IMG/VR virus record: IMGVR_UViG_3300032288_002343
Coordinates: 1-64,000 of that record
Length of the DNA: 64,000 nt
Direction: 5' to 3' (one strand)
Source of the DNA: a virus
Taxonomy: Duplodnaviria; Heunggongvirae; Uroviricota; Caudoviricetes
Shown: piece by piece, positions 1-64,000 of the stretch
Position numbering within the stretch: the first letter of the stretch is position 1
How the letters are laid out: every line of letters starts with the position of its first letter
Position numbers and translations under genes: made by a program
Notes under the pieces: model-generated
The model's input: the letters and a program-made list of their open reading frames with translations, nothing else
Told to the model about the DNA's origin: nothing
Databases searched by the model: none

Positions 1-1459
1 ATTTGTTCGCAGAGCTCATACCCTGAGACTTAGCAAAGCCTAAGTGGTGGCGAGTTCCATCGATATATCCCCAAGTCATAGAAGGTGCACCCTTCATACG
101 AACTTCACGGATGTTGTTAACCAAAGAACCATCAGACATTGGAGATACATCAAACACCATAAATACAGGAGTTGACTTCTTGTTCTGTCCAAATTCTAGG
201 TTAGTTTGAGGAAGGTCTAATTCTTTTAAGTGAATTAACTCAACACGACCAGTCTCACGAGTAACCATTGCATCGAATGCAAAGTTGTAAGTGATGTGTT
301 GTCCTTCTCCTTGCATATAACGATTTCCGCTATCAGCCATGAAAGTAAGACCACTGTTCAAAGCGTCATTCTTCAAAGCTTGTTGGAATACGTCAAAACC
401 TGCTTCGTTAGTGTACATTTTAACACGACGGTCTTTAACATCCACACGACGATAGAACAAGTCACCAAACACTGAACGAATCAAGTTTGCAGTGAATTCT
501 CCACGGTTGTACTGAACGAGGTTACCGTTGTTACGCATACGATGATAAACACCAGCAGATGTACGCTTAAGTTCTTGCTTGCTACCGTTAGTCTTAACAG
601 TACCAGGACGAGACCAAATCATACGCTTAACTTTTAACTCAAGCATAGACTTACGCATCCAGAACTCAATAAATGGCTCCCACTTAACATCGTTACGAGT
701 TAAAGGAAGTTGGTTACGACGCTGAGGTGCATATACAAGGATATCCAAAGGTTGACCCTTGCTATCACGCATCATTTTGTCATCAGCCCACTCAGTGATT
801 TTGTGCTCAAAACCATATGCAGAACCTAAAGATTCAAACATAGTGATTTGCTCACCCAAACGAGGAAGACCTAACAAGTCTTGGTCAAACTCACCAATTG
901 CTGCATCAACTAACTCAAGCTCGATACCTACTTGTAAGAAAGTAGAGCTTACGAAGTCTACAGTTGGATTGTCTGTAACCAAAGTGAAGCTATAAAGGAA
1001 GCCCATGTTCCAAGGAACTGGATCCTTAATAACGTAAAAACGAGGACCATATTGGCGAGAACCAACAGAAACGATAGCGTTCTTAGAGAACTCGTTTGTG
1101 TCAATTACCAATTGGAACTCTTGACCATCGATACCAGGCTTGCTCAACTCTTGAGTTGTAGCTGGAACATCAATGATTTTAGGGAATTTGTAGGGAACAG
1201 CTACTTGCCATTTCCAAGCATCGCTATTATTATCAATGTAATAAGGCGTGCTTTTGTTGATCATGTCTAGAAAGTCGTTGCTGTAAAGAGAGCTCTGCGT
1301 ATAGAGGCTGATGATTTTCTTGTCGTAATCAGCAGGCTCAGTTGAGTGAAAGCTCTCCAGGTGGTTAGCGTCAGTTAGCTTACCTACAGCACGCTTGTCC
1401 ATTGATGCGACACGAGCATACGTGAAGCCAGTTAGACCTGGGATTGTTTGAATTGCCAT
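1..1459 (-). CDS. major capsid protein candidate (5' partial; runs off window start)
   Basis: Complement ATG at 1459-1457 (MAIQTIPGLTGF...). Reverse frame stays open to position 1; the last in-window codons read ...GYIDGTRHHLGFAKSQGMSSANK. At least 486 aa. Lies directly after the acidic scaffold gene in a TerL-portal-scaffold-capsid order. No motif-level proof. Confidence 0.5.
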   Translation of the reverse strand, partial: MAIQTIPGLTGFTYARVASMDKRAVGKLTDANHLESFHSTEPADYDKKIISLYTQSSLYSNDFLDMINKSTPYYIDNNSDAWKWQVAVPYKFPKIIDVPATTQELSKPGIDGQEFQLVIDTNEFSKNAIVSVGSRQYGPRFYVIKDPVPWNMGFLYSFTLVTDNPTVDFVSSTFLQVGIELELVDAAIGEFDQDLLGLPRLGEQITMFESLGSAYGFEHKITEWADDKMMRDSKGQPLDILVYAPQRRNQLPLTRNDVKWEPFIEFWMRKSMLELKVKRMIWSRPGTVKTNGSKQELKRTSAGVYHRMRNNGNLVQYNRGEFTANLIRSVFGDLFYRRVDVKDRRVKMYTNEAGFDVFQQALKNDALNSGLTFMADSGNRYMQGEGQHITYNFAFDAMVTRETGRVELIHLKELDLPQTNLEFGQNKKSTPVFMVFDVSPMSDGSLVNNIREVRMKGAPSMTWGYIDGTRHHLGFAKSQGMSSANK

Positions 1460-1485
1460 TTTGTTATCCTTTTATTTTATGAAAT

Positions 1486-2769
1486 TTAAATGAACCATGA
1501 ATTTTGTTTAGAAGGCTGAGAGCTACTTGCTGTCTTAGTTTTAGTAACCTGTCTAGCTACTTCCTCAAACATTGCGTTTGATTTCTTTGAAACGCCTGTT
1601 CTTTGAATGGTAGATAGAGTGGGATCTTTTTCTAGAATCTTGAGCAGGAGAGCAACCTTCACTTTTGTTGCATGGTTCTCAGGTCTCTTCAATTCCAAGA
1701 TGGTCTTGTCAAAATCAGTGAGTGTTTCACCACCTGCTGTTTTGTACTTATCTACCAGTAGGAAGTCTTGTAGTTCGTTAGCCAACTTGGGATTGATGGG
1801 GATTCCATCAAACTCCTTGGATTTCAGTTTGTCCTGTAGGACACTCTGAACATTCTGGATGTATTGGTTTTTAATTGCTTGCTTCTGTTGGAGTTCTTGC
1901 TCAGCTCTTTGCTCCATTTGAGCTAGCTTCTGGGCTTCCTTCTTAACCAACACTTTGTGGTGTTTTGTCGCAACGCTTTCCAAATCACCATAGTTTTTGA
2001 GTCTTTCAACTTCTGTATTGATGTCTTCAGGCTCAAAACCTTGGTCAGCTAATGCTTGTTTTATCACTGTCACTTGATTATTCTCTTGTGACAGGTCCAT
2101 TTCAGAAAAGCTGACTACATTATTATAAGCTCCAAAGTATTCTTTGGGATTAACGCCTTTTACAAATATAGCATCGAACGCTTGTTGATAGTCTTCACCA
2201 AACTGACCAATGAAGCTCTGTACCATCTCAACAGCTCCTTTCTTCTTTTCATTCTGGAAGCGCTCCAGGAATTCTTCAGGAGTAGAGATACTTACATCTT
2301 CCTCATCCTCATCTTTTGAGAAAACACCAAGTTTAAAAAGATCACGAGAAAGAGCTGTGAATTGACTCACTTGTTCTTCTTCTCCCTCCTCTTGTTCTTC
2401 TTGAGAAGCAACTTCTTCTTGTTTAAGATCAGAAGCTTTTTTCTTAACTGGTTGAGGATCAGCAGGTTTTGCATCATCCTCTTCCGCATCATCGGTATTA
2501 TCACCAAGGAAGCTAGAAATCAAATCCTGTCCAGAAGGTTCTTTACCATCTTCTGTAGGAACTATTTCTTTTCCTTTAGGAACATCGGGTTTGGGGGTAG
2601 GGGCAGGATCTTCTACATTCTTTACAATCTCCTGAATCTGATCAGGATTACTTGTAGAAGTCTCAGGAGATAGCAGATCATTTAATAACTCTGCACCACC
2701 AGGGCCCATCTCCATAGTATTTTCAATACTAAAATTACCGAATGACGGGGTTTCAAGGTTCTCAGCCAT
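1486..2769 (-). CDS. scaffolding protein candidate (acidic, E/Q-rich coiled coil)
   Basis: 427 aa, very acidic (EEDDAKPADPQ..., QEEQEEGEEEQ). Predicted coiled coil. Sits between portal-side genes and the capsid candidate. Confidence 0.5.
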   Translation of the reverse strand: MAENLETPSFGNFSIENTMEMGPGGAELLNDLLSPETSTSNPDQIQEIVKNVEDPAPTPKPDVPKGKEIVPTEDGKEPSGQDLISSFLGDNTDDAEEDDAKPADPQPVKKKASDLKQEEVASQEEQEEGEEEQVSQFTALSRDLFKLGVFSKDEDEEDVSISTPEEFLERFQNEKKKGAVEMVQSFIGQFGEDYQQAFDAIFVKGVNPKEYFGAYNNVVSFSEMDLSQENNQVTVIKQALADQGFEPEDINTEVERLKNYGDLESVATKHHKVLVKKEAQKLAQMEQRAEQELQQKQAIKNQYIQNVQSVLQDKLKSKEFDGIPINPKLANELQDFLLVDKYKTAGGETLTDFDKTILELKRPENHATKVKVALLLKILEKDPTLSTIQRTGVSKKSNAMFEEVARQVTKTKTASSSQPSKQNSWFI

Positions 2770-2891
2770 ATGTAGTTATTTTTTTGATTGGTTTACAAGA
2801 CGTAAAAATAGATAGAGATTGTTGAATAGCAAAGAGTTAGGTGGCTATATTAGAGTTTTTCGTGTATAATATAGCATTAATATAATTTACT

Positions 2892-3422
2892 CTAATCAAG
2901 TTTGTTTATCACTGTGTCATTTATAAGCCTATAACTCCTGATTGGAGCTAGGTCAGTAAGTGTAACTTGTTGAATCTCAACACCCCATTTCTTAGCCTCC
3001 ACTCTAGCTTTCTTCGCAAGGGTGTTATCAATCTCAGGATCTATACACTCATCTAACGTTTTATCCATAATGATGTTCTTAATGATAGACTGGGTCATAT
3101 CAGATAGAGCATCCTGAGCATCATACACTTCTAAAATAAATGTCTGGATATCAGATATTCTGTATTTAATTACTCCCTTCACCACAATATTTTGTTTGTC
3201 TTTTGTATACAAACTTTGAGGAGGAAGGCTAATGGTAGTAACCACTACATGTTGTTCCATTGGTTCATCTATAAAAGGAATGCGCCAATGAAACCCAGGT
3301 TTAGCCACTCTATAGAATTTACCAAACCTAAGAACAACTGCTTCCTCAAAATCTCTAACAATAAAGAAGGGAAGTAGTTGTTCAAACCAGCCTGTGAGTA
3401 GGTCTATGAGCCTATCAAACAT
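2892..3422 (-). CDS. SPFH / band-7 (stomatin-prohibitin-HflK/C-like) domain protein
   Basis: 176 aa with the SPFH signature layout AVVLRFGKFYRVAKPGFHWRIPFIDE...TKDKQNIVVKGVIKYRISD...WGVEIQQVTLTDLAP. No N-terminal TM segment. Confidence 0.6.
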   Translation of the reverse strand: MFDRLIDLLTGWFEQLLPFFIVRDFEEAVVLRFGKFYRVAKPGFHWRIPFIDEPMEQHVVVTTISLPPQSLYTKDKQNIVVKGVIKYRISDIQTFILEVYDAQDALSDMTQSIIKNIIMDKTLDECIDPEIDNTLAKKARVEAKKWGVEIQQVTLTDLAPIRSYRLINDTVINKLD

Positions 3423-6013
3423 TATTTCTTAGCTTTAGGTTGTTTAGCTCTACCTTTTGCGTTTTCTTTAGCTATAGCTAAATCATTAGCTTGATTCTCT
3501 CTAGCCACTTGAAGCTTTTCTCTTTCAACAGCTATCTTCTCAGCAGCTAGTCTGTTTTTACTGTTTATATCAGCCATCTTTGCTTCAAACTCTCGACCAG
3601 CTTTAGATTGTTCTGCAGCTAACTTGCTGATTTCCAATACATCAGGAGTACCACTAGCATCTACATCACTTAATGGTCCCACTTTAGATTCAGCAGCTAT
3701 CAGAGCAATCTCTTTCTTATTAATCCTATCAAGCTCGTTTTGATAGTTTTCATTAGCCATTTCTTGATCTTTCATAGCTTGAGCCTGTTGTAATTGAGCA
3801 GCTGCAATTTCTCTTTGTTGTTCAATCTGTTGCTGTTGCTGTTGCATTTGCTGTTGTTGTATAGCGTCTTGCTTATCACGCAACTCTTTGAACACCTTCT
3901 TCATAGCTCTCATAGACTTAGTGCTATATAGCTCAATCACATCATATAGAGAACCACCATTCTGAATAACAGCTTGAGAAAGCTGACGAAGCTCATTAAA
4001 CATTTGTGTATCCTCAGGACGATTAGTCAAGAACACTTTTAAATCACGGAACTTAAGATCAGATCCATTCACTGTAACAAATGCAGCTTCTCCTTCATTA
4101 GTTATATAAGAGAGTGTAGACTGAGGCTTCTTAGATTCTACATATAATGCAGCATCTACAATTGCTTGATATAATTGACCTAATACATATTCATGAGCCA
4201 CAAATAAAGGTTCTGTTTGAGAATAGGATTGTTGAACTGCTGTATTAACACCTGTAGCAGACTCACTTGCTGATACAGATCCCATACGTTGTCTACTCAT
4301 ACCTATCAATTCCCAACACTCATTCTTCATCTGTTGAGCTAGCGTATAACGAGATTGTATCTCTTGTGTACGTGTAAGGTCAATATCTCTAAACTGGTTG
4401 AAGCTAGATGGGCTCTTCAGATTCTCAGGACTATCATCAATAAAGACAACACCCCTGTTACGTGCTTCCATTTCCCAGATGTCAAGAGCATCTTGGGCAT
4501 CACCATCCTTTGGAACAGGAATATGGCGAATGGATGTTAAATATACTTTACCCACTTCCTTCTCAAGGAGCTTGTAAAGCTGGTTCATACACACATTGTA
4601 TAATACCTGGAAAGGCTTCATTAAATCAACCAGAGATTTAGCCTCTGTATTTTTCACCTCAAATGTTGTACCAATGATAGGACAATAGTTAAGAAGCTTG
4701 AATGGTTTGATATGATAGATATCTGGACCCACCTTTATACCCTGATACCACTGGTTAATCCATCCCCACTCTAAAGATTGTTGTGTAGGAATAGTTCCAG
4801 ACTTATAGTTTTCATCAACTAGAACAGACTGTTCGTTTCCTAATTCATCTAGATAGATGAGCTTGCCAATCTTCTTTTTACTAATCCAATAGGAACGTAC
4901 CACTACATACTTATATCCAAAGGATGATACGTTAGAAGTGAGTCCTAAGAAATCTTTAAGACCATCATTGTTCTCCTTCATTTCACTCTCGATAATCATA
5001 CGGGTCTGAAGGACCAGTGGATCATACGTATCATACATCACTGAGTCAATTCCAGGAATTGCATCAGGATTGCCTAAGTTTGATTCACGGACATTAATTA
5101 GTCCATAGTCTTGGAGAGAACTTCTTAGATGGTCAATTTCTTCTTTTGTAAGATCAGGAATACTTTCAATAATTTCAGAAAGCTCCATCACTTGCACAGT
5201 ACCAGCAGCATAAGCTCCTTGTGCTCTACCTGTAGGATCACTAATCCATTTTCTATCAGGTGTAGTGAGGAACCACGTGTTCTTAGGGTTAGCCACTTCA
5301 ATATTAAATCCAAGCTTAGAGTTATCTTCATATATGTGATAGAACTCCCTTCCAGATATCAACATATCACGGAAGGCATCTTCTGATTTCTCTTTTAAAT
5401 TGAACTCAGCCTTCTGACAAGTGAGAACGTGGTTAGCCCATTTCTCAGCAACAGATGTATAACTATCTAATACATCCTTTACATCATCCATTGTCATCTG
5501 ATTAAGCTCTTCTTCATCTATCTCTTGTCCATTCAAAGCTGCTTGCTGTAAAATTTTCTGTCTAGCCTGAGAGATAACATATTCTTGAAGGATTCCAGTT
5601 TTAAACTCTAGCTCTTCTGCTTTACTATCATCATCAAATGCTTTAACACGAAATGTATCAGGACGTTTAGTTATTTCACCTACTAACTCATTTACTGGTG
5701 TAGTTATGATGGAATACATCTTTACATATGCAGGAAGCTGTAAATCAGCTGTAAGCATATCTGTAAAAGATCTTACTTGTGGCTCCTGATAAAAGTCTTC
5801 CATACGAAGAATACCTTTCATCAGGTCATAGTTTTTGACAAAGGTGTCACGATTCTTTACATACTCAGCATATGCCTTGTTTGCAAAGTAGTCCATGGTG
5901 TTCTTTATCCAACTCTCATCTTGCTTCTCCTTATCAGTCTTAAACTGATCAGGAAATATGTTTAGATAGGCATATCTAATTGTAGCATCCTTGGTATATC
6001 TAATGATAGCCAT
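3422..6013 (-). CDS. portal protein candidate with C-terminal poly-Q coiled coil
   Basis: 863 aa, start-stop coupled to TerL upstream and the SPFH gene downstream. Position between TerL and scaffold. C-terminus has QQQQMQQQQQQIEQQ from CAG/CAA repeats. Confidence 0.5.
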   Translation of the reverse strand: MAIIRYTKDATIRYAYLNIFPDQFKTDKEKQDESWIKNTMDYFANKAYAEYVKNRDTFVKNYDLMKGILRMEDFYQEPQVRSFTDMLTADLQLPAYVKMYSIITTPVNELVGEITKRPDTFRVKAFDDDSKAEELEFKTGILQEYVISQARQKILQQAALNGQEIDEEELNQMTMDDVKDVLDSYTSVAEKWANHVLTCQKAEFNLKEKSEDAFRDMLISGREFYHIYEDNSKLGFNIEVANPKNTWFLTTPDRKWISDPTGRAQGAYAAGTVQVMELSEIIESIPDLTKEEIDHLRSSLQDYGLINVRESNLGNPDAIPGIDSVMYDTYDPLVLQTRMIIESEMKENNDGLKDFLGLTSNVSSFGYKYVVVRSYWISKKKIGKLIYLDELGNEQSVLVDENYKSGTIPTQQSLEWGWINQWYQGIKVGPDIYHIKPFKLLNYCPIIGTTFEVKNTEAKSLVDLMKPFQVLYNVCMNQLYKLLEKEVGKVYLTSIRHIPVPKDGDAQDALDIWEMEARNRGVVFIDDSPENLKSPSSFNQFRDIDLTRTQEIQSRYTLAQQMKNECWELIGMSRQRMGSVSASESATGVNTAVQQSYSQTEPLFVAHEYVLGQLYQAIVDAALYVESKKPQSTLSYITNEGEAAFVTVNGSDLKFRDLKVFLTNRPEDTQMFNELRQLSQAVIQNGGSLYDVIELYSTKSMRAMKKVFKELRDKQDAIQQQQMQQQQQQIEQQREIAAAQLQQAQAMKDQEMANENYQNELDRINKKEIALIAAESKVGPLSDVDASGTPDVLEISKLAAEQSKAGREFEAKMADINSKNRLAAEKIAVEREKLQVARENQANDLAIAKENAKGRAKQPKAKK

Positions 6014-8040
6014 TATGTAAAAAGTTTACTTTTTTTCCTTTTATTAAATAACCCACGAGATTCTGTGAACAATACGTTCTTCTTGTTGGGTTTGAATATC
6101 GCATTCACTCTTGGATCTGCTGATCCTCCCACTTTACCAAGCACAGGGTCCATCTTAAGAGCCTGAGCAATAGCAAGTTCTGCAGCAACAATACGGTCAA
6201 AGTTACCCTGATCGTTATACTGAATTATCTCTTCCAGCAGAACAGGATCAAATATCTTTGACACACCTGTCACCTCTTTTATTATATTACCATCTTCATC
6301 CTTCTCCTGATATACAACACTCTCCATATATTTCTTTAGACAGTTATGTAGATAGTCTCTTATCTTTTCTGCAGAACGGTGTACACCATAATCACGTTTT
6401 ACTGTTGTTCCAGGAACCACTTCCTTAAGCCATTCAGGTTGTTTCTCAAGGTAGTGTGCATCTCCTTTAGCTTTCATATATTCTATGAATGAGATGTCAT
6501 CATTCTCACACAGTGTTCTAGCGTTATAATACTTGATAAGCAGTCTAGCTTGTTCTTCCCAAGTTTCTTTCTTATCAGGTCTTGCACAATACGAAGCTAC
6601 GAACATATCCTGATATTTCTCTCCTGTTATGTCATGCATTCTTTTATAAATGTAAACACTACCAAGAGATGTAGAGTATGCTGCTTGTCCTTGTCTATAT
6701 GGGTCCACTCCTGCTACATACAGTCCATATGGAGGATTCTCAATAGGAAATTCGTATATAATTACAGGAGCATCTTTTAGATCGCTATTTTTAAGAGGGA
6801 AGTTGGTTATTGGCTGTTTGTCTGTGAACTCATGAGATATATTCTCACCATTATGAAACAAGATAACAGGAGTACCTGTACGCCCCTGATTAAGCAGTCT
6901 ACCCTTTTGACGTTTAGCTGCTTCTATATCAAATATGTTTGTATCCTCATTTAAAAAGATATCATCCACTTCTAATGGATAATACATTTTCTCTTTAAGA
7001 TAGGCCACCCTATCTCCTGCCTTCTTAAGGCGATCTAGGTTACTTTCTGTTATTTGTTTAGCTTTCTCCTCATTGCTCACCAACATCTTAATGTTATGAA
7101 GATCGCTTCCTTCAGGCTGTTCCAAAAATTTACCCAGCGTACTTTCTTCCTTAGCTTCCATTCTATATTTATACGAAATAAACAAGCCATGAACACGTTT
7201 GTCATCTTTCTCATTGTTGTAGCTTAGGAAGTTAAAGTTGTCTGCATCAAACATCAAGCTTTTTGCATCCATGAATCGTTTCATATCACCACCAGTACCT
7301 GTAAGAATGGGAGAACAACCCCATCCATATGGTGTGGTGAAACCTGGAACAGCTGCCTGAAAACCTCTGAGGAAATTACCTTTACCAATCTCATCAATAA
7401 TTAGTTTACGTGGTTTAGTACCTGCAATAGCCTCTTCATTGTTTCCCTCATCCAAGTTACGGATAAGTATCTGAGAGAACGGTATACGTTCTCCTGATTT
7501 GGTCTTAATACCTAGGGTGACTTGGTTTTTCCAGTTATCCTCTACTCTCTGCCATCTCCATGCTTCAGGCAAAAAGTTGAGGCCCTTGTCCAGCTTATCT
7601 GTGATCAGCTTTATATCGGGGGCATTCAACCCAGCGATCACATTCTGGGAATTCTCATCAAATGTTGCGCCCCACCCTATGTAAGAAGCCTCTAAAACAG
7701 ACTTGGCAAAACGTCGTATACCTAGTATTACCAAGCCCTTTTTTTCTTGTTGTGCCCTGTCTATCTCACTTGTTACCAACCATTCATTGTCACGCAACAG
7801 GGGATTAGCATATTTCTGGTAGATGCGTCCTCTTTCATCAACAACATCCACCTCTGTGTGCCACATGTTCAGGTGCCAGTAAAGGAATGGGTTGATATAC
7901 ATCCCGTTCATTAAGCACCCGTTCAGACATATTTCTCTATGAAAATCAAAAAACGGCTTATACTCTGCTGACTCACGATCAGGCAGACGCCCCTGGTTAA
8001 TAAACCAGTCTTTGTAGTCTATGCTTACAAGCTCATTCAT
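6013..8040 (-). CDS. terL: terminase large subunit
   Basis: 675 aa. Deviant Walker A LGIRRFAKS, Walker B KLIIDEIGK, C-terminal nuclease-like acidic motif VAGVDPYRQG. Gene position. Confidence 0.7.
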   Translation of the reverse strand: MNELVSIDYKDWFINQGRLPDRESAEYKPFFDFHREICLNGCLMNGMYINPFLYWHLNMWHTEVDVVDERGRIYQKYANPLLRDNEWLVTSEIDRAQQEKKGLVILGIRRFAKSVLEASYIGWGATFDENSQNVIAGLNAPDIKLITDKLDKGLNFLPEAWRWQRVEDNWKNQVTLGIKTKSGERIPFSQILIRNLDEGNNEEAIAGTKPRKLIIDEIGKGNFLRGFQAAVPGFTTPYGWGCSPILTGTGGDMKRFMDAKSLMFDADNFNFLSYNNEKDDKRVHGLFISYKYRMEAKEESTLGKFLEQPEGSDLHNIKMLVSNEEKAKQITESNLDRLKKAGDRVAYLKEKMYYPLEVDDIFLNEDTNIFDIEAAKRQKGRLLNQGRTGTPVILFHNGENISHEFTDKQPITNFPLKNSDLKDAPVIIYEFPIENPPYGLYVAGVDPYRQGQAAYSTSLGSVYIYKRMHDITGEKYQDMFVASYCARPDKKETWEEQARLLIKYYNARTLCENDDISFIEYMKAKGDAHYLEKQPEWLKEVVPGTTVKRDYGVHRSAEKIRDYLHNCLKKYMESVVYQEKDEDGNIIKEVTGVSKIFDPVLLEEIIQYNDQGNFDRIVAAELAIAQALKMDPVLGKVGGSADPRVNAIFKPNKKNVLFTESRGLFNKRKKSKLFT

Positions 8041-8375
8041 TATCTTCTGCTCCTAAGGAAGTCTTCAGCCATGGAGCTTAATTCTCCATTACCTCTAACC
8101 TCCACTTTAGCTTCTTCTTTTTCACGCAGTTTCTCTACCACTTCTAGAAGAGCCAAGTAATTCTTCATAGTCTCTTGGATGAACTTACCCTGTGCCTCAA
8201 TAGAAGCTATCACCATAGGTATCATTCCTCCTTTTGATGTAGGTTTCCATTCTACACGGTCTTTTAACTCATGTAGAGGGTTAGCATCTACATAAGCTTT
8301 CCAGCTTTGAAGTTGTTGTTCAGCCCAATCAAGCTCAGCATTAATGTATGTAGTTTTTTTAATAGTCTTCGCCAT
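8040..8375 (-). CDS. hypothetical protein (position compatible with small terminase subunit)
   Basis: 111 aa ORF immediately upstream of and coupled to TerL. No motif support. Confidence 0.3.
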   Translation of the reverse strand: MAKTIKKTTYINAELDWAEQQLQSWKAYVDANPLHELKDRVEWKPTSKGGMIPMVIASIEAQGKFIQETMKNYLALLEVVEKLREKEEAKVEVRGNGELSSMAEDFLRSRR

Positions 8376-8640
8376 CTTCTTCTTTTAAGATGTTTTCCAG
8401 ATTCATTCCATCCTTTATAATCTGGTCAAGTTCACTCTCATCTGTATGAGGCACATCCATATCAAGCTCAGCCTTATACTTCTCAAGAGCAAACAATATT
8501 TCTCTATCAGTGAGTCCCCACACATCTCCATATCCATCTAGCGCTGTGGCTATGTGTCTACCCATATTATATTCAGGGTAGTTTGTATGTAGCTGTTGGA
8601 AGAGTGCAAGCACTCGATAGTAATCATTGGGTTTTCCCAT
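8359..8640 (-). CDS. hypothetical protein
   Basis: 93 aa ORF, overlaps next gene start by a few codons (operon-like). Confidence 0.35.
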   Translation of the reverse strand: MGKPNDYYRVLALFQQLHTNYPEYNMGRHIATALDGYGDVWGLTDREILFALEKYKAELDMDVPHTDESELDQIIKDGMNLENILKEEDGEDY

Positions 8641-8825
8641 ATCTACAATTTAGGCTATAATTCCAGCCGAACTTGCAGATAGCTTGTTTAGTCCAGGACT
8701 AACTACGTCCTTTATAAGTCTAGCAATCTGTTCGTTGGCTAAAGTTTTAACATCTTCTGAGATGCCTGGTGTAGCCACTAGAGCTCCCAGTTTTTCAATA
8801 ACAATCCATGCTTCTACTACAGGGT

Positions 8826-9065
8826 TCATATTAATTGGTTTAAATCTTCATCAGTCATGTCTTTTGAACTATCCATTCTATCCTCTTCACCATCTTCTTC
8901 AGAATGCATATATTCCTCTTTTATTGCAATGGATATATTATCCTGAATAGTATCAGGAACTCCTATGATGTCAACATAGTCTGCTCCTCTCTCCCATGCA
9001 TCCTGAAGAATTTCTATGAATAGCTTCAGGGGAATTTTTCTAAGTGCCACTTCGTTATTTTCCAT
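8826..9065 (-). CDS. hypothetical acidic protein
   Basis: 79 aa, acidic C-terminus. In-line with the minus-strand operon. Confidence 0.35.
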   Translation of the reverse strand: MENNEVALRKIPLKLFIEILQDAWERGADYVDIIGVPDTIQDNISIAIKEEYMHSEEDGEEDRMDSSKDMTDEDLNQLI

Positions 9066-9348
9066 CTTTCTTAATTTGCTCTTCTTGTTCTTGCGTAACC
9101 ACTGCTAGCCACTTTTTTAAAGGACATGCGCAGGACAAACATTTGGTTTTGGCAGACAGAGTGCACCCACACTTGGCACAATGAGCATCAAGACGGATAG
9201 TTTTATAGTTTTTTATATTAGCAGAATGGTGTTCACATCCCTTACAGATGCGCATCCTTTCTCTACTCGTCTCGTTTATCGCTGTCTTTAGTTTCTCTGG
9301 GGGAAGAAGGTTGTTCCTCCATCCCTCGTAAATCTGTGAGAATATCAT
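9055..9348 (-). CDS. Cys-rich zinc-ribbon protein
   Basis: 97 aa with CKGCEHH...CAKCGC...CLSCAC cysteine clusters. Confidence 0.4.
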   Translation of the reverse strand: MIFSQIYEGWRNNLLPPEKLKTAINETSRERMRICKGCEHHSANIKNYKTIRLDAHCAKCGCTLSAKTKCLSCACPLKKWLAVVTQEQEEQIKKDGK

Positions 9349-9727
9349 GCATCTTTGGTTTTAAATCTCGTATGTTATCTAGAGCTATCTGTACCTTAAG
9401 CTCTAATGATTTTCTCTTTTGCTCCGTCAAATTTTCGTCTTTGAGCATCTTCTCAAAAAGCGCCTTTTGGCTTTGGAATTTGGCCATGTGCTTGGCAGCT
9501 TTCCCTTCATTGAAATAAAACTTTCCAAACCCACTGATTTCCAAACTCTTATGTTTACCCAGTGCTAAATGAGCTTCCTGAAACTGGTGATTCACCACAG
9601 CCTCAATGGTCTTCTCACTCACCATCATTTTTGGAGCTAGCTTTCTAATGATCCAGTCCTTAACAGACATGCTCATTGGCTTATTGTCCGTGAACAAGTC
9701 TGATTTCAAGGGTGACATCATTTTCAA
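9263..9727 (-). CDS. hypothetical protein
   Basis: 154 aa ORF. Overlaps the 3' part of the neighbouring ORF in another frame, so its start is uncertain. Confidence 0.35.
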   Translation of the reverse strand: MKMMSPLKSDLFTDNKPMSMSVKDWIIRKLAPKMMVSEKTIEAVVNHQFQEAHLALGKHKSLEISGFGKFYFNEGKAAKHMAKFQSQKALFEKMLKDENLTEQKRKSLELKVQIALDNIRDLKPKMHDILTDLRGMEEQPSSPRETKDSDKRDE

Positions 9728-10028
9728 AGTTTAATAATATTTTAGGATTCACCTTCACCTTTCCTCCATCCTTCACCAGCACCCCCATCTTCTTCAGCCT
9801 AGAGATGATGTTATTTATAGAGGCATTGGTGGTGCCATACTTCTCACAAAACTCCTGCCTAATGTTAGCATAGGATATATTCCCTCTAACAGCTGCAAAA
9901 GCCATAAGCTGTATTTCCCTCTGTGTCAACCCAAGATCATTCACTGCTGATAGGATGATATAATACCTCTCTGCTAGCAGATAGTCACTATCTTCCTTTT
10001 TCCTCAGCTTTTGTAATATGACCTTCAT
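9681..10028 (-). CDS. winged-helix (MarR-like) transcriptional regulator; first gene of the minus-strand structural block
   Basis: The ORF track gives a TTG start at 10046. The first ATG is at 10028 (MKVILQKL...). Helix-turn-helix-like segment LTQREIQLMAFAAVRGNISYANIRQEF...IISRLKKMGVL. A canonical promoter lies immediately upstream. Confidence 0.5.
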   Translation of the reverse strand: MKVILQKLRKKEDSDYLLAERYYIILSAVNDLGLTQREIQLMAFAAVRGNISYANIRQEFCEKYGTTNASINNIISRLKKMGVLVKDGGKVKVNPKILLNFENDVTLEIRLVHGQ

Positions 10029-10043
10029 AATAAATAGTTGATA

Positions 10044-10075
10044 CAAAGATAGGAATAGTTTCTAACACCGTCAAA
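10044..10075 (-). promoter_or_regulatory. Bacteroidota-type sigma-A promoter (TTTG-N20-TATCTTTG) driving the minus-strand head/packaging block
   Basis: Reverse complement reads tatTTGacggtgttagaaactattccTATCTTTGtatcaactatttattATG. The -33 TTTG and -7 TAnnTTTG elements are spaced 20 nt apart. Confidence 0.5.
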
Positions 10076-10289
10076 TACAATCTTTTATCTTATTGCTATA
10101 TTATGTTCTTTTTTCGACCAGATACACTATCCCCATTCTATTATCAGTGGTTATGGATGCTTCCATTTACCAGAATCAACCACCAATTGACTATCCATCT
10201 GTAGGGAGTAGATACATCCCTACCCACCCAACCGCCCCAAAGTTACAACATATACATACCAACTTCCAAATTTATTTTTTAATGGTTTA

Positions 10290-10554
10290 AAAACACACCC
10301 CTATTTGTACCCACAGTATAACTATCTCCAAATATGTAAACCCATACCTTGACAAACACCCCCTGGTAGTAAACCCATAGCTTTACTCCCCCTCCTTTAG
10401 AGCCCAACTATTTATGCCCCCTAGGTTTCACGTGGAACCAAAAATCCCCCCTGTGCATGGGAGGGGAGGGTACTTCCAACCAAAACCCCTCCACATCTCG
10501 CGGTGGTTGGGGATACCCCCCATTTAATGAAACATCGTAACCTAAAACAATTTT
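10290..10554. repeat. C-rich divergent intergenic region with about 7 spaced CCCC(C)T motifs and G/C-tract inverted repeats; candidate origin or regulatory hub
   Basis: acaCCCCTa, acaCCCCCTg, actCCCCCTc, tgCCCCCTa, atCCCCCCTg, aaCCCCTCc, taCCCCCCa occur about every 25-40 bp on the plus strand. Direct repeat GTAAACCCATA appears twice. Inverted GGGAGGGG/CCCCTCC. Confidence 0.45.
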
Positions 10555-10938
10555 ATGGAACTCAAAGGCAGACAAGTTGGAAAGATTAAGTTAATTTCCA
10601 CAGGCAACAAGTACAATGTTGAAGAAGGTCACCCATTTTATGGCCAAACTTACAACTTGTACCAATTTAATGGTATTGCATTCACAGTTAACTCAAATGA
10701 TGAGTTTGTGAAATTGCGTGACACTAACAAACTGTTCAGTGTTGATTTCGTTGAAGGAACTCGTGAGCGTGAGATTGATGGTCAATTAGTTAAGGTGCCT
10801 TCATTACAGTTAGTTAGTAGCACTAGCATTGATTTCGAAGTTAATATGGCTAAGACTGAATCTGTGCTTAACAAGATTTACCGTGATGCTGAGACCACAG
10901 AAGTTAGTGAAGACTTATTCGCTGAACTAGTGAAATGA
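10555..10938 (+). CDS. hypothetical protein (first plus-strand early gene)
   Basis: 127 aa ORF followed by two tandem intrinsic terminators. Confidence 0.5.
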   Translation: MELKGRQVGKIKLISTGNKYNVEEGHPFYGQTYNLYQFNGIAFTVNSNDEFVKLRDTNKLFSVDFVEGTREREIDGQLVKVPSLQLVSSTSIDFEVNMAKTESVLNKIYRDAETTEVSEDLFAELVK

Positions 10939-10940
10939 TA

Positions 10941-10963
10941 GAGGGGCTTCGTGCCCCTTTTTC
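10941..10963 (+). terminator. rho-independent terminator
   Basis: GAGGGGC-ttcg-TGCCCCT hairpin followed by TTTTT. Confidence 0.6.
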
Positions 10964-10998
10964 ATATATCAGGGTGGGAAATCATTCTGTATTTCAAA

Positions 10999-11028
10999 GG
11001 GTGGGACTAAAAAACCCACCTTTTGTTT
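10999..11028 (+). terminator. second tandem rho-independent terminator
   Basis: GGGTGGG-actaaaaaa-CCCACC hairpin followed by TTTTGTTT. Confidence 0.5.
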
Positions 11029-11337
11029 ATATAAGTGATTGATTTCGTGTGAGTTAGAGAGATGGTGTATAACCCATTGCACCTTTTAGCACCCTTTTCA
11101 CCACTTATCTCTTTTAACCAGCTATATGCATAAATATAGCATTAATACATGATTTATGAAAACATACACATTAGAGCAGCTCATGGCAAAAGGTATTGCT
11201 GAGCGTCCAACAGACAGATCTATCATCACTACAGATGGACATTTATACATCCAATACAATGGTGAGTGGGTAGAGACTGGTGCTGTTGCTTTAGACATTG
11301 CTGGACAAAATAGTTTGTAATTCCGCAGACAATGGTT

Positions 11338-11417
11338 AGTTAGGTGGCGAAATAGAGCAAACGCACGTATTATGTACGATTCCTATTGGAATACAGGTTC
11401 GAGTCCTGTCCTGACTA
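11338..11417 (+). tRNA. tRNA-like element (canonical T-arm and acceptor stem; D and anticodon arms degenerate)
   Basis: AGTTAGG...ACAGG-TTCGAGT-CCTGT-CCTGACT-A. The 7-bp acceptor stem includes one G-U pair. The GGTTCGAGTCC T-loop is canonical. The D-arm and anticodon arm fold poorly by eye; the best anticodon-loop reading is UAU. Could be a degenerate tRNA or the 3' tRNA fragment of an att core. Confidence 0.3.
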
Positions 11418-11654
11418 CAATAACAGTGAATGTATACATTTAATGTGGGGTGGACACAACCACAGCTGTTATTTGTTGCATATGACACACAACAGAATAT
11501 ATATGCTGAGGCAACATTAGGCTATATATTCGCTTTGTTAAGGTGTTCTATCTGTTCTACTTCAAAGAATGGAGGCTTTTTATAGTTGAAGCGCTCAATA
11601 AACTATTATTTTTTCCTTAAACCCTTAATAATCAACAATTTAAAACAGTTTGCT

Positions 11655-12083
11655 ATGAAAAGAAATGAAATTCTTGAGTATTTAACTCCTTTATTTATAG
11701 AACAATTGGACAAGATAACCAACACGTATAAAGTTATTGGTATATCAGGAGACTTTGCCAGAAAGAATGGTATAGGCTCATTAACATATGACGAAAGTCC
11801 TATGTGGCTGCAGTTTAGAGGGGCAAACAGTGATAGTAATGCTGTTCTCTTTAAATGTTCACTGAGTAATGTAGGATTTGAGATACCATTAAGTAGTGAT
11901 GATATAGACACATTGTTATGGTCTAGTGGTGGGCACAGTGTAGTGTATGATTATTTCAAAAGGATCAAATATCTCCATCTGAAGGAACATCATCCTACAG
12001 TTTGGGAAGAACAGCATCCTTCCAATATAGCAAGAGTTGAGGCTTTCCTAGACTCAGCAGGCTATACAGAGCAAGACAGATAA
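11655..12083 (+). CDS. hypothetical early protein
   Basis: The ORF track starts at TTG 11586; the first ATG is at 11655. A conserved 22-nt leader motif lies just upstream. Confidence 0.5.
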   Translation: MKRNEILEYLTPLFIEQLDKITNTYKVIGISGDFARKNGIGSLTYDESPMWLQFRGANSDSNAVLFKCSLSNVGFEIPLSSDDIDTLLWSSGGHSVVYDYFKRIKYLHLKEHHPTVWEEQHPSNIARVEAFLDSAGYTEQDR

Positions 12084-12115
12084 ATCATTATTAATCAACT
12101 ATTTAAATCATTTTT

Positions 12116-12460
12116 ATGCTTACATATGAAAAAGTTTGGAGCAATAGAAGTTTAGTGCTTCATTACACAGCTAATACAGCTAAAGAGTATGCTACAATGA
12201 AAAGAAAACTGCATGAACACAGTGAATATGACACTGAGTGGACAAAAAAGATACGTGATTGGGTGGATGCAGGCTATTTTAAGTATGAGTTTGATGAGGA
12301 GTTTTTAGGAGATAGTGCCTGCATCTTCAGAATCACCTTTTATGAGGTGAAGTTATCTAAAGAGTTCCTTATAGACTTAGATAGCTATCTATCTGAATAT
12401 TCATCTGAAAAGATTAGTTGTGTGACACGTATGGATATAGAAGTTCTTCTTAATGATTAA
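12116..12460 (+). CDS. hypothetical early protein
   Basis: 114 aa ORF preceded by the same conserved leader motif. Confidence 0.5.
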   Translation: MLTYEKVWSNRSLVLHYTANTAKEYATMKRKLHEHSEYDTEWTKKIRDWVDAGYFKYEFDEEFLGDSACIFRITFYEVKLSKEFLIDLDSYLSEYSSEKISCVTRMDIEVLLND

Positions 12461-12526
12461 GAGCCTGTAGCAGGGCTCTTTTCTTTTTTATAAACTCTTA
12501 ATAATCAACCATTTAAACACATTATT

Positions 12527-12859
12527 ATGAACGCACAAGCAGAGTTCAACAGCTTTATTGTAGGCAAACCTGATGTTATATGTGCTTATGTACAGGATAT
12601 AGGATGGTATGATGATGATGAACCACAACCAGCACGTATTGAGCTTCCTTTGGGATATACAGATGAACAATATGGTGAGTTTATGGGTAAGCTAAACTTT
12701 ACATATGACAGTGGTTATGGAGCTCAGAATTTAGATGGTGTTATATGGTTCAAGGATGGATCGTGGGCTACAAGAGGAGAATATGATGGAAGTGAGTGGT
12801 GGCAATACCATAAACTTCCTGAAGTGCCAACCTATCTCTATCCTGAGGAAGATAGATAA
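12527..12859 (+). CDS. hypothetical early protein
   Basis: 110 aa ORF preceded by the same conserved leader motif. Confidence 0.5.
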   Translation: MNAQAEFNSFIVGKPDVICAYVQDIGWYDDDEPQPARIELPLGYTDEQYGEFMGKLNFTYDSGYGAQNLDGVIWFKDGSWATRGEYDGSEWWQYHKLPEVPTYLYPEEDR

Positions 12860-12900
12860 GATATTGAAGGTGCTCATACACAAGATGAGTAAATGGCTAC

Positions 12901-13461
12901 ATGGCACAGCCTTTTATTGTTTTTCATAGACAAGCAATCGTTCGCTCCTGTATTTCTATACTGGGAGCTTTTTTATTAACACTTGTAAATCAACCTTTTA
13001 TGAGACATAAATTGAGAGAAAAGCTCATCAATAGGCTTCACGCAAAATTAAATCGTGGTTATGATCACTTTCTTGAGGTGCTTGGACACGGTTGTCCTTT
13101 AGGAATAGATCCTATTGATTCAATCGAGTTATCAGTACGTGAACCGAAGCAAATTGAATGCTATCAAGGACCTGTTATTTTACTGAATGACAGTGCATCT
13201 CATCAAGTGAATCATCCAATATTTGAAGGAGATATTACACCCTTCACTAGAGGAATTACAGGCAATCTTTGCAGGATGTATATTTTGGATGGTATATTTC
13301 CTATATCAAAAACACTACCAATACCACACTGGGGAACAGCTGAATATGCTCAATTGGCTATCATCAGACGTAAGAAAATAACAGAACAACGTTTGAAAGA
13401 TGGCACAGCAGAGGTAAGAAATGGTATGGTTTGGTATAAAGCAAAAAAGTTAAACAATTAA
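12901..13461 (+). CDS. hypothetical protein
   Basis: 186 aa ORF. Overlaps a shorter alternative-frame ORF, so the call is uncertain. Confidence 0.3.
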   Translation: MAQPFIVFHRQAIVRSCISILGAFLLTLVNQPFMRHKLREKLINRLHAKLNRGYDHFLEVLGHGCPLGIDPIDSIELSVREPKQIECYQGPVILLNDSASHQVNHPIFEGDITPFTRGITGNLCRMYILDGIFPISKTLPIPHWGTAEYAQLAIIRRKKITEQRLKDGTAEVRNGMVWYKAKKLNN

Positions 13462-13659
13462 AAATCAATAAGTTATGTTACTAAAATGGATCTATTATGG
13501 TGTATCTCTAGTATTAGTTGCACCATATCTCACCTGGAATGCTTTTGTTAGCCTCATTATGTGGGATGCTAAGTATTGGGACAACGCCTGTTATGGTGTT
13601 TACAGAGGAATGGATGATGATGAAAATCACTTTAACCCTCAAAACAAATTTTAAATAGC

Positions 13660-14784
13660 ATGGCACAGTACGATTTACTCATAGTGGGATCTGGCTTATA
13701 TGGTAGTGTATTTGCATATATTATGAGACAGTCAGGTTATCGTTGTCTTGTGATAGATCGTCGTGCTCATACTGGAGGTAACATCTATTGTGAGCGTAAA
13801 GAGGATATTGATGTCCATACCTATGGAGCACATATCTTTCACACTAATGATCAGGATACCTGGGAGTTTGTAAATAGCTTTGTTCCCTTCAATAGATTCA
13901 CCAATTCACCAATGGCTGTATATAAGGGAAAGATGTATAATCTTCCTTTTAATATGAATACCTTCTATCAATTATGGGGAATTAGTAATCCTCAAGAAGT
14001 AAAGCAAAAGATAGCTGAGCAGGTAAAGGAGGCAGGCATAACAAAACCTACTAACTTAGAAGAACAAGCTATTAGTCTGGTAGGTACAGATATTTATGAA
14101 GTGTTGATAAAAGGCTACACTGAGAAACAGTGGGGAAGGTCATGTAGAGAACTACCAACATTCATTATTAAACGATTACCAGTTAGGTTCACCTTTGATA
14201 ATAACTATTTCAATGACAAATATCAAGGTATACCTGAAGGAGGATACAATCGCTTAACTGAAGGATTGCTGGGCGACACACCTATACAGCTTAAGATGGA
14301 CTATCTTGCTAATAGAGAGTATTTCAACTCATTAGCACATTATATACTTTATACAGGTCCTATTGATGCATTCTACAATTATAAGTATGGTACACTAGAT
14401 TATCGCAGCCTTGGATTTCAAGAGCAGTATTTACCAATAGATAACTATCAAGGTGTGGCTGTTGTCAATTATACAGAGGTAGAAGTTCCCTTCACTCGTA
14501 TTGTAGAGCATAAACATTTTACATTTGGTAATCAAGCAGGCACTATCATCACAAAAGAATATCCTATGCAATGGGAAAAGAACCTTGAGCCTTATTATCC
14601 TATCAACGATGAGGTAAATAATAAGCTATTTGCCAGATATCAAGCTCTTGCAGCACATGAATCTAATGTACTATTTGGTGGAAGGTTAGCTGATTACAAG
14701 TATTATGATATGCATCAAGTTATTGCCTCTGCTCGTGTGCGTGCAAATCAATTTATTCAAACTAAATTAAAACAGTCTATATGA
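13660..14784 (+). CDS. glf: UDP-galactopyranose mutase
   Basis: 374 aa. Near full-length similarity to bacterial Glf as recalled from memory. FAD dinucleotide-binding motif VGSGLYG. Other matching segments: HTGGN, YGAHIFHTND, FNRFTNSP, NLPFNMNTF, LEEQAISLVG, IKGYTEKQWGR, RLPVRFTFDNNYF, YQGIP, TRIVEHKHF, EPYYPIND, GRLADYKYYDMHQVI. Confidence 0.9.
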   Translation: MAQYDLLIVGSGLYGSVFAYIMRQSGYRCLVIDRRAHTGGNIYCERKEDIDVHTYGAHIFHTNDQDTWEFVNSFVPFNRFTNSPMAVYKGKMYNLPFNMNTFYQLWGISNPQEVKQKIAEQVKEAGITKPTNLEEQAISLVGTDIYEVLIKGYTEKQWGRSCRELPTFIIKRLPVRFTFDNNYFNDKYQGIPEGGYNRLTEGLLGDTPIQLKMDYLANREYFNSLAHYILYTGPIDAFYNYKYGTLDYRSLGFQEQYLPIDNYQGVAVVNYTEVEVPFTRIVEHKHFTFGNQAGTIITKEYPMQWEKNLEPYYPINDEVNNKLFARYQALAAHESNVLFGGRLADYKYYDMHQVIASARVRANQFIQTKLKQSI

Positions 14785-14901
14785 AAAAGTTATTCCTATT
14801 AGCATTTATTGCTATATTTATGTTGCAAAGCTGTGCCACAAATGGGTATGGCTGCAAGGGCAGATCAAAGCTCATCACACGTGTAAAACAATTCAATTAA
14901 T
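14782..14901 (+). CDS. small putative lipoprotein (39 aa)
   Basis: MKKLFLLAFIAIFMLQSC...: signal peptide with a lipobox-like LQSC. Below the ORF-track size cutoff. Confidence 0.3.
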
Positions 14902-15068
14902 CCTTTAATTAACATCCAAATGAAAACAATCACCTTCAGCTCTCCCAGAGAGTTTGCTTTATTTAAAGCCTTAGCCAACCGTTTACAAATCTTATTTATG
15001 TACTCAGTGAGCCACGGTATTATCACCGTGGAAGCTGATGCATCATCGCTTGAAGGGTTGGGTTATTA

Positions 15069-15102
15069 AGGATGGAAAGGACAGCCCTGAAATATGGGCT
15101 GT
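15069..15102 (+). terminator. rho-independent terminator
   Basis: GGACAGCCC-tgaaatat-GGGCTGTTCC hairpin followed by TTTTTT. Confidence 0.5.
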
Positions 15103-15368
15103 TCCTTTTTTAACTTATCCTGTTCTGGGGGAACAACGCTCTCGCTCCATGCGTTAGTACCAGTGATGGGACTAAACATCCTGTGTAAGATTGTCACTTT
15201 TAAAAACAAATAATATGACAGCAGAATTTATATTATGGCTAAAAGACTACTACCAATACAAAGATGGTATGTGGTATTGCAAGCTAGAAAAACCTTATGT
15301 AACTGGTAACCAAAGGAAGTTTTACACTGAGGAAGAACTCATTAGAAAATACAAAGAAACCTACGGTT

Positions 15369-15421
15369 AACACTTTTACGTTTGAAAAAGTGTTGTAAAT
15401 CACACTTTTACGTACGTAAAA
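15369..15421. promoter_or_regulatory. pair of palindromic operator-like sites sharing TTTTACGT
   Basis: AACACTTTT-acgtttg-AAAAGTGTT (9-bp inverted repeat) and the perfect 16-bp palindrome TTTTACGTACGTAAAA 12 nt downstream. They lie upstream of the secreted-protein gene at 15517. Confidence 0.35.
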
Positions 15422-15516
15422 CTGTATCCACACCCATAATGAGTCATATAATGCACTTTATGGCTCATATTGGTCCTTTATAAGTCACATTATCGCTCAC
15501 AACTTAAACCTAACCT

Positions 15517-15945
15517 ATGAAAAAGTTATTTCTATGTCTGGTGCTAGTTATGGCATCCGTCATAAGCTATTGTCAAAAGGATGAGGCTATCCTTTATAAA
15601 GCCTATCAAACTGAGTTTTACACCTACAACACTGGTACAGAAAAATGGGTGCTGCAAACTAAACATGATGATGTAAACATCAGTATTGTGTTCTTCAAGA
15701 ACTCTATCAATGTTCAAGCTCTTACGCCTACACTATTCAAGCTCAAAAAAGACACACAGGAGTCTTTTAACAAAGAAACCATTTATGGGGTGAAGTTTGA
15801 TGCTTTAGAATGTGTAAAAGAGGTGGCCTGCAAGGTTAATTACATATATGTTAAGAACAGCAATGACTTTATTCTTAGTATAGTGTTTAATGATGATACA
15901 TTAGGCAGTGTAAATCTCAGATATTATTGTAAAATGAATGACTAA
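15517..15945 (+). CDS. secreted protein (N-terminal signal peptide)
   Basis: MKKLFLCLVLVMASVISYCQ signal peptide. 142 aa. Confidence 0.5.
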   Translation: MKKLFLCLVLVMASVISYCQKDEAILYKAYQTEFYTYNTGTEKWVLQTKHDDVNISIVFFKNSINVQALTPTLFKLKKDTQESFNKETIYGVKFDALECVKEVACKVNYIYVKNSNDFILSIVFNDDTLGSVNLRYYCKMND

Positions 15946-16150
15946 TATTTTGTAAAGATTCATGCAAACAGTAATACATAACACATTATAAATCATTTAC
16001 TTATGAACAAAGAAGAGCAAAAACAGCTCATTACAGAAATAATGAATGAGGATGCTAAAGATGACATCATACAACTAGCAAAAGAAAGCTGGGAAGGATG
16101 TCAGGGATGTGATGAGAATGATAGAAACTTTTGGATAAACGGATTTATTC

Positions 16151-16399
16151 ATGGCTATAATGCCGCTAAAAACAAATAACATGGCAATTAACACATTCGT
16201 GACTAAAAAGTCAAGCAACAAGTATCCCAGACTTATGACAAGTAAGGATGATGGATATGTTTATTTATTCCTAGCAGAAGGTCTAGCTGTTCCTCTAAAC
16301 AATCCAGATTATGACAGAGAGTTGGATGGAGATGATATACAAGGCTGGAACATGCACAACTTTGAAGACTTTGATAACTCAATCACCCTAACAAACTAA
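16151..16399 (+). CDS. hypothetical protein
   Basis: 82 aa ORF in the early block. Confidence 0.4.
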   Translation: MAIMPLKTNNMAINTFVTKKSSNKYPRLMTSKDDGYVYLFLAEGLAVPLNNPDYDRELDGDDIQGWNMHNFEDFDNSITLTN

Positions 16400-16404
16400 A
16401 TCAT

Positions 16405-16620
16405 ATGATAGGAACAATATTCAGAAAGCATGTCGAGAGATATGAAGCTGGAGAAGCTGGCAAATCTATGTATCAAGCGTGGAAGGTAACAAAAGACCTA
16501 GGAGATGGACTGTATGAATGTGTACGTGTAGATAATACACAAGATCCTATGGGTGCTGCTAATCCACAGAAGCGTACATTTAAACAAAAAGACATCCTTA
16601 ACTATCTTAAAACTAAATAG
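16405..16620 (+). CDS. hypothetical protein
   Basis: 71 aa ORF, tightly packed with its neighbours. Confidence 0.4.
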   Translation: MIGTIFRKHVERYEAGEAGKSMYQAWKVTKDLGDGLYECVRVDNTQDPMGAANPQKRTFKQKDILNYLKTK

Positions 16621-16622
16621 TT

Positions 16623-17201
16623 ATGCACTTCACCGTTGAGCTTGTGCTTAAGAGCTATATGCCTAAGCATCTAGAACCAGGTATGTGGTTTATAACAAAG
16701 CTTAATCCAGGCACCAGAAAAGAATATTCAGAGATATGGGCCTTGGACAAGTTTCCGTTAGAACCACTAGAAGAGTTTATAGCTAAAAATGGTGCTCCTG
16801 TCGAGCCCTATCTAATCTATGATGAGCAGGTGCTCGCTGAGCCACACGAGATTGGATGGTGGGATGATGGACCACAATATGATGAGCTCAGAGATATAGA
16901 GCTCAAAGATGTTAATTTCATCATTAATGAATGGGATGGGTATGTAGAAATAGAGATAGACGAATGGGATTTTGCTCATGAGGATGAAGTAAATCCAATT
17001 ATGTACGCAGGCAAGGTGACACTCACTCTTCCAGATATATATGAAGAAGAAGAGGAATATGATGATGAAGGTCCTTGGTTATGTGAGCATTGTAATGGTT
17101 CAGGATATGGTGCTACACCAGATGTAGCTTGTCCTGTATGCCATGGAGAGGGTGAAATCTATCTTTCAGATGATGAAGAGAATATAGAAGAAGATAATTA
17201 A
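16623..17201 (+). CDS. acidic protein with DnaJ-type CxxCxGxG zinc finger
   Basis: CEHCNGSGYGATPDVACPVCHGEG. Very acidic (EEEEYDDE, DDEENIEEDN). Confidence 0.5.
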   Translation: MHFTVELVLKSYMPKHLEPGMWFITKLNPGTRKEYSEIWALDKFPLEPLEEFIAKNGAPVEPYLIYDEQVLAEPHEIGWWDDGPQYDELRDIELKDVNFIINEWDGYVEIEIDEWDFAHEDEVNPIMYAGKVTLTLPDIYEEEEEYDDEGPWLCEHCNGSGYGATPDVACPVCHGEGEIYLSDDEENIEEDN

Positions 17202-17219
17202 TTAACAAAACAAAAGCAT

Positions 17220-17420
17220 ATGTTAAAGCACATTAAATTAGAAAGGCTTCAAGAGATTGAGGCTGAAAGAGCACAAACAGAAACAGATCCCAACTTTCAA
17301 CAATGGATGAGTGACCTTCAAATAGGTAAACTCTATGAGAAGAAAGATGGTATCACTAGAGCACAACAAATGATGGCAGACTGGAATCAATCACCTTTAA
17401 ACAAACATTTATGGGAGTAG
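17220..17420 (+). CDS. hypothetical protein
   Basis: 66 aa ORF. Confidence 0.35.
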   Translation: MLKHIKLERLQEIEAERAQTETDPNFQQWMSDLQIGKLYEKKDGITRAQQMMADWNQSPLNKHLWE

Positions 17421-17983
17421 ATATTGCTGGGATTAATCCTCAAATAGTTGGGGAGCGTCCACAGGAACCAGATTGGAAAACAGCCACACAGTATGAAAAG
17501 GATATGTTTTACAATTCTTTAGATTTATGGAGGTCTAACAATCCTGGTGTTTATTTTACTAGTAATTGGTGGGGTTGGAGACCAATACATATAATAGCTG
17601 AGATGGCCATTAGATTGATGAATCTTCCATTTGACACCTCTGACTGGGGGTCTAATGATGGTGGTGGATTGAAAACACAAGAAGAATGTGACCAACTAGC
17701 TGATGCAATTGATGCATTTATGACGCTAAATCATGCTAATATGTATGATGATGAGGATAGGTTCTATCTGTGTCTTGGTTCATGGACCAACTCTAGTGGT
17801 TCATTTATTGATAAAGAGATACAGGATGAGCTAAATGCACAACATCTATTAGGCACTATCCTCTACCGTGGAGTGGTAGCATCTAATGGACAATTAGTGT
17901 TTCCTTCTCACAGCGCTCCTCTGTATCATGTAAACAATTTTGTCACCTTCCTTCGCAAATGTGGAGGATTTGAAATCTGGTAA
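17411..17983 (+). CDS. hypothetical protein
   Basis: 190 aa ORF. Confidence 0.45.
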   Translation: MGVDIAGINPQIVGERPQEPDWKTATQYEKDMFYNSLDLWRSNNPGVYFTSNWWGWRPIHIIAEMAIRLMNLPFDTSDWGSNDGGGLKTQEECDQLADAIDAFMTLNHANMYDDEDRFYLCLGSWTNSSGSFIDKEIQDELNAQHLLGTILYRGVVASNGQLVFPSHSAPLYHVNNFVTFLRKCGGFEIW

Positions 17984-18545
17984 CATGAATAGATATGCAA
18001 TAGCTGCCGCTTTAGGCATAGAAAGAAAGAATAAAAAGGAGGTCAGAGACTTCCTTTTTTCATTATTTATGGATATGCAGCTTAATAAAATCGTAGGACT
18101 GGCTGGTCCAAACATCCAAGACTATATCGATTATTGTAAGTCTAAGGGCTTTACAGAGTTTGAGATATATGAAAAGGATGGTCTTGTAGCCATGCATCAA
18201 TTAATTCATTTAAAGGATAAGGTTCAGCTCAACCTAAAAGACATTTTGCATGCAGATGCAAATCAACCGAACACCTTTTTTGATTTTGATTTTTGTGGCA
18301 CAGTGAGATATCTAAAAGAGCATATAGCTAAGTTCCACGGACCCTTTATTATGACATTCTGTAATCGCGTCCCTTTGAAAGAAACAATTGGGACATTCTT
18401 TGGTGTCAGAGGGGAAACCATATTAGAAACAAACGTAAAAACATCACCAATTAAGCACACAGAATACATCACTAATGTAGGCAAATACATATACGCCTAT
18501 TATAGAGATACTGTTCCTATGTGCTGTATTGCTAAAATTGCTTAA
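17940..18545 (+). CDS. hypothetical protein
   Basis: 201 aa ORF. Confidence 0.45.
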   Translation: MSPSFANVEDLKSGNMNRYAIAAALGIERKNKKEVRDFLFSLFMDMQLNKIVGLAGPNIQDYIDYCKSKGFTEFEIYEKDGLVAMHQLIHLKDKVQLNLKDILHADANQPNTFFDFDFCGTVRYLKEHIAKFHGPFIMTFCNRVPLKETIGTFFGVRGETILETNVKTSPIKHTEYITNVGKYIYAYYRDTVPMCCIAKIA

Positions 18546-18563
18546 CCAATTAAATTTAAAACA

Positions 18564-18902
18564 ATGGCAACAAACAAATTCTTCTACAACTGGAGAGAAA
18601 TCAAAGAGTTAAAAGACATGATTCGTACAGGAGAGCCTATTGCTAAAATTGCTCGCAGAGAATATGAGCGCTTTGGCACTTCAGAATTGGCTTTAAAAAT
18701 GAAGATGTATCAACTCGCAAAGAGCACTAACAACATTCGTGAGTGGGATGGTTTTAAAACAAAGAGAAAGGCCACTCGTTTAGCAGCTAGTGTAAATCCT
18801 ACAGTGGAAACCAAAGGCTTCACTCTTCCTGAAGGAACCACATTTGAAGGTCAGTCTAAGCGTGTAGTGATCTATCCTGATCATTTTAGAATCTATTTCT
18901 AA
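18564..18902 (+). CDS. hypothetical protein
   Basis: 112 aa ORF. Confidence 0.45.
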   Translation: MATNKFFYNWREIKELKDMIRTGEPIAKIARREYERFGTSELALKMKMYQLAKSTNNIREWDGFKTKRKATRLAASVNPTVETKGFTLPEGTTFEGQSKRVVIYPDHFRIYF

Positions 18903-18919
18903 ACATAAAACACACAGTC

Positions 18920-19135
18920 ATGCTAGCCCCAACCCTCGTCTATCGCTCCTGCTGGAGCAAGATAACACCCTTAGTTTATTCTGATGATAGCAACAATGAT
19001 AATGTTAACAGGTTTATTGATGCTGTGTTCCATCAGAAGAAAACCAAAAGACTTGTGCTGGATAACAACAAGATGTACTATTCTCCTTCGGATGAGTACA
19101 AAAGAATAGTTGTTAGACTTCGTAAATTTAAGTAA
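18920..19135 (+). CDS. hypothetical protein
   Basis: 71 aa ORF followed by a hairpin. Confidence 0.4.
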   Translation: MLAPTLVYRSCWSKITPLVYSDDSNNDNVNRFIDAVFHQKKTKRLVLDNNKMYYSPSDEYKRIVVRLRKFK

Positions 19136-19142
19136 ATTTGAG

Positions 19143-19177
19143 TCCCCATCTCTCTCTTGAGGTGGGGATTCATTTTA
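19143..19177 (+). terminator. hairpin, probable intrinsic terminator (weak T tract)
   Basis: TCCCCATCTC-tctctt-GAGGTGGGGA stem (one G-U pair), then ttcatttta. Confidence 0.35.
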
Positions 19178-19189
19178 AACATTTAATTT

Positions 19190-19432
19190 ATGGCAAAAGA
19201 CAAATGCATTCTCTGTGGTGTAGAAACACCATATGAATTTGAGACACATGTTGACATGCGTATAGGGTATATTGAAGGGGCTGGGCAATTGTGCAAAGCA
19301 TGTTATAACAAAGGCACAGAAAGAGAACACATAATTATTCCTATAGACATCATCTATAGTACACCTAATGATCAAGAACTAGGTGGTAAGGTGAGAATTA
19401 TTTATTATCAAACAAGAAAAAATGGCAACTAA
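19190..19432 (+). CDS. zinc-ribbon protein
   Basis: CILCGV...CKACYNKG, two CxxC pairs. Confidence 0.45.
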   Translation: MAKDKCILCGVETPYEFETHVDMRIGYIEGAGQLCKACYNKGTEREHIIIPIDIIYSTPNDQELGGKVRIIYYQTRKNGN

Positions 19433-19685
19433 AAAGAAAGCTGCTCCTAAAAAAGCAGTAAAGAGAATGGGGTACCTGTATATTGATCTACTGGATAATA
19501 ACACTGCAGATGTTCAACTAGATTGCATTAATGGTGAAATGGTAGAAGCACTTGCAACAGTGTTCAGTGATGCTAAACATCCTGTCACTAGAATAGTTGT
19601 TACAGCATTAGGTTTAGCAGTTACTGAATTAGAAAAGAAAGAAAAGAAAGCTAAGAAAAAAGCAGCTCCCAAAAAGAAGAAGTAA
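19422..19685 (+). CDS. lysine-rich histone H1-like DNA-binding protein
   Basis: 87 aa. KKKAAPKKAVK at the N-terminus and KKEKKAKKKAAPKKKK at the C-terminus. Its stop overlaps the DNA polymerase start. Confidence 0.5.
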   Translation: MATKKKAAPKKAVKRMGYLYIDLLDNNTADVQLDCINGEMVEALATVFSDAKHPVTRIVVTALGLAVTELEKKEKKAKKKAAPKKKK

Positions 19686-21640
19686 TGAATGTAATCATCT
19701 ATGACATAGAAACCATGAAGGAATATTTCCTCGTGGTAGCGCTGATTCCTGGAGAACCATACAGAGTGTTTGAGGTGAATAAGGACAAGAATAGCCTTGA
19801 TGCATTTATATCTTTCACAGAGAAGTATAAAGACTACTACTGGGTAGGATATAATAATATACGCTTTGACTCTCAGGTGGTAGAATGGGTAATACGCAAC
19901 TGTGAATATTGGCATGAACTTTCCAATTTGGAAATAACAGCCAAGATTGCTCAGAAGGCAGCTGATGTTATAGATGATGCTAATCATGATGTATTCCCTG
20001 AATACCGTGAGTCAGACCTTACACTCAAGCAGCTCGATCTATTTAAGGTGCACCACTTTGATAATAAGAATAGAAGGGTGAGCCTAAAGAGACTAGAGTT
20101 TGAAATGGATTTGGAGAACATTGAAGAGATGCCTATTCACCATAGCAAGGAGAATATGACCACAGAGGACATAGAGCTCACAAAAGAATATTGCTATAAT
20201 GATGTATGGGCCACTTATCAGTTCTATTTGGTCACTATTGGTGAGACAGACCATCCTTTGTACAAGGGTGAGAATAGGATTGAGCTGAGACAAGACATAG
20301 AAGCAGAATTTGGGATACCCTGTCTCAATTATTCTGATAGTAAGATTGGGGATGAGATGATCAAAAAGTATTATTGCGAGCAAAAGAGAATAGATTATCA
20401 ACAGCTACCCAAAAAGGGTTATTTTAGAAAGAGTATTGCTGTTAAAAACTGTATTGCTACATATGTAGAGTTTCAAACAGCTGAGCTACAAGCCTTCCTT
20501 AAGAAGATACGAAAGATGAGCTTAGGTCTGCAAGATGATTTCAAAGAGGAACTACACTTTTATGGGAATGTGTATTCTTTTATGAAGGGTGGATTGCACA
20601 CAGAGAATAGCCCAAAGATATTTGAAGCTGATGATGAGTATGAGATAATTGATTGGGATGTAAGTTCCTATTATCCAGCCATCATTATTAATAACGGGCG
20701 CTATCCATATCATCTAGGTCCTGAGTTTCTTAGAGGCTATCAAGAGATGTTCAATAAACGATTGGAACTCAAGCCTTTAGCTAAGAAAGATAAAAAGATT
20801 AAGGGGATTGTAGGTGCACTCAAGCTTGCTGTAAACTCTGTGTATGGTAAGAGTAGTGACATGCAAAACTGGATCTATGATAGACAGCTCACTATGTTCA
20901 CCACTATCACGGGTGAGCTTAGTCTAATGATGCTCATCGAGGCGTATGAACTAGCTGGTATTAACGTAATAAGTGCAAACACTGATGGTGTCACCATAAG
21001 AATAAAGAAGACACTCATTGACAAGATGCATGAGATTAATGCCTGGTGGTCCGAGCTAACTAAGTATGAGCTAGAAAGGGCTGATTATCAAAAAATTATA
21101 TTTTCCACTGTAAATGACTATCTTGCGATAAAAACAGATGGAGAAGTTAAGAAGAAGGGAGATTTTGTCACGGATTTCGAGCTTCATAAGAACAAGAGCG
21201 CTAGAGTTGTCCCTCTGGCTCTTGAACAATATTTTCTTAATAATGTACCTGTTGACACTACTATTAAGTCTCATAATAATATCTTTGACTTCTGCCTGAG
21301 ACAAAAGGCTAGCAAGGATTTCCATTATGAAGGCATAGATAGAGCTACAGGTGAAAAGAAGGTGTACAATAAGCTCATCCGTTATTATATCTCTAACACA
21401 GGAGAGAAATTACTCAAGGTAAAGAACGAGGATAGTGATAGTGGTGCTGCTGATGTTTCTCAAGTGGAAGCAGGAGAGTGGCTAGCCACTGTATGCAATC
21501 ACTTGAAGAAAGACCATCCTCTTGATAATATCAATTATGATTATTATATTGAGAGAGCTGAGCGTCTTATCTACAAGATACAATCAGAGGGTAAAAAACG
21601 CAAGGTGGCTGTCAATCCTAACCAATTAAGTTTATTCTAA
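19685..21640 (+). CDS. family B DNA polymerase, compact phi29-like
   Basis: 651 aa. Exo I YDIET, Exo II NIRFDSQ, Exo III YCYNDVWATY, motif A DWDVSSYYPAII, motif B KLAVNSVYGK, motif C variant SANTDGV. Confidence 0.8.
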   Translation: MNVIIYDIETMKEYFLVVALIPGEPYRVFEVNKDKNSLDAFISFTEKYKDYYWVGYNNIRFDSQVVEWVIRNCEYWHELSNLEITAKIAQKAADVIDDANHDVFPEYRESDLTLKQLDLFKVHHFDNKNRRVSLKRLEFEMDLENIEEMPIHHSKENMTTEDIELTKEYCYNDVWATYQFYLVTIGETDHPLYKGENRIELRQDIEAEFGIPCLNYSDSKIGDEMIKKYYCEQKRIDYQQLPKKGYFRKSIAVKNCIATYVEFQTAELQAFLKKIRKMSLGLQDDFKEELHFYGNVYSFMKGGLHTENSPKIFEADDEYEIIDWDVSSYYPAIIINNGRYPYHLGPEFLRGYQEMFNKRLELKPLAKKDKKIKGIVGALKLAVNSVYGKSSDMQNWIYDRQLTMFTTITGELSLMMLIEAYELAGINVISANTDGVTIRIKKTLIDKMHEINAWWSELTKYELERADYQKIIFSTVNDYLAIKTDGEVKKKGDFVTDFELHKNKSARVVPLALEQYFLNNVPVDTTIKSHNNIFDFCLRQKASKDFHYEGIDRATGEKKVYNKLIRYYISNTGEKLLKVKNEDSDSGAADVSQVEAGEWLATVCNHLKKDHPLDNINYDYYIERAERLIYKIQSEGKKRKVAVNPNQLSLF

Positions 21641-22071
21641 TGAAACTACAGAAAGGAGATCGATTCAAAGATTATATAGGTAATCTTTGTTTCATTAGTT
21701 ACATGAGAGGAGATATTGTCAAGCTCACATTTATTGCTGAGAAATCATATGTAGAGGTGTGGGATAAGAAAGAGTTTATTAGTGAAATAGAAGGAAATAG
21801 ATTCTTTCCACAACCCAAAGAGCCTGTCAACAGGCTTAATATACAAGAACATCTAATTGAGTATCAGCTGAATATGGTGGGTAAAACCACAGAAGATGCT
21901 AAAAAGGATGAGCTCTGGTATTACAACACTACAATGACTAGCAAACAGTTTGAACTGTTCAAATCCTACGCTATTCCTCTCCTGAGGAAAATATTTAAAT
22001 TCAACAAACGCAAGGCTGAGCAAACTTTTGACTGGTTCAATTTAGGCTATGGCCTTCGTGTAAAAGACTAA
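21640..22071 (+). CDS. hypothetical protein
   Basis: 143 aa ORF coupled to the polymerase stop. Confidence 0.45.
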   Translation: MKLQKGDRFKDYIGNLCFISYMRGDIVKLTFIAEKSYVEVWDKKEFISEIEGNRFFPQPKEPVNRLNIQEHLIEYQLNMVGKTTEDAKKDELWYYNTTMTSKQFELFKSYAIPLLRKIFKFNKRKAEQTFDWFNLGYGLRVKD

Positions 22072-22341
22072 CCTATGTTCTGGTACATTATTATCGGTGC
22101 ATGCATATTTGCAGCATGGATAGCGTGGGAAATCCACAGAGCTCCTACTATTGAGGACGAAAATGATACATTTTTAGATGACCCAACTACCACATGTTGG
22201 GATAATGATCATCACCCAGATCAGCCACACTAAAGCATATTTATGGGAAAGTACGAGAATAACGCCAAACTTGAAATGTTTGGCATGATAGGTCTATCTA
22301 TCACACTATTACTTATTATTTTATTTAATAAATGTTAAACC

Positions 22342-22896
22342 ATGGGATCACAAGCATTTGAAACCAGAAGCAGAGGTAAATCTGCAAAAGAAGCATATCA
22401 GAATGCAGTTGATAACGCTGAATCAGAATATGGTCACCAACAAGGATATAGTGGTGCTATCAATTCTACGCCAGGATTCAGAGATGTGACAAAAGAATAC
22501 AAAGCTAGTCGTAGAGATCTTAATAAGTATATTAGTGAAAGAATAGAACAGCTTACAAAGTTCCAAGGTGCAGAATGCATTTGTATTAAGGAACCTATCA
22601 CTAACACTAACAAAATTAAGACACAGGTGGAACATGTTGTAGAGAAAGGCACTAAGAAATGGGTGCTGAAATATGTTGCACAGAGTCACTACAAAGGAAG
22701 AATTGGTGCATTTAACACGAAAGGAGATGCAGTGAAAGCTGCTAGGAAGTATACAGAAGAAACTGGTAACTCTTCCTATGTAGAAATGCAAAAGGTGTTA
22801 GAGAATGGAAACACTATTACAGCAAAAATCACCTATAAAAAAGCAACAAATGAAAGAGAAGGAGAATGGATTTTCTACGGATGGGCATCCTGCTGA
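22342..22896 (+). CDS. hypothetical protein
   Basis: 184 aa ORF. Confidence 0.45.
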   Translation: MGSQAFETRSRGKSAKEAYQNAVDNAESEYGHQQGYSGAINSTPGFRDVTKEYKASRRDLNKYISERIEQLTKFQGAECICIKEPITNTNKIKTQVEHVVEKGTKKWVLKYVAQSHYKGRIGAFNTKGDAVKAARKYTEETGNSSYVEMQKVLENGNTITAKITYKKATNEREGEWIFYGWASC

Positions 22897-23283
22897 TTGT
22901 TTGTATCACTTAACAGATGAAACAGGAAACACTTATTACAATTACATCATCATATGTGGAGAACCATGGGCACATAAAGAAGTGAGAAAGCACAATGCTG
23001 CTTTATACACCTTTGGTGAAATGCTCACAGCAAAGTCTTATTTTGCAAAGAAACGTGTGAGAACATATGAGCAAAGAGTTGATAAACCTGGATACAAAAA
23101 GAGAACAAATGAAAAACCAGCAGAACTTTCCTGAAGATTTTGAGCGGGAATACCTAAAAGAATCCATATATTTGCAGGCTGACTTCACTAGAACAGAAGA
23201 AGACATCATGCAGGAAATTATTGAAGAAGAGAATAGACTTCCTGCAAAGATTACAGTGATTTACGAGAATAAACCCCAGCCAC

Positions 23284-23913
23284 ATGACAAACTTAAAGAT
23301 AACGCCTTACCATTTTGAAGAACTAATCAAGAAGAGTTATTCTCTAGATGTTATCTACTTATTAAAGTTGATAGAGGAGCAGTTTGATGTTCAACCTCTG
23401 TGCCAAAATAGTATGAAGATCGCTGCACTCTATCAAACTTTGATGAGGAAAGGACTTATATCTGAAACAGATGAGAAGATAACAACAATAGGTGAAGAGC
23501 TTCTGAAGTTCATGGAAACAAAAGAAGCAACAAAGATTGTCAAACGCAAGCCTGCCACTACAGAGTTTGAAGAGTGGTGGAAAGCATATCCAGGCACTGA
23601 TACATTTACTCACAAGGGTAAAAAGTTTACAGGAAACAGAGGACTTAGACAGAACAAAGATGAGTGTAGACTCAGGTTTGATAAGATACTACTAGAAGGA
23701 GAATATACAGCAGCTCAACTAATAGAAGCGCTAACATTTGACGTCCTTCAGAAGAAAGAGAATTCTGTCAAGACTGGCAATAACAAGCTTACATTCATGC
23801 AGAACAGCCTCACCTATCTCAATCAGAGAAGTTTTGAGGCATTTATCGAACTAATTAAAGAAGGGGCAAAGGTTGAAGAAACTAATAGCCCTGCTGGAGG
23901 TACAGACATATGA
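23284..23913 (+). CDS. hypothetical protein
   Basis: 209 aa ORF coupled to the downstream helicase gene. Confidence 0.45.
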   Translation: MTNLKITPYHFEELIKKSYSLDVIYLLKLIEEQFDVQPLCQNSMKIAALYQTLMRKGLISETDEKITTIGEELLKFMETKEATKIVKRKPATTEFEEWWKAYPGTDTFTHKGKKFTGNRGLRQNKDECRLRFDKILLEGEYTAAQLIEALTFDVLQKKENSVKTGNNKLTFMQNSLTYLNQRSFEAFIELIKEGAKVEETNSPAGGTDI

Positions 23914-24977
23914 GTTTTGAACTACTTAAGAAAGAGGTAGAGCTAGGCCTAGAAGGTCGTAATAGCGGCATACCTATGGGTTTCAATAGGCTGAATAGAT
24001 ACATAGGCATACGCAAGAGCATGTACTTTCTTGTAGGTGGTTTGACAGGTTCAGGTAAAACTTCCTTCATAGATGATGCATTTGTGCTCAACCCGTTTGA
24101 CTGGTATATCAGCCAGAAGGACCCAGGAGTGAAGCTACGCATTGTCTATCGTTCAATGGAGCGATCTAGAACCTATAAGCTAGCTAAATGGGTAGGCAGG
24201 AAGATATTCCTAGACCAAGGGGTAATCATTCCCGTGCCTAAGTTATTGGGTTGGACAGAGAAGATGACCAAGGATGAGCATGACTTGTTCTTGATGTATG
24301 AGGATTATATAGCCCAAATGTCAGAAGTCATCACTATCATCGATGGTCCAGAGAATCCTGTAGGTATAGCCAAAGAATTAAAAGCGCATGCCTTGGAAAA
24401 TGGGCGCATTGAGCAGATAGATGAGTTTAACAAGCGCTATTTCCCAAACAATGATAATGAAATCACTATTGTTGTCCTTGATCATATTGGTCTACTAAAG
24501 ACCACCAAGGACCAGACTACTAAAAAGCAGGCTATTGATAAAATGTCAGATGAGCTAAGATTTGCTCGTGACTTTTATGGATATACGCCAGTGGTAGTGA
24601 GTCAGTTCAATCGTGATATTAGCAATCCTATTCGTATTAAGAATGGGGATGTTGAGCCTCAGCTGGAAGACTTTGCAGAGAGCTCTCAAACTCAGAATGA
24701 TGCTGATGTGGTGTTAGCGCTGTTTGATCCTATGCGTTATAAGGTGGCAGACCCTAGTGGTTATGACCTGAATAAACTAAAGGATGAATTTGGTGCTAAG
24801 TATTTCAGGAGTTTAAGACTTATTAAGAATTCCTATGGAGAAGATGATGTACGCATTGGTCTAGGTTTTATGGGCCAGATTGGTATGTTCAAAGAGCTCC
24901 CTAAGAAATCTCATATGACAGACTCTGATTATGAATCTGTGACAAACAAAACATTTTTTCTAAATAATAAATTATGA
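23910..24977 (+). CDS. DnaB-family replicative helicase (RecA-fold C-terminal domain only)
   Basis: Walker A GGLTGSGKTS, Walker B-like VVLDHIGLL, DnaB H4-like SQFNRD. Confidence 0.55.
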   Translation: MSFELLKKEVELGLEGRNSGIPMGFNRLNRYIGIRKSMYFLVGGLTGSGKTSFIDDAFVLNPFDWYISQKDPGVKLRIVYRSMERSRTYKLAKWVGRKIFLDQGVIIPVPKLLGWTEKMTKDEHDLFLMYEDYIAQMSEVITIIDGPENPVGIAKELKAHALENGRIEQIDEFNKRYFPNNDNEITIVVLDHIGLLKTTKDQTTKKQAIDKMSDELRFARDFYGYTPVVVSQFNRDISNPIRIKNGDVEPQLEDFAESSQTQNDADVVLALFDPMRYKVADPSGYDLNKLKDEFGAKYFRSLRLIKNSYGEDDVRIGLGFMGQIGMFKELPKKSHMTDSDYESVTNKTFFLNNKL

Positions 24978-25378
24978 TAAGTATTAAAATGTTCTCTACA
25001 GTTCCCTGTAAAGAAGAACTTTTTTGGCAAATAGTATTATTACCCACCGTTACAATCCTAAGAAGTCCTGATGAAGCTAATCAATACACAGTAGTAGGCT
25101 TTGAGTGGCTCTTTTGGAGTGTATCAATCTTCATTAATGACAAGACAAGAGTATCTAACAATCAGACAAACCAATCCTACTATACTAATATATAATAGGT
25201 ATAAAGAGAGGCATAATCCTTCCAAGCATGGGAGGCTTATGTCTGCTCAGGAGCTTTTGACATTTCTTCCTATGTGGCGTAATCCTCGTGATGTAATGGA
25301 AAACATTATTGAGGAATATGATTTACAGTTTGGAATTGTAGAGCTTCTTGACAGGAATGGACAATTTATAACAGCACT

Positions 25379-26476
25379 ATGACATTAAGAGATCAGAGAC
25401 AAAAAGAGTTTGCTGATGTATGGCTCAATCATGGCAAGTTTGGGATACTTAATCTGTGTCCCAGGTTTGGTAAGATATATACCACCATTAACATCCTTGA
25501 AAAGCTCAAACCAAAAAGCATACTTATTGCCTACCCAGACAATAAGATTAAAGAGTCCTGGAAAAAGGACTTCGAGACCCGTGGATATGATGATAGTAAT
25601 GTTACGTACACTACCCATCTTTCTATCAAGAAGCATCTAGAGGAAGCCTTTGATCTAATAGTGATTGATGAGATACATCTGTTATCAGAGGCCCAGATAG
25701 AAGCTACTAGAGAGATGATAGATAAACACATGGAATTCAATCACATAGGAGGACATGTGTTAGGACTTACAGGTACACTATCCAGCTGGACAGAGCGTAC
25801 ATTAGAGGAAGAGCTAGACCTGCATGTATTAGCTACCTATTCCATTGAGCAGGCTATAAACGAAGGAGTGATAGTGGATTATGAAATCACTGTCGTAAGA
25901 GTTCCTTTAGATAACAAGCGTAAGAACAACTATAAGGGCAAACAACGCACTGAAAAGCAACAGTTTGATGCTTATGGATGGGTGATTGATAGCCTTGAAA
26001 GACAGGGTAAAGCTACCATGTTTCTCAGACTTGCAAGAATGCGTATTATTCAGAACAGTGTGGCTAAAATGGAAAAGACCCGTGAGCTCCTTAAGAAGCA
26101 CAAAGATGAGCGTGTGTTGGTGTTCTGTGGTATTACCAAGATAGCTGATGCACTGGGTATACCCTCCTACCATTCTAAGAAGGAAGAGAAAGAGATATTT
26201 GACAACTTTGTAGCTGGTAAGGGTAAACATTTAGCTGTCGTAAAGATTGGTAATACAGGGGTTACGTATAAACCATTAAACCGTGTAATCATCAACTATT
26301 TTGATAGCAATGGTGAGAACTTAGCTCAGAAGATTAACAGATGTATGGCTATGGAATATAATAATCCCGACAAAAAAGCTATGATATACATCGTTTCTTC
26401 CTATGAAGAAGTAGAATTAAAATGGCTAAAAAAAGCACTAGAATTCTTTGATAAAGACAAAATAAAATTTGTTTAA
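25379..26476 (+). CDS. superfamily II DEAD/DEAH-box helicase
   Basis: Motif I-like PRFGKIYT, motif II VIDEIH, motif III GLTGTL. Confidence 0.6.
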   Translation: MTLRDQRQKEFADVWLNHGKFGILNLCPRFGKIYTTINILEKLKPKSILIAYPDNKIKESWKKDFETRGYDDSNVTYTTHLSIKKHLEEAFDLIVIDEIHLLSEAQIEATREMIDKHMEFNHIGGHVLGLTGTLSSWTERTLEEELDLHVLATYSIEQAINEGVIVDYEITVVRVPLDNKRKNNYKGKQRTEKQQFDAYGWVIDSLERQGKATMFLRLARMRIIQNSVAKMEKTRELLKKHKDERVLVFCGITKIADALGIPSYHSKKEEKEIFDNFVAGKGKHLAVVKIGNTGVTYKPLNRVIINYFDSNGENLAQKINRCMAMEYNNPDKKAMIYIVSSYEEVELKWLKKALEFFDKDKIKFV

Positions 26477-26530
26477 TTCAAAAGAATTTCCTATCTTTAT
26501 AGCTATTAAATCACAAATTAAATAAAGCAC

Positions 26531-27202
26531 ATGTCAAGTAAACTCATTGCAATTGTGGGTGCTACTGGTACAGGTAAATCTACCTCCATTAAGCATCTAG
26601 ACCCAAAAGAAACGTACATTATCAACGTAGCAAAAAAAGAATTACCATTCAAAGGCGCGGACAAATTGTACAATGCAGAAAACAAGAATTACAAGGAAGT
26701 AGATGATGCAAATGAAATTACACGTTTGCTCAAAACTATTTCAGAAAAAGCTCCTCACATCAAAAACATCATTATTGAGGACAGCAACTATATCATGAGT
26801 TTTAATCTCATGGAAAAAGCTGCAGAGACAGGTTTTACCAAGTTCACTCTGATGGCTAGAGATATGGTTGATTTATTCAGAACTACACGTAAGTTACGTG
26901 ATGACCTAAAAGTGTTCTATTTCTCACATCCTGAAACTGTAGAAGATGGTGGTGAGATTATAGGATACAAAATTAAAACTGCTGGTAAGATGATTGATAG
27001 TCAGATTGGACTAGAAGGTTTGCTCACCGTATGTTTGTATACATATGTAGAGGAAACTAAAGAAGGTACATGCAGCTATCATTTTGTAACTAACAGATTC
27101 AGAAAGTATCCTGCTAAAAGTCCTGAAGGTATGTTTGGTGAGATTAAAATCCCTAACAACTTACAACTAGTAGCAGATGCAATAGACGAGTATTATAAGT
27201 AA
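26531..27202 (+). CDS. P-loop NTPase (Sak4-like / AAA-like)
   Basis: IAIVGATGTGKST Walker A. 223 aa. Confidence 0.5.
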   Translation: MSSKLIAIVGATGTGKSTSIKHLDPKETYIINVAKKELPFKGADKLYNAENKNYKEVDDANEITRLLKTISEKAPHIKNIIIEDSNYIMSFNLMEKAAETGFTKFTLMARDMVDLFRTTRKLRDDLKVFYFSHPETVEDGGEIIGYKIKTAGKMIDSQIGLEGLLTVCLYTYVEETKEGTCSYHFVTNRFRKYPAKSPEGMFGEIKIPNNLQLVADAIDEYYK

Positions 27203-27236
27203 AGCACATATTAATTAACAATCAAAATTCAAAACA

Positions 27237-28100
27237 ATGATTCAAGGCGATCAAAGAGAACAGAAACAGGTACAAGAGTATGCAAAGAAGGTAGGATTAT
27301 TTGAGGCTGAAATTATAGCTATCAATCCTACAAACGAAGAGTACAAAGATGTCTTAGGAATTGAACTTCCTGCAGACAGTAAAGCAACTGAGTATTTAGG
27401 TAAGAGCAGAGATGGCAACACTTATTTGCGTGTTGACGTATGGCTGAAAGAAGTTAAGAACGGTGATAAGTTCAAAACTACATTCTTCCTAGAGGACAAA
27501 GAGCGTGAGAACAAGGATGGCTCTAAGAAGCAGTATATCAATAATATTGGTAAGTGCGCTTGGGCTGATGATCCAAACAACCTGAACGAGTGGTTTGCAA
27601 AACGTGACTATCGTGTAGCTTATGTAGGTGAGGAAGAGCTTTATGAGTTCCTTCGCACATGGTTAGGTAAGCTTGATTACATGAAAGATAATACAGTGTT
27701 GCAAGCTGACTGGAAGAAACTTATGAAGGGTAACCTGAGTGAGCTAAAGAGTCAGGTGGATGGTGCTTATTGCACAAATGTTGTAGCTCTTGCAACTATC
27801 GTTACAAAAGAGAAAGATGGTGAAACTAAGGAGTATCAGGGCGTATATAACAAGGCATTCTTGCCAGCTTATGCTCTTAAAGCATTCCGTCTCATCAATT
27901 ATAATGATGCAAGTGAGCAAAGTAAGCTTCGCAGCAAGAAACTAAAAGATCTTAAAGTTCATGAGCGCTTTGTAGTGAATGTTACAGGCGAGTATGGATG
28001 TAGAGATTTCTATATCCTCCGTGATTTGAAAGACTATAATGCAGATGATAACCTTGTGGCATCAGATGCAGTGCTTTCTGATGATGGTGGTGATTATTAA
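27237..28100 (+). CDS. hypothetical protein (possible ssDNA-binding/annealing role by context only)
   Basis: 287 aa ORF between the ATPase and a terminator. Confidence 0.45.
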   Translation: MIQGDQREQKQVQEYAKKVGLFEAEIIAINPTNEEYKDVLGIELPADSKATEYLGKSRDGNTYLRVDVWLKEVKNGDKFKTTFFLEDKERENKDGSKKQYINNIGKCAWADDPNNLNEWFAKRDYRVAYVGEEELYEFLRTWLGKLDYMKDNTVLQADWKKLMKGNLSELKSQVDGAYCTNVVALATIVTKEKDGETKEYQGVYNKAFLPAYALKAFRLINYNDASEQSKLRSKKLKDLKVHERFVVNVTGEYGCRDFYILRDLKDYNADDNLVASDAVLSDDGGDY

Positions 28101-28122
28101 TTAATTTTCTTAACCTCAAATA

Positions 28123-28158
28123 GCCCTCATCAGTAAAATGATGGGGGCTTTATTTTTA
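28123..28158 (+). terminator. rho-independent terminator
   Basis: GCCCTCATC-agtaaaat-GATGGGGGC hairpin followed by TTTATTTTTATT. Confidence 0.55.
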
Positions 28159-28160
28159 TT

Positions 28161-28544
28161 ATGATAGAAATTCCTGTAAGTGCGGGGGAGCTCCTTGATA
28201 AATTGAGTATCCTGCAGATAAAGAAAAACAAGATAACCAATCCTGAAAAGCTTGAAAAGGTGAGTCATGAGAGTAAGTTACTAATGGCTTTATCTCTTCC
28301 CTATCTAGAGAAGGAAGTTATTGATAAGCTGTTTAATGATCTTATGGGTGTCAATCTACAGCTTTGGGATGTAGAAGATAAGCTCAGAATTCTTGAGAAA
28401 GAGCAACGCTTTGAAGGAGAATTTATATCTTTAGCCAGAGCTGTTTATCATCTCAATGATGAACGTTTTAGTATTAAAAATAAGATAAACGTTCTACTAG
28501 GAGCAGACATTCACGAAGTAAAACAATATATTGAATACAAATGA
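28161..28544 (+). CDS. hypothetical protein
   Basis: 127 aa ORF. Confidence 0.45.
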   Translation: MIEIPVSAGELLDKLSILQIKKNKITNPEKLEKVSHESKLLMALSLPYLEKEVIDKLFNDLMGVNLQLWDVEDKLRILEKEQRFEGEFISLARAVYHLNDERFSIKNKINVLLGADIHEVKQYIEYK

Positions 28545-29545
28545 TTCAAGGAGACATCAAGCTAAGACTTACGCCTCAAGCTGTTCTTAGTAAGATATCA
28601 GAGTATGACATCTTTAGATTCTACATGCCAGCTAAAGACTGGAAGATTAATCAAGTCACTTATTCTCCTTTCAGAAATGAGAACAATCCTTCGTTTCTAA
28701 TAGGGACCAGAAAAGGTTATCTGTCATTTATAGATTTTGCAGACACTAGCAAACGTGGAGATTGCTTCACATTTGTCAAAATGCTATTTAATCTAAGCAC
28801 TATGGATGATGTGCTCAGAATGATAGATAGAGACTTTGGACTAGGATTTCTACCAGGCACCTCAACAGACAAGTATAAGACTATTCAGAAGGAATACAAG
28901 CAACCAGAAGACTTAGGTAAGCGCTATTCCCTGATACAGGTAGTTACCAGAAAGTTTACTAATGAAGAACTTGCCTATTGGAACCAGTATTATCAGAGTC
29001 TTGATGATCTCAGAGCTAACAATGTCTATTCCATCAAACAGCTATTTCTAAACAGGAAGAAGTTTCCTTTAAAGGAAACAGATCTCAGGTTTGGTTATTT
29101 CTATGATGGTCATTGGAAAATCTATCGTCCGTTTGGAGATAAGAAAAGCAAATGGGTGCCTAATAATGTCCCTATCACTACAATGGATGGAAAAGAGGAT
29201 ATAAAGAACTGCAGAGTGGCATTTATCAACAAGTCCAAGAAGGACTATATGGTGATGAAGAAGGTGTTCCCGTGTTGTTGTGCTGTCCAAAATGAGGGCG
29301 TAGCATGCTTCTCTGATGAGAATGTAGAATATCTAAAAGCCAACTCTGATAGGCAAATTCTGTCCTTTGATGCAGATGAAGTGGGTGTCAAAAATAGTCA
29401 AATGATAACTAGATTGTTTGATTTTGAATATGCTAACGTCCCACGTAAGTATCTAACAGAAGGTATTAAGGATTGGGCTGATTTAGCTAAAGAACATGGA
29501 TTTAGAGCCATTATATCGTATTTAAACGAGAAAAAACTTTTATAA
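28541..29545 (+). CDS. Toprim-like protein, possible primase
   Basis: ILSFDADEVG acidic DxD-like cluster. Location within the replication module. Weak support. Confidence 0.4.
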   Translation: MIQGDIKLRLTPQAVLSKISEYDIFRFYMPAKDWKINQVTYSPFRNENNPSFLIGTRKGYLSFIDFADTSKRGDCFTFVKMLFNLSTMDDVLRMIDRDFGLGFLPGTSTDKYKTIQKEYKQPEDLGKRYSLIQVVTRKFTNEELAYWNQYYQSLDDLRANNVYSIKQLFLNRKKFPLKETDLRFGYFYDGHWKIYRPFGDKKSKWVPNNVPITTMDGKEDIKNCRVAFINKSKKDYMVMKKVFPCCCAVQNEGVACFSDENVEYLKANSDRQILSFDADEVGVKNSQMITRLFDFEYANVPRKYLTEGIKDWADLAKEHGFRAIISYLNEKKLL

Positions 29546-29555
29546 ACAAACAAAC

Positions 29556-30338
29556 ATGGAAACTAAAAAGTCCTACGAAACAGCAAAAAGTATTTTGTTG
29601 GGAGCAGAACTTCCACAAGAAACACGCACCTATAAGCCTATTACACATCAACAGCTTATAGACCTGACACTAGAAAGCATACAGAGTGCAGGGTTTGAAC
29701 TAGAATCAGAGCGATATTCTGCAGCCAGAGGTGGTAATGTTGCTAATGGTAGATATACTATTAAGAATGTAGCAGATAATGAAATGCAGCTACAGATTGG
29801 CTGGCAGAATAGTTATGATAAGACTATGAGCTTGAAGTTTGCTATTGGTACACACATCTTTATTTGTCAAAATGGTTGTGTATCAGGAGATTATGGTGCC
29901 TTCAGAAAGCCTCACAAGGGTGAAATACAGACATTCACTCCTAATGCTATTACAGAGTATATTAAGCAAGCAGGTGATGCATTTGCTAAAATGCAGGCTG
30001 ATCGTGAGAAGATGAAGCAAATAGAAGTGACTAAGCGCACTTGTGCTGAGCTCATTGGTCGTATGATTATCGAGGAGAACATCATTGAGAGCACACAGCT
30101 TAACATCATCAGAGGCCAAATGGATGCTCCATCATTTGATTATGGTGCACCAGGCAGCATGTGGGAGCTTTACCAGCACACCACTTATGCTATGAAGGAA
30201 GTACATCCTTCCCTTTGGATGAGAAATCATATCAATGCGCATAGCTTCTTTGTTAATGCTGCAGGGATTATAGTAAGTCCTACACAAATTGAGGTGCCTG
30301 AATCAGGAATGTTACAACAATTAGAAATGCAATTTTAA
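29556..30338 (+). CDS. hypothetical protein
   Basis: 260 aa ORF. Confidence 0.5.
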   Translation: METKKSYETAKSILLGAELPQETRTYKPITHQQLIDLTLESIQSAGFELESERYSAARGGNVANGRYTIKNVADNEMQLQIGWQNSYDKTMSLKFAIGTHIFICQNGCVSGDYGAFRKPHKGEIQTFTPNAITEYIKQAGDAFAKMQADREKMKQIEVTKRTCAELIGRMIIEENIIESTQLNIIRGQMDAPSFDYGAPGSMWELYQHTTYAMKEVHPSLWMRNHINAHSFFVNAAGIIVSPTQIEVPESGMLQQLEMQF

Positions 30339-30340
30339 TT

Positions 30341-31060
30341 ATGCAATGGGAGAAATTCAAAGACCAGTTCCATGAGAGCTGGCACATAAAAATGAGACCG
30401 TTTATCGAGAGTGAGGAATGTGACAAAATCTATGAGTTTCTCAAGAAGGAATCAAAGAGGGGTAAGAAGATTGCCCCTCTTTCTTCTAATACTTTTAGAG
30501 CTTTTAGAGAAACTACACTAGATGAATTAAAGGTGGTAATGATGGGTATGTGCCCCTATCACACAGCTAAGAATGGTGTGTTTGTGGCTGATGGTCTACT
30601 TATGGGCTGTTCTGTTACAAATGCTCTACAGCCATCTCTGGAGAAGTTTTATGACGCATTAGAGAAAGAGATACATAATGGTCTCAATCTCAAACGTATA
30701 AAGAGTCCAGATGTTGCCTATTTAGCTAATCAGGGTGTGCTCATGGTTAATGCCGCTCTTACTACAGAAATCAACAAAGCTGGGTCACACATTGCTCTAT
30801 GGGAACCTTTCACCAAATATTTATTTGAGCATGTACTTGACACAGCGGGAGTTCCTGTTATATTTCTAGGTAAGGACGCTGCTAAATATGAGCGATATGT
30901 TGCCCCATTCACATGGACATTTACACTCAGCCATCCAGCCAGTGCTGCTTATAAGCAAACTGATTGGGATAGTGAGGGTGTATTTAACAAGGTGAACCAA
31001 ATCCTCATGAACAACAACAATTACAAAATCATCTGGCTTAACGAAGAGCCACCATTTTAA
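30341..31060 (+). CDS. ung: uracil-DNA glycosylase (family 1-like)
   Basis: GMCPYH (compare GQDPYH), GVLMVNAALT (compare GVLLLNTVLT), SHPASAAY (compare HPSPLS). Confidence 0.7.
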   Translation: MQWEKFKDQFHESWHIKMRPFIESEECDKIYEFLKKESKRGKKIAPLSSNTFRAFRETTLDELKVVMMGMCPYHTAKNGVFVADGLLMGCSVTNALQPSLEKFYDALEKEIHNGLNLKRIKSPDVAYLANQGVLMVNAALTTEINKAGSHIALWEPFTKYLFEHVLDTAGVPVIFLGKDAAKYERYVAPFTWTFTLSHPASAAYKQTDWDSEGVFNKVNQILMNNNNYKIIWLNEEPPF

Positions 31061-31070
31061 ACCAACATTT

Positions 31071-31382
31071 ATGGAAATCGATGTAACACAGTTACAGATG
31101 GGGGATGAGTTCCTCTACTCTGTACAGGGAACTATTGCCAGGGCTGTAGTGATTAGACCTGTGCAACCAAAGAAGGTGCAACCAACGTATGGTACTCAGG
31201 GTAAAACCTATTACAAATCAGTGAAATGTAAGGTGGCTATTAAAGAAACAACCTACACTCATACATACAATGGTAGAACAAGTACTTACACTAGAAAAGA
31301 ATACTGCGCATCAGACAATTACACTGTTGAGAAGTATGTAAATCTTAATTACAGAAATATTTGGTTACTTAAAAAAGCATAA
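31071..31382 (+). CDS. hypothetical protein
   Basis: 103 aa ORF. Confidence 0.4.
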   Translation: MEIDVTQLQMGDEFLYSVQGTIARAVVIRPVQPKKVQPTYGTQGKTYYKSVKCKVAIKETTYTHTYNGRTSTYTRKEYCASDNYTVEKYVNLNYRNIWLLKKA

Positions 31383-31383
31383 C

Positions 31384-31779
31384 ATGAAACTAAGATATGG
31401 AGGAGATCTCCAGATAGGAGACTTCATTATGGTGGCAAATAGTAACTACACATCCTTTGGATGGTATTGTGGAAGGGGAAGAGGTACTGTACAATATTAT
31501 TACTTCCGTGTTCCAGGAGATAGATATAAGACTTTCCAGGAATGGGAAGCAGGTAAGCTTCCAGATCTCAGTAAATGGCAAAGAGAAAAGTTTGAGAAAA
31601 ACGGGTTTAACTCCAAACTGTTCTATAAAGAATACATCTATGGAGGTAGTATAGATTTAAATGGATCTCGTGTTGTTAAGATAGCAGATCCAGAGAGCAT
31701 ATTTACACACCCAGAAGACTTAGAAGACTACCGAAAATCAAAAGAAGCACTAATCAGCATTAAATTCCCAGTAAAATGA
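31384..31779 (+). CDS. hypothetical protein
   Basis: 131 aa ORF. Confidence 0.45.
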   Translation: MKLRYGGDLQIGDFIMVANSNYTSFGWYCGRGRGTVQYYYFRVPGDRYKTFQEWEAGKLPDLSKWQREKFEKNGFNSKLFYKEYIYGGSIDLNGSRVVKIADPESIFTHPEDLEDYRKSKEALISIKFPVK

Positions 31780-34094
31780 TCCTAGAAAAACAGAAAGAAG
31801 CATTAGTTCACCAAGATGGTGAAGCAACAGAGTCTATAGGCATGTCCTTAGACTTAGAGTCTGCACAGGTGTTGATGCAGATGTTGAGTAAGAACTTGTA
31901 TTCAGATGACATTGGTTCCACTGTTCGTGAGTGTGCCTCGAATGCACTAGATTCACACAGAAGAGCAGGGGTGGACAAACCAATTGTTGTTAGTCTACGA
32001 GCTACAAAAGACAACACATATGAATTCTCTGTAGAAGATTTTGGTATAGGCTTAGATGCTGATGACGTAAAGAATATCATCAGCAAGTATGGTAAGTCTA
32101 CCAAGCGTAACAGCGCTACAGAACTAGGCATGATGGGGCTAGGTTTCAAAGCCCCGCTAGCATATACATCCAGCTTCTATTTCGTCTGTCGTAAGGATGG
32201 AATGGAACGCAAATACATGATGTATGAGGGTGAAGATGTCAACACTATTGACCTTCTATATGAAGCACCCACAGATCAGCCTAATGGTGTAAAAGTTATT
32301 GTTCCTGTTAAATGGCGTGACACTTATGACTTTAAGAGAAAAATCAAACAACAATTGGCGTATTTCGAGAGTGTTTATTTCGATGTGGAAGACATTAGAA
32401 ATGACTTTTCAATCACTCGCCACAAGTATTTCCAGTTTTCTGAGCTCGCTAGTGATAGCCATATGCATATCTGTTTGGATAATGTTTATTATCCTATCGA
32501 TTTTAGTAAACTTGGGATTAGTAGTATATCTCTTCCTGTGGGTCTTCGATTTAGTTTGACAGATGGTATATTCCCCACTCCAAACAGGGAATCCATTCGA
32601 TATACTCAGGAGGCTAAAACTATCATTCTCAAGCGCTTACAAGAAGCTGCTGATTATTTCATTGAGAAATACAATGAAACCATCACAGATACAGATGATG
32701 TAAGACAGATAGTGGAGTATTTCAATTCAAGCAGTAGATCGCTGAAGTTTAATAATAATTCCTGGGATGTGCATCCTCTAGCTCAGTTTGCCACTATACA
32801 AATGGCTAAACCTAAGTTTAAGGGCACAACACTCATAGATCCAGAGCGCATCTACAAGATACAGGAATATATCCTTAATGAGTATGAGGCTAAGTTTGTA
32901 GTGGATAGTAGAACTATGCGTGATGCTAAGCGCTACTATCAAATCACCTCTGTAAAACGTCTATATGAGAAAGTGTATGTTTATGAAGGAGAACGTGTCT
33001 CTGGACTAAAGAAAGACTATATCAAGAGTTTACAGGCAGGTATTCATAGAGATGCCTGCATCCTCAGGAAGGTTAAGAGTTTCCGCTTATTCCCTACAAA
33101 AGGTAGAAGTCAGGAGTATGACAACTATACCAACATCTTGAGACTGTATAACTATCCAAAGTCTCAGTGGCGTCAGCTCATTCAAGAGTTTCAGCTTATT
33201 ATCAAGAGTTTGACAGATACATTCATTAATGTTGATACAATGGATGTACCTCAGTCTTTCATTGATTCTAGGAAGAAACAAAGAGTGACAGCTGGTAAAG
33301 CTAGTGGTACACCTGGTGTCCGTCGTGTTAAACTAAAAGGTGAGATAGTATGTAAACAGGCTGAAGAACTAGAGCGCTGGGTACAGGGTAAGAGTTGCAA
33401 GTGGGTGAGCAAAACCTATGACATGGCTAAGTTCCACCAGAACAAGTTTATTCTTGTGTATGGTAAACAGGAAGATGCTGATGCTATGGATAAGTGGTTC
33501 AAGCCCACCAGAGGTCACAATATTGAGCTTGCTATCCTCAGTGAGCGTGAGCTTAAAGTGGTGAGCGCAATTCAATTACATAATCTAATCCCATTCAGTA
33601 AGTTTATGGAAGGAAAGAATAAACCGTTCCAACGGATAGCTACAGCTTGTATGATTCATCAACTAACAAAGCGCTATGATGCTGCATTTGGAAAATGTGA
33701 AAATCTCGAAACAATATCCTCTAATCTAGCTGCTAAGTTTGAAACACTTAACAAGTATAGAGAAGATCACTTCAAGTATATGGATAATGAAGTGAGAGAT
33801 GCTATTGTTGAACAGGCTCAACAAATTAAACAGTTTGATCCTGAAGTGATATCTATTGTAAATGAGGTGAAAGCCACTCTTGAGAAGTTTCCATTTATAG
33901 AAACTATCATGGAGAACATGAATAGGTATACCTCTGACAGGAACAAAGAGCTTCAGCAGATATTGATCGATCTATTCAAATACCACAAGCATAGAATAGA
34001 TTGGAAGAATTACAACATCAAGCTAAATGAAGACCTCCCTTTAGAGGAAACGCTAACATCGGAAACTGTTGAAGAATTAGTACAACAAGATTAA
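31776..34094 (+). CDS. GHKL (Bergerat-fold) ATPase domain protein, 772 aa
   Basis: N-box ECASNALDS, G1 box EDFGIGLD, G2 box GMMGLGFK, with MutL/Hsp90/TopoVI-B-like spacing. Confidence 0.55.
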   Translation: MILEKQKEALVHQDGEATESIGMSLDLESAQVLMQMLSKNLYSDDIGSTVRECASNALDSHRRAGVDKPIVVSLRATKDNTYEFSVEDFGIGLDADDVKNIISKYGKSTKRNSATELGMMGLGFKAPLAYTSSFYFVCRKDGMERKYMMYEGEDVNTIDLLYEAPTDQPNGVKVIVPVKWRDTYDFKRKIKQQLAYFESVYFDVEDIRNDFSITRHKYFQFSELASDSHMHICLDNVYYPIDFSKLGISSISLPVGLRFSLTDGIFPTPNRESIRYTQEAKTIILKRLQEAADYFIEKYNETITDTDDVRQIVEYFNSSSRSLKFNNNSWDVHPLAQFATIQMAKPKFKGTTLIDPERIYKIQEYILNEYEAKFVVDSRTMRDAKRYYQITSVKRLYEKVYVYEGERVSGLKKDYIKSLQAGIHRDACILRKVKSFRLFPTKGRSQEYDNYTNILRLYNYPKSQWRQLIQEFQLIIKSLTDTFINVDTMDVPQSFIDSRKKQRVTAGKASGTPGVRRVKLKGEIVCKQAEELERWVQGKSCKWVSKTYDMAKFHQNKFILVYGKQEDADAMDKWFKPTRGHNIELAILSERELKVVSAIQLHNLIPFSKFMEGKNKPFQRIATACMIHQLTKRYDAAFGKCENLETISSNLAAKFETLNKYREDHFKYMDNEVRDAIVEQAQQIKQFDPEVISIVNEVKATLEKFPFIETIMENMNRYTSDRNKELQQILIDLFKYHKHRIDWKNYNIKLNEDLPLEETLTSETVEELVQQD

Positions 34095-34100
34095 ATAAAA

Positions 34101-34127
34101 AAGGGGGACTAAAAATCCCCCTTTATT
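34101..34127 (+). terminator. rho-independent terminator
   Basis: GGGGGA-ctaaaaa-TCCCCC hairpin followed by TTTATT. Confidence 0.55.
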
Positions 34128-34148
34128 AAACATTTTAAAAACAAAAAC

Positions 34149-35684
34149 ATGTTAAGCCTAAATTGGTTCAAATCAAGAAAACAAAGAGAACTAGAAGAAT
34201 TAAAGGTTGAGGAGCAAAGAATAAAGAATGAGCTCCTAAGAAAAGAGTTGTATCAAGCTACACCAGCTACACCTGCTACATCAGCCCCTGTAGAAAAGAC
34301 CTACAACTGGACTGTTAACACTGCACCCACACCAACAGTAAGTGTAAAACCTTACAAAACTGTGAAGATGGTGAATGATGTACTAACCGTCGTACTAAAT
34401 GATGGATCTGTACTATCTAAACCTGGTGCTACATCAGATGATTTCATTGCTGCTCGTAATGCTACAGATGAGGTGGACATCCTAAATATTGTAGCTACAC
34501 AGGAAATTGTCACAGAAAGAAAGAGACAAGAGTTTGAAGCTGAGAAAGCTAGAGCTCTGAAGGCTGGTATCCAACTGTTGGCCCAATTAGATGATTTTGA
34601 GGTGAGAGGAGATAGTGTCTATCTAAAGGGTATCAACCGTTCATTACCACAGCTGCTGGTAGAAGAGTTTCTCCGTATTGTAAATAAATACAACATGGGA
34701 CTATTCAAAGATTGGCAAGTTGAGCGTATACTTGAGAGAGATGATGAGTATCAATCACTTAAGCGCTTCTTTATGTGGTGCTGCCTGAATCCTAGAGCAG
34801 AAGTGGCTGACAAGCTGTACAACTTCCTCAAGAAGAACAGCTTTAAGATCACCAAGCAGGGATTCTTTGTAGCGCTTCGTAATGTAGTAACACTCCACGG
34901 ATCTACAGAGCTGGTCCAGTTTGTATCTAATGCATACAACAAGGTGAAAGCTGTATGGAAGAAGAGCCCAGATGCATATGAAGTGTATCTAAAGGATGGT
35001 CAGTATAGCTTTATTCATATCGATGACACTTACACTACAGAACTAATGGAAGGTGAAGAGTGGTATGATGAGGAGATTGATGAATATGTTACATCTGAAG
35101 ATGAAGAAGTTACAGTGAAGAGATCTGATCTGGGTGAATTGATTGGTAATCTAACAGACCTTTATCTAGACCTACCAAACCGTGCAGAGAATCGTTTTAC
35201 AGATGCTCACACACAAACCTTTGATATCAGAATTGGTAGACCAGTGAATATGGACCCAGGTGCATGTCGTTGGAATACAGACGATTGTGGAGCAGAAGGT
35301 TTGCATTTCACAGCCAATGAAATCCATTATGTAGGATGTGGTGACCAGTCTGTATTGGTACTTATCAATCCTATGAAGGTTGTGGGTATTGGTGAATCTA
35401 AGGGCAGATGCTGGGAATATCTCCCTATCATGACTGTTCCTCGTGAGGAGGCTACAGAAATCCTACATGATCTAGACTTTGATACTTTGCAACTGGATGA
35501 TAGTTACGCCATCCGTGAGCTTGAGAGCTTGACAGATAAAGCTAAAGAAGGCTTTGTTGCTGAGTCTAGAAAGCATGAGTTCAACATTCCTCACATTTCC
35601 ACTGTAGAGATTGAAAACATTGTTGCTTCTTTGGACAACATGAAGGATGAAATCAGCTCTAGAGTACAGATGATTGTTGATTAA
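34149..35684 (+). CDS. hypothetical protein (511 aa; N-terminal coiled coil)
   Basis: Long ORF between two terminators. No recognisable motifs. Confidence 0.5.
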   Translation: MLSLNWFKSRKQRELEELKVEEQRIKNELLRKELYQATPATPATSAPVEKTYNWTVNTAPTPTVSVKPYKTVKMVNDVLTVVLNDGSVLSKPGATSDDFIAARNATDEVDILNIVATQEIVTERKRQEFEAEKARALKAGIQLLAQLDDFEVRGDSVYLKGINRSLPQLLVEEFLRIVNKYNMGLFKDWQVERILERDDEYQSLKRFFMWCCLNPRAEVADKLYNFLKKNSFKITKQGFFVALRNVVTLHGSTELVQFVSNAYNKVKAVWKKSPDAYEVYLKDGQYSFIHIDDTYTTELMEGEEWYDEEIDEYVTSEDEEVTVKRSDLGELIGNLTDLYLDLPNRAENRFTDAHTQTFDIRIGRPVNMDPGACRWNTDDCGAEGLHFTANEIHYVGCGDQSVLVLINPMKVVGIGESKGRCWEYLPIMTVPREEATEILHDLDFDTLQLDDSYAIRELESLTDKAKEGFVAESRKHEFNIPHISTVEIENIVASLDNMKDEISSRVQMIVD

Positions 35685-35691
35685 TAAATTT

Positions 35692-35736
35692 GGGGATGTA
35701 ACATTTTTGTATTAGATTTGTTACATCCCCTTTTTA
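35692..35736 (+). terminator. rho-independent terminator
   Basis: GGGGATGTAACA-loop-TGTTACATCCCC 12-bp stem followed by TTTTT. Confidence 0.6.
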
Positions 35737-35743
35737 TAACTAT

Positions 35744-36148
35744 ATGACAATCAAGAAGAAACGCAAGCCTCCTAAACCTAGAGTAGCTAGGCCTAGGAAC
35801 GCTGGTACTATGACTGAAAGCGCCTTTTGGTCTTTTATTCGTAGTGCTCTGAGGCAAAAGAGTAGGTTCTGGAGACCTATTTTACAGTGCAAGCTAGAAG
35901 CTCGTAGACCTTACAAAGGACCTAACAAGCGCCAGAAGTTTGAATACTTATGCAATGACTGTAAGAAATGGTACCCAGAAAAGAAAATTAACGTGGATCA
36001 TATGGTTCCTGCAGGAAGCCTAAACTGTGCAGCAGACCTTCCAGGATTTGTAGAGCGTCTGTTCTGTGAGAAGGAACATCTACAGGTGCTGTGTGAGAAA
36101 TGTCATGATCACAAAACTAAACTAGAAAAGAATGGAAAAATCCAATGA
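35744..36148 (+). CDS. HNH endonuclease
   Basis: C-x2-C...NVDHMVPAG...CEKCHDHKT. Confidence 0.6.
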   Translation: MTIKKKRKPPKPRVARPRNAGTMTESAFWSFIRSALRQKSRFWRPILQCKLEARRPYKGPNKRQKFEYLCNDCKKWYPEKKINVDHMVPAGSLNCAADLPGFVERLFCEKEHLQVLCEKCHDHKTKLEKNGKIQ

Positions 36149-36383
36149 AGAAGTTAATCAGATAGTGATTAACAAAGAACACTCTTTCGTAGAAGTGTGG
36201 CATGAGGGATATGTAGAATCCAAAGGACAACGCCATTACTTTTGGCTTATTGATCCTCAGGGTGTAGATCCAAGAGGTAATGAATATGCTCCAGAAGTGA
36301 GATGGTTCTTTGCCCGTGTGCCCATGGAAGTAAGAGTGATGTACAATCAAATAATTGAAGCTTTCAAACAGACACAGAAATGA
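36132..36383 (+). CDS. hypothetical protein
   Basis: 83 aa ORF. Confidence 0.4.
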   Translation: MEKSNEEVNQIVINKEHSFVEVWHEGYVESKGQRHYFWLIDPQGVDPRGNEYAPEVRWFFARVPMEVRVMYNQIIEAFKQTQK

Positions 36384-36610
36384 TAGTGCAAACTATTCAT
36401 GAAATCCTTAACCCATTTGATGTTGAGGTGAGAGAACTAGGGTATGGAGTGGTCCTGTTTATGATAGCAGGTAGTATCCACTCCAATCCTCAGTTTGTTG
36501 TTCGTTTCTACCACACAGGAGAACTGAGAACGGTGGACCAGAATGACATAAGAGTATATGGAAACCCTACAACAGGAGAAAGTTTAATTCCAAAAGCAAA
36601 AACAACATGA
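36380..36610 (+). CDS. hypothetical protein
   Basis: 76 aa ORF. Confidence 0.4.
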   Translation: MIVQTIHEILNPFDVEVRELGYGVVLFMIAGSIHSNPQFVVRFYHTGELRTVDQNDIRVYGNPTTGESLIPKAKTT

Positions 36611-37656
36611 TTAAAGGAACAGCAACAACAGAAGCAACCTATCGGGCTAATATGCTTGATAGTTCGTCCAGTCTGAAAGAGTTCAGTATGGACAGAAAGA
36701 AATACTATCGTAAATATGTATTAGGAGAAGATGTAGATGATAAGGATACACAAGCAGCTACAACAGGTAGAATCGTAGAAACTTTATTACTAGAGCCAGA
36801 AGAATTTGATAACAGATTCCATATGTCTTCTTGTGCAGAATCTCCCTCAGCTCTGATGCTAGCTTTCGTGAATGCTTTGTATAAGCACACAAAAGAAGCT
36901 ACAGATGATAATGGGAATGTAACAAGAAGCTTTGAAGACATATCTAAGGACGCTTATGTAGAATCTGGATTCAAGATTAAATATGAGGCTGTTATTAGCA
37001 AGTTTGTAGGAAGCGATGCTGAGATTTATTACAACGAGATGCGCCTTGTAAAATCTAAAGGTCTCACCGTGATAACAGCTGAGGATGTAACAAACGCTGA
37101 GAAGATTGTGCAGGAGCTACAAAATAATCCTGTTACAAAGGATGTAGTAAATCTGGTAAGCAGTAGTAGGTATAGTGTTTACAACCAATTACAAGTGGAA
37201 GGGTATGTAGTGGACAATCATGAGTTCAAGAGCATGATGGATAAAGTGGTAGTGGATCATGAAACAAAAACCATCCAAGTATATGACCTAAAATGTACAT
37301 GGAGTGTAGAGAACTTCTTGGAGGAATACTATCTATATCGTCGTGCCTATATTCAGGCCTATCTATATTTTCATGCTGCTTTGCACATGAGAGTGAATGA
37401 GATAGTTGAATATAAAGTGATGCCTCCTAAGTTTATTGTTTGTGACAGCACCAATTATTATAATCCGTTGATTTATACACTTGATTATACTGATTTGGAT
37501 AATGCTTATAATGGATTCACTTACAAGAATAGAGAATATAAAGGTGTAGCATCTATCATTGCAGATTTGAAATGGGCTCTAGAGAACAATGTATGGAACA
37601 TTTCAAGAGAAAACAGTATTGCTAACGGATTGGTAAACATTATGGGATGGAAGTAA
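36607..37656 (+). CDS. PD-(D/E)XK nuclease-like protein (RecB/YqaJ-like exonuclease candidate)
   Basis: KVVVDHETKTIQVYDLKCT fits a D...(D/E)xK core. Confidence 0.4.
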   Translation: MIKGTATTEATYRANMLDSSSSLKEFSMDRKKYYRKYVLGEDVDDKDTQAATTGRIVETLLLEPEEFDNRFHMSSCAESPSALMLAFVNALYKHTKEATDDNGNVTRSFEDISKDAYVESGFKIKYEAVISKFVGSDAEIYYNEMRLVKSKGLTVITAEDVTNAEKIVQELQNNPVTKDVVNLVSSSRYSVYNQLQVEGYVVDNHEFKSMMDKVVVDHETKTIQVYDLKCTWSVENFLEEYYLYRRAYIQAYLYFHAALHMRVNEIVEYKVMPPKFIVCDSTNYYNPLIYTLDYTDLDNAYNGFTYKNREYKGVASIIADLKWALENNVWNISRENSIANGLVNIMGWK

Positions 37657-38210
37657 AAAAGACAATAACCAGTGTATTTATGGTGCCAACGCTTAAGATT
37701 CCTAAAGATGCGTTAAAAGACAATGGATTTATCAATGGTTATGTCAGGGATGGAAGCAGAGAGGTGCAGTATGAAAACTGCATCTATCTGCTCTTCCAAC
37801 CCAAAGACCTAGATAAGTTTAGAGAATTTCTAGACACTGAATATGAAAGAACCAAGGATGTAATTGATGATTATGATTATGAGAGTGGATATGTTGTAGT
37901 GGTATATCAATTAGATCCTAAATTTAAGAAAGACTTTGGTCTTATTAGAGAAGGTTTGTATTCTCGCACATCTAGTAGCTTCCAAGCTTTGTTTCCTAAG
38001 GTGATCAAGATTGTTAAAAATGGATTGCATAGAGATGAAATATCTCTGCAATATCGTGTCTTCAATAGGACAGAAGATCTTGTAAAGTTTTGGGAAGATA
38101 AGCTAGGTGTAGAATTTGATGATGATCAAGAAGTATGGCACGGGTTTGAACTAGACAAAGAAACATTAAACATTCAAAAACTTAAAGAACTATGTACGAC
38201 AGCCAAATAG
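37647..38210 (+). CDS. hypothetical protein
   Basis: 187 aa ORF. Confidence 0.45.
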   Translation: MEVKKTITSVFMVPTLKIPKDALKDNGFINGYVRDGSREVQYENCIYLLFQPKDLDKFREFLDTEYERTKDVIDDYDYESGYVVVVYQLDPKFKKDFGLIREGLYSRTSSSFQALFPKVIKIVKNGLHRDEISLQYRVFNRTEDLVKFWEDKLGVEFDDDQEVWHGFELDKETLNIQKLKELCTTAK

Positions 38211-38390
38211 CTGAGGAGCTAAGAAAAACCTATGGTGAAGAGAAATATCGTATCTATTGTGAAATGCAGGTAGCTAGATATGAGATGGCTCAAGATGAAC
38301 TAAGTAAACTCAATGAGTCATCTTCTGATGAAAACTACTATCGTTATTTCTGGAAGATTAAACTTGATGAACTAAATAAAAATTCTTAAT

Positions 38391-38783
38391 ATGATTGACA
38401 TCTTAGAAAATAACCCACATGCTACAGAAGCAGTGAGAGATTGGTTTACAGAAAAAATGAAAGAGTCTCTAAAGGATCAGAATCTACCTGATAACTTTAA
38501 AGAGTTTATGCGTCAACAGGGGCTTCCTAATGACAGACTATTGAAGATGTTTGAGGAAAGTCCTAGGATATTATTTGATGTCTTTGATGAGAATAATGTT
38601 ATCATCAACGTAACACATAACGATGATGGTTTTGTTTGGGATGTGAATAATGTGAAGAATATAGGAATATACACTTCTAGAAAGATGGCTGAAAAAGCTG
38701 CTGTTCAACGTGCGTTCCAAATATTAAATGACAAGTTAAACGTTATATTAAATGAAGGACAAGATAGTACAACAAGTAGTTGA
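38391..38783 (+). CDS. hypothetical protein
   Basis: 130 aa ORF. Confidence 0.45.
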   Translation: MIDILENNPHATEAVRDWFTEKMKESLKDQNLPDNFKEFMRQQGLPNDRLLKMFEESPRILFDVFDENNVIINVTHNDDGFVWDVNNVKNIGIYTSRKMAEKAAVQRAFQILNDKLNVILNEGQDSTTSS

Positions 38784-39003
38784 TAAATATGCCACTCGAA
38801 GCGCTGTGGGCTATATGAAATATGGCACCACACTAGAGGATAATAGTAAGGATAATTACTTAAAGCACCTACAAGAAGAACTTATGGATGCTACCCTATA
38901 CATTGAAAAACTTTTGGATATGAATAGGGAGATAACTAAGTTGGTTAAAACAAGTATTAATGACGAAGATTTGGGAATGAAAATAAGGAAATTGGTTAGC
39001 TAG
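38752..39003 (+). CDS. hypothetical protein
   Basis: 83 aa ORF followed by a terminator. Confidence 0.4.
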   Translation: MKDKIVQQVVDKYATRSAVGYMKYGTTLEDNSKDNYLKHLQEELMDATLYIEKLLDMNREITKLVKTSINDEDLGMKIRKLVS

Positions 39004-39029
39004 AATTTTCAATTTCTCTTGGAATTTAG

Positions 39030-39066
39030 AGGGTTGCAAGTTACATTTGCAACCCTTTATTTTTTA
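39030..39066 (+). terminator. rho-independent terminator
   Basis: AGGGTTGCAA-gttacat-TTGCAACCCT hairpin followed by TTATTTTTT. Confidence 0.6.
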
Positions 39067-39088
39067 CCCTTTAAAAGACAAATTATTT

Positions 39089-40939
39089 ATGGATTTAGGA
39101 TTGGATGCGTTGAGTAAGCTCACGGTATTTAGTAAGTATGCAAAGTATGTCCCTGAGCTTAAAAGAAGAGAAACCTGGGACGAGATTGTGAACAGGTATG
39201 AGCAGATGATGATCAAGAAGTATCCCCAACTGGAGGCACAGATCATCGAAACTGCTAAGTTTATTAGACAAAAGAAGGTGTTGCCTTCCATGAGAGCGCT
39301 TCAATTTGCTGGTCCAGCTGCAGAGGTAAACAATTCAAGGATTTACAACTGTTGTTATCTACCCATAAATAGCATCCACAGCTTCAGTGAGACTATGTTC
39401 TTGCTGTTAGGTGGCACGGGTGTAGGCTATAGTGTTCAGAAACAGCACGTTGCACAGCTTCCAGCTATTACAAAGCCTGGAAAGGTGCGTAACTATCTGG
39501 TTGAAGACAGCATTATGGGATGGGCAGACGCTGTAAAGGTGCTCATGAAAGCCTATCTGGAAGGAGGATTTATGCCTAAGTTTGACTTTAGAGCTATTCG
39601 TAAGAAAGGCGCTAGACTTGTAACAGCAGGTGGTAAAGCTCCTGGTCCTGAGCCTCTTAAGATTTGTTTAGCACATGTGCAAGCAGTTCTTGAAAGGAAA
39701 CAGGAAGGAGAGAAGCTTAGCCCTCTAGAATGTCATGATATCCTGTGTCACATTGCAAACAGTGTGCTAGCTGGTGGTATTCGTAGAAGCGCCATGATTG
39801 CCCTGTTTAGCCATAATGATGAGGAAATGATCACCTGTAAGTATGGAAACTGGTGGGAGACTAACGAACAGCGTGGAAGAGCTAATAACTCAGCTGTTCT
39901 GAAGCGTGGAGAGATTGGAGAAGAGGAATTCAACTCCCTTTGGAAGAGAATTGAGGCGTCTGGATCTGGTGAGCCTGGTATCTATTGGACTAACAATCTA
40001 GACTGGGGAACTAACCCATGCTGCGAGATAGCCCTTAGGCCTTACCAGTTCTGTAATCTGTGTGAAGTGAATGTGTCGGATGTCACTTGTCAGGAAGACC
40101 TGAATGACCGTGTTACAGCAGCAGCTTTCTTTGGAACTCTGCAGGCTGGATTCACAGACTTTCACTATCTAAGACCCATCTGGCAGAAAACTACTCAAAA
40201 GGATGCCTTATTAGGTATAGGTATGACTGGTATTGGATCAGGGGAAATACTTAAATATAATCTAGAAGCTGCAGCTCATGTTGCTAAACTAACTAATCAG
40301 ATTATTAGTGAGAAGTTAGGAACTAATGAGGCAGCTCGTATTACATGTATTAAACCTTCTGGCACAACAAGCTTAGTACTTGGAACAGCTAGTGGTATAC
40401 ACGCATGGCATGCGCCTTATTACCTACGCACTATGCGTTTTGGTAAGAATGAGGACGTAGCTTCTTATTTGATTGTAAACCATCCAGAACTCGTTGAGGA
40501 TGATGTACTTAGACCAAATGATACAGTGTGTGTACGCATTCCTGTTAAAGCTCCAGAAGGATCTATATTCCGTACAGAGAGCCCTCTTGAAACCCTTGAG
40601 CGTGTAAAGAAGTTTGCTACTCAGTGGATTAAAGCAGGACACATTACAGGAGATAATACACATAACGTTAGTGCTACAATATCTATCAAGCCAGAAGAGT
40701 GGGTTAGTGTAGGAGAATGGATGTGGAATAACAAAGAGTATTATAACGGTCTAAGTGTTCTACCTTATTGGGGTGGTACATACAAACAAGCTCCTTTTGA
40801 GGACATTGAGAGGACAGAGTATGAGGCTAGAATGTCCTCACTTCATAATCTAGATCTCACTAATGTAACAGAACTAGATGATACTGTGGAGTTTGGACAG
40901 GTGGCAGCATGTGCAGGAGGTGCTTGTGAAATCCAATAA
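39089..40939 (+). CDS. ribonucleotide reductase catalytic subunit (single-chain, probably class II NrdJ-like)
   Basis: Start taken at MDLGLDAL (39089) because the track start at 39047 lies inside the terminator hairpin. Active-site-like NPCCEI and CNLCEVN, a C-terminal Cys pair (CAGGACEIQ), and no small-subunit gene in the window. Confidence 0.6.
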   Translation: MDLGLDALSKLTVFSKYAKYVPELKRRETWDEIVNRYEQMMIKKYPQLEAQIIETAKFIRQKKVLPSMRALQFAGPAAEVNNSRIYNCCYLPINSIHSFSETMFLLLGGTGVGYSVQKQHVAQLPAITKPGKVRNYLVEDSIMGWADAVKVLMKAYLEGGFMPKFDFRAIRKKGARLVTAGGKAPGPEPLKICLAHVQAVLERKQEGEKLSPLECHDILCHIANSVLAGGIRRSAMIALFSHNDEEMITCKYGNWWETNEQRGRANNSAVLKRGEIGEEEFNSLWKRIEASGSGEPGIYWTNNLDWGTNPCCEIALRPYQFCNLCEVNVSDVTCQEDLNDRVTAAAFFGTLQAGFTDFHYLRPIWQKTTQKDALLGIGMTGIGSGEILKYNLEAAAHVAKLTNQIISEKLGTNEAARITCIKPSGTTSLVLGTASGIHAWHAPYYLRTMRFGKNEDVASYLIVNHPELVEDDVLRPNDTVCVRIPVKAPEGSIFRTESPLETLERVKKFATQWIKAGHITGDNTHNVSATISIKPEEWVSVGEWMWNNKEYYNGLSVLPYWGGTYKQAPFEDIERTEYEARMSSLHNLDLTNVTELDDTVEFGQVAACAGGACEIQ

Positions 40940-41107
40940 AAAGTTTATAGAAGGTGTGCACTACTACCTTGAGAATGGTAGAATGGTGTTCACTGAGAAA
41001 TATCACTTAGAAAGAGGATATTGTTGCAAGTCTAAAGGAGGCTGCAGACACTGTCCTTATAAACCAAAAAGTGATAAGAAGAAATAGTTTTATGGTTAAT
41101 AATGGAA

Positions 41108-41141
41108 GCCCTGGTGTGTCTACACTGGGGCTATTTTTTTG
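41108..41141 (+). terminator. rho-independent terminator
   Basis: AGCCCTGGTGT-gtct-ACACTGGGGCT hairpin (two G-U pairs) followed by ATTTTTTT. Confidence 0.5.
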
Positions 41142-41202
41142 TAAAAAGTGTTGGTTTTCCCAATGAAAAATAGTATATTTGTAGACAATTAAACAATCAA
41201 TT

Positions 41203-42231
41203 ATGGCAAAAGCAAAGCAAGAAGTTTCTGAAGCAAAAAGCAAATTTCAGGAAGCATTAGACAAACTAAACAAAACGTATGGTGAAGGCACAGTGCTTGC
41301 ACTAGACAGCAAAACTAATGGTAATTATGATGTCATTAGTTCTGGATCAATTGGATTTGACAACATTACATTAGGTGTAGGTGGATTTGTTAAAGGACGC
41401 CTGTACGAACTAATGGGATGGGAAGGTACAGGTAAATCAACTATCTGTGGTCACGTATCTGCAGAGTGTCAGAAGAAAGGAGGCACTGTTCTCTATATAG
41501 ATGGTGAGCATGCTGTTGATAAGAAGTATTTCCAAGCTCTGGGTGTAGACACTACCAAGATGTTAATCGCTCAACCATCATGTGGTGAGGAAGGTTTTAA
41601 CATTGCTATGGAGATGATTAACAGTGGATCTGTTGACCTAGTTATTATCGACTCAGACTCATCACTAATTCCTAAGAAGGTGCTAGATGGTGAGGTGGGT
41701 GATAGTGCTATCGGTAAGAAAGCTGTACTTAACAGCAATGCCTATCCAAAACTAAAGACAGCTCTATCTGCTAACAACGTTTGTGTTATAGTTATTAGTC
41801 AGTATCGTGAGAAGATTGGTGTTATGTTTGGTAATCCTACCACAACACAAGGAGGACATGCGCTGAAGTTCTATTCAGATGTTCGTATAGAAGTGAGTAG
41901 AAGTTTGGCAAAAGAAGGTGATGTAACCTATGGTAATCTAACCAAGGTGAAAGCTATCAAGAATAAAATGAATCCTCCCTATCGTATGAGTAGTTTTGAG
42001 ATTGTGTATGGTGAGGGTATTGACAAAGTGGGTGAAGTGCTTGAGCTCATGAATGAATATGAAGTGGGCAGAAAGTATGGAAAAACCATGACTTTTAACG
42101 AAACTAAGTATGATTTAGAGGAATTTAAACGCATGCTTATAGATAACTCTGAGTTCTATACAGAGATCAAAACCGCAATTCTTAACAAAATAAAAGAAGC
42201 AGATGTCCAAGAAGTCAGCGTTGAAGATTAA
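41203..42231 (+). CDS. RecA/UvsX-family recombinase
   Basis: Walker A GWEGTGKST, Walker B VDLVIIDSDSS. A canonical TAtaTTTG -7 box lies about 20 nt upstream. Confidence 0.75.
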   Translation: MAKAKQEVSEAKSKFQEALDKLNKTYGEGTVLALDSKTNGNYDVISSGSIGFDNITLGVGGFVKGRLYELMGWEGTGKSTICGHVSAECQKKGGTVLYIDGEHAVDKKYFQALGVDTTKMLIAQPSCGEEGFNIAMEMINSGSVDLVIIDSDSSLIPKKVLDGEVGDSAIGKKAVLNSNAYPKLKTALSANNVCVIVISQYREKIGVMFGNPTTTQGGHALKFYSDVRIEVSRSLAKEGDVTYGNLTKVKAIKNKMNPPYRMSSFEIVYGEGIDKVGEVLELMNEYEVGRKYGKTMTFNETKYDLEEFKRMLIDNSEFYTEIKTAILNKIKEADVQEVSVED

Positions 42232-42655
42232 TTTTAAGAAGATACACGAGCAAGCCAAGCTACCCACAAAGGGTAGTTTGGACGCTGCTTGTTTCGATGT
42301 GTATGCAGCTAGTATAAAGATCGAGCGTCCTAACAAAATGATTGTAGGACTAGGATTTGCCACAGAAATTCCTACAGGCTATAAAGGAATCATTGTCCCT
42401 CGTAGTGGACTATCTAAAATGAATTGGGTGTTAGCTAACTCAATAGGCATTATAGACTCTGACTACCGTGGTGAATGGATGGTGATATTTAGATGCCTAG
42501 GGGAAATGATCTACCAACCTCTACCATTTGGTATAGGTGATAGATGTGCTCAAATCTATTTTGAGAAGATATTAGATGTAGCATTTGTAGAAACTGAAGA
42601 GCTTTCTGACACAGAGCGTGGAGAAGGAGGCTTTGGATCAACTGGAACAAAATGA
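42203..42655 (+). CDS. dut: dUTP diphosphatase
   Basis: IIVPRSGLSKMNWVLANSIGIIDSDYRGE, the dUTPase motif 3 context. Confidence 0.75.
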   Translation: MSKKSALKINFKKIHEQAKLPTKGSLDAACFDVYAASIKIERPNKMIVGLGFATEIPTGYKGIIVPRSGLSKMNWVLANSIGIIDSDYRGEWMVIFRCLGEMIYQPLPFGIGDRCAQIYFEKILDVAFVETEELSDTERGEGGFGSTGTK

Positions 42656-42879
42656 GTAAGCTAATACTATCCCTGGAAGATGAGAATACAAGCTTGTTCT
42701 CCAAACAATATCTAAGTCTTCCTGAGCTGTGTGATGAGATAGAGAAACAGCTTGAAGATCTGCATAAAATGGACAAGCGTAAGAAGAAAGAGCTCAAGAA
42801 AGCTAAGGAGGATGTTAACTTCCTTATAGACATGTATAATGCTAGAGCTAAATTTAAAACCTATAATCGTGTAAAATGA
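42652..42879 (+). CDS. hypothetical protein
   Basis: 75 aa coiled-coil ORF coupled to its neighbours. Confidence 0.4.
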   Translation: MSKLILSLEDENTSLFSKQYLSLPELCDEIEKQLEDLHKMDKRKKKELKKAKEDVNFLIDMYNARAKFKTYNRVK

Positions 42880-43280
42880 GCACATGCCCCACGTGTGGAG
42901 CAAAGTGTGAAGGATCTCATTGTTTCAGACATAAACCTAGAAAGCCACTAGCTATTAAAAAAGGATTCAGTAATTTGACAAAACCTGTTAAATCTGAAGA
43001 GGAAATTCGGAAGATTTCCGAGATGCAGGAGTTTTTCTTACAATTATGGAAAAAATTCCCTCATTATTCCCAGGTTAGTGGAAAATATTTAGGATCTGAG
43101 CCTCTAACAGTGTTCTTTCATCACATTCTTCCTAAGGAAAAATGTCCTCAAGCTTCTATGGATGAGGAAAATATCATACTTTTGACTCTAGAGGAGCATG
43201 AACAGATAGAACTGGACATGTATAGGTATGAAGAAGTCAATACTAAGCGTAACTACTTAAAAAAGAAATATGACATTTAG
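42876..43280 (+). CDS. HNH-like endonuclease
   Basis: CPTCGAKCEGSHC zinc knuckle and HHILPKEKCP. Confidence 0.45.
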   Translation: MSTCPTCGAKCEGSHCFRHKPRKPLAIKKGFSNLTKPVKSEEEIRKISEMQEFFLQLWKKFPHYSQVSGKYLGSEPLTVFFHHILPKEKCPQASMDEENIILLTLEEHEQIELDMYRYEEVNTKRNYLKKKYDI

Positions 43281-43713
43281 AGAAAAAATACTCCTAGTGC
43301 TGCTCTTTGCAGTGCTAATCTTCGTACCTATTCTAGTGATGGAAGTAGATAAGAAGATTGATGTCTATCAGGACCAAGTTATAACACTTAATGGTTGTAC
43401 ATATGACATAGATGTAACTGTTATAGTTACAGCAGACACTGAAAAAGCTATGGAGTTTGTAGTGGAAAATACCACAAGTTCCATAACATCAGAAGACTTC
43501 CTTGCTAGTGGAACTACATTTAGCGATGAAGAGGGGAATATAATAGTTTGGTTATCTAGTCCACAAGATAAAGGTGTTATTAGTCACGAGCTCTTGCATG
43601 CCACAATTTCCATAATGTCATGGGCAGGGATTCCTTTTAATGAAAGTACAGAGGAGTCCTACGCCTATGAACTTCAGTATTTAACAAATCAATTTTATAA
43701 ACAAATCAAATGA
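43270..43713 (+). CDS. membrane-anchored HExxH mini-metallopeptidase-like protein
   Basis: N-terminal TM helix LLVLLFAVLIFVPILVM, then SHELLHATISIM...NESTEE (HExxH plus a downstream Glu). Confidence 0.45.
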   Translation: MTFREKILLVLLFAVLIFVPILVMEVDKKIDVYQDQVITLNGCTYDIDVTVIVTADTEKAMEFVVENTTSSITSEDFLASGTTFSDEEGNIIVWLSSPQDKGVISHELLHATISIMSWAGIPFNESTEESYAYELQYLTNQFYKQIK

Positions 43714-44012
43714 AAAACCAGTTTTTCTACACTCGTAAGGAGTTAAAATCAGGGACTCCAGAAAACCCTGTGTACAATGTATTTCGTGACAGCTTTAACA
43801 TCAACAAGGTGATTCGCTCTGTTGCTATTGAGGATGGACGTATAATGATTTTATTAGATGATATCCATGAGCGTGCTCAGGAGGTTCCTGAAATTGATCC
43901 TCGTACTAATAAGATGAAGGGTATGAAGCGTCAGAAGAATACATTCCAGTCTGAAATTTATTTAGAAGGAGAAGACGTAGAACGTTTTTATGCTGCCACT
44001 AATATCATGTAA
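43710..44012 (+). CDS. hypothetical protein
   Basis: 100 aa ORF. Confidence 0.4.
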   Translation: MKNQFFYTRKELKSGTPENPVYNVFRDSFNINKVIRSVAIEDGRIMILLDDIHERAQEVPEIDPRTNKMKGMKRQKNTFQSEIYLEGEDVERFYAATNIM

Positions 44013-44742
44013 AATGATCACTTATGGTAGGGTGAGTACGCTTGAGGAAAGTTTAGAATCTTTCCTCAGGCAGGACTACCCTGCTGATAAATGTGAGCTA
44101 GTGATAGTGAATGACTATCCCTTACAAACTCTTAAGTTTGATCACCCACAGGTGAAGATTGTAAATGTCAATCAAACATTCACAACTATTGGAGCTAAGG
44201 AAAACTTTGCAACAGAAATGTGTGATGGAGAGATTATATGCCAGTGGGATGATGATGATTTAGCTATGCCTTGGCATTTACAGAATGTAGCTAAATATTT
44301 CACAGATGATGTGAACATTCTCCATTGGAATCCTGGTGTGTTTTATAACGGAGATAATATAACAGACATCACCTGGATAGGTAATTCAGGAATAGTATTT
44401 CGTAAATCTGTTTGGAAAGAAATAGGAGGACATCCTATTGAGAACGCTGGATATGACATGACATTCATAGAAACTCTGCATAAGTATGGAGGAAGACTAT
44501 TTGCTGAACCTCCTAAAGCTGAAGCTAGCTGGTTTTATATGTGGGGAGGACGTAGCTATCACATGTCTGGTCAGGGACATGATAAACCTGGCAAACCTAA
44601 TGCCATCCAAAGGCACAGTGCATATATAGAAAACCTTAGACAGCAGGGTAAGATTCCTACAGGTGAGGTGCAACTCAATCCTCATTGGAAAAAGGATTAT
44701 GTTAAGATGTTAGAAGACCACATAAAAAAAGCCCCTAGATAG
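43990..44742 (+). CDS. family 2 glycosyltransferase
   Basis: N-terminal GT-A start ITYGRVSTLEESLESFLRQDYP, VIVNDYP, DxD region QWDDDDL. Confidence 0.6.
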   Translation: MLPLISCKMITYGRVSTLEESLESFLRQDYPADKCELVIVNDYPLQTLKFDHPQVKIVNVNQTFTTIGAKENFATEMCDGEIICQWDDDDLAMPWHLQNVAKYFTDDVNILHWNPGVFYNGDNITDITWIGNSGIVFRKSVWKEIGGHPIENAGYDMTFIETLHKYGGRLFAEPPKAEASWFYMWGGRSYHMSGQGHDKPGKPNAIQRHSAYIENLRQQGKIPTGEVQLNPHWKKDYVKMLEDHIKKAPR

Positions 44743-44755
44743 GGGCTTTCTTATT
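44731..44755 (+). terminator. rho-independent terminator overlapping the stop codon
   Basis: GCCCCT-agat-AGGGGC hairpin followed by TTTCTTATT. Confidence 0.55.
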
Positions 44756-44921
44756 AAACAAACAATTATGAAACAAAAACTATTTTGAAAGACGTTTAGT
44801 CTTCATAGGCCACATTTTACTTGACCTTCTAAGCTTTGTATCTGCTTCCTTCATATAGTTAGCATTAATGGGCTTAGGGGCTGGGACTTTGGGTGCCTTT
44901 TTTGGTTTACCTGATTTCATA

Positions 44922-45380
44922 TTAATAGCATCCTCCTCTGCATTTACCACCCATCATCATTTTCTTAGGTGACTTACCAGCTTTCTTCATGGCAATAGCT
45001 ACAGCAGCTTGCTTCTTTAAAGCAGCACCGCCTTTAGCTTTCTTCATTTTACCACCATTCTTAATAACACCACGTCCTTTAAGAATATCAGCTTTAGTGA
45101 TTTTACCATCTTTGTTCAGGTCAGGGAAACTCTTACCATTCTTAGCCTTTACCTTAATTCCTTTACGCCCTATGTTCTTTTGAGAAGCAGGCATAGCAGG
45201 CTTATTCTTTTCAAGATTTCTAATCTCTTCTTTAGTAGCTTGACGGTCTTTACGCTCAATCTTACGAGGATTATATTTTGGCATGCTTTTCATTTCCTTT
45301 TTACTAGGAGTGATCATACCACTAGGATACTTACGAGTGGTGGTATCTCCACCCATTTGATACTTTTTAATCTTTCCCAT
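44922..45380 (-). CDS. basic paralog 1 (K/R-rich, MGKIKKYQMG N-terminus)
   Basis: 152 aa, extremely basic. Last gene of a five-gene tandem family. Confidence 0.55.
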   Translation of the reverse strand: MGKIKKYQMGGDTTTRKYPSGMITPSKKEMKSMPKYNPRKIERKDRQATKEEIRNLEKNKPAMPASQKNIGRKGIKVKAKNGKSFPDLNKDGKITKADILKGRGVIKNGGKMKKAKGGAALKKQAAVAIAMKKAGKSPKKMMMGGKCRGGCY

Positions 45381-45401
45381 TTTTATTTGAGTTTTTAATT
45401 G

Positions 45402-45854
45402 TTAGCAATTCCATTTACGGAGAGACTTATTAATTCTGCTATTTGGATCGTTGGCAGTTTTGGCAGATGTCAGTCTTTTCTTCATTCCAGACATACGAGC
45501 ACAAAAACTCTTACGACGATTAGCAGCTTTACTTCCAGGTTTTAGTTTAGAAGGCTTAGTGGTTACAGCTGTCTTAAGCTTGCTTCCAGGATTAGCACGT
45601 CTATAACTTGCTACACCCTTAGCATTCAATCCACCTGAAGGATTCTTTCCTTCCTTTCTTTGCCAAGCTGGTGTACTACCACCGCTACGCATTTTGGGAG
45701 CTCTACGTTCTTCACGTCTAGCTTGTCTATCAGCTTGACGGTTTTCTCTAGCAGCTTGACGTTCTTCCTTACGCACTTGTTTTTCAATACCACAAGAACG
45801 ACCACTAGATCTACCAACACGCATGCCCATTTGAGCTTTCTTAACTGTAGCCAT
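45402..45854 (-). CDS. basic paralog 2 (MATVKKAQMG)
   Basis: 150 aa, R/K-rich. Confidence 0.55.
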   Translation of the reverse strand: MATVKKAQMGMRVGRSSGRSCGIEKQVRKEERQAARENRQADRQARREERRAPKMRSGGSTPAWQRKEGKNPSGGLNAKGVASYRRANPGSKLKTAVTTKPSKLKPGSKAANRRKSFCARMSGMKKRLTSAKTANDPNSRINKSLRKWNC

Positions 45855-46303
45855 TACTTCTTCTTTTTGTAGTAATTAGGATTTTCCCTGTGCCACTTCC
45901 TAACAGAAGCAACACCCTGTTTTACTGTCTTAGCTTTGGCTTTTTTAGTGAGGTTGATTTTGTCCCATTTACCAGCAGGAATACCAGCTGTATGATCTAC
46001 AACAATATCACCTTTCTTATTCTTAAATACCTTGTGAGTTTGTCCACCAACCTTCACAACAGCCCCACCTTTTTTAAGTGTAGAACCTTTGAAAGGTCCT
46101 TTCTTCTTAATAAGTGGTCCGTTAGGAACAGGTGTAATGGATCCCTTGACAGCTGTAATTGTATCACCACTCCTTAAAACACGTTTACCCACATAAGCTT
46201 CTGCTTTCTGTGGGTTACGTACGCCATTTCCTCTTGTTACATTCTGAGGAAGTGTGTTGCGCAATCTAGGAGCGCTCTTGAGGAGTTTCTTAATGCTAGG
46301 CAT
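45854..46303 (-). CDS. basic paralog 3 (MPSIKKLLKS)
   Basis: 149 aa, K-rich. Start overlaps the preceding stop. Confidence 0.55.
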   Translation of the reverse strand: MPSIKKLLKSAPRLRNTLPQNVTRGNGVRNPQKAEAYVGKRVLRSGDTITAVKGSITPVPNGPLIKKKGPFKGSTLKKGGAVVKVGGQTHKVFKNKKGDIVVDHTAGIPAGKWDKINLTKKAKAKTVKQGVASVRKWHRENPNYYKKKK

Positions 46304-46680
46304 TATTTCTTACGCATCTTCTTTAAGGTCTGAGCAAGACGTGCACGCTGACCTAATTTACCTTTAGCCTTTGCAGCTTTAGCAAGCTTAGCAGCAGGGA
46401 TGGGTTTACCAGGCTTAGCACCAAGTTGAGCACGGAGAGCTCCAGGCTTCTTAATAGCCTTTTGAATCCATTTGCCACCTTTAGCTTTAGCCACCTTAGC
46501 ACCCTTCTTAGCAGTCATACTAGTAGCACCAAGTTCTTTATCACGTGTAAGACTAACAGGTGTACGCTTACCAGCAAGTGTCATTTCTTGCACCTTTGTC
46601 CAAGCGCCCTTAGGATCAACAGGTCCTACACGCTTAGTAGAAGCTTTTAAACCAGCTTGAGCTTTTTTAATATGTCTCAT
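46303..46680 (-). CDS. basic paralog 4 (MRHIKKAQAG)
   Basis: 125 aa, K/A-rich. Confidence 0.55.
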   Translation of the reverse strand: MRHIKKAQAGLKASTKRVGPVDPKGAWTKVQEMTLAGKRTPVSLTRDKELGATSMTAKKGAKVAKAKGGKWIQKAIKKPGALRAQLGAKPGKPIPAAKLAKAAKAKGKLGQRARLAQTLKKMRKK

Positions 46681-47114
46681 TTTCCTTTAGCTTTAATTTT
46701 ACGTTCTTGTTTTAGCATTGCTGCTGTAGGTTTTTTACCAGGCTTACCTGCTGCCTTATTACGTTTAGCTGCTGCACGAATATTATCCCACAAACCACGT
46801 TGTGAAACAGATCCATCAGCACGCTTTAACATTTGTTTACCACCCTTGGCCTTAGTCATCTTACCACCAGAGCGTTGTTTAGGAGCAGTTTTTTTAGTGG
46901 TTTTTTCAATAGCTTTATTAAACACATTCTTTAAGCTATCACTCTTAGCTGCTCTTTTGGATAATTCTTGTGAAATATCATCGTATCCTTTTGGACCAAT
47001 AGTTCTTTGTCTAGCAGCAGCCATTCTTGTTCTAGCATCGTAATCAAGAGAATCTCTTTTTCTCTTTGCTTCAGATAGTGTAAATCCTTTCTGAGCTTTT
47101 TTAATATTAGCCAT
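46677..47114 (-). CDS. basic paralog 5 (MANIKKAQKG)
   Basis: 145 aa, K/R-rich. First gene of the array. Confidence 0.55.
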   Translation of the reverse strand: MANIKKAQKGFTLSEAKRKRDSLDYDARTRMAAARQRTIGPKGYDDISQELSKRAAKSDSLKNVFNKAIEKTTKKTAPKQRSGGKMTKAKGGKQMLKRADGSVSQRGLWDNIRAAAKRNKAAGKPGKKPTAAMLKQERKIKAKGK

Positions 47115-47126
47115 GTCAATAATTTT

Positions 47127-47366
47127 TTATAGACCAGCAACCTTAGGGGCTTCTGGAGCTTCTTTAACAATGTTAGCTTCTACAGCTTTAGCAAGCGCTG
47201 CTTCAACAGCTTGGTTAGCTTCATTAGCTAGAAGAATGCGTCCAGCTTCTTCTGTATTTAGAACAGCACGAAATGCGTTCAAAATGAGACCAAATTCTGC
47301 TCCTGTGAATTCAAATTTGTCTGTGGGAGTCCATGTGTAGCGTTTGCTAGGATCGTAAGTTGCCAT
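47127..47366 (-). CDS. hypothetical protein
   Basis: 79 aa. A canonical promoter lies just upstream. Confidence 0.45.
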   Translation of the reverse strand: MATYDPSKRYTWTPTDKFEFTGAEFGLILNAFRAVLNTEEAGRILLANEANQAVEAALAKAVEANIVKEAPEAPKVAGL

Positions 47367-47388
47367 ATTATTTATTTTTTGGTTTGGA

Positions 47389-47420
47389 CAAATGTATATA
47401 TGGTTTATGAATTTTCCAAA
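47389..47420 (-). promoter_or_regulatory. Bacteroidota-type promoter (TTTG-N20-TACATTTG)
   Basis: Reverse complement reads gaTTTGgaaaattcataaaccatataTACATTTGtcc, about 20 nt upstream of the ATG at 47366. Confidence 0.5.
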
Positions 47421-47695
47421 TCTATTTCAAAAGCTATCGTGGCTGAGCTTTTTATACTCTTAGACAACTTGAGCTTTATGTGGAAGACATTATGTAGTTT
47501 AAGGATCTCTTCCAATAGCATCTGGTTATATTTAGGAACACTGGGTACCAGTCTAAAATGATAAGAATGAGGATTCTTGGTTATCTCCAGGATACTTAAT
47601 TCATCCACTGAGTTAATCACTCCCTCTAGATGTGCAAAATAAGCTACTTCGTTATCAGGCATCACCTCAGGGAAGAACCTCTTATTAATTGTCAT
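47405..47695 (-). CDS. hypothetical protein
   Basis: 96 aa ORF. Confidence 0.4.
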   Translation of the reverse strand: MTINKRFFPEVMPDNEVAYFAHLEGVINSVDELSILEITKNPHSYHFRLVPSVPKYNQMLLEEILKLHNVFHIKLKLSKSIKSSATIAFEIDLENS

Positions 47696-48108
47696 TAGGA
47701 CAGTGTTAGCAGGTACTTAGTTTTTGCAGCTTCTCCAGATAGAGCGTCAGCTAGATTAGCAATGTCATGAAACCCGTTGCTCTCACCAAAACTCTTAAGG
47801 CTTGAGGCGAAACTCATAAGCTCACTCACCACAATACTAGCACTTGCTGTATCTGATAGAGGTTCTACCTTTGGTGCTTTGGGACGCTTGCCCATATAGC
47901 CCATAAGTTTCTCAATCACCCCATCCTTAAAATCATGTACATAATCATATAGTCCACCAAGAGCTTGGTGTTCTGCATAACTCTGTGTTTGCCAATGCAA
48001 TAAATGTAATTGCTCATGGAAGTAGGTGAGCTTTCCAGCAATGCCTTCAAGCGTCATTTCACCAGCCCCACTCTTCAGCATGTCTGAAGGAAATAATGAC
48101 TTTGCCAT
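47695..48108 (-). CDS. hypothetical protein (138 aa; true start MAKSLFPSD)
   Basis: The track's 163-aa version starts inside the poly-Thr repeat of the upstream gene in another frame (MLYSYYNYHYNN...). The ATG at 48108 follows the upstream stop by 2 nt. Confidence 0.45.
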   Translation of the reverse strand: MAKSLFPSDMLKSGAGEMTLEGIAGKLTYFHEQLHLLHWQTQSYAEHQALGGLYDYVHDFKDGVIEKLMGYMGKRPKAPKVEPLSDTASASIVVSELMSFASSLKSFGESNGFHDIANLADALSGEAAKTKYLLTLS

Positions 48109-48110
48109 AA

Positions 48111-48314
48111 TTATTGAATAGTAGTTGTAGTAGTTGTTGTAGGTGCTACTGTTGTTGTAGTGGTAGTTGTAGTAGGAGTACAACATTGATTTGCATCAAT
48201 CTCTTGCCAATTACCAACCTTAGGTTTAAATCGCTGAAGGATTAAACTTCCTGCAATTACACGTCCTGTACCATCGTAACGAACGTATGCCTTTAGCTTA
48301 TTATTAGTTGCCAT
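48111..48314 (-). CDS. small poly-Thr-tailed protein, paralog A (67 aa)
   Basis: MATNNKLKAYVRYDGTGRVIAGSLILQRFKPKVGNWQEIDANQCCTPTTTTTTTTVAPTTTTTTTIQ. Confidence 0.5.
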   Translation of the reverse strand: MATNNKLKAYVRYDGTGRVIAGSLILQRFKPKVGNWQEIDANQCCTPTTTTTTTTVAPTTTTTTTIQ

Positions 48315-48325
48315 ACTTTTAAAAT

Positions 48326-48503
48326 TTAGGGTTGAGTGGTTGTGGTTGTAGTTGTAAGATTACAGCATTCATAAGCTGGAATTTCCACCCACTTACCTAC
48401 CTTGGGTTTTTTCCTTCTTAGAATCAGGCTGCTGGGAACGATTCTCCCAGAACCGTCAAAGCGTACATAAGCTTTGAGAGGGCGACTGTCAATTGTGGCC
48501 ATG
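48326..48503 (-). CDS. small poly-Thr-tailed protein, paralog B (58 aa; below the ORF-track cutoff)
   Basis: Hand translation from the complement ATG at 48503: MATIDSRPLKAYVRFDGSGRIVPSSLILRRKKPKVGKWVEIPAYECCNLTTTTTTTQP. Clear paralog of the 67-aa protein. Confidence 0.45.
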
Positions 48504-48504
48504 A

Positions 48505-49521
48505 TTAATAGTTTAAATTATACTTGTTAAAAAGTTCTTTTAATTCGTTTGCATAATACCATGTACATCTAGTTTTTGATTTCTCATCACTGAGAACAGA
48601 GTTAAGATGTTCATCTTTTGAAGGATCTAGTCCTTGATGATATTTACCTTTATAAAAACAGTTGTGTCCATCCATAAAAGGAGACACAATTCCTGCATTA
48701 TGAAGGATTGGATGTGTTTCTAGTTTAGTAATGGGGTCTGGTGCCCAGCTAAATCCCATTTCAGGAATCACCTTCACCTCTTTTTCTTTTACCCACAGGT
48801 TCCACAGAACAGCCCACATATCAGCACACCAACTTTGGAATCCTTTGTTTTCGTTATCAAAGAATTCTTTGTTCACCTTCTGTAAGTAGCTTCTAATAAC
48901 AATACAGTCATTTATCACCTTGTTCCAAAAACTAGCATCTATGTTCTTAAGGAGGTATTGAGCTCCACCACTATCATCATTCTTAGCTACAGCTTCCTCC
49001 CTACTGATACCAATCACACTTCCTATTTCAGCAAGTATATCGCGTGTCTTGTATTCCTCTAGTTTCTCAGGTTTGACATCTCTCACCTTACTATCAAAAT
49101 ATGCAGCACTTATATAGCTGGTTGTTTCAGAAAGATAACATACATCATCATCCACAAACTGTTGAATATCAAAATGTTGTGTGAACAACACATCTGAATC
49201 ACAGTAGAATATAGCCTTATCGCTTAGTTCTGGATGTTTTTGCCAGTGTCTCCAAAGAGTGTAAGGTCTAAGCACAGGGATGTAGATTCCTAAAAGAGAA
49301 CTTATTTGATGTTCATCTTTATAAAAGTGAAACTCAGCCTCAGGATAGAGATCTATAACTTGTTTCCACTTAGGATTTTCCTCTCTGTAATTAGGAGTGA
49401 AAATAAGAACAATAGCCTTGTCAGATTCGTTTCTCTTTCTAAGGCTCTCCAACCATAAATGTACCTGCCATGTGTAGTAGGTATCATCTGGTTGAACACA
49501 GACATACTTTAAATCCTTCAT
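48505..49521 (-). CDS. putative nucleotide-sugar glycosyltransferase (DxD)
   Basis: 338 aa. Contains FYCDSDVLF (DxD-like). Flanked on both sides by poly-Thr-tailed small genes. Family unclear. Confidence 0.4.
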   Translation of the reverse strand: MKDLKYVCVQPDDTYYTWQVHLWLESLRKRNESDKAIVLIFTPNYREENPKWKQVIDLYPEAEFHFYKDEHQISSLLGIYIPVLRPYTLWRHWQKHPELSDKAIFYCDSDVLFTQHFDIQQFVDDDVCYLSETTSYISAAYFDSKVRDVKPEKLEEYKTRDILAEIGSVIGISREEAVAKNDDSGGAQYLLKNIDASFWNKVINDCIVIRSYLQKVNKEFFDNENKGFQSWCADMWAVLWNLWVKEKEVKVIPEMGFSWAPDPITKLETHPILHNAGIVSPFMDGHNCFYKGKYHQGLDPSKDEHLNSVLSDEKSKTRCTWYYANELKELFNKYNLNY

Positions 49522-49550
49522 ATGTAGTTATTGGTTTTAAAAGTTTCTCC

Positions 49551-49694
49551 TTATGGAGTGGTAGTGGTTGTAGTGGTAGTGCTAGCATTAGCTATAGTAC
49601 CCACTATCCCAATCAGTTGCTGAAGCTGCTTAGAAATATTCCAAAGGAGCTGCGACTGAGGGTCCTGACTTAAGGGTCTTGATGGTATTGCCAT
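49551..49694 (-). CDS. small poly-Thr-tailed protein (47 aa) sharing its N-terminus with the collagen-like fiber
   Basis: Hand translation: MAIPSRPLSQDPQSQLLWNISKQLQQLIGIVGTIANASTTTTTTTTP. The upstream fiber starts MAIPSRQIGWGPQENLLWEIAKQMEQL. Confidence 0.4.
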   Translation of the reverse strand: MAIPSRPLSQDPQSQLLWNISKQLQQLIGIVGTIANASTTTTTTTTP

Positions 49695-49696
49695 GA

Positions 49697-50536
49697 TTAT
49701 GCGATTCTATTTACTGTAAAAATTACTCCTGGAGATTGTGGTATAGTGCTTCCAACAGGAGGTATACTTGTTATAACTGTTTTTCCTTGGTTATTAGTCC
49801 ATTCCATTGCCACTATATCACCAGCAGAAAGTACTAGAAAAACGTTCACTGTCATGAGAGTAGCACCAGGTGTGCCTCCATGAATAGTGGGAGTTGTAAT
49901 GTAACTAGCTGTCTTAGGGACATCAACTCCATTTAATGTAAACCAAACTATAGCATCCTCAACATCATTGCTGAAGTTTTCAAACTGTATGCTAAACTGT
50001 AAATTGTATGTTCCAGCATTAACAATAGTGACATCTCCTGTAAGAGGGTTAAGTGTCACCCCATTTGAAAGATCTGTTTGATCTAGTTTTACTTGTGCAG
50101 GCACACCAGCAGGTGTGTATTGTGCTTGAGAAACACCAGCTCCAATAGCATGGTTAGCTCCACCAGAACTGGCTACACCTCTTGTAATTCCTGTAAAGGT
50201 GTTTCCAGAGATACCTGTGTAACCTATAATCTCTGCACCAATTCTCATATATCCAGGAGAATAAAATCCTGCTGTACTTGCCACCTGAATTGGAGCAGTG
50301 GTATTAGAATTCATTGAAGCTGTAAGAACAGTGGCACTATTAAATATAAAAGCTCCGTGATAGGCATTTGTCAATGATCCAGAAGCACCCTGAGGACCCT
50401 GAGGACCCTGAGGACCTTGAGGACCAACACCACCTATATTACAAAGCTGGCAGCCTAATTGCTCCATTTGCTTTGCAATTTCCCACAAGAGGTTTTCCTG
50501 AGGGCCCCAGCCTATCTGTCTTGACGGAATAGCCAT
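49697..50536 (-). CDS. collagen-like (GPQ)n fiber protein with C-terminal globular domain
   Basis: GGVGPQGPQGPQGPQGASGS encoded by a (CCTGAGGAC)n-like repeat at about 50390-50425. Ser/Thr/Gly/Asn-rich beta-rich C-terminal 200 aa. Confidence 0.6.
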   Translation of the reverse strand: MAIPSRQIGWGPQENLLWEIAKQMEQLGCQLCNIGGVGPQGPQGPQGPQGASGSLTNAYHGAFIFNSATVLTASMNSNTTAPIQVASTAGFYSPGYMRIGAEIIGYTGISGNTFTGITRGVASSGGANHAIGAGVSQAQYTPAGVPAQVKLDQTDLSNGVTLNPLTGDVTIVNAGTYNLQFSIQFENFSNDVEDAIVWFTLNGVDVPKTASYITTPTIHGGTPGATLMTVNVFLVLSAGDIVAMEWTNNQGKTVITSIPPVGSTIPQSPGVIFTVNRIA

Positions 50537-50991
50537 AAGTTCACAAATATATGGTGTTAGTTAGAGAAAACAATGACCCTCAACAAATTACAATAACTAA
50601 GTTAGTTAAAACGGCTCTAACTAAACTTGTTTAAATATTTGGACAGCAAAATATAGGAGGCAAAGAATGATCCTGAGATTCCATAGAAGATAAGATCGGC
50701 TGCCCAAAATGAGCCAGTTACCTCCATTATCAACTTGAAAAGGAAATCGTACCCAAAGGGTAGGAAGAACATTGCCAGCATCAATGATGCGTCTCTTAAG
50801 GCTTTTAGCCTCTGTCTTTGCTTTCTTAACATGATCACCTTCCATAAAGGGGGTTTTCGTTATCTACCTTGCCCTCTATATTTAGAGGACTTTCTGTCTT
50901 TAGGACCTCTGCTTTTAGCAGCTTTCCCACCCTTGCGCTTGCCAAAGGTGATTTTCCTAGATTCGCCTGATGATTTGGTTTTAGCCATGGT

Positions 50992-51420
50992 TTATTTATT
51001 TAACATTACAGATGTATATATAGTCCAGGCAGCCAGAAGGCTGAGAAGACCTACAATAGTGTTCTTACTATCACGCTTTAGAAAACGGATGGTATTTTCA
51101 GCTTCTTCATATTTACTCTTATAAACATCCACCTGCTTGGTAACAACTCCCACCTCATCCATGGACTTAGTGAGATTTTTGGAAAGCTGGATGTTTCTAA
51201 CTCCCATACTTGCCATTTGCTTACGAAGGGTGAGGGTGAGTTCATTAAGTGTTGATAATGAGTCCTTTAGAAGGGTAAATTGATTATTTATGTCCTCACC
51301 CTGTTTAACGGTCATTATTACCACAGTGTCCTTACCTATTGTCTTTACCGTTGGATACTGGCAGTAACTTGAAAGGCTTACCAGCATCAACAGCGTCATC
51401 AAGCTTAGTCTTAAGTTCAT
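50992..51420 (-). CDS. secreted/membrane protein (signal peptide plus C-terminal TM)
   Basis: MNLRLSLMTLLMLVSLSSYCQ. Overlaps the upstream ORF by about 90 nt, so the start is uncertain. Confidence 0.4.
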   Translation of the reverse strand: MNLRLSLMTLLMLVSLSSYCQYPTVKTIGKDTVVIMTVKQGEDINNQFTLLKDSLSTLNELTLTLRKQMASMGVRNIQLSKNLTKSMDEVGVVTKQVDVYKSKYEEAENTIRFLKRDSKNTIVGLLSLLAAWTIYTSVMLNK

Positions 51421-51661
51421 TATTTTCTGCTTTAAGAACCTTTACCTCTTGTTTAAGAGTGGTAATCTGGTTCACTGTTTTTGTTACTTTTTGGTTAATG
51501 AGCTGATCGCTTTTTCTACTAGTGCTGTCAGCTGAGACAAAGTTTTTTTGACTTTGCTCAAGTATTGAATCAACTGTGTTAATTTCATCTACTTGTAATT
51601 TAGGTTCTGATGAGCTGCAACCCACCAGAATAATTAATAATATTGATAATACAAGTCTCAT
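51332..51661 (-). CDS. lipoprotein (spanin-like outer component candidate)
   Basis: MRLVLSILLIILVGCSSSEP has a lipobox LVGC. Coiled-coil remainder. Confidence 0.45.
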   Translation of the reverse strand: MRLVLSILLIILVGCSSSEPKLQVDEINTVDSILEQSQKNFVSADSTSRKSDQLINQKVTKTVNQITTLKQEVKVLKAENNELKTKLDDAVDAGKPFKLLPVSNGKDNR

Positions 51662-51663
51662 AA

Positions 51664-51948
51664 TTATTTGATTTTACCAAGTTCTTGAAGAGTGGTAATC
51701 TTAGAAATAGCAGAACTCAACGCACTATCAGACTTTCTAAGCTGATTAGTTAATAGATCCACCTTTGTTTCTAACAACTCAATCTTCTTTCCTTGAGTTT
51801 CAATCTGATTGTTGTAATTAATTTTGCCATCTACATATAAGTAGCCTACAGCCACCAGGCAGATGAACATGAGCCCTTTTACAGGTTCTTTTGCAAACTC
51901 TGCAAAGCTTATAGGCAGGGCACTAACCTTCAGTTCCTTCTTGCTCAT
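51664..51948 (-). CDS. membrane protein with coiled coil (spanin-like inner component candidate)
   Basis: TM helix GLMFICLVAVGYLYV followed by a coiled coil. Confidence 0.4.
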   Translation of the reverse strand: MSKKELKVSALPISFAEFAKEPVKGLMFICLVAVGYLYVDGKINYNNQIETQGKKIELLETKVDLLTNQLRKSDSALSSAISKITTLQELGKIK

Positions 51949-52189
51949 TATTATTTCCTTTTGTTTTATTAATCCATTTGTCTACAGAAGCAATTCCAAA
52001 TGCTCCTAATACTATCACCATAAAACCATCAAAGATAAATTCCTGGATAGGCATCACCTTACCCATAACACCAGTGACAATATCTGTAGCTAGTGTTATT
52101 ACCATCATAAGGAAGGCAATAAATCCAACCACAGCTTTCTCATTGATAGAGTTGTCATCATTAAATAAATCGTGTAAGAACTTTTTCAT
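51923..52189 (-). CDS. holin candidate
   Basis: 88 aa with two hydrophobic helices and a charged C-terminus. Immediately upstream of the endolysin. Confidence 0.5.
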   Translation of the reverse strand: MKKFLHDLFNDDNSINEKAVVGFIAFLMMVITLATDIVTGVMGKVMPIQEFIFDGFMVIVLGAFGIASVDKWINKTKGNNNEQEGTEG

Positions 52190-52779
52190 GCTAATAAATT
52201 GTAGTATTCTTTAAAATGTTTTAAACGGTCAGGAAGACCGATTGTACCACCATTAACACACTTAGTTACAGCTGTAACGGTTGCATCAGAAGCGTCTACA
52301 CATTTTTTCAGACAGTTCTTATGGAAGAACCAGGCAGCTGACAATAAAGGGTATTTAGTGGCTACAAGATCTGGATTAGCTACGATATCTTCAGGGACAA
52401 CAGCGTCAAATGCTTTATAGTTGTCTTTTCCTGTAAGTTGGATGTAGCCTCTTCCACGAAACTTGTATCCTTCACCAGAAGCCTCAGGACCATTTCCCAT
52501 TCTTCCTCCATATACCAGATTAGCTATCTTTTCAGGTTTACGCTCGTACTCCTTAGCTTTAGCTTCTGTGGGGAAATACTTCTTAAAGATGGAAAGAAGA
52601 CCCTTGGCTCCATAATTAAGGTTCTCGTTCACTGCCTTAAATCCAGCTGATTCATGTCCAGCCTGAGCTAGGAAGTGAGCAAGTTTTACGGGGGTGTTAA
52701 TTTCAAACTTGGAGATTGTGTCAGGTAGCTGATCTATTACAGCATCAGGTACGTGACCTTTTAGTTTTTCAATGTTCAT
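52186..52779 (-). CDS. endolysin, glycoside hydrolase family 19 / lysozyme-like
   Basis: LAHFLAQAGHESAGF signature, ...GRGYIQLTG... 197 aa. Confidence 0.7.
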   Translation of the reverse strand: MNIEKLKGHVPDAVIDQLPDTISKFEINTPVKLAHFLAQAGHESAGFKAVNENLNYGAKGLLSIFKKYFPTEAKAKEYERKPEKIANLVYGGRMGNGPEASGEGYKFRGRGYIQLTGKDNYKAFDAVVPEDIVANPDLVATKYPLLSAAWFFHKNCLKKCVDASDATVTAVTKCVNGGTIGLPDRLKHFKEYYNLLA

Positions 52780-53387
52780 TTCTTAAGCTTTATCTTCCAA
52801 TAAGCCCCCAATCCGTATTGTAAATTGCCATAAGTATTTACACTTAGTGACCCTCCAATTAGAAAATCCTTCCTGGTTTTCAGAAGAGCAGAAGCCCCTA
52901 TTTGTGAATTATCACCATCAGTTTGGAAGGCCCCCCCTATATACACCTGGTTAACTTTTTTTGCGGGGAGAGTGATTGTTTCCGTAATTATTGGGTATTT
53001 AATATTCACATGTGTGCCTCTACCAACAATAAGGTTCTTCTGAACTGTGTCAGTTATCTTTACATACCCATTACTATCAATGCGTATGGAATCCTCCATA
53101 ATGTTCTTCGCAAGTAATTGATTTACAATCTCTTGGTACTGAATCACCAGCTTTGCATAGTTGGTATCTGGTATATACTGGTTGATGATAGTATCATGTG
53201 ATTCTATCTCAATAGTCTTCACCAGCTGAGGTTTGCTGTATATCAGGGAATCTTTTACCACCCAAGCTGTGTCTCTAACAATTGTAGGTTCTTCAGAAGG
53301 ACTAGGTTGAGCACACTTTTGCAGCACCACTATTATCAGTAGCACCACTATAGCTAAGGTTAATAAATTCTTCTTGATAAACTCCAT
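52776..53387 (-). CDS. membrane-anchored protein
   Basis: N-terminal TM LLTLAIVVLLIIVVL. 203 aa. Confidence 0.45.
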   Translation of the reverse strand: MEFIKKNLLTLAIVVLLIIVVLQKCAQPSPSEEPTIVRDTAWVVKDSLIYSKPQLVKTIEIESHDTIINQYIPDTNYAKLVIQYQEIVNQLLAKNIMEDSIRIDSNGYVKITDTVQKNLIVGRGTHVNIKYPIITETITLPAKKVNQVYIGGAFQTDGDNSQIGASALLKTRKDFLIGGSLSVNTYGNLQYGLGAYWKIKLKK

Positions 53388-53388
53388 A

Positions 53389-53709
53389 CTAATTACTTAG
53401 ATTGGCAATTATTTTACTGATATATTCAGCTCCCATAACAAGTGTGCCTATAATGGCAGCAGCCCAATACACCTTCTTCTTGAAATCCTCATGTTTTTCC
53501 ACCTGTTTTTCTAGCTTATTTATTTTAGCTTCTAGGTACTCAATATCTTTAACAAAACCTCCCTGTTTAGTGAGGGGATTGCCCAAGATAGCGTCTACCA
53601 CTTGTGTAAGTTTGGTATCTATAGAGTCCATTTTCTCTTCTAGATCATAAAGACGCTGGTCCATACTTTTTAATTCTTCTTTTACTTGTTCTTCAAATAG
53701 ATTTTCCAT
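53389..53709 (-). CDS. coiled-coil protein with C-terminal TM anchor
   Basis: 106 aa. C-terminal WAAAIIGTLVMGA. Confidence 0.45.
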   Translation of the reverse strand: MENLFEEQVKEELKSMDQRLYDLEEKMDSIDTKLTQVVDAILGNPLTKQGGFVKDIEYLEAKINKLEKQVEKHEDFKKKVYWAAAIIGTLVMGAEYISKIIANLSN

Positions 53710-53857
53710 GACAGTATTACATGGGATTAGGTGTTAAAATAAAACACGCCAATTCCCTCCGAAAAGGAACCAGCGTGTTATGTAATTCAGCCCAGAACGG
53801 GCATAATATAGCAATAAGTTGACAGAGTAGGTGTCTGGTGCGAATCTAGGAAATTAT

Positions 53858-53888
53858 TTTGAAACTACCAAATATTTTTTTACCTTTG
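53858..53888 (+). promoter_or_regulatory. Bacteroidota-type promoter (TTTG-N19-TACCTTTG) with near-leaderless start of the mega-enzyme gene
   Basis: atTTTGaaactaccaaatatttttt-TACCTTTG-ctac-ATG. The -7 box ends 4 nt before the ATG at 53893. Confidence 0.5.
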
Positions 53889-53892
53889 CTAC

Positions 53893-56800
53893 ATGCCAAA
53901 TAGCTATACATTCTTCAAGCCAGAAATAAGACAGTGGTTCATTGACAATGTTCCCACCAGTAAGAGAATCTTAGATGTAGGCCCAGGACAGGGGACCTAT
54001 TCCAACCTACTTAGAGACCTTGGATATAGGATGGATGCAGTGGAAGTGTGGGCTCCCTACATAGAGCAATTTGATTTGCGATCTAAGTATGATAATGTCT
54101 ATAACGCCAACATCTTAGACTTTGATTTAACAGATTACGACTTTATTATACTAGGTGATGTTCTAGAGCATATTAGCACAGAGAACGCTCAGAACCTAAT
54201 TGACACTATAGTAAACTCTCTAAAAGATTGCCTAGTGGCAATTCCCTACATGATGGAGCAGGACGGGGAAGAGTATGGAAATGTTTATGAGACCCACCTT
54301 CAAGCAGACCTCACTCCTGATGTAATGAGGCAGCGCTATAAGATTTTAGAACCCATCTATAAGAATCAGTATTATGGTTATTACATCAATAAGCGTATTA
54401 GAATAAAGCGTGGGTTTGTAATGTACGCTACAGAAAGCTATTTAGATACTGTACAGGCAGCTGTAGATTCAATTCGTAAATACAGCTCTCTTAACATTTT
54501 TGTATATATGGTAAACTCCACTGCAAGAGTGAGAGGTGCTGTAACTATTGAATGGCCTGTTGCTATAAAACCTACAGAAAAGAAATCGTTTATTGACCGT
54601 GGAGATAGTAATGTCTATAAACTATTAATCCAGCGTCCTCAGATTGTAAGAGATGCACTACGTTATATGGAAACTGTGGCTTATGTAGATAGCGATAGTG
54701 TTGCCACTCCTTATATCGAACGTATTTTTGACATGTTCCCTGAGAAATCCTCCATCCCTTATTTTGTAGAGGGTATTTATGAATGGATGCTTGCTAATGG
54801 TAGAGGGGGAGCTGATTCTTATGATGATCTATCTACCACTCTTGAGCATCCAGCCTGTGAGCTGTTTGGTGTTAACCAGAAGGTTAGAAAGTTATATAGA
54901 CAAACTGGATATTTTGTAGCAGGCCAGTGGTGTGACAAGTTTCTAGCAGAGTGGAGATGGATGTGTATGCATCCTGAGGTATTTAAAAACCCTCAATACT
55001 ATGCACCCTATCATGAAGAAACTATTGTTAATACCCTCCTATGGAAGCATAACTTCCATGAGGGTTTGCCATACATCTATATAAACGGTGGGCTCGATAG
55101 AGTGAATAAAGCATACGGTGGTGAGGCCAAGTATATTCCTGGAATTCGTAACAATTTAGGACACTTCTTTAGACTACCTGATTCAAGACAAGACATCCTC
55201 TTCTTTCATGGAGAGAAAGATCCTGTTAGAATGAAAGAAATATCTGATAGAATAGACTTCTATAATAAGTACAAGATTGACCCCACAAAAAACTGGGGAG
55301 ATATTATTTCTCATAGGATCATCTCTCATTTTACAACAAAGAAGATTGATCCTATGGATATTTTCCATTTTGATACAAGTGCTATTGTTCCAAAAAAGAA
55401 AGGAAAACTTCTTGCTGTAGGAAGTGCTATGGTGTTTGCTAGACAGAATGACTATGTGTGGGGAACAGGTGTAATATCAGACAGAGAGGTGAATATAGAG
55501 GAACATCCTAGAAAGATATATGCTGTAAGAGGACCTATTACTAGAAAAGAATTACTTCGTGCAGGATTAGAATGTCCTGAGGTGTATGGTGATCCTGCTC
55601 TTTTATTTCCACGTATATACCAACCTAATGTCGATAAGAAGTACAAGTATGGAATAATTCCACACTATTCTGAATATCAGAACGCTGATGTTCTTAATGC
55701 TTTGTACAAGCTAGAAGATATGGAAGTGAAAGTGATTAATATCACTACAGGAATAGAACAATTTGTAGATGAGGTGAATGAGTGTGAATACATCATCTCT
55801 TCTAGCTTACATGGTATAATTGTAGCAGATGCATACAGAATACCTAATGTTCGTGTGCGCATGTCTAATGATATTGTAGGGGGAGATTTCAAGTATATGG
55901 ACTACTTTGCATCTGTAAAACGTGAATACCAACACAAACCTATTTGGATTACAGAGAACACTACACTAGAAGATATTGAAAAGTTTCCATATGAATTAGG
56001 AGACATCAGTTGTGCTGATGACCTATTAGCTAATGCTCCTTGGAAAGATCCTGAGTGTGCACTGTTTACTCCTACTAAAATTTTGTTTGTAGCACCGCAT
56101 CTATCTACAGGTGGAATGCCTGCCTTCCTATTGAAAAGAATAGATGCACTTCTTGCACACTCTGATTTTGAGGTGCATGTTGCTGAGTTTAGTTGCTATA
56201 GTAATGAGTTTGTAGTGCAGCGTAATAAAATTAAAGCAACACTAGGTAAAAGATTCCATGAGGTGGGAGCTGACAAGATGAATCTACTAAACATAATCCA
56301 TGATAACAACATAGATGTAGTGCATGTTGATGAGATTATGGAAGGGTTTGACAGCTTTAATCGTGTACCCACACCTGTATTAAGAGCTCTATATGACTCT
56401 AGAAGAACATGGCGTATTGTTGAGACATGTCACAATGTATGGTTCAATCCTGATAAAGACAAAATATTCCATCCTGATGGATATGCATTCTGTACTCCTT
56501 ATCATGAAATCACATTTGGTAACATGCCTTCTGAGAAGAAGGTGATTCAGTTTCCAATTGAGAATAGAGTGCCAATCTATCAGATGAAACGTAGAGCTAA
56601 AGAACAATTAGGATTTGATCTTAACAAAAAACATGTGCTCAATGTAGGACTATGGACTCCTGGTAAAAACCAAATAGAGGGTTTAGAGATAGCTAGACAA
56701 CTCCCTGACATTCAGTTTCATTTTGTAGGCAATCAAGCTCCTAACTTTGAAGACTACTGGGGACCAGCGATGAAAGATCTTCCTCCTAATGTAAAGATTT

Positions 56801-58254
56801 GGGGAGAGCGCTCTGATACAGAAACATTCATGCATGCTGCAGATATGTTCATGTTCAACTCAACGTGGGAATGTAATCCTCTTGTAGTGAGAGAGGCTAT
56901 ATCTTATGGTCTACCTGTACTCACTCGTGATCTACCACAATATGTAGGAATGTTTGATGATTATATTGTGAAATTAGATGATAGTAGAAAGGTTTGGCAA
57001 GTTAGAGAAATACTGAACTCAGTTGAACCAATAAAAATCCCAAATGATACGAACGAACGTTTCTCTAAAGATCATGAAGTTTTCTATCGTCACTTATTAA
57101 ACTTACCACACATTAAACAGAATAAGGTGTCAGATGTAAAGGTGAATACACATTTCATAGGACGCCCTACAGTAGAGGTTTTAGGAGAAAGTGATAAGAC
57201 TTATACAGTTAAGTTTATTGATGATGGAGGATTTATAATACATCAATCAAAGATTAAAGCTAATGAATGGACAGCTGCCAATCGTGCCTATTATACTGAT
57301 TGGAAAATTGAGGTGTATGAAGAAGATGAGTTGATATATGAACATCAGTTTGATGTAAAAGGTAAGCGTGTATATATTGCTTTCGATAGTGCTTCCTTAG
57401 GAGACAATATTGCATGGATTCCATATGTATTAGAGTTTAAGAGAAAACATAACTGTCATGTGATAGTGTCTACCTTCAAGAACTTCTTATTCAAGGATGT
57501 ATATCCTGAGCTAGAGTTTATCAATCCAGGAGAACAAGCACCGAACATATATGCTATGTATAAATTGGGCTGGTTCTATAATTCAAACTTAGAGCCTGTT
57601 GAACCCCATAAAATTCCTCTTCAAAAGGCTGCCACTAACATTCTAGGACTAGAATTCAACGAACTCAATCCTAGAATAAAGCATAATCTTGCTAAGAATG
57701 TATATGGTAAGTATGTAACAATTGCTACTAATTCAACAGCTCAGTGTAAGTTCTGGACTAAAGAAGGCTGGCAGGGACTGATTAACTATCTAGTTGAAAG
57801 AGGATATAAGGTGGTGAATGTATCTATGGAGAATAATCCATTTGACAACTGTGAGCAGTTGAGAGACAAGTCCATGGAAAACACTATGAACACTATTCAC
57901 CACAGTGAATTCTTCATAGGTTTATCTAGTGGATTGAGTTGGTTAGCGTGGGGACTTGGTAAACAGGTTGTTATGATTGCTAACTTCTCAGATGCCTATC
58001 ATGAATTTACGAGCAGATGTACAAGGATTGTAAAAGAAAATGTGTGCCATGGTTGTTGGAACACTCACAAGTTTGATAAGTCAGACTGGTACTGGTGTCC
58101 TTTGCAGAAAGGAACTAACAGAGAATTTGAATGTCACACATCCATCAATGCTAATGATGTAATTGAGAAGGTAGAATTTATTATTGAAAACATGGGCAAA
58201 CACAATCTAGATACTCATTCTAGATGTGATTCATGTGATAAAAACATACTATGA
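53893..58254 (+). CDS. 1453-aa multidomain glycan-synthesis enzyme: SAM methyltransferase + GT-A (DxD) + pyruvyl-transferase-like + GT4 + GT9 heptosyltransferase-like
   Basis: MTase motif I ILDVGPGQG and IILGDVLEH. GT-A DxD AYVDSDS. SSLHGIIVADAYRIPNV (PS-pyruvyl-transferase-like). GT4 N-terminal KILFVAPHLSTGG and C-terminal ECNPLVVREAISYGLPVLT. GT9-like KRVYIAFDSASLGDNIAWIPYVLEFKRKH and KYVTIATNSTAQCKFW. Confidence 0.75.
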   Translation: MPNSYTFFKPEIRQWFIDNVPTSKRILDVGPGQGTYSNLLRDLGYRMDAVEVWAPYIEQFDLRSKYDNVYNANILDFDLTDYDFIILGDVLEHISTENAQNLIDTIVNSLKDCLVAIPYMMEQDGEEYGNVYETHLQADLTPDVMRQRYKILEPIYKNQYYGYYINKRIRIKRGFVMYATESYLDTVQAAVDSIRKYSSLNIFVYMVNSTARVRGAVTIEWPVAIKPTEKKSFIDRGDSNVYKLLIQRPQIVRDALRYMETVAYVDSDSVATPYIERIFDMFPEKSSIPYFVEGIYEWMLANGRGGADSYDDLSTTLEHPACELFGVNQKVRKLYRQTGYFVAGQWCDKFLAEWRWMCMHPEVFKNPQYYAPYHEETIVNTLLWKHNFHEGLPYIYINGGLDRVNKAYGGEAKYIPGIRNNLGHFFRLPDSRQDILFFHGEKDPVRMKEISDRIDFYNKYKIDPTKNWGDIISHRIISHFTTKKIDPMDIFHFDTSAIVPKKKGKLLAVGSAMVFARQNDYVWGTGVISDREVNIEEHPRKIYAVRGPITRKELLRAGLECPEVYGDPALLFPRIYQPNVDKKYKYGIIPHYSEYQNADVLNALYKLEDMEVKVINITTGIEQFVDEVNECEYIISSSLHGIIVADAYRIPNVRVRMSNDIVGGDFKYMDYFASVKREYQHKPIWITENTTLEDIEKFPYELGDISCADDLLANAPWKDPECALFTPTKILFVAPHLSTGGMPAFLLKRIDALLAHSDFEVHVAEFSCYSNEFVVQRNKIKATLGKRFHEVGADKMNLLNIIHDNNIDVVHVDEIMEGFDSFNRVPTPVLRALYDSRRTWRIVETCHNVWFNPDKDKIFHPDGYAFCTPYHEITFGNMPSEKKVIQFPIENRVPIYQMKRRAKEQLGFDLNKKHVLNVGLWTPGKNQIEGLEIARQLPDIQFHFVGNQAPNFEDYWGPAMKDLPPNVKIWGERSDTETFMHAADMFMFNSTWECNPLVVREAISYGLPVLTRDLPQYVGMFDDYIVKLDDSRKVWQVREILNSVEPIKIPNDTNERFSKDHEVFYRHLLNLPHIKQNKVSDVKVNTHFIGRPTVEVLGESDKTYTVKFIDDGGFIIHQSKIKANEWTAANRAYYTDWKIEVYEEDELIYEHQFDVKGKRVYIAFDSASLGDNIAWIPYVLEFKRKHNCHVIVSTFKNFLFKDVYPELEFINPGEQAPNIYAMYKLGWFYNSNLEPVEPHKIPLQKAATNILGLEFNELNPRIKHNLAKNVYGKYVTIATNSTAQCKFWTKEGWQGLINYLVERGYKVVNVSMENNPFDNCEQLRDKSMENTMNTIHHSEFFIGLSSGLSWLAWGLGKQVVMIANFSDAYHEFTSRCTRIVKENVCHGCWNTHKFDKSDWYWCPLQKGTNREFECHTSINANDVIEKVEFIIENMGKHNLDTHSRCDSCDKNIL

Positions 58255-58928
58255 ACCTAGACAACTTTATATGGGAACCAAATCTGTACCCAACATTTAA
58301 AGAAACAATTATCAATGAGATCTTTGAACAGAAGATCTACGAACGTATATTTCCTGTAGAGGAGGGAGATGTAGTGCTGGATATTGGGGCTAGTCTTGGA
58401 CCATTCACATTCTCTATTCTACACAAGAAACCAAAACATGTGTTTGCCCTAGAGCCAAGTTACTCAGAGTTTAAAACGTTGGTTCTCAATACATTACACG
58501 GAAATGTTACACCTATCAACAAAGGGATAGGTGCTAAGGTGGGAGAGTTTAAGTTTGACAACATCTTTCTAAACGATGGTATAAAGATGTACTCAACTAC
58601 ATTCACACAGTTGATTGATGATTATAACATCCAGACAATTGACTTCCTTAAGACAGATTGTGAGGGTGGGGAGTATGACATATTCACTCCTGCTAATCTC
58701 ATATGGATTAAGCAGAACGTAAAGAAGATTGCAGGAGAATGGCACTTAACCACTCCTGAACTAAGAGAAAAGTTTAGAGCATTCAGAGACACCTACTTAA
58801 GAATATTCCATAGACATCAAGTGTATTCAGTGGATGCTGTTAATATCACTTGGGATCTATGGAATGATAAATTTTTGAACTACTATAGTGAAGTGATTCT
58901 TTATATAGACAATCAGGATTATTTGTAG
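58251..58928 (+). CDS. FkbM-family SAM-dependent methyltransferase
   Basis: VLDIGASLGPFTF motif. 225 aa. Start overlaps the mega-enzyme stop. Confidence 0.6.
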   Translation: MNLDNFIWEPNLYPTFKETIINEIFEQKIYERIFPVEEGDVVLDIGASLGPFTFSILHKKPKHVFALEPSYSEFKTLVLNTLHGNVTPINKGIGAKVGEFKFDNIFLNDGIKMYSTTFTQLIDDYNIQTIDFLKTDCEGGEYDIFTPANLIWIKQNVKKIAGEWHLTTPELREKFRAFRDTYLRIFHRHQVYSVDAVNITWDLWNDKFLNYYSEVILYIDNQDYL

Positions 58929-59506
58929 TGATCTCCTCCTACCCAGAGAACAAAAGAACGACGTATACCAGTTGTCACACGTGTAACACGGTGCATCATA
59001 TATGACGGGAAAATAAACACTACGCCTTTTTCTTTAGGAGCTGTCATATAACCATCTCCACCCTGCCAGTATTGTAAATCACCACCTTCATATTCATCAG
59101 GGCCAGACAGTTGTACAGTGATGGATACCTTTCTTTGAGAGAGCCATCCTGGTCCAATATCTTGGTGCCAGCCATAATGACCATTATCTACAGCATGATA
59201 TTCAGTGTACTGAATGCTATCCATTACAGAGTGAAGATCAAACTTCCATAAAGCATTATTAGCTTCTGTTGCCATGTTTATCATCTTCTCATAAAGCCAT
59301 TCCCATTCAGAATTTTTTGGAACCCATTTTATAATAGAAGAACGAATGTCCTTCATTGAATCACTAGCCACTGTGGCTTGTTCAAAAGGAAGAGCAGCAA
59401 CACCAGCATATACACGTTCTAACTCTTCAGGAGAAAACCCCTGTAGATAGTAATAGTAGTTGGTTGGGTCAGTTGTCTCTTTAGGAAATACGTATGTATT
59501 TGTCAT
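58919..59506 (-). CDS. 2OG-Fe(II) oxygenase, prolyl 4-hydroxylase-like (P4Hc)
   Basis: HxD in HYGWHQDIG, second His in MMHRVTRV, RxS in RRSFVLW. GGDLQYW. Confidence 0.7.
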   Translation of the reverse strand: MTNTYVFPKETTDPTNYYYYLQGFSPEELERVYAGVAALPFEQATVASDSMKDIRSSIIKWVPKNSEWEWLYEKMINMATEANNALWKFDLHSVMDSIQYTEYHAVDNGHYGWHQDIGPGWLSQRKVSITVQLSGPDEYEGGDLQYWQGGDGYMTAPKEKGVVFIFPSYMMHRVTRVTTGIRRSFVLWVGGDHYK

Positions 59507-60723
59507 ATGTTTGGTTTATAAATATAATTTGCAACACCCTCTTCAGTTCCAAATTTATTAGGAATCTCATCAAGATCTTTATCTTTTTGTTCGTACACCC
59601 AGTCAGTAATTTTTAACTGCTTGAATCTATTAGCTATGCTTTCATTATAGAACTCAGCAATAGATGCCACTCTACGTTGAATATCAGCACGAGCTACATC
59701 ATGTGAATTGCGCTCTTGTTCATTCTGGTAGATGATTTGTATATATCCTAGACGACAAATCTTACAGAACTTTGTGTACAAGAAACTTCTCACTACTAGT
59801 TCATAATCATCAGCAATAGTCATATCTCTATTATGTCCTCCTATAGACAAGTAGAAACTTTTACGCCATGCTCTAATGTGATTAGGAATTCCTACAATAT
59901 GACGTATAGTTTTTGGATTAATGTTATGTTGATCACAAACATCCCAAATATTTCCTTTGTAATCCTCTCTTCTATACTTTCCATATCCAAAAGCAAACCC
60001 TGGTCCGTATGTAAGAGACTGAAACTGTTCATTCACCTCCACCCAATCAGTGAAGAAGAACCCAACATCTGGATATTTAAGTGCAGCATTATATAAATCT
60101 AATGCACATGTGTCTGTAAGAATATCATCATGATCAAGCTCTGCTAGAATAAATCCTTTGCACAGCATCGCTGCTCTGTATTTAGCTTCACCAATATTAC
60201 CTCCACTCTTCTCTTCAAAATTGTATACACGCACTCGATGGTCATCTTTAGCAATCTTTTTTGCAATCTCAAGAGTTTCTTCATCGTCACTATCATGTAC
60301 AAGCACCCATTCCCAATCTTTATGAATTTGACTTACTAAGGATGCATAAGTTCTTAATAGTTTTTTTCCTGTCTTATACATGGATGTAAAGAAGGAAATT
60401 GTTCTAGCGTTGTTCTGTGTAAGAATCTGATTCATGGCACAGAAATAAGCACGCTGTCCTAGATCTTCTGTTACTGTTTCTGTATTAAACCATCTCTTTC
60501 TTACCTCATGTGTTTCATTAAACAGCTTTGGAAACTCTCTATCTGATTTACCAATTGTAACAATTGCATCTGGTTTGAATTCAACAAGTGTTTTAGTCAA
60601 TTCTTTTTCATCAGGAACATGTTTCACACAAAGTGTTCTTTCTTCAAAATCAAACCTCTGTATAGTTTTTAACTCTGGAGTGCCTGGTCCAACGTATAAT
60701 ATTTTAGGCAACGTGGTTTTCAT
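59503..60723 (-). CDS. family 2 glycosyltransferase
   Basis: WVLVHDSDDEETLEIAKKIAKDDHRVRV and ELDHDDIL (DxD). Confidence 0.6.
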   Translation of the reverse strand: MKTTLPKILYVGPGTPELKTIQRFDFEERTLCVKHVPDEKELTKTLVEFKPDAIVTIGKSDREFPKLFNETHEVRKRWFNTETVTEDLGQRAYFCAMNQILTQNNARTISFFTSMYKTGKKLLRTYASLVSQIHKDWEWVLVHDSDDEETLEIAKKIAKDDHRVRVYNFEEKSGGNIGEAKYRAAMLCKGFILAELDHDDILTDTCALDLYNAALKYPDVGFFFTDWVEVNEQFQSLTYGPGFAFGYGKYRREDYKGNIWDVCDQHNINPKTIRHIVGIPNHIRAWRKSFYLSIGGHNRDMTIADDYELVVRSFLYTKFCKICRLGYIQIIYQNEQERNSHDVARADIQRRVASIAEFYNESIANRFKQLKITDWVYEQKDKDLDEIPNKFGTEEGVANYIYKPNI

Positions 60724-61846
60724 GATACTTGGTTTTGAAATGATTCAGGTTATCAAGCAACCTTGGTTTGTGGTGCTCAAAATCTGGATCATCTATAATT
60801 GCATTAATCAATTTAACACCTTGCTCAGGTTTGTTAGTCCAAAAGCAAGATACAGAAAGTTCATCATAATTCCATTTACCATATGCTGATTCATCTACAA
60901 AAAGAATATACTTATTCTTCATAGCAGTCAAGTCTTTCTTGACAGCCTCATTTAGGTAGTGATATCCCTTTTCAAAGTCTCTTAACGTGTTAAAATGTAT
61001 TCCCATGTAATGATAGGGCTCAGCTCTGTCTGGGAATATTTCTATAGCTTTTCTCATCTCACGTTCAATAAGTTCAATATCAGCATTCATGCTTATGTAG
61101 ATTTTTCCTATCCTAAGCTGTGCCTCAAATCTTTCTTCTATCCACGTGTTTTGTAGTTTTAGGTAGAGATTGTTCCACTGTAGCGCTTCTGTGTACATGC
61201 CATAATCCATGTAGCTTTGTGCTGTATAGAAGGCAGATCTGTTGTTTAGATCATCTGGGTCCTCTATAAGCGTGTCAAAGAATTGCTTCTGAAGGCGCTG
61301 TGCATCATAGAAAAACTTCTTAGGATCGAATGCACGTGACCCAATACCCTCACAAATGATATAAGAGGAATCACTGATGTCGCCCATTGAAAAGTTTGGC
61401 TTCTCAAGGCACTTGATTGTAGTGTGAGCCACACCACAGAACTTCCATGTATAAGAAGCTTTGAATAAAATAAGTGCTTTATAGTTAGAACCCCCACGTC
61501 TAACATTCATATAGTAGGAGTCTTTGTCAGGGTCATTTTCGGGAAAGAAAAATTCGCCAGCCAAAAGATCGTCAGCATCCAAATGCATGATATAATCTGC
61601 CTTATCTTTAGCACAAGCAATCATCTTAGTCTTGCTCTTGTCAAATCCCTCAAAGGTTTCAGCATAGAACTTTCCTGGAATGTTCTTCTCTTTAAAGAAG
61701 GTTTCCACTATTTCTTGTGTTCTATCTGTAGAACCAGTGTCATATACGACCCAGTGGTCAATATATTTATAGACAGACTCAAGCGTATCTTTGATACAAT
61801 GTTCTTCGTTCTTGCACATTGTAGCAAAGCAAATTGTTGGTTTCAT
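60704..61846 (-). CDS. family 2 glycosyltransferase with TPR-like C-terminal domain
   Basis: ICFATMCKNEEHCIKDTLESV...VYDTGSTDRT...MHLDADDLL. TPR-like YHYMGIHFNTLRDFEKGYHYLNEA. Confidence 0.6.
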   Translation of the reverse strand: MKPTICFATMCKNEEHCIKDTLESVYKYIDHWVVYDTGSTDRTQEIVETFFKEKNIPGKFYAETFEGFDKSKTKMIACAKDKADYIMHLDADDLLAGEFFFPENDPDKDSYYMNVRRGGSNYKALILFKASYTWKFCGVAHTTIKCLEKPNFSMGDISDSSYIICEGIGSRAFDPKKFFYDAQRLQKQFFDTLIEDPDDLNNRSAFYTAQSYMDYGMYTEALQWNNLYLKLQNTWIEERFEAQLRIGKIYISMNADIELIEREMRKAIEIFPDRAEPYHYMGIHFNTLRDFEKGYHYLNEAVKKDLTAMKNKYILFVDESAYGKWNYDELSVSCFWTNKPEQGVKLINAIIDDPDFEHHKPRLLDNLNHFKTKYHENHVA

Positions 61847-62757
61847 TAAATATCAAAAAAGAATAGGTGAAAGAATCTAGAGTTTTCAATAGCATCTCCG
61901 AAGTAGCCAGTCGCAGCATGAATTGATTTAGCGTCAAACATTACTAAACGATTATAAACATTAGCTACACTATCTACCATCTCAAATGTGCTATTATCAT
62001 AGAAGTTAAGATCACTATTTTTCCCTTTAAATGTTGGTTCAAATAGAGGATGGTCGTTTGTATCAAAGCGTGTAGCTCCTGTAAGCTTGCTCTTAAAGCT
62101 AGCTGTTCCAGAACGCAAAGGTGCATCTGGTGTTAGATACACCATTGCCGCATAGTTCTGAGTATCAACATGATATACAATAGGATCTTGTGCTGTGCAG
62201 AACTGAAACACACCATTTGCATAGTTAGGGTGATTCCAATTATAGATTGGTCTACCAAGGATGCTTTCAAATGCTTCCTTCGTACCACTCAATATGAATT
62301 GATCTGTGCTTCTTTGCCCTCTGTGGTAACCAGAAAAATTAAAGGTGAGGTTCTTCATTGCATATTCTCTCACCTCATCAGGATTATTGTAAAAGTTGTC
62401 AACAACAATTAAGTTCTTGTTCTTGTTATTAAATCCTAGATGATAAATGTACCAAGGATAGATACTACCTATCTCACGAACAATACCTCTTTCAGTGACT
62501 ACATCTATAAGCTTGTTAAAATCTTCCTTTCTTAGCTTAAACTCTACTCCCACTTGAGTTGTAGGAAGAGTAGGGTATACCCCTAAAACGTCAAAACGGT
62601 CATGAACATTAACTTTAATGTCCTGACCGTCTATCTTTAACCCTGTGACTTTCAGAGTTTTATGCGTTATCCAACCTTTTATATTATATTCATCTCCATC
62701 AGGAGTGATAGAATCAATGTACCAAAGAACATTACTGTTCCTAGAATCATGTGCCAT
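61846..62757 (-). CDS. cupin / 2OG-Fe(II) oxygenase-like protein (tentative)
   Basis: NLIVVDNFYNNPDEVREYA, HxD-like YHVDTQ, a later His in SIHAATGYFG and NSRFF. Assignment is weak. Confidence 0.35.
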   Translation of the reverse strand: MAHDSRNSNVLWYIDSITPDGDEYNIKGWITHKTLKVTGLKIDGQDIKVNVHDRFDVLGVYPTLPTTQVGVEFKLRKEDFNKLIDVVTERGIVREIGSIYPWYIYHLGFNNKNKNLIVVDNFYNNPDEVREYAMKNLTFNFSGYHRGQRSTDQFILSGTKEAFESILGRPIYNWNHPNYANGVFQFCTAQDPIVYHVDTQNYAAMVYLTPDAPLRSGTASFKSKLTGATRFDTNDHPLFEPTFKGKNSDLNFYDNSTFEMVDSVANVYNRLVMFDAKSIHAATGYFGDAIENSRFFHLFFFDI

Positions 62758-62810
62758 AAAACGTAGATTTCAGCAAATCTACAAAAAAAGTTATTTGTTT
62801 ACAAATTTAT

Positions 62811-63353
62811 TTAAGGGAGTCTATCTACAAGAGGGAAATAAAGAAGACCTCCTGGATTTAGATTTGCTGCATATTTAGCTTCCAAAATAGGTTTTTGTTG
62901 ATTAAGATCTTCTATGTTATTTACCCAGATGTCAATTAATATGACATCATATTTTTCATTGGTAACATGAGTCATTATATCTCCTTGAATAATATTCACC
63001 TTTGGATGAAGATAGTTTGTATTATTCTTAACAAGGTCAATAACTTCTGAATCTAGCTCAACAACATCCACCTTGGTACAAAAAGGTTGTGTTAGAAAAG
63101 GCGCCACACCCATTCCAAGACCACCACATAGAATACTTGTAAAGCTTCTATTGTAGAGTTTATCTAAATAACTTTCTATAAATTGTACATGATCAAAAAA
63201 GACAGTACCATCAAATGCATGTTGCATGATTAAATACTTATTGTCTTTCTGTTTTACAATTCTCCAATCACCACTTCTTACAAAATTAGTGGTCATTTGA
63301 TTTTTGAAGTTATCTAAAACACCTACACCAGAGAGTCCAGTTTTTACTAACAT
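62811..63353 (-). CDS. spermidine-synthase-fold / class I SAM-binding Rossmann protein
   Basis: ILCGGLGMGV (compare SpeE GGGDGG), VDVVELDSEVIDLV, IQGDIMTHV...YDVILIDIW. Confidence 0.45.
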   Translation of the reverse strand: MLVKTGLSGVGVLDNFKNQMTTNFVRSGDWRIVKQKDNKYLIMQHAFDGTVFFDHVQFIESYLDKLYNRSFTSILCGGLGMGVAPFLTQPFCTKVDVVELDSEVIDLVKNNTNYLHPKVNIIQGDIMTHVTNEKYDVILIDIWVNNIEDLNQQKPILEAKYAANLNPGGLLYFPLVDRLP

Positions 63354-63365
63354 ATATTTTTACTT

Positions 63366-63926
63366 TTAAATACAGGTGAGAAATGTTCCTGTTTTTACAA
63401 ACACTGCTATAGTCATATAACGTTTACCAGTTCCAGTAGGAGTGGTAGTATAGTACTGTCCTTGCCCTGAATCAACTGTTCCACAATAAGCAGTAGATGT
63501 AGCTGGACAATCAGTAGCATCAGCTACATCAAATTGTCTTCCACTATTTTTTCCACTACTTGGGACAGCAGCAAATCCAAGTTGTAAGTCAGTTGTTGGG
63601 GGAATAGATACAGTTCCCATTGTATTACATGTTGTACTTATACTACTTCCATATACTAATAGGGTATCAGCTCCAAAACTTATATTGTAATAAATTGCAT
63701 AGTTACCTGTAGTTTCACCAAAAGCACTAGATATATATTTAGCATCTATTGCAATAGAATATCCACATGAATAGCTATAAAAATCACTCATAGCATCAGG
63801 ACTAGAAAATCCTGCACAAGCACTTAATCTACGTAATGAGTAGTCACCTCCTTCACAACAACCATTACCAACTATCTCAGTATATATATCACTAATTGAT
63901 ATTACACCACTGCTAGGAAGAGGCAT
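63366..63926 (-). CDS. Ser/Thr/Gly/Cys-rich protein (possible fiber or adhesin tip)
   Basis: 186 aa, low-complexity S/T/G/Y with 10 Cys. No motif match. Confidence 0.4.
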   Translation of the reverse strand: MPLPSSGVISISDIYTEIVGNGCCEGGDYSLRRLSACAGFSSPDAMSDFYSYSCGYSIAIDAKYISSAFGETTGNYAIYYNISFGADTLLVYGSSISTTCNTMGTVSIPPTTDLQLGFAAVPSSGKNSGRQFDVADATDCPATSTAYCGTVDSGQGQYYTTTPTGTGKRYMTIAVFVKTGTFLTCI

Positions 63927-63941
63927 ATTATTTTAATTTTG

Positions 63942-64000
63942 TTTTTAGTTCATTAATTTGAGATTGCTGTTCCTTTATAGCCTCAATCAAAAGTGCTACA
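63942..64000 (-). CDS. 3' end of a minus-strand gene continuing beyond the window
   Basis: Reverse frame reads ...VALLIEAIKEQQSQINELKTKLK-stop, 13 nt upstream of the next ATG. Very short fragment. Confidence 0.25.

Follow-up and report, generated by a model that had tools for sequence, protein, structure and literature searches.

Short genes with threonine tails next to a glycosyltransferase-like gene

The 64-kb stretch of phage DNA analyzed here (the window) carries on its minus strand, in the order of that strand, genes for a fiber, a 47-aa protein, a 338-aa enzyme, a 58-aa protein, and a 67-aa protein. In the 279-aa fiber (49697..50536), an N-terminal module that we call FibN (MAIPSRQIGWGPQENLLWEIAKQMEQLGCQLC) is followed by a short collagen-like GPQ repeat and then by a head at the C terminus, and the 47-aa protein (49551..49694) consists of a FibN module followed by a C-terminal poly-Thr tail (STTTTTTTTP). 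The enzyme gene occupies positions 48505..49521. In the 58-aa protein (48326..48502), residues 1-47 form another module, N48, which ends in a Cys-Cys pair and precedes the poly-Thr tail NLTTTTTTTQP, while the 67-aa protein (48111..48314) is a second N48 paralog with two Thr blocks in its tail (TPTTTTTTTTVAPTTTTTTTIQ). Translation confirmed the positions of the three short ORFs and their Thr-run ends, giving the C-terminal sequences NQCCTPTTTTTTTTVAPTTTTTTTIQ, YECCNLTTTTTTTQP, and ANASTTTTTTTTP for the 67-, 58-, and 47-aa proteins, respectively, each followed by the stop codon. The minus-strand segments that encode the Thr runs lie at 48120..48173 in the 67-aa gene (blocks 48150..48173 and 48120..48140), at 48335..48355 in the 58-aa gene (7 Thr), and at 49557..49583 in the 47-aa gene (Ser followed by 8 Thr). 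A six-frame scan detected just four runs of at least six Thr/Ser residues in the window, all of them inside these three ORFs. The Thr codons in the tails are a mixture of ACA, ACT, and ACC, and the repeat therefore exists at the amino-acid level rather than as a pure DNA microsatellite.

The initial annotation treated the three short proteins as a single family, with two paralogs flanking the glycosyltransferase gene. The paralogy holds, with the 67- and 58-aa proteins 64% identical and their Cys-Cys pair invariant. However, the proteins represent two N-terminal modules rather than one, with N48 present twice and FibN once, and both N48 genes are downstream of the enzyme gene. The first 27 residues of the 47-aa protein, which had been described as shared with the fiber, are homologous to the fiber but not identical to it, with 16 of 27 residues in common. 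A 2-nt spacing between stop and start codons had been noted at two junctions and read as a sign of translational coupling. The same TAA-NN-ATG arrangement also occurs at the enzyme/58-aa junction (TAATCATG), for a total of three such junctions in the window, but it is present in only nine of the 26 enzyme/next-gene junctions that a script could parse from 80 related loci, and we therefore rejected coupling through 2-nt spacing as a conserved feature. A 163-aa ORF (47695..48186) extends over Thr codons in another frame. The DUF5856 gene has its true start at 48108 and encodes 137 aa, matching its relatives. Ribosomal frameshifting at the ACN repeats, also raised previously, received no support from this analysis. 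This part of the genome is a cassette that changes rapidly.

N48 and FibN modules in short and full-length proteins

N48 is a new 48-aa N-terminal β module with the Cys-Cys pair at its end. Profile scans of the three short proteins against Pfam, PHROGs, and NCBIfam gave no match other than a below-threshold, low-complexity similarity to DUF3439. Homologs are numerous, with 713 homologous clusters for the 58-aa protein and a separate ortholog group of 400 clusters for the 67-aa protein. A cluster look-up returned no name other than "hypothetical protein." Tails of the 58-aa homologs are 10-53 aa long in the 120 listed of the 713 clusters. For the 67-aa orthologs, Thr-rich C-terminal tails occur in almost every one of the 120 clusters that were listed out of 400. 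Among these 240 listed homologs, 239 contain a Thr/Ser run of at least five residues, and the tails, which are 10-53 aa long with a composition of 64% Thr, 9% Pro, and 8% Ser, are low-complexity segments dominated by Thr, Ser, and Pro in the manner of mucins. The variation in tail length that the initial annotation anticipated among homologs is thus present. The Thr run begins exactly two residues past the Cys-Cys pair in 74 of 92 N48 proteins, the tail-only form is the commonest (78 of 103 N48 proteins), and tails with no following domain are kept in 63 of the 80 loci. Orthologs of the 47-aa protein, 45-57 aa in length, have the same layout in at least 21 of the 80 loci. The ratio dN/dS is ~0.11 for the N48 core and ~0.15 for FibN. 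With hundreds of homologs, a core dN/dS of this size, and variable tail lengths, the short ORFs are real genes under purifying selection, and the Thr tails are a selected feature of the proteins. The N48 core is predicted to form a three-stranded β sheet (pLDDT ~87), for which a fold search returned no match better than E=4.7. A tblastn search with the N48 core against cultured phages found no match, and a nucleotide search of the region against cultured phages found only a collagen-repeat match to Klebsiella phage fibers.

The 279-aa fiber is a full-length sibling of the 47-aa protein and has orthologs in relatives. Five to six GPQ/GAS triplets are visible in its translation, its Pfam matches to Collagen (E=0.046) and BclA_C (E=0.0074) are both weak and below curated cut-offs, and its PHROG matches, to tail fiber and minor tail families, are also weak. 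In relatives, N48 and FibN also occur fused to heads of the lectin-like, LRR, or endosialidase-chaperone type, with poly-Thr usually serving as the linker, and the heads of these siblings include the Peptidase_S74 chaperone, Fib_succ_major, Laminin_G_3, LRR, Lcl_C, and ice-binding-like domains. These head architectures are of the kind expected of fibers or adhesins. Peptidase_S74, which is absent from all three short proteins in the window, occurs in some N48 relatives (a 137-aa protein of relative L063, E=2e-5, and P0388, E=2e-8) and ties the N48 family to fiber-like proteins. The modules shared with these headed siblings suggest that the short proteins are headless appendage proteins. They are minimal members of large modular families in which poly-Thr is often a linker to a C-terminal binding domain, and the domain architecture of the siblings leads us to infer that they sit on the virion.

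The 338-aa enzyme resembles retaining GT-A glycosyltransferases

The 338-aa protein, a glycosyltransferase-like enzyme with a GT-A fold, belongs to the unnamed family phrog_4417. It matches no Pfam family at E≤1, including Glyco_transf_8, no NCBIfam model, and no PDB sequence at E≤10. Its single Rossmann-like α/β/α domain superposes on known GT-A enzymes, with glycogenin among the top structural matches. The DxD motif (FYCD108-S-D110) follows a hydrophobic strand, as is characteristic of GT-A enzymes, and is invariant in 32 close homologs as well as in seven lineages of phages whose hosts belong to two phyla. The motif H274-N-A-G277 is invariant in the same 32 homologs and seven lineages, and its histidine may correspond to the C-terminal one that completes the metal site of GT8 enzymes (HxxG-type motif). 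The DxD motif and the conserved histidine suggest that the enzyme depends on a metal and draws on a nucleotide-sugar donor. From the structural comparison, the protein is best explained as a soluble GT-A enzyme that belongs, by structure, with the retaining GT8/GT24 glycosyltransferases. It is nevertheless distinct from the retaining GT-A enzymes glycogenin, LgtC, and UGGT (CAZy GT8/GT24), with which it shares 9-13% sequence identity, whose acceptors differ, and which are ~80-100 residues shorter. We propose that it is a Thr O-glycosyltransferase and presume that it initiates the glycan, although by analogy with its structural relative GlyE it could instead extend one.

Enzyme and poly-threonine tails occur together in distant phages

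An enzyme gene followed by a gene for a poly-Thr-bearing N48 protein is found in ~70 of the 80 related loci. Of the 352 Thr runs on the same strand in these loci, 324 map to the interval from -2 to +3 kb around the enzyme gene. When relatives were compared through the neighboring DUF5856 gene, 53 of 56 had both enzyme and tails, a contrast with little power beyond the single informative relative L153. This relative has no enzyme, and its N48 and FibN proteins contain a poly-Pro linker in place of poly-Thr. In another relative, L141, which has the enzyme, the 6 kb upstream of the DUF5856 gene contain no Thr run. As the sequences within a clade are related, there are fewer independent observations than the raw counts indicate.

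The association extends to unrelated, cultured phages of Firmicutes, in which the enzyme homologs always neighbor virion proteins with poly-Thr tails. In phiFL1A (Enterococcus), R9.1 (Lacticaseibacillus), and 1706 (Lactococcus), poly-Thr forms the C termini of the major head and major tail proteins, and a homolog of the enzyme adjoins one of these proteins. In Staphylococcus phage PMBT8 and Lactobacillus phage Semele, the ORFs adjoining the enzyme homolog also end in poly-Thr, and one of them is annotated as a major tail protein. The enzyme gene of the Firmicutes phages is part of the structural module and neighbors its presumed substrates. The genome of phiFL1A contains Thr runs in its head and tail proteins alone and has no further annotated glycosyltransferase. 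For homologs of the tail protein in Enterococcus phages, tails are present in 12 of 12 loci with the enzyme and in 0 of 13 without it (Fisher p ~2e-7). Enzyme-positive lineages are 89-97% identical to an enzyme-negative lineage, compared with 65-85% identity to other positives. This closer relationship to negatives than to each other implies at least three independent events of joint gain or loss, and in these comparisons the enzyme and the poly-Thr tails come and go jointly.

A proposed cassette for glycosylation of virion appendages

The initial annotation put forward the poly-Thr tails as candidate acceptors of sugars from the neighboring glycosyltransferase. Comparative support for this idea is strong, coming from the fold of the enzyme, the adjacency of the genes, and their joint gain and loss, and O-glycosylation is the link that we infer between enzyme and tails. 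We think it likely that the genes for the fiber, the 47-aa protein, the enzyme, the 58-aa protein, and the 67-aa protein form a virion-appendage glycosylation cassette in a distant crAss-like phage. In this model, each short protein would combine a short folded N-terminal module, N48 or FibN, with a Pro-, Thr-, and Ser-rich tail that resembles mucins. The module would most likely be the end that docks to the particle, because the same module carries lectin-like, LRR, or fiber-type heads in siblings. The 338-aa enzyme would add the first sugar to Thr hydroxyls in the cytoplasm, before assembly, and the other glycosyltransferases, the methyltransferases, and the pyruvyl transferase of the window might then lengthen or decorate the sugar chain. 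Particles would thereby bear glycosylated bristles, and headed fibers would have glycosylated stalks. The glycan may serve in shielding, solubility, protease resistance, or adhesion. More broadly, we lean toward the existence of a widespread, unrecognized phage system in which dedicated GT-A enzymes of phrog_4417 recognize poly-Thr tags at C termini or in linkers and produce mucin-like virion glycoproteins. In Firmicutes phages the tags would sit on the major head and tail subunits, and in an abundant environmental clade of crAss-like phages on fibers and very small anchor-plus-tail bristle proteins, with tag and enzyme portable together.

The poly-Thr could instead be a plain, unmodified flexible spacer, with the GT-A enzyme acting on a host surface polysaccharide, teichoic acid, DNA, or a small molecule. 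Such a spacer would fit the many family members in which poly-Thr links the anchor module to a head, the relative with poly-Pro at the same position, and the occurrence of the enzyme in L141 with no Thr run nearby. We nonetheless regard this explanation as unlikely: dead-end tails are conserved in 63 of 80 loci, tails on head and tail proteins are found just where the enzyme gene exists (12/12 against 0/13, from at least three independent events), and the enzyme gene lies within the structural module beside its presumed substrates. That the short ORFs are decaying fiber genes stripped of their heads, the Thr tail being a functionless left-over linker, is very improbable. Although siblings of full length share the anchor and linker, and although the region is fast-changing, strong purifying selection acts on the cores (dN/dS 0.11), the tail-only form predominates and is kept in two separate ortholog groups, and every tail stays in the Thr frame with its mucin-like composition retained. 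Moreover, in one relative a protein with N48, poly-Thr, and a self-cleaving Peptidase_S74 chaperone would mature into a tail-only protein.

Glycogenin is a self-glucosylating primer, and its place among the top structural matches, along with the unusually large set of glycan enzymes in the window, could indicate that the short proteins are primers or carriers for a long polysaccharide, built by the glycogenin-like enzyme and other transferases and then released or bound to the cell. This role is quite improbable given that the Firmicutes phages carry their tails on major head and tail proteins with no other glycosyltransferase annotated, and that the N48 and FibN siblings resemble fibers or adhesins. 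Finally, small size, a leader-like conserved N terminus, the Cys-Cys pair, a Thr-rich C terminus, and an adjacent modifying enzyme are also features of natural-product precursors, either lanthipeptide-like (Cys and dehydrated Thr) or glycocin-like. A precursor role is scarcely credible here, as the scanned flanking genes encode no dehydratase, cyclase, S-glycosyltransferase, protease, or exporter domains, the same N terminus is fused to large globular heads, and head and tail proteins are the partners of this enzyme family in other phages.

Comparison with known glycosylation systems

Phage glycosyltransferases of the mycobacteriophages Che8, Corndog, and Myrna modify the C termini of the phages' own structural proteins, according to accounts of this work (Freeman et al, 2023, as described in PMC12363180 and PMC12619734). 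Glycosylation of the particles is described as shielding them from antibody binding and lowering the production of neutralizing antibodies (PMC12363180). As in mycobacteriophages, the tagged proteins in the Firmicutes relatives are major head and major tail subunits, with the glycans here predicted from sequence. The parallel with mycobacteriophages drawn in the initial annotation does not extend to the molecules themselves. BLASTP and profile searches that compared the 338-aa family with Che8 gp108-110 found nothing better than E ~0.4, so that the enzymes are unrelated, and the C termini of the Che8 capsid and tail-tube proteins (...NKTGS and ...YSDGS) contain no poly-Thr, unlike the proteins in the window. 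The tagged proteins of the window also differ in being small stand-alone anchor-plus-tail proteins and fibers, and the hosts of the phages considered here are Bacteroidota and Firmicutes, whereas mycobacteriophages infect Actinobacteria.

Glycosylation of serine-rich-repeat adhesins in Gram-positive bacteria is initiated by a GtfA/GtfB pair. These adhesins, such as PsrP with its GT8 enzyme GlyE (PDB 5gvv), have Ser-rich repeats of hundreds of residues, accessory Sec export, and cell-wall anchoring, in contrast with the poly-Thr of the window and its proposed place on a virus particle. The 47-67-aa sequences in the window contain no signal peptide, long Ser-rich repeats, or cell-wall anchor. 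Glycosylation of fibrils and capsids by PBCV-1 A64R and mimivirus R699 involves eukaryotic viruses and other enzyme families. We know of no stand-alone anchor-plus-tail proteins in eukaryotic mucin-type or giant-virus systems. Full-text literature searches brought up neither a report connecting poly-Thr tails with phrog_4417 nor any discussion of poly-Thr C termini on major head or tail proteins. Phages of very different kinds pair this enzyme family with Thr-tailed virion proteins, pointing to a hitherto undescribed route by which phages may sugar-coat their particles.

If correct, the model would extend virion glycosylation, through a different enzyme family and a simple sequence tag, to more groups of phages, including those of Enterococcus and Staphylococcus, which are candidates for phage therapy, those of Lactococcus and Lactobacillus, which are important to dairy fermentation, and an uncultured, very abundant clade of crAss-like phages. 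The family phrog_4417 would gain a function, the presence of poly-Thr at the C termini of major head and tail proteins would be explained, and N48 and FibN would be established as two new types of N-terminal anchor. The module is carried by the cultured phages phiFL1A, 1706, PLE3/R9.1, Semele, and PMBT8, making the hypothesis testable, and a short tag with one enzyme is a potential tool for glyco-engineering phage particles.

Candidate glycan-elaborating enzymes in the window

Elsewhere in the window, a plus-strand gene (53893..58254) encodes a 1453-aa multidomain enzyme with Pfam matches to methyltransferase, polysaccharide pyruvyl transferase, GT1, and GT9-like domains, and two minus-strand genes (59503..60723 and 60704..61846, spanning 59503..61846) encode GT2-family glycosyltransferases that match Pfam Glycos_transf_2. 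The 1453-aa enzyme is a possible partner in elaborating the glycan, as are the two GT2 enzymes. A further transferase gene of the window, at 43990..44742, might also take part. A gene related to the one for the 1453-aa enzyme lies near the locus in relative L001.

Poly-threonine proteins and their gene block

A compact, co-oriented block on the minus strand of the window begins with the gene for a 279-aa collagen-like fiber (49697..50536), followed by ORFs of 47 aa (49551..49694), 338 aa (48505..49521), 58 aa (48326..48502), and 67 aa (48111..48314), and by a gene for a 137-aa DUF5856 (Dps-like) protein that starts at 48108. The initial annotation described runs of threonine at the ends of the 47-, 58-, and 67-aa ORFs. 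These runs are confirmed, and a six-frame scan of the 64 kb found four T/S runs of at least six residues, all inside these three ORFs. The threonine codons are a mixture of ACA, ACT, and ACC, which points to selection on the amino acid and not to a simple DNA repeat. The tails do create artifactual ORFs in alternative frames, as anticipated: a 163-aa ORF overlapping the 67-aa gene (47695..48186, minus strand) was rejected in favor of the DUF5856 start at 48108, with its residues 1–26 (MLYSYYNYHYNN...) being the Thr codons of the 67-aa gene read in another frame. Three TAA-NN-ATG junctions occur in the block, one of them between the 338-aa and 58-aa genes, but this 2-nt spacing, previously taken to suggest translational coupling, is not conserved in relatives.

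The 58- and 67-aa proteins are paralogs, as proposed, with 64% identity and an invariant Cys-Cys, and fall into separate orthologue groups of 713 and 400 clusters. Their 48-aa N-terminal module, which ends in the Cys-Cys (N48), has a dN/dS of 0.11 in its core. Among 240 listed homologues the core is 85–100% identical to the query, and the variation in tail length that was suggested as a check is present, with tails of 10–53 aa built from one to five TTTTTTT-x-x-P blocks (T 64%, P 9%, S 8%) and a T/S run of at least five residues in 239 of the 240. Residues 1–27 of the 47-aa protein are related, at 59% identity, to the N terminus of the adjoining fiber (FibN, dN/dS 0.15), although not identical to it, and orthologues of 45–57 aa are found repeatedly in relatives. 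The small ORFs are real genes, but they form two families and not one: the paralogous N48 pair and a separate FibN member.

The 338-aa protein has a glycosyltransferase fold

Searches of Pfam, NCBIfam, and PDB sequences with the 338-aa protein returned no match. It has over 2,700 homologues and is a member of phrog_4417, a family without a name. AlphaFold2 modeled it with high confidence (pLDDT 93), and the model superposes on retaining GT-A glycosyltransferases. D108-S-D110, G186-A-Q, H274, G277, and K291 are invariant in seven phage lineages, whose hosts belong to two phyla. The earlier designation as a DxD glycosyltransferase is therefore right at the level of fold, but the sequence does not reach a curated family such as GT8.

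N48 and FibN are N-terminal modules joined to threonine segments

In 80 related loci, at least one FibN protein is followed by the enzyme and then by one or two N48 proteins, with a poly-Thr N48 protein after the enzyme in ~70 of them and Thr runs concentrated within ~2 kb around the enzyme gene. Both modules are always N-terminal in these loci. The junction is fixed: of 92 N48 proteins, 74 have a Thr run that starts two residues past the Cys-Cys, and in FibN proteins the run starts at residue 35–39. The Thr segment reaches the C terminus in 78/103 N48 proteins and 21/55 FibN proteins; in its other form it is a linker to highly diverse heads. Heads found on these proteins include Fib_succ_major, Laminin_G_3, Lcl_C, ice-binding-like, LRR, beta-propeller, and Peptidase_S74 domains, the last a self-cleaving chaperone typical of phage fibers and spikes. 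One relative combines N48, poly-Thr, and Peptidase_S74 in a single protein, cleavage of which would yield exactly a tail-only protein.

An exhaustive search found N48 in 785 clusters at 50% identity; among the 150 matches listed, it is N-terminal and at times tandemly duplicated. Two tandem N-terminal modules, each ending in a Cys pair, occur in proteins P0361, P0364, P0376, P0382, P0395, and others. The N48 model is a small three-stranded sheet (residues 10–41, pLDDT ~87) with a disordered tail, and a fold search found no structural match to it. From this architecture we infer that N48 and FibN are the particle-docking ends of appendage proteins, with the tiny proteins as headless members that are somewhat more probably on the virion than elsewhere. 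Speculatively, the invariant Cys-Cys could staple chains together after release, by analogy with the cystine knots of collagens.

In Chryseobacterium phage MA9V-3 (2615–5004 of its locus, L005), the three ORFs that precede the enzyme homologue have in common an N-terminal module of another kind, ~50 aa long (...TG.PTGNT+PN.P.DPDYI.P...CP). This module ends in Cys-Pro, with poly-Thr/Ser directly after it in the first ORF and a T/S run further in for the third, and may represent a third type of anchor built on this principle.

Enzyme and threonine tails are gained or lost together

We compared 25 loci from IMG/VR whose tail proteins are homologous and of Enterococcus phage type. In 12/12 enzyme-positive loci the tail protein and a capsid-like ORF both had Thr tails, whereas 0/13 enzyme-negative loci had any Thr tail (Fisher p ~2e-7). 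Each enzyme-positive lineage has a core 89–97% identical to an enzyme-negative one, compared with 65–85% to other positives, which implies that tag and enzyme were gained or lost jointly at least three times. Within the clade of the window, enzyme and tails occur together in nearly all relatives. One locus lacking the enzyme, L153 (IMGVR_UViG_3300028025_002503, 4617-6987), encodes one FibN protein with a poly-Pro linker (PAPGPPPPPPPAL) and three N48 proteins, none with poly-Thr; it looks like a natural knockout consistent with the proposed link. In another locus, L141, the enzyme is present and a Thr run nearby is absent.

The pairing extends to cultured phages. Enzyme homologues were detected by tblastn in 77 cultured phage records, and adjoin Thr-run proteins in every lineage inspected. 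In Enterococcus phage phiFL1A the major head (C terminus ...TTTTTKPTTTTTKPTTTTTTTQG) and major tail (C terminus ...TTTTTSTTTTTTSSTTTTTTTQASSK) proteins encoded near the enzyme homologue carry the only Thr runs genome-wide, and its annotation lists no other glycosyltransferase. The major head and major tail proteins of Lacticaseibacillus phage R9.1 each end in a T-run plus SHV, and the capsid/protease ORF and major tail protein of Lactococcus phage 1706 in a T-run plus HHD; PHROG matches back the head and tail assignments in all three phages. Staphylococcus phage PMBT8 has 16 T at the end of an ORF annotated as major tail protein, Lactobacillus myovirus Semele has two neighboring ORFs with Thr tails, and MA9V-3 has long T/S linkers in two upstream ORFs. 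The common end within one phage (TSHV in R9.1, THHD in 1706) suggests either that the head and tail proteins share one recognition element or that the tag was copied from gene to gene. In Semele, the gene directly upstream of the enzyme homologue (8655–9002 of locus L117) encodes a 115-aa "major tail protein" with a ~57-aa N-terminal domain and five TTTTTSTTTVKP-like repeats. This small myovirus protein, with its anchor and tail, parallels the tiny proteins of the window.

Proposed function of the threonine tails

We propose that the soluble GT-A enzyme would act in the cytoplasm, ahead of assembly, to O-glycosylate Thr runs on appendage proteins, that in Firmicutes phages it would instead modify the major head and tail proteins, and that other transferases of the window's genome may extend the glycan. 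That enzyme and tails are linked is highly probable; the mechanism as a whole is likely, with less assurance. The original idea that the tails are acceptors for the neighboring enzyme is partly supported: its core is considerably strengthened by the association and joint gain and loss, and several of its details are corrected. The Thr segments could instead be unmodified spacers, or the tiny ORFs decayed fiber genes; the tiny proteins could also be polysaccharide primers or natural-product precursors. None of these four readings explains why enzyme and tails come and go together.

The nearest precedent to the proposed glycosylation is that of mycobacteriophage virions (Freeman et al, 2023, as summarized in PMC12363180 and PMC12619734), which is analogous and not homologous: the Che8 glycosyltransferases have no similarity to the 338-aa protein, and poly-Thr is absent from the C termini of the head and tail proteins of Che8. 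Serine-rich-repeat adhesin glycosylation and mucin-type domains offer mechanistic analogies. Our literature search, of incomplete coverage, found neither the enzyme family nor its association with poly-Thr tails described, although an earlier description is possible. What would be new in this proposed self-glycosylation of phages is the enzyme family, which differs from those known, and the portable tag of poly-Thr. The system is of interest because it is widespread and involves phages relevant to therapy and to dairy fermentation, and because cultured phages that carry it allow immediate tests.

Genome setting

Both portal and terminase have their matches in crAss-like phage families; the portal is ~26% identical to those of gut crAss-like phages. 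A DNA-level search of cultured phages found none close, and the relatives are metagenomic contigs of 86–119 kb. Glycan enzymes are abundant in the window, including three GT2 enzymes, an FkbM-type methyltransferase, and a 1453-aa protein (53893..58254, plus strand) with methyltransferase, polysaccharide pyruvyl transferase, GT1, and GT9-like domains. The FkbM-type gene (58251..58928) comes after the 1453-aa gene, which faces two GT2 genes and a DUF6445 gene, and the toolkit is unusually large for a phage.

Five successive paralogs of 125–152 aa (44922..47114, minus strand), very rich in lysine and arginine and with similar N termini (MxxIKKAQxG...), could be internal or DNA-associated virion proteins; the array is kept in relatives, with DUF6321 in one member. 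A 42-aa, extremely basic ORF (50860..50988, minus strand; MAKTKSSGESRKITFGKRKGGKAAKSRGPKDRKSSKYRGQGR), nearly unchanged in a related locus, L001, lies between the fiber block and a cassette that encodes small membrane proteins along with a GH19-type lysin (52186..52779).

Follow-up and report, generated by a model that had tools for sequence, protein, structure and literature searches.

Glycosyltransferases of the BAHT family, such as TibC and Aah, glycosylate protein serines directly in the cytoplasm, with bacterial beta-helical surface adhesins as their acceptors, and in TibC a beta-hairpin thumb builds a dodecameric ring (PMC4358343). GmaR is the flagellin O-GlcNAc transferase of Listeria (PMC9638930). 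Among viruses, glycans have been observed on capsid and tail-tube subunits of mycobacteriophages, with shielding proposed as their role (Freeman et al. 2023, as related in PMC12619734), and in PBCV-1, where glycans are N-linked on the capsid protein, A064R joins two glycosyltransferase domains to a methyltransferase domain while A061L is a separate second methyltransferase (PMC9614988). Mimivirus L230 combines an oxygenase, which hydroxylates Lys, with a glycosyltransferase and acts on viral collagen-like proteins (PMC9614988). The glycosyltransferase-rich hypervariable regions of pelagimyophages and cyanomyophages, with mostly GT8 enzymes, have been read as modifiers of the host O-chain (PMC7029224).

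Here we describe an island of eight genes from a tailed phage with a genome of ~116 kb, analysed in a stretch of 64,000 nucleotides (IMGVR_UViG_3300032288_002343:1-64000; the window) and its extension. With a probability of roughly 0.55, we propose that the island encodes an enzyme set for cytoplasmic protein O-glycosylation, the likeliest targets of which are the phage's own Ser/Thr-rich virion proteins and not the host surface.

Results

Layout of the gene island

The eight ORFs, on both strands, were found exactly where they had been predicted (53893-63926; Table 1), and the glycan or post-translational-modification gene cluster proposed for this tailed phage proved to be real, with nearly all fold calls confirmed by HMM searches or structure prediction and with the FkbM, 2OG-FeII_Oxy_3 and both GT2 matches of the island above their Pfam cutoffs. 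Its description as an unusually large toolkit was overstated, as glycosyltransferase-rich hypervariable regions beside tail-fibre genes have already been described in aquatic myophages (PMC7029224). The 1453-aa and FkbM genes overlapped by 4 nt, stop over start, and since the 1453-aa product was also called in two independent assemblies, its gene is not an assembly chimera. No TM-like segment was found in any island enzyme. The phage, in which rIIA/rIIB and its own replication genes were present and no integrase was found among the ORFs profiled, looks lytic. The capsid gene is truncated by the window start.

Table 1. Coordinates of the island genes, the modules of the 1453-aa enzyme and further genes of interest in the window.
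Feature	Position	Strand	Support or remark
UDP-galactopyranose mutase Glf, putative UDP-galactofuranose supplier	13660-14784	+	PF03275 at 9e-76
Third GT2 glycosyltransferase	43990-44742	+	PF00535 41.3 bits
Poly-Thr-tailed small protein, family B	48111-48314	-	48-aa N-terminal module, CC, T8...T7
Poly-Thr-tailed small protein, family B paralogue	48326-48502	-	
phrog_4417 protein, putative glycosyltransferase	48505-49521	-	conserved YCDSDV motif
Poly-Thr-tailed 47-aa protein, family A	49551-49694	-	N-terminal 30 aa common to adjoining collagen-like protein
Collagen-like (GPQ)x4 279-aa protein	49697-50536	-	C-terminus weakly BclA_C-like / tail-fibre-like
1453-aa five-module enzyme	53893-58254	+	methyltransferase, GT-A, pyruvyl transferase, GT4, BAHT-like predicted protein O-glycosyltransferase (HMM and fold match)
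Module 1 (aa 21-112), class-I SAM methyltransferase	53953-54228	+	PF13489 31.4 bits, PF08241 27 bits
Module 2 (aa 172-454), GT-A fold, retaining GT6/GT8/GT24-like (modelled)	54406-55254	+	AlphaFold and Foldseek
Module 3 (aa 455-728), polysaccharide pyruvyl transferase	55255-56076	+	PF04230 57.7 bits vs cutoff 25.3
Module 4 (aa 729-1041), GT4 / Glycos_transf_1 (GT-B)	56077-57015	+	PF00534 41.6 bits vs 26.4
Module 5 (aa 1102-1428), predicted BAHT-family (TibC/Aah-like) iron-finger O-glycosyltransferase, thumb-less subfamily	57196-58176	+	
FkbM-family methyltransferase	58251-58928	+	PF05050 39.8 bits, TIGR01444 52.2 bits
2OG-Fe(II) oxygenase, PKHD/P4H superfamily (195 aa)	58919-59506	-	PF13640 45.3 bits
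GT2 glycosyltransferase, glycan-elongating type	59503-60723	-	PF00535 58.2 bits
GT2 + TPR protein, GmaR/SunS-like, candidate protein glycosyltransferase	60704-61846	-	PF00535 44.2 bits
DUF6445 protein, N-terminal beta-sandwich and 2OG-Fe(II) oxygenase domain	61846-62757	-	PF20043
Small class-I methyltransferase-fold protein	62811-63353	-	spermine-synthase match exactly at cutoff
186-aa protein	63366-63926	-	without family match; directly downstream of 1182-aa collagen-like fibre gene

The 1453-aa enzyme

All parts of the predicted five-part fusion were supported, with its GT9 part more precisely assigned to TIGR04414 (Aah/TibC). The methyltransferase of module 1 and domain X formed a common ~450-aa unit among homologues. 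Module 2 gave no Pfam match and no PDB sequence match; its AlphaFold model (pLDDT 91.5, pTM 0.91) was compared with the PDB by Foldseek and resembled ABO GTA/GTB (GT6), alpha-3-GalT and UGGT (E ~1e-7, TM ~0.5), so that in its modelled structure it matches a retaining GT-A fold glycosyltransferase of GT6/GT8/GT24-like type. Its YxDxD motif was invariant, and it was 49% identical to a Virus NIOZ-UU157 protein. Module 3, for which the PF04230 match was partial (profile positions 124-276 of 280), was ~40% identical to the pyruvyl transferases of Lak megaphage and Cobetia phage, and is an insertion that was absent in all relatives examined, where aa 454 joins aa 729 directly. The GT4 module was kept beside the BAHT-like module in relatives, either fused to it or as an adjacent gene.

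Module 5 scored 270.9 bits against the equivalog TIGR04414 (NCBIfam cutoff 200) over profile positions 27-372 of 374, a match that extends some way into the region preceding the catalytic domain, and matched the TibC structure 4rap at 1.4e-47; by sequence, it is a member of the BAHT (TibC/Aah) family. LPS heptosyltransferase models gave only 15-23 bits with the 1453-aa protein (cutoffs 170-185). Residue conservation was followed across 121 phage-type sequences, with residue roles taken from PMC4358343. The catalytic base Asp110, within SLGDNIAW, was invariant (121/121), as were the ADP-heptose-binding Thr226, Lys230 and Trp305, and the four cysteines of the predicted iron finger (Cys339/342/358/370) all aligned in module 5 and were likewise invariant (121/121). 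The Arg286 position was occupied by Thr in module 5 and in 108 of the 121 sequences, the Pro300 position by Ser, as at the equivalent place in Aah, and the beta-hairpin thumb (Phe265/Val266; 9 residues) was a gap in module 5 and in all 121. With the thumb gone and Arg286 replaced by Thr, module 5 may therefore differ from TibC in its donor sugar, in its quaternary structure and in how it recognises an acceptor. Neither the window nor its extension contained a cognate autotransporter of the AIDA-I/TibA type, the neighbours being collagen-like fibres. Module 5 appears to be soluble and is expected to act directly on protein Ser/Thr.

Minus-strand enzymes and other sugar genes

The predicted FkbM methyltransferase and the two GT2 enzymes of the island stood up to profile searches (Table 1). 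The elongating-type GT2 carried a 100-aa N-terminal extension and had PDB matches to chondroitin synthase, a beta-1,3-GlcNAc transferase (6h1j) and GalT1. In the GT2-TPR protein, PF00535 at aa 10-98 was followed by TPR matches at aa 204-307, and the best solved match was GmaR (3.9e-9 over aa 1-113), with the GT2-like 7msk at 1.6e-4. Against the SunS equivalog TIGR04195 it scored 32.5 bits, far under the cutoff of 350; judged by its domains, it is an architectural relative of SunS and not an equivalog, and we consider it a second candidate protein glycosyltransferase. A GtrB-like PHROG match was weak (2.6e-5) and spanned the GT2 core only.

The 195-aa oxygenase, whose gene closes the run of minus-strand fibre genes, displayed the HxD...H triad and the 2OG-binding Arg (H114-Q-D116, H172, R183) and matched phrog_61 at 2e-27. 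It had been called P4H-like, and is indeed a 2OG-Fe(II) oxygenase (PF13640), but the reading as a collagen prolyl 4-hydroxylase gained no support, the closest enzymes being PKHD/PiuC-type hydroxylases (3dkq, PiuC, at 9e-5; P4H 6iuq only at 0.068). The second cupin-oxygenase-like protein was confirmed as a DUF6445 protein of 2OG-Fe(II) oxygenase fold by its invariant residues (H196-x-D198...H280...R294) and by Foldseek (AlphaFold pLDDT 89; OGFOD1, PHD2, Tpa1, HygX), and was no closer to prolyl hydroxylases than to many other 2OG oxygenases. For the supposed spermidine-synthase fold, the class-I methyltransferase fold held, whereas the family call was just at the Pfam cutoff (22.9 vs 22.9 bits), and the fold is the safer name for this protein. 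The 186-aa protein was Ser/Thr/Gly-rich as described (13% Ser, 12% Thr, 11% Gly) and gave no family match.

Elsewhere in the window, glf and the third GT2 gene were found as predicted; in relative L010, the left end of this gene block is likewise occupied by a GT2 gene (249 aa), a possible counterpart of the latter. The proposed DxD glycosyltransferase at 48505 was not confirmed, as it had no Pfam or PDB match and its sole match was phrog_4417, of unknown function; this gene lies between poly-Thr genes in all relatives.

Candidate acceptor proteins

Past the window end, on the same strand and directly upstream of the minus-strand island genes, lie genes for 1559-, 131-, 1902- and 1182-aa products, with the stop of the 1182-aa fibre gene 2 nt ahead of the start of the 186-aa gene. 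The 1182-aa product is collagen-like, of (Gly-Ser/Thr-Ser/Thr)n type (Pfam Collagen 2e-110), with 297 Ser/Thr in 909 aa of GXY runs, and ends in an S74 chaperone; in the 1902-aa product, the last 533 aa are also collagen-like (Pfam Collagen 2e-74). Pro was found 36 times at X and 4 times at Y in the 1182-aa fibre, the GXY runs of which held no Lys, and the (GPQ)4 protein of the window likewise had Pro at X. These Pro positions and the absence of Lys weakened a collagen prolyl-hydroxylase reading of the oxygenases.

Within the window, the predicted poly-Thr-tailed proteins were recovered as three small poly-Thr-tailed proteins and one collagen-like protein, the 279-aa product, for which the BclA_C match (16.6 bits) was far under the cutoff of 38. 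Four Thr runs of at least 7 were seen in the 64 kb, compared to ~4e-4 expected by our own estimate, which assumes ~6% Thr and ~1.3e5 six-frame positions. As the tails use mixed Thr codons and keep composition, not sequence, poly-Thr is selected at the protein level. The three small proteins bearing these C-terminal tails are placed here as candidate virion subunits.

Comparison with related phages

In relatives ~52% identical, both the GT4 and the BAHT-like module were kept, as were fibre genes and poly-Thr proteins, while the tailoring genes were replaced by a sulfotransferase/APS-kinase/GT25 set or were missing. The GT4 and BAHT-like modules are the conserved core of the lineage, and the tailoring genes are a swappable cassette between this core and the fibre genes; the suggestion in the original prediction of a variable accessory region holds for 58251-63926 and for the pyruvyl-transferase domain. 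Independent lineages also had proteins of (G-S/T-S/T)n type encoded within ~5 kb of a BAHT-like gene: Microcystis phage Mel-JY01, a 735-kb phage and a further contig, probably a myovirus, with a weak sheath-protein match. None was found in a 636-kb phage. Within the lineage of the window itself, the adjacency of core and fibre genes is inherited synteny and not independent evidence. Relatives L001-L004 retained the same core with beta-roll fibres that have no GXY run, and collagen repeats therefore cannot be the sole acceptor.

Discussion

In the proposed O-glycosylation of virion proteins, the acceptors would be the giant (Gly-Ser/Thr-Ser/Thr)n collagen-like fibres together with the small poly-Thr-tailed proteins at 48.1-49.7 kb, themselves putative virion proteins. 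Priming would move a sugar straight from a nucleotide sugar to Ser/Thr hydroxyls; the candidates, chosen by family membership, are the BAHT-like module and/or the GmaR/SunS-like GT2-TPR protein, with activity, donor and acceptor as predicted. Elongation of the glycan could then fall to the GT4 and GT-A modules together with the remaining GT2 enzymes and perhaps the phrog_4417 protein, with Glf as a supplier of UDP-galactofuranose, and tailoring might consist of O-methylation by the three methyltransferase folds, pyruvylation by the pyruvyl-transferase module and hydroxylation by the two predicted 2OG-Fe(II) oxygenases. The outcome could be a fibre that is extended and resists proteases, or a Pro-poor triple helix stabilised by glycans, and/or a change in receptor binding or shielding.

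Two functions had been suggested originally, of which virion decoration gained concrete support from the BAHT domain, the GT2-TPR protein and the abutting Ser/Thr-rich fibre genes, while remodelling of the host surface seems unlikely, if still worth weighing. For the latter, the enzymes would build or modify host LPS, capsule or exopolysaccharide, for example with methylated, pyruvylated or Galf-containing residues, and so block superinfection by competitors or prevent new virions from attaching again to cells that are lysing. Enzymes classically found in polysaccharide pathways include pyruvyl transferases, FkbM methyltransferases, Glf and GT2, the elongating-type GT2 is similar to polysaccharide synthases, and cassette and fibre type vary together among relatives, which could be a sign of matching to host serotypes. 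Intermediates linked to undecaprenyl, at the inner membrane face, are also substrates of soluble glycosyltransferases, and the absence of TM segments is compatible with work on host glycans too. Set against this, no polytopic membrane protein was found in the 64-kb window, which thus encodes no flippase, polymerase, ligase or GtrA/B/C, and neither an initiating phosphoglycosyl transferase nor the GtrABC-type seroconversion set (GtrA flippase, TM-helix GtrB bactoprenol glycosyltransferase, GtrC) was found there. By its profile match, the conserved core is a protein glycosyltransferase of the BAHT family, not a lipid-acceptor heptosyltransferase, and known seroconversion systems are prophage-borne, whereas this phage looks lytic. 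In aquatic phages, glycosyltransferase-rich regions that adjoin tail-fibre genes are usually assigned a role in remodelling host-surface glycans (PMC7029224).

Known BAHTs target beta-helical adhesins (PMC4358343) and GmaR targets flagellin (PMC9638930), and the beta-roll-fibre relatives show that the core needs no collagen repeats, so the BAHT-like and GT2-TPR enzymes might instead act on host adhesins, autotransporter-like beta-helix proteins or flagellin/pilin-type receptors, masking receptors or reprogramming the cell. We regard this as improbable, as the enzymes adjoin phage fibre genes, several lineages pair them with phage proteins of poly-Thr and Ser/Thr-collagen type, and no host-targeting feature was found. 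DNA hypermodification is very improbable: glycosylation of DNA is the classic role of phage glycosyltransferases, with glycosylated bases serving restriction evasion in T-even phages and TET/JBP-type phage islands, and the combination of methyltransferases, 2OG-Fe(II) oxygenases and glycosyltransferases superficially resembles phage TET-glycosyltransferase islands, but the oxygenases belong to DUF6445 and to a PKHD/prolyl-hydroxylase-like type and not to TET/JBP, the methyltransferases are of FkbM and small-molecule types rather than DNA C5 or N6 enzymes, the ORFs profiled yielded no hydroxymethylase, and we know of no DNA role for BAHT, GT2-TPR or pyruvyl transferase.

For glycosylation of the phage's own virion proteins, the nearest described enzymes are the BAHTs TibC and Aah (4rap; PMC4358343); module 5 scores above their equivalog cutoff and has in common with them the catalytic Asp, all but one of the four sugar-binding residues and the four Cys of the predicted iron finger. 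It differs in being phage-encoded and fused to four other modules, in the deleted thumb and the change of Arg286 to Thr, and in having collagen-like fibres and poly-Thr proteins as neighbouring candidates in place of an autotransporter substrate. The GT2-TPR protein has the N-terminal GT2 domain followed by TPR repeats seen in GmaR and SunS, although the likeness to GmaR is limited to ~110 aa of GT2 and generic TPR, and there is no anti-repressor domain here. The repeats of BclA, from the Bacillus exosporium, are O-glycosylated with methylated sugars, and the fibres resemble it in their Pro-poor, Thr-rich GXY repeats (GPT, GTS), as a surface filament and in having a globular C-terminal domain; in contrast to BclA, the setting is a phage tail fibre that ends in an S74 chaperone, and the glycosyltransferases of the two systems are unrelated.

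As far as the account in PMC12619734 goes, the mycobacteriophages likewise use their own glycosyltransferases, with C-terminal Ser/Thr-rich tails as candidate acceptors. Compared to that account, the candidate acceptors here are fibres and small proteins, the system is predicted from its genes, and its far larger enzyme set is of another make-up (BAHT-like, GT2-TPR, pyruvyl transferase, oxygenases). The original likening to chloroviruses and mimiviruses is fair as an analogy of architecture with A064R, but there is no homology beyond the shared GT-A fold. In common are virus-encoded, host-independent glycosylation, multi-domain fusions of glycosyltransferase and methyltransferase and a separate second methyltransferase, whereas the host here is a bacterium, and L230 targets Lys, which the GXY runs here do not contain. 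With the pelagimyophages and cyanomyophages (PMC7029224), the phage shares a variable glycosyltransferase cassette adjoining tail-fibre genes; unlike in those regions, the core belongs to a protein-glycosyltransferase family and Ser/Thr-rich candidate acceptors can be named.

Domain composition of the glycan-modification island

The eight open reading frames of the island lay at the coordinates originally claimed for them, and the island is real and was correctly recognised. On HMM searching, three segments of the 1453-aa protein (the N-terminal methyltransferase, the pyruvyl transferase and GT4) all scored above the curated cutoffs of Pfam and NCBIfam, as did the FkbM methyltransferase, the 2OG-FeII_Oxy_3 oxygenase, the two GT2 enzymes and the DUF6445 protein. 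The Glf and GT2 proteins encoded outside the island, the three small proteins with poly-Thr tails and the (GPQ)4 collagen-like protein were likewise borne out. The protein said to have a spermidine-synthase fold kept a class-I methyltransferase fold but not that specific label, as its score was exactly at the Pfam cutoff. For the suggested DxD glycosyltransferase at 48505, the sole match was phrog_4417 (function unknown). Pfam gave none, nor did the PDB with either the single sequence or a profile as query, and a profile-profile alignment to domain X of the 1453-aa protein covered only the 15-residue DxD strand, at a probability of 2.9%.

Domain X itself gave no match in Pfam, PHROG or PDB sequence searches, and the GT-A assignment of this region was supported instead by structure prediction, the model (pLDDT 91.5, pTM 0.91) resembling retaining GT-A enzymes (ABO transferases, alpha-1,3-GalT and UGGT; E about 1e-7), with a YxDxD motif invariant in 25 homologues. 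A PF04488 (Gly_transf_sug) match of the homologue on contig L012 was shown by direct scan not to fall on domain X. The claim of a second oxygenase was upheld by invariant H-x-D...H...R residues in DUF6445 and by a structure model (pLDDT 89) that matched prolyl hydroxylases and other 2OG-Fe(II) oxygenases. G+C content was 0.361 in the cassette following the 1453-aa gene and 0.362 in its pyruvyl-transferase segment, compared with 0.380 for the window overall.

Coordinates of the features discussed (window positions unless a contig or record is named)
Feature	Position (strand)	Observation
Open frame, 490 aa	1-1470 (-)	Downstream of portal/terminase genes, cut by window start; may be the major capsid protein
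Glf	13660	
GT2 outside island	43990	
Five consecutive basic proteins	44922-47114 (-)	About 125-152 aa each, 25-29% Lys+Arg; N-terminal M-x-x-(I/V)-K-K-x-Q in common; partly conserved in relatives; candidates for DNA condensation or for internal virion proteins that are ejected
DUF5856/phrog_858 protein	47695-48186 (-)	Adjoins poly-Thr genes in all relatives; odd 26-aa Tyr/Asn-rich extension at listed start, second Met probably the true start
Poly-Thr family B	48111-48314 (-), 48326-48502 (-)	
Family B 48-aa module	48111-48502 (-); P0361-P0510	LKAYVRYDGxGR...KPKVGxW...CC; large uncharacterised family
Poly-Thr family A, 47 aa	49551-49694 (-)	
Collagen-like protein, 279 aa	49697-50536 (-)	Part with module common to family A: 49697-49790
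Hairpin	53743-53779	Perfect-looking 17-bp stem (6 G-C pairs), 3-nt loop, then T-run on minus strand; divergent intergenic region between lysis-side genes and 1453-aa gene; may be a terminator or regulatory hairpin
TAnnTTTG of 1453-aa gene	53881-53888	
1453-aa gene	53893-58254 (+)	Domain X aa 172-454; pyruvyl transferase aa 455-728; BAHT-like aa 1102-1428
Cassette	58251-63926	
GT2-TPR gene	60704-61846	
Sulfation cassettes of relatives	L004 13353-14976; L010 11530-13774	Replace window cassette; include a CTP_transf-like protein
Microcystis phage Mel-JY01 (PP395634.1)	1-3052	Ser/Thr collagen-like ORF near BAHT-like gene; opposite strand annotated in GenBank
Contig with weak sheath-protein match, probably myovirus		Ser/Thr collagen-like ORF near BAHT-like gene
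735-kb phage		Ser/Thr collagen-like ORF near BAHT-like gene

Two island enzymes resemble protein glycosyltransferases

The C-terminal module of the 1453-aa protein, originally read as GT9, was by sequence a glycosyltransferase and belonged more precisely to TIGR04414, the equivalog model for the Aah/TibC autotransporter O-heptosyltransferases (BAHT), scoring 270.9 bits against a cutoff of 200; its match to the sequence of the TibC crystal structure had an E-value of 1.4e-47. By placing the functional residues of TibC (PMC4358343) on an alignment of 121 phage-type homologues, we found that the catalytic Asp110, Thr226, Lys230, Trp305 and all four iron-finger cysteines were invariant, with Arg286 replaced by Thr in 108 of the 121 and Pro300 by Ser in the phage-type branch, as in Aah. 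Throughout the alignment the beta-hairpin thumb, on which assembly of the TibC dodecamer depends, was deleted. Because of these residue changes and the loss of the thumb, the phage-type module is, by sequence, a distinct branch of the BAHT family. At E<=1e-10 the branch comprised 1517 proteins, some fused to GT1 domains and others encoded alone (about 370 aa), and JGI has already auto-named many of them 'autotransporter strand-loop-strand O-heptosyltransferase'. None of the literature searched connected phages with TibC/BAHT-type enzymes in a relevant way.

One of the GT2 enzymes of the cassette proved to be a GT2-TPR protein whose best solved match was GmaR (3.9e-9), the flagellin O-GlcNAc transferase of Listeria (PMC9638930), followed by 7msk, a solved GT2-like protein; it also gave a weak NCBIfam match to the SunS peptide S-glycosyltransferase family. 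Judged by these similarities, both the BAHT-like module and the GT2-TPR enzyme look like protein glycosyltransferases.

Ser/Thr-rich fibres and poly-Thr proteins as candidate acceptors

Contigs reaching past the window end, recovered by exact-protein look-up, carried genes of 1182, 1902, 131 and 1559 aa immediately upstream of the gene for a 186-aa protein, in the same orientation and with a 2-nt gap. The minus-strand order was thus fibres, 186-aa protein, methyltransferase-fold protein, DUF6445 oxygenase, GT2-TPR, GT2 and PKHD-type oxygenase, convergent with the plus-strand 1453-aa and FkbM genes. Pfam recognised Collagen in 12 stretches of the 1182-aa product (2e-110), which also had an S74 intramolecular chaperone at its C-terminus and matched tail-fibre PHROGs strongly, and the C-terminus of the 1902-aa product was formed by 513 uninterrupted residues of G-(T/S)-(S/T/G). 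Ser and Thr made up 297 of the 909 residues in GXY runs of the 1182-aa fibre, where Pro occurred 36 times at X and 4 times at Y and Lys was absent. As the fibre Pro sits at X and there is no Lys, the reading of the oxygenases as collagen prolyl 4-hydroxylases was weakened.

Fibres on the related contigs L010 and L014 also had long (G-S/T-S/T)n runs, and those on L001-L004 were beta-roll fibres with no GXY run; a beta-roll fibre of this kind was searched for in the window and not found. Outside the window lineage, Ser/Thr collagen-like ORFs and BAHT-like genes lay no more than about 5 kb apart in three cases (see table), and no such ORF was present in a fourth, a 636-kb phage. In Mel-JY01, GenBank lists two minus-strand 'hypothetical proteins' with PEVP/LVPE repeats over this region, and this annotation is probably on the wrong strand, since the plus strand has a single long frame encoding a collagen-like fibre of (G-T/S-S)n repeats that ends in a globular part. 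The 'cytidylyltransferase-like' protein of the same phage was considered as a possible ADP-heptose synthase and gave no PDB match. None of the literature searched connected collagen-like phage fibres with O-glycosylation.

The poly-Thr C-terminal tails, written in mixed Thr codons, were a compositional feature conserved in three small-protein families across the relatives. Family B, for which a Pfam scan of one window member gave no match, had 885 cluster representatives at E<=1e-3, with a 48-aa module at the N-terminus, linkers of poly-Thr and C-terminal domains of various kinds that included leucine-rich-repeat-like stretches, a layout that fits an anchor, a stalk and a display domain. The N-terminal modules of family B were often in tandem. 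Family A and the collagen-like protein have their first ~30 residues in common (MAIPSR...LLW.I.KQ..QL), which may be a common docking peptide; the MAIPSR-type module occurs twice in relatives too.

A conserved core with a swappable cassette

Homologues of the 1453-aa protein were present on seven IMG/VR contigs at about 52% identity, and since aa 455-728 were absent from all six of those reaching that part, the pyruvyl-transferase module is, by this sequence comparison, a window-specific insertion. None of the seven contigs had counterparts of the window's cassette genes. Those extending far enough carried nucleotidyltransferase-like, APS-kinase-like and sulfotransferase genes, sometimes with GT25, and then giant fibre genes, which implies that their products would be sulfated and not methylated or pyruvylated. 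One relative had no cassette at all, a GT1 gene and a stand-alone BAHT-like gene converging directly on the fibre genes, and in other relatives the large protein was split into a methyltransferase/GT-A/GT4 protein (761 aa) and a BAHT-like protein (371 aa). Upstream synteny was kept across the basic proteins, DUF5856, the poly-Thr proteins, phrog_4417, the collagen-like protein and the lysis genes. On the probable myovirus contig (L012/L013; weak sheath-protein match), the order of GT4 and GT-A (domain X) was reversed in a 1042-aa protein with an FkbM domain, whose gene preceded a stand-alone BAHT-like gene and another FkbM gene, an instance of domain shuffling.

Phage identity and likely host

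The window encoded the large terminase, portal, family-A DNA polymerase, primase, helicases, rIIA/rIIB, ribonucleotide reductase, RecA, dUTPase and GH19 endolysin of a tailed dsDNA phage. Among 50,697 phage records, none matched the island or the replication block at the nucleotide level. The terminase was 41% identical to that of Leptolyngbya phage Lbo-JY46, 32% to those of the 145-kb Cellulophaga phages phi17:2 and phi4:1 and about 27% to those of crAss-like phages. As a 115,908-bp contig carried a protein identical to one in the window, the genome is probably about 116 kb. Of 72 genes, 7 had a Bacteroidota-type -7 promoter motif, TAnnTTTG, in the 60 nt upstream of them (about 2.4 expected), among these the 1453-aa and collagen-like genes, and together with the terminase relatives this motif hints at a Bacteroidota host. 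A sigma-70 promoter scan was uninformative (62 sites against 59 expected).

Proposed function and comparison with known systems

In environmental phages it is common to find glycosyltransferase clusters next to tail-fibre genes, and the usual assumption is that they change the host O-antigen. Here, no island enzyme had a TM-like segment and no polytopic membrane protein was encoded in the window, so that the set has nothing specific to lipid-linked export or to GtrABC-type seroconversion. Given this lack of membrane components, the two protein-glycosyltransferase-like enzymes and the position beside fibre genes, the best-supported model, to which we give a probability of roughly 0.55, is that the phage O-glycosylates its own Ser/Thr-rich fibres and its poly-Thr proteins in the cytoplasm. 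The virion decoration offered as one candidate function in the original prediction was in this way strengthened and sharpened, as a prediction. A sugar would be put on the fibres and poly-Thr proteins in the cytoplasm, elongated by the GT4, GT-A and GT2 enzymes, for which Glf would supply UDP-Galf, and tailored with methyl, pyruvyl and possibly hydroxyl groups.

Such regions are usually interpreted as remodelling host glycans (PMC7029224), and soluble glycosyltransferases are able to act on lipid-linked intermediates, but with the export and GtrABC-type components missing from the island we regard this reading as rather unlikely. Glycosylation of host proteins by the same enzymes is a minor and improbable alternative, and DNA hypermodification can be set aside as highly improbable because the oxygenase and methyltransferase families are of the wrong kind.

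Returning to virion O-glycosylation, a broader and tentative proposal is that an unrecognised thumb-less, iron-finger BAHT-like subfamily, spread over several unrelated aquatic tailed-phage lineages and with >1500 metagenome homologues, hyperglycosylates Pro-poor (Gly-Ser/Thr-Ser/Thr)n fibres and poly-Thr linkers. In animal collagen the triple helix is stabilised by hydroxyproline, a role that glycans might take over here. The swappable cassette could diversify the fibre surface, with methyl, pyruvyl and hydroxyl groups in the window phage and sulfate in its relatives.

Because the family of the conserved core is one that acts directly on proteins to glycosylate them, and Ser/Thr-rich candidate acceptors can be named, virion self-glycosylation becomes a concrete hypothesis. 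If true, it would extend tailed-phage virion glycosylation beyond mycobacteriophages to aquatic phages, and the BAHT family beyond pathogen autotransporters, and would offer a plausible stabilisation mechanism for Pro-poor collagen-like phage fibres. A variable methyl/pyruvyl/sulfate layer could affect host range, protease resistance, and grazing or immune recognition, and compact multi-module glycosylation enzymes may be of use in glyco-engineering.

The closest phage precedent is the glycosylation of mycobacteriophage virions on C-terminal tails, and the closest architectural precedents are A064R/A061L of PBCV-1 and L230 of Mimivirus, which are analogues and not homologues. BAHT is the closest enzyme family, although the window module is a variant that departs from it in two features, the thumb and the autotransporter partner. 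If glycosylated in this way, the fibres would be to phages what mucin or BclA-type glycoprotein filaments are elsewhere.

Follow-up and report, generated by a model that had tools for sequence, protein, structure and literature searches.

A five-module phage enzyme with a TibC/Aah-type domain and its proposed role in the glycosylation of collagen-like tail fibres

A phage related distantly to Cellulophaga and crAss-like phages encodes a 1453-aa polypeptide in which a methyltransferase, two glycosyltransferases, a pyruvyl-transferase-like module, and a homologue of the BAHT protein serine O-heptosyltransferases TibC and AAH are fused. The gene lies in the window analysed here (the whole 64,000-nt stretch of DNA), which derives from a phage genome of ~116 kb. 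We lean towards the interpretation that the enzyme, a soluble protein, works as an assembly line in the cytoplasm of a Bacteroidota host and builds a protein-linked glycan there, with collagen-like fibres as the presumed acceptor of O-glycosylation. As the enzyme gene adjoins Ser/Thr-rich collagen-like fibre genes, the phage's own fibres are most likely what it sugar-coats. Glycosylation of collagen-like fibres by such an enzyme appears to be an undescribed system.

Integrity and modules of the enzyme

The initial annotation had described a single ORF of 1453 aa at positions 53893-58254 with five fused domains. The coordinates, ATG start, and length were exactly right, and all five fold or family assignments hold by Pfam, TIGR04414, the TibC match, and Foldseek. 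The nucleotide ranges it had proposed fall within the module boundaries (aa 1-166, 167-455, 456-728, and 729-1431) that we defined from natural architecture variants, and the domain-boundary analysis it had suggested, performed with Pfam/NCBIfam profiles, an AF2 model, and Foldseek, confirmed the GT and MTase assignments. The maximal Kyte-Doolittle 19-residue average of the protein was 1.18, with no window above 1.6.

Features of the window discussed in the text (aa, position in the enzyme; strand relative to the window)
Feature	aa	Position	Strand	Basis or remark
UDP-galactopyranose mutase (Glf), UDP-galactofuranose supplier		13660..14784	+	TIGR00031, 396 bits vs cut-off 304
Third GT2 glycosyltransferase		43990..44742	+	
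Bacteroidota-type promoter		53858..53888	+	TTTG (-33), 19-nt spacer, TACCTTTG (-7); read from sequence
Five-module enzyme gene	1-1453	53893..58254	+	ATG start; soluble, no TM segment
Module A, class-I SAM methyltransferase	1-166	53893..54390	+	Pfam; boundary from variants lacking or replacing the module
Module B, GT-A fold glycosyltransferase	167-455	54391..55257	+	AF2, Foldseek
Module C, polysaccharide pyruvyl-transferase-like	456-728	55258..56076	+	PF04230
Module D, GT4 (GT-B, retaining type)	729-~1040	56077..57012	+	Pfam, motif, fold
Module E, TibC-type beta-barrel and BAHT catalytic domain	~1041-1453	57013..58251	+	TIGR04414, TibC alignment, fold
FkbM-type methyltransferase gene		58251..58928	+	Start overlaps enzyme stop (ATGA)
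2OG-Fe(II) oxygenase, prolyl-hydroxylase-type family		58919..59506	-	PF13640
GT2 glycosyltransferase, soluble		59503..60723	-	No TM segment
GT2 glycosyltransferase, soluble		60704..61846	-	No TM segment
DUF6445 protein		61846..62757	-	Bacteroidota-type promoter motif 16 nt upstream
Small methyltransferase-like protein		62811..63353	-	No TM segment
186-aa protein between fibre gene and glycan island		63366..63926	-	No family match
Collagen-like tail-fibre gene, 3' end		63928..64000	-	Continues past window; 1182 aa; proposed acceptor

An ORF of this length could be an artefact in which adjacent genes were merged by a sequencing or assembly frameshift, and separate relatives do exist for MTase plus GT-A (~450 aa), GT-A alone (~300 aa), and GT4-BAHT (~700 aa). 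This explanation was refuted, and we assign it virtually no probability: at least four independently assembled contigs from different samples, including a scaffold of 115,908 bp, carry the identical 1453-aa protein; dozens of full-length orthologues exist at 54-91% identity, the five-module order being unchanged in those at 91%, 65%, and ~55%; and third-codon-position substitutions dominate across every module junction. Compared with the 91% orthologue, the gene shows 373 synonymous and 129 non-synonymous codon differences (106/54/420 differences by codon position, across all modules) and, judging from this comparison of sequences, is under purifying selection.

The enzyme belongs to a large, modular, and uncharacterised family in phages, comprising more than 546 IMG/VR loci with two to seven modules and a constant GT4-BAHT core. 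The three glycosyltransferase modules (GT-A, GT4, and BAHT) keep their catalytic motifs without variation throughout the family alignment. Module A is a swappable N-terminal unit among the variants; its residues 21-112 matched Methyltransf_23 (31.4 bits; cut-off 27) and Methyltransf_11 (27.0 bits; cut-off 21.2), and a SAM-binding motif of the GxGxG type, ILDVGPGQG, could be read from the single sequence. Module C, which is optional in the family and missing from 1139-aa variants, is predicted to be pyruvyl-transferase-like by its Pfam profile (PS_pyruv_trans, aa 541-655, 57.7 bits vs cut-off 25.3), with an alignment spanning only profile positions 124-276 of 280. Module D matched Glycos_transf_1 (aa 900-1023, 41.6 bits vs cut-off 26.4), resembled MshA, BshA, WaaG, and PimB' in Foldseek (E ~1e-9), and contains E993-x7-E1001 (nt 56869-56895), of which both Glu residues are invariant in the family alignment.

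Module B had no Pfam match at E<=1 and no significant match among PDB sequence profiles, and the corresponding region of 250 homologues carries no Pfam annotation; as judged by sequence, the GT-A family that it represents is thus unclassified. The AF2 model of this module (pLDDT 91.5) matched retaining GT-A enzymes in Foldseek (E ~2e-7, probability 1.00, TM ~0.5), including the GT6 ABO transferases GTA/GTB, alpha3GalT, the GT24 domain of UGGT, and the GT8 enzyme glycogenin. The modelled fold is thus that of a GT-A enzyme of the retaining GT6/GT8/GT24 type. The DxD motif (D266-S-D268, nt 54688-54696) and H439-G-E-K442 are invariant in the family alignment.

The C-terminal TibC/Aah-type domain

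The C-terminus had initially been read as GT9 heptosyltransferase-like. The heptosyltransferase-like fold is borne out, whereas an LPS GT9 enzyme was rejected: aa 1102-1428 scored 270.9 bits against TIGR04414 (hepto_Aah_TibC), for which the NCBIfam equivalog cut-off is 200, and the catalytic Asp, iron-finger cysteines, and beta-barrel of TibC are present. By profile and alignment, the domain is a homologue of BAHT protein serine O-heptosyltransferases. TibC (PDB ID: 4rap) matched module E with an E-value of 1.9e-46 by sequence and 8.5e-26 by Foldseek (target-normalised TM 0.78), and the structural alignment (~383 columns) covers nearly all 385 residues of the TibC chain. This BAHT identity points to a protein acceptor, which was absent from the first reading.

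Module E was then compared with functional features described for TibC, namely Asp110, Thr226, Lys230, Trp305, and Cys339/342/358/370 (PMC4358343). The beta-barrel (eight strands at aa ~1082-1164 in the AF2 model), the GT-B-like core, the catalytic Asp, and the Thr, Lys, and Trp residues are common to TibC/AAH (PDB ID: 4rap/4rb4) and the phage domain, in which the four residues correspond to D1171, T1282, K1286, and W1350. The four cysteines are also shared, as C1385, C1388, C1402, and C1414, and predict an iron finger; all eight positions are invariant in 20 family members. The heptose-binding Arg286 of TibC is not conserved in module E, where T1331 takes its place and is invariant across the phage family, including relatives carrying ADP-heptose genes. 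In the pairwise alignment, a 9-residue gap covers the tip of the beta-hairpin thumb (Phe265/Val266) on which the TibC dodecameric ring depends, and the position of Pro300 is occupied by Ser, as in AAH. Because of the Arg-to-Thr replacement and the probable shortening of the thumb hairpin, the donor and quaternary structure may differ from those of TibC. Moreover, TibC is a stand-alone protein of 406 aa, whereas the phage-encoded domain is a C-terminal fusion to four other transferase modules. Known BAHT substrates are beta-helical autotransporters; no autotransporter substrate is present in the phage, in which a collagen-like fibre is the likely acceptor. That known acceptors are beta-helices and not collagen helices counts against the fibre as substrate.

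Genomic context of the enzyme gene

The initial annotation placed a canonical promoter 4 nt from the ATG. The 4-nt spacing was confirmed, but the promoter is of the Bacteroidota type (TTTG-N19-TAnnTTTG), and a scan of the + strand at this position for sigma-70 TTGACA/TATAAT sites found none. The composite Bacteroidota-type motif occurs 8 times in the window, where 2.4 +/- 1.4 occurrences would be expected, and the enzyme-gene promoter contains the conserved element AACTACCAAAT, an 11-mer occurring once in the window. Of 31 orthologous loci, 25 have TAnnTTTG upstream of the enzyme gene, and in seven of these the gap is 4-7 nt. Given this conserved promoter and its short gap to the ATG, a near-leaderless enzyme transcript is plausible.

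The enzyme gene belongs to an island encoding soluble glycan enzymes, which extends up to the collagen-like tail-fibre gene. The FkbM gene lies directly 3' of the enzyme gene in 28 related loci and is missing at the locus of the 91% orthologue; in other variants it forms part of the enzyme itself. No TM segment was detected in the enzyme or any island gene. The fibre comprises ~900 aa of G-X-Y triplets and a Peptidase_S74 chaperone domain, and matched Pfam Collagen (2e-110), Peptidase_S74, and PHROG tail-fibre families. Genes for terminase, portal, replication, and lysis were identified, in keeping with a lytic phage.

The usual interpretation of glycosyltransferases in phage tail-fibre regions is that they alter polysaccharide of the host envelope (EPS, capsule, or LPS O-chain), which could serve to prevent superinfection, and glycosyltransferases and rfaE in the hypervariable fibre regions of pelagimyophages were read in this way (PMC7029224). 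Polysaccharide pathways typically contain GT2, GT4, PS_pyruv_trans, Glf, and rfaE-like genes, a point that also weighs against fibre glycosylation, and one GT2 weakly matches the PHROG 'GtrB-like O-antigen conversion'. We nevertheless consider host-polysaccharide remodelling improbable for this enzyme and its island. Besides the lack of TM segments, no flippase or polymerase (Wzx/Wzy-like), ligase, or initiating phosphoglycosyl transferase was found in the window; the constant core is a BAHT domain, for which the sole characterised activity is cytoplasmic protein O-glycosylation; Ser/Thr-rich fibre genes are in tight convergent synteny; and the genome has a lytic appearance, no integrase having been seen among the phage genes examined.

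Hypermodification of phage DNA with a complex glycan that evades restriction is very improbable. Phage GT-A and GT-B enzymes can glycosylate DNA, according to Pyle et al. (2024), and the window has genes of nucleotide metabolism, namely RNR, dUTPase, and a faint UDG match. Against this, no base-hydroxymethylase or related gene is near the island, which is located in the fibre/lysis region and not in the replication module, and the BAHT fold has protein-binding accessories (beta-barrel and iron finger). We know of no precedent for pyruvylation and methylation of DNA-linked sugars, which further disfavours a DNA target.

To assess synteny with fibre genes, we de-replicated the family at 90% identity into 57 lineages and scanned 410 kb downstream and 407 kb upstream of the enzyme genes. 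A collagen-like ORF was downstream and convergent in 29 lineages, at -7 to 6152 bp from the enzyme stop, and upstream in 2; the retrieved flank contained none in 28 lineages, many of these flanks being short. The collagen-like ORFs near the enzyme are of the (G-T-S)n type, with Ser/Thr in 87% of triplets (GTS, 51%), Pro in 1.8%, and Lys in 0.7%. The pairing recurs in the unrelated lineages of Microcystis phage Mel-JY01 and jumbo phage LR756501. Synteny between homologous phages may be inherited rather than functional, and the link between enzyme and fibre is made by inference.

Protein glycosylation might instead be directed at virion proteins other than the fibres, such as those of the capsid or tail tube, or at host proteins, with which the BAHT domain and solubility fit equally well. 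Roughly half of the lineages lack a collagen-like gene in the retrieved flank, and mycobacteriophages are known to glycosylate capsid and tail-tube proteins of the virion (Freeman et al., 2023). As fibre genes are the recurrent neighbour, with Ser/Thr in most triplets, and the pairing is found again in unrelated phages, we judge such targets unlikely, if credible.

Proposed function and comparison with known systems

If collagen-like fibres are the acceptor, the TibC-like module would attach the first sugar to Ser/Thr hydroxyls of (Gly-Thr-Ser)n-type chains before or during fibre trimerisation. This sugar would probably be heptose from ADP-L,D-heptose, since the selectivity position is Ser, as in AAH. 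ADP-heptose genes were absent from the window; homologues of heptose-7-P kinase, heptose-1-P adenylyltransferase, and ADP-heptose 6-epimerase adjoin the enzyme gene in six related loci. Elongation of the glycan would fall to two retaining-type modules, GT4 and GT-A, and its capping to the pyruvyl-transferase-like module, the fused class-I methyltransferase, and the translationally coupled FkbM enzyme; the adjacent GT2s, Glf, and oxygenases could diversify it. Assembly of several steps by one protein may be processive, as initially suggested; the modules also occur as separate genes in relatives. Such a sugar coat would stabilise the proline-poor triple helix and/or make a variable, protective, or receptor-binding fibre surface.

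In mimivirus (L230) and Bacillus anthracis (BclA), dedicated enzymes glycosylate surface fibres that consist of collagen-like G-X-Y triplets. BclA has Thr-rich GPT-type triplets bearing O-linked oligosaccharides capped by a methylated sugar. L230 hydroxylates Lys and then transfers glucose onto hydroxylysine of viral collagen-like proteins, whereas Ser/Thr dominates over Lys in the phage triplets; the two enzymes are unrelated, and the phage glycosylation is predicted. Mycobacteriophages decorate their own structural proteins with phage-encoded glycosyltransferases (Freeman et al., 2023), as proposed here; that system relies on separate, small GT genes whose products modify capsid and tail-tube subunits at their C-termini, with neither BAHT nor a collagen-like acceptor.

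The initial annotation correctly cited as precedent PBCV-1 A064R, a 638-aa protein with two rhamnosyltransferase domains and a methyltransferase domain (PMC9614988). Fold searches found no homology between A064R and the phage enzyme, which nevertheless shares the multidomain architecture of A064R-type viral glycan enzymes (Pfam, TIGR04414, and Foldseek), with several glycosyltransferase domains and a methyltransferase in one viral polypeptide. The phage enzyme has five modules (up to seven in relatives) against three, adding an initiating protein-glycosyltransferase module and the pyruvyl-transferase-like module. A064R builds N-linked glycans on a capsid protein of a eukaryotic virus, whereas those of the phage enzyme would be O-linked, on a presumed acceptor, in a bacterial virus. 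In both systems a separate methyltransferase finishes the decoration, A061L in PBCV-1 and, as predicted, the FkbM gene product in the phage. PBCV-1 A111/114R is a further multidomain glycan-building precedent beside A064R.

Integrity and modular anatomy of the enzyme

Both the ORF listing and the translation showed the gene at 53893..58254 (+) as one ATG-initiated ORF of 1453 aa with no internal stops. An identical 1453-aa protein was present on four or more contigs, each from another sample, among them the 115,908-bp scaffold_26 of ERZ28594320, and the same order of parts was present in full-length orthologues at 91, 65, and ~55% identity. Compared with the 91% orthologue, the gene showed 373 synonymous and 129 non-synonymous codon differences, with 106 changes at first, 54 at second, and 420 at third codon positions, scattered over all modules. 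The identical protein on these contigs, the order in the orthologues, and the dominance of third-position changes bore out the single polypeptide proposed in the initial annotation and excluded an artefactual joining of several genes. The enzyme carried a 21-aa C-terminal extension (…GKHNLDTHSRCDSCDKNIL; window 58189-58254) beyond the ends of its orthologues, with the exception of the 91% orthologue, which aligned over the full length. The top 19-residue Kyte-Doolittle average was 1.18; lacking a hydrophobic segment, the enzyme is predicted to be cytoplasmic.

The five-module anatomy was solidly established. Architecture variants within the family provided natural module boundaries (aa 1-166, 167-455, 456-728, and 729-1431). 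The class-I SAM methyltransferase previously read in module A was confirmed by Pfam matches above threshold (Methyltransf_23 and _11) and an ILDVGPGQG motif in the translation. The pyruvyl-transferase-like assignment of module C also held, at 57.7 bits to PS_pyruv_trans (cut-off 25.3); the match spanned the C-terminal half of the profile, and module C alone gave one insignificant match against the PDB. Module D was recognized as GT4 by Glycos_transf_1 (41.6 vs 26.4 bits) and an invariant E993-x7-E1001, and its structural neighbours were MshA, BshA, WaaG, and PimB'. Module B had no Pfam match even at E<=1, and a profile of 31 module B sequences yielded only chance-level, non-significant matches to PDB sequences. 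Its AlphaFold2 model (pLDDT 91.5) had retaining GT-A enzymes as Foldseek neighbours (E about 2e-7, probability 1.00, TM about 0.5), including ABO GTA/GTB and alpha-1,3-GalT (GT6), the UGGT catalytic domain (GT24), and glycogenin (GT8). This placement and the invariant D266-x-D268 agreed with the earlier reading of a GT-A fold with a DxD motif; H439-G-E-K442 was likewise invariant. At the sequence level, module B is an unclassified GT-A family.

Relationship of module E to TibC and extent of the family

Module E had been described as GT9 heptosyltransferase-like. The heptosyltransferase likeness was upheld by NCBIfam TIGR04414 'autotransporter strand-loop-strand O-heptosyltransferase' (270.9 bits; equivalog cut-off 200); the Pfam GT9 match itself was weak (21.5 bits; gathering cut-off 22). 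Module E matched TibC, a characterized bacterial autotransporter heptosyltransferase (BAHT), in both sequence (1.9e-46) and fold (E 8.5e-26; target-normalized TM 0.78). We compared its residues with those defined in the TibC structure paper (PMC4358343). The catalytic base Asp110 and the ligand residues Thr226, Lys230, and Trp305 of TibC were all kept in module E and invariant in the family, as were the four iron-finger cysteines. In contrast, TibC Arg286 was replaced by an invariant Thr, and a 9-residue deletion took in the tip of the beta-hairpin thumb, the element that assembles the dodecamer in TibC. The stereoselectivity position, Pro300 in TibC and Ser294 in the BAHT AAH, was occupied by Ser. 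In the AF2 model, an eight-stranded beta-barrel preceded the catalytic domain. These comparisons suggest that module E is BAHT-like in action, but its donor, oligomer, and recognition mode may differ from, and need not match, those of TibC because of the Arg286-to-Thr replacement, the shortened thumb, and a different acceptor architecture.

The homologue search with the enzyme returned 628 relatives, and at least 546 loci were confirmed in IMG/VR, on contigs typically ~100 kb and up to 321 kb long. The constant core of the family was GT4-BAHT, which also stands alone as an ORF of ~700 aa. Longer architectures comprised GT-A-GT4-BAHT (~990-1035 aa), MTase-GT-A-GT4-BAHT (~1140-1177 aa), and pyruvyl-transferase-bearing versions (1295, 1453, and 1494 aa). 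Extra FkbM, GT32, or GT25 modules occurred in some versions, the maximum being seven modules in 1914 aa (FkbM MTase, GT32, class-I MTase, GT-A, pyruvyl transferase, GT4, and BAHT); the large relatives included proteins of 1914 (P0019), 1725 (P0037), and 1524 aa (P0050). Module B was also found solo (~300 aa) or with a methyltransferase (~450 aa). In all three glycosyltransferase modules, the catalytic motifs were invariant across the family. A full scan of module E against 1.84 billion representatives gave 1520 clusters at 50% identity, mostly of multidomain proteins, 743 of them at E<=1e-30; 137 of the best 150 of the 1520 exceeded 450 aa, leaving 13 within the size range of stand-alone TibC. 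The family is abundant but unannotated. A 985-aa UniProt member from 'Virus NIOZ-UU157' was labelled only 'Glycosyl transferase family 1 domain-containing protein', a megablast search with the gene gave no match among 50,697 phage records, and tblastn gave single-domain matches only.

Collagen-like fibres and the predicted acceptor

The big gene and the following FkbM methyltransferase gene form a two-gene unit on the + strand, flanked by - strand blocks on both sides. The FkbM gene was missing at L001, the locus of the 91% orthologue, and was therefore recently inserted or lost; in other variants, the FkbM domain was fused into the enzyme. Downstream of the unit were a PF13640 2OG-Fe(II) oxygenase, two GT2s, DUF6445, a small methyltransferase, and a 186-aa unknown, and a third GT2 was encoded elsewhere in the window. 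The sugar-modifying proteins of this island, composed only of soluble enzymes, had no TM segments. The phage also encodes a UDP-galactopyranose mutase (Glf), which implies galactofuranose in some phage-directed glycan; its gene lies in the early/replication region, distant from the island.

Beyond the island lies the gene for a 1182-aa protein, which ends at window 63928, with the last 23 codons and stop inside the window and the rest on the same scaffold. The protein contains ~900 residues of G-X-Y triplets (GAQ, GTS, GAT, GSS, and GPT) and a C-terminal Peptidase_S74 intramolecular-chaperone domain, and matched Pfam Collagen (2e-110) and PHROG tail-fibre families. The next gene encodes a likewise GTS-rich protein of 1902 aa. 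To place this arrangement in the family, we used a synteny set of 86 loci, de-replicated at 90% BAHT identity to 57 lineages. A collagen-like ORF lay downstream of the enzyme in 29/57 lineages and upstream in 2/57 (410 and 407 kb scanned per side, respectively). In the 28 lineage representatives that allowed measurement, the ORF was encoded on the other strand, at a distance of -7 to 6152 bp from the enzyme stop. Triplets of the family's collagen-like ORFs were mainly GTS (51%), GSS (13.5%), and GTT (8.7%); 87% contained Ser or Thr, 1.8% Pro, and 0.7% Lys. The same pairing recurred in two lineages outside the family. The order was collagen ORF, structural protein, and 1226-aa GT4...TibC_1st-BAHT fusion in the cultured Microcystis phage Mel-JY01, and collagen-like ORF, GT4 protein, and GT4-BAHT fusion in the 735-kb jumbo phage LR756501.

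In Mel-JY01 (L091, PP395634.1), the collagen-like ORF at 2-3049 (+) extends from the very start of the record and may wrap around the record ends; it encodes at least 1016 aa and matched Pfam Collagen at 1.4e-66. It is unannotated; two - strand 'hypothetical protein' CDSs overlie it in the deposited record, so the fibre gene seems to be mis-annotated. Within the family, one enzyme variant bore an N-terminal GT25 domain. GT25 takes in the animal collagen galactosyltransferases, and the occurrence of this variant in a family with collagen-like neighbours may be regarded as a suggestive coincidence.

The genes between enzyme and fibre differed by lineage. They included FkbM methyltransferase (28 loci), sulfotransferase and APS kinase (15-16 loci), DegT/PglD-type amino-sugar genes, and arrays of 2OG oxygenases. 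Six loci carried a triad with heptose-7-phosphate kinase, heptose-1-phosphate adenylyltransferase, and ADP-heptose 6-epimerase as best NCBIfam matches; no ADP-heptose genes were found within the 64-kb window. We also asked whether the pyruvyl-transferase module and nearby sulfotransferase/APS-kinase genes replace each other, as two routes to negative charge; such an inverse relation was rejected because the distribution was mixed. The idea that the PF13640 oxygenase makes hydroxy-Pro/Lys acceptors on the fibre, as in collagen or Skp1, was weak in view of the Pro and Lys content of the triplets, although the fibre of the window phage does have GPT triplets; the oxygenase was near the enzyme in only 9 loci.

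From these sequence relationships, the collagen-like fibre is a well-motivated predicted acceptor. The BAHT module would initiate O-glycosylation on fibre Ser/Thr, probably with ADP-L,D-heptose as donor, a choice suggested by the AAH-like Ser at the selectivity position and by the 6-epimerase encoded nearby in relatives. GT4 and GT-A, the two retaining-type transferases, would then lengthen the glycan, the pyruvyl-transferase-like module and methyltransferases would cap it, and the neighbouring GT2s and Glf would contribute lineage-specific sugars. In Riftia cuticle collagen, glycosylated Thr stabilizes proline-poor helices, and the collagen-like fibre BclA is both Thr-rich and glycosylated; these precedents provide a rationale for coupling glycosylation to almost proline-free fibres. 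We tentatively propose, with rather less than even confidence, that aquatic phages possess a self-contained, membrane-independent O-glycosylation system in which a TibC-type initiator fused to extenders and caps coats proline-poor, collagen-like (Gly-Thr-Ser)n tail fibres and in which glycan, not hydroxyproline, stabilizes the triple helix. Hypervariable accessory genes (sulfo-, methyl-, and pyruvyl-transferases, and heptose/Galf supply) would vary the surface of the fibre in much the way that LPS is varied by an O-antigen locus, and phage fibres would be the main habitat of BAHTs, the E. coli autotransporter enzymes being a side branch.

Modification of the host envelope by the enzyme and island, the standard reading of such clusters (PMC7029224), is disfavoured by the BAHT core and by the lack of a membrane component; no flippase- or polymerase-like multi-TM protein was present in the window. 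Glycosylation of other virion or host proteins, which differs from fibre glycosylation in the acceptor only, fits the enzymology equally well, whereas DNA is an unlikely substrate of the enzyme.

Multidomain viral glycan enzymes (A064R and A111/114R), glycosylation of viral collagen-like proteins (mimivirus L230), BAHTs (PMC4358343), and virion glycosylation in mycobacteriophages are already known. In the incompletely covered literature on BAHT/TibC in phages, glycosylated collagen-like phage fibres, and Mel-JY01, we found no description of such a system, of a phage BAHT, of the modular GT4-BAHT family, or of its link to collagen-like fibres; with this coverage, the blank is absence of evidence only. 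If correct, fibre glycosylation would give the glycan factories of giant viruses their first counterpart among bacteriophages and show, for the first time, a BAHT-type enzyme at work outside autotransporter biology, and would identify a very abundant unannotated protein family. It would also explain the frequent glycosyltransferase clusters in hypervariable tail-fibre regions of aquatic phages, which are usually taken as host O-antigen modification genes (PMC7029224). With two to seven transferase modules fused in one chain, the family would be a natural, modular source of tools for cytoplasmic protein glyco-engineering. Because Mel-JY01 has the same pairing, a direct experiment in a cultured system is possible.

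Upstream region and phage genome

The canonical promoter reported 4 nt from the ATG held in its spacing but is not of the sigma-70 type. On the + strand upstream of the ATG, a sigma-70 scan gave no site, with overall counts at shuffle level. The sequence TTTG-N19-TACCTTTG at 53858-53888, ending 4 nt before the ATG of the big gene, instead corresponds to the Bacteroidota -33/-7 promoter consensus, TTTG / TAnnTTTG. TAnnTTTG alone was not enriched in the window (71 found vs 71.5 expected), so only the composite motif and its conservation in orthologues are informative. The composite motif occurred 8 times in the window (2.4 +/- 1.4 expected), at least 5/8 sites lying 4-24 nt upstream of an ATG, and TAnnTTTG preceded the start in 25/31 orthologous loci, the gap being 4-7 nt in seven loci and ~18-24 nt in most of the rest. 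This enrichment and conservation make plausible a host in the Bacteroidota and a big-gene transcript with a very short leader or none. An extended non-coding element, TTTGAAACTACCAAAT, around the -33 box (window 53859-53874: TTGAAACTACCAAAT) was conserved upstream of the orthologous gene in L001, L004, L015, L018, L025, L035, L038, L042, and L065, while the proteins were only ~55% identical. Its 11-mer core occurred exactly once in the 64-kb window, and the element may be a gene-specific regulatory site, not a general promoter. Between the divergent lysis cassette and big gene, the intergenic region also contained a hairpin with a 17-bp stem followed by a T-run (window 53743-53779, - strand). 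It was stronger than any other terminator-like site in the region scanned; none of the - strand genes ends at this position.

Contig RFPH01000002.1 of GCA_009926265.1 (L004; 112,468 bp), binned in a 'Cytophagia bacterium' MAG, carries the enzyme with endolysin, heptose, sulfation, and methylation genes, and the 23-kb stretch examined resembled the enzyme-bearing phage family in gene content. Either the contig is a phage genome placed in the wrong bin, or it hints at the host group.

Coordinates of phage and sugar-related genes in the window
Feature	Position	Strand	Remarks
Band_7/SPFH-domain protein	2892-3422	-	adjoins portal gene
UDP-galactopyranose mutase (Glf)	13660-14784	+	396 bits vs equivalog cut-off 304
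rIIA/rIIB homologues	31776-35684	+	
Lysis cassette	51923-53709	-	directly upstream of big gene; GH19 endolysin and holin-like protein
Small two-TM protein	51923-52189	-	
GH19-type endolysin	52186-52779	-	
203-aa protein with N-terminal hydrophobic segment	52776-53387	-	
106-aa coiled-coil protein	in lysis cassette	-	matches PHROG 'hemolysin' (XhlA-like)
FkbM methyltransferase gene	58251-58928	+	start overlaps enzyme stop (ATGA)

Phage genes in the window included those for portal, large terminase, DNA polymerase, primase, helicases, rIIA/rIIB, ribonucleotide reductase, and a UvsX-like recombinase. A search of the window for tRNA genes gave none. The terminase was closest to that of Leptolyngbya phage Lbo-JY46 (41%), followed by Cellulophaga phages phi17:2 and phi4:1 (32%) and crAss-like phages (27%). 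The rIIA/rIIB homologues occur in a phage with a terminase related to those of Cellulophaga and crAss-like phages.
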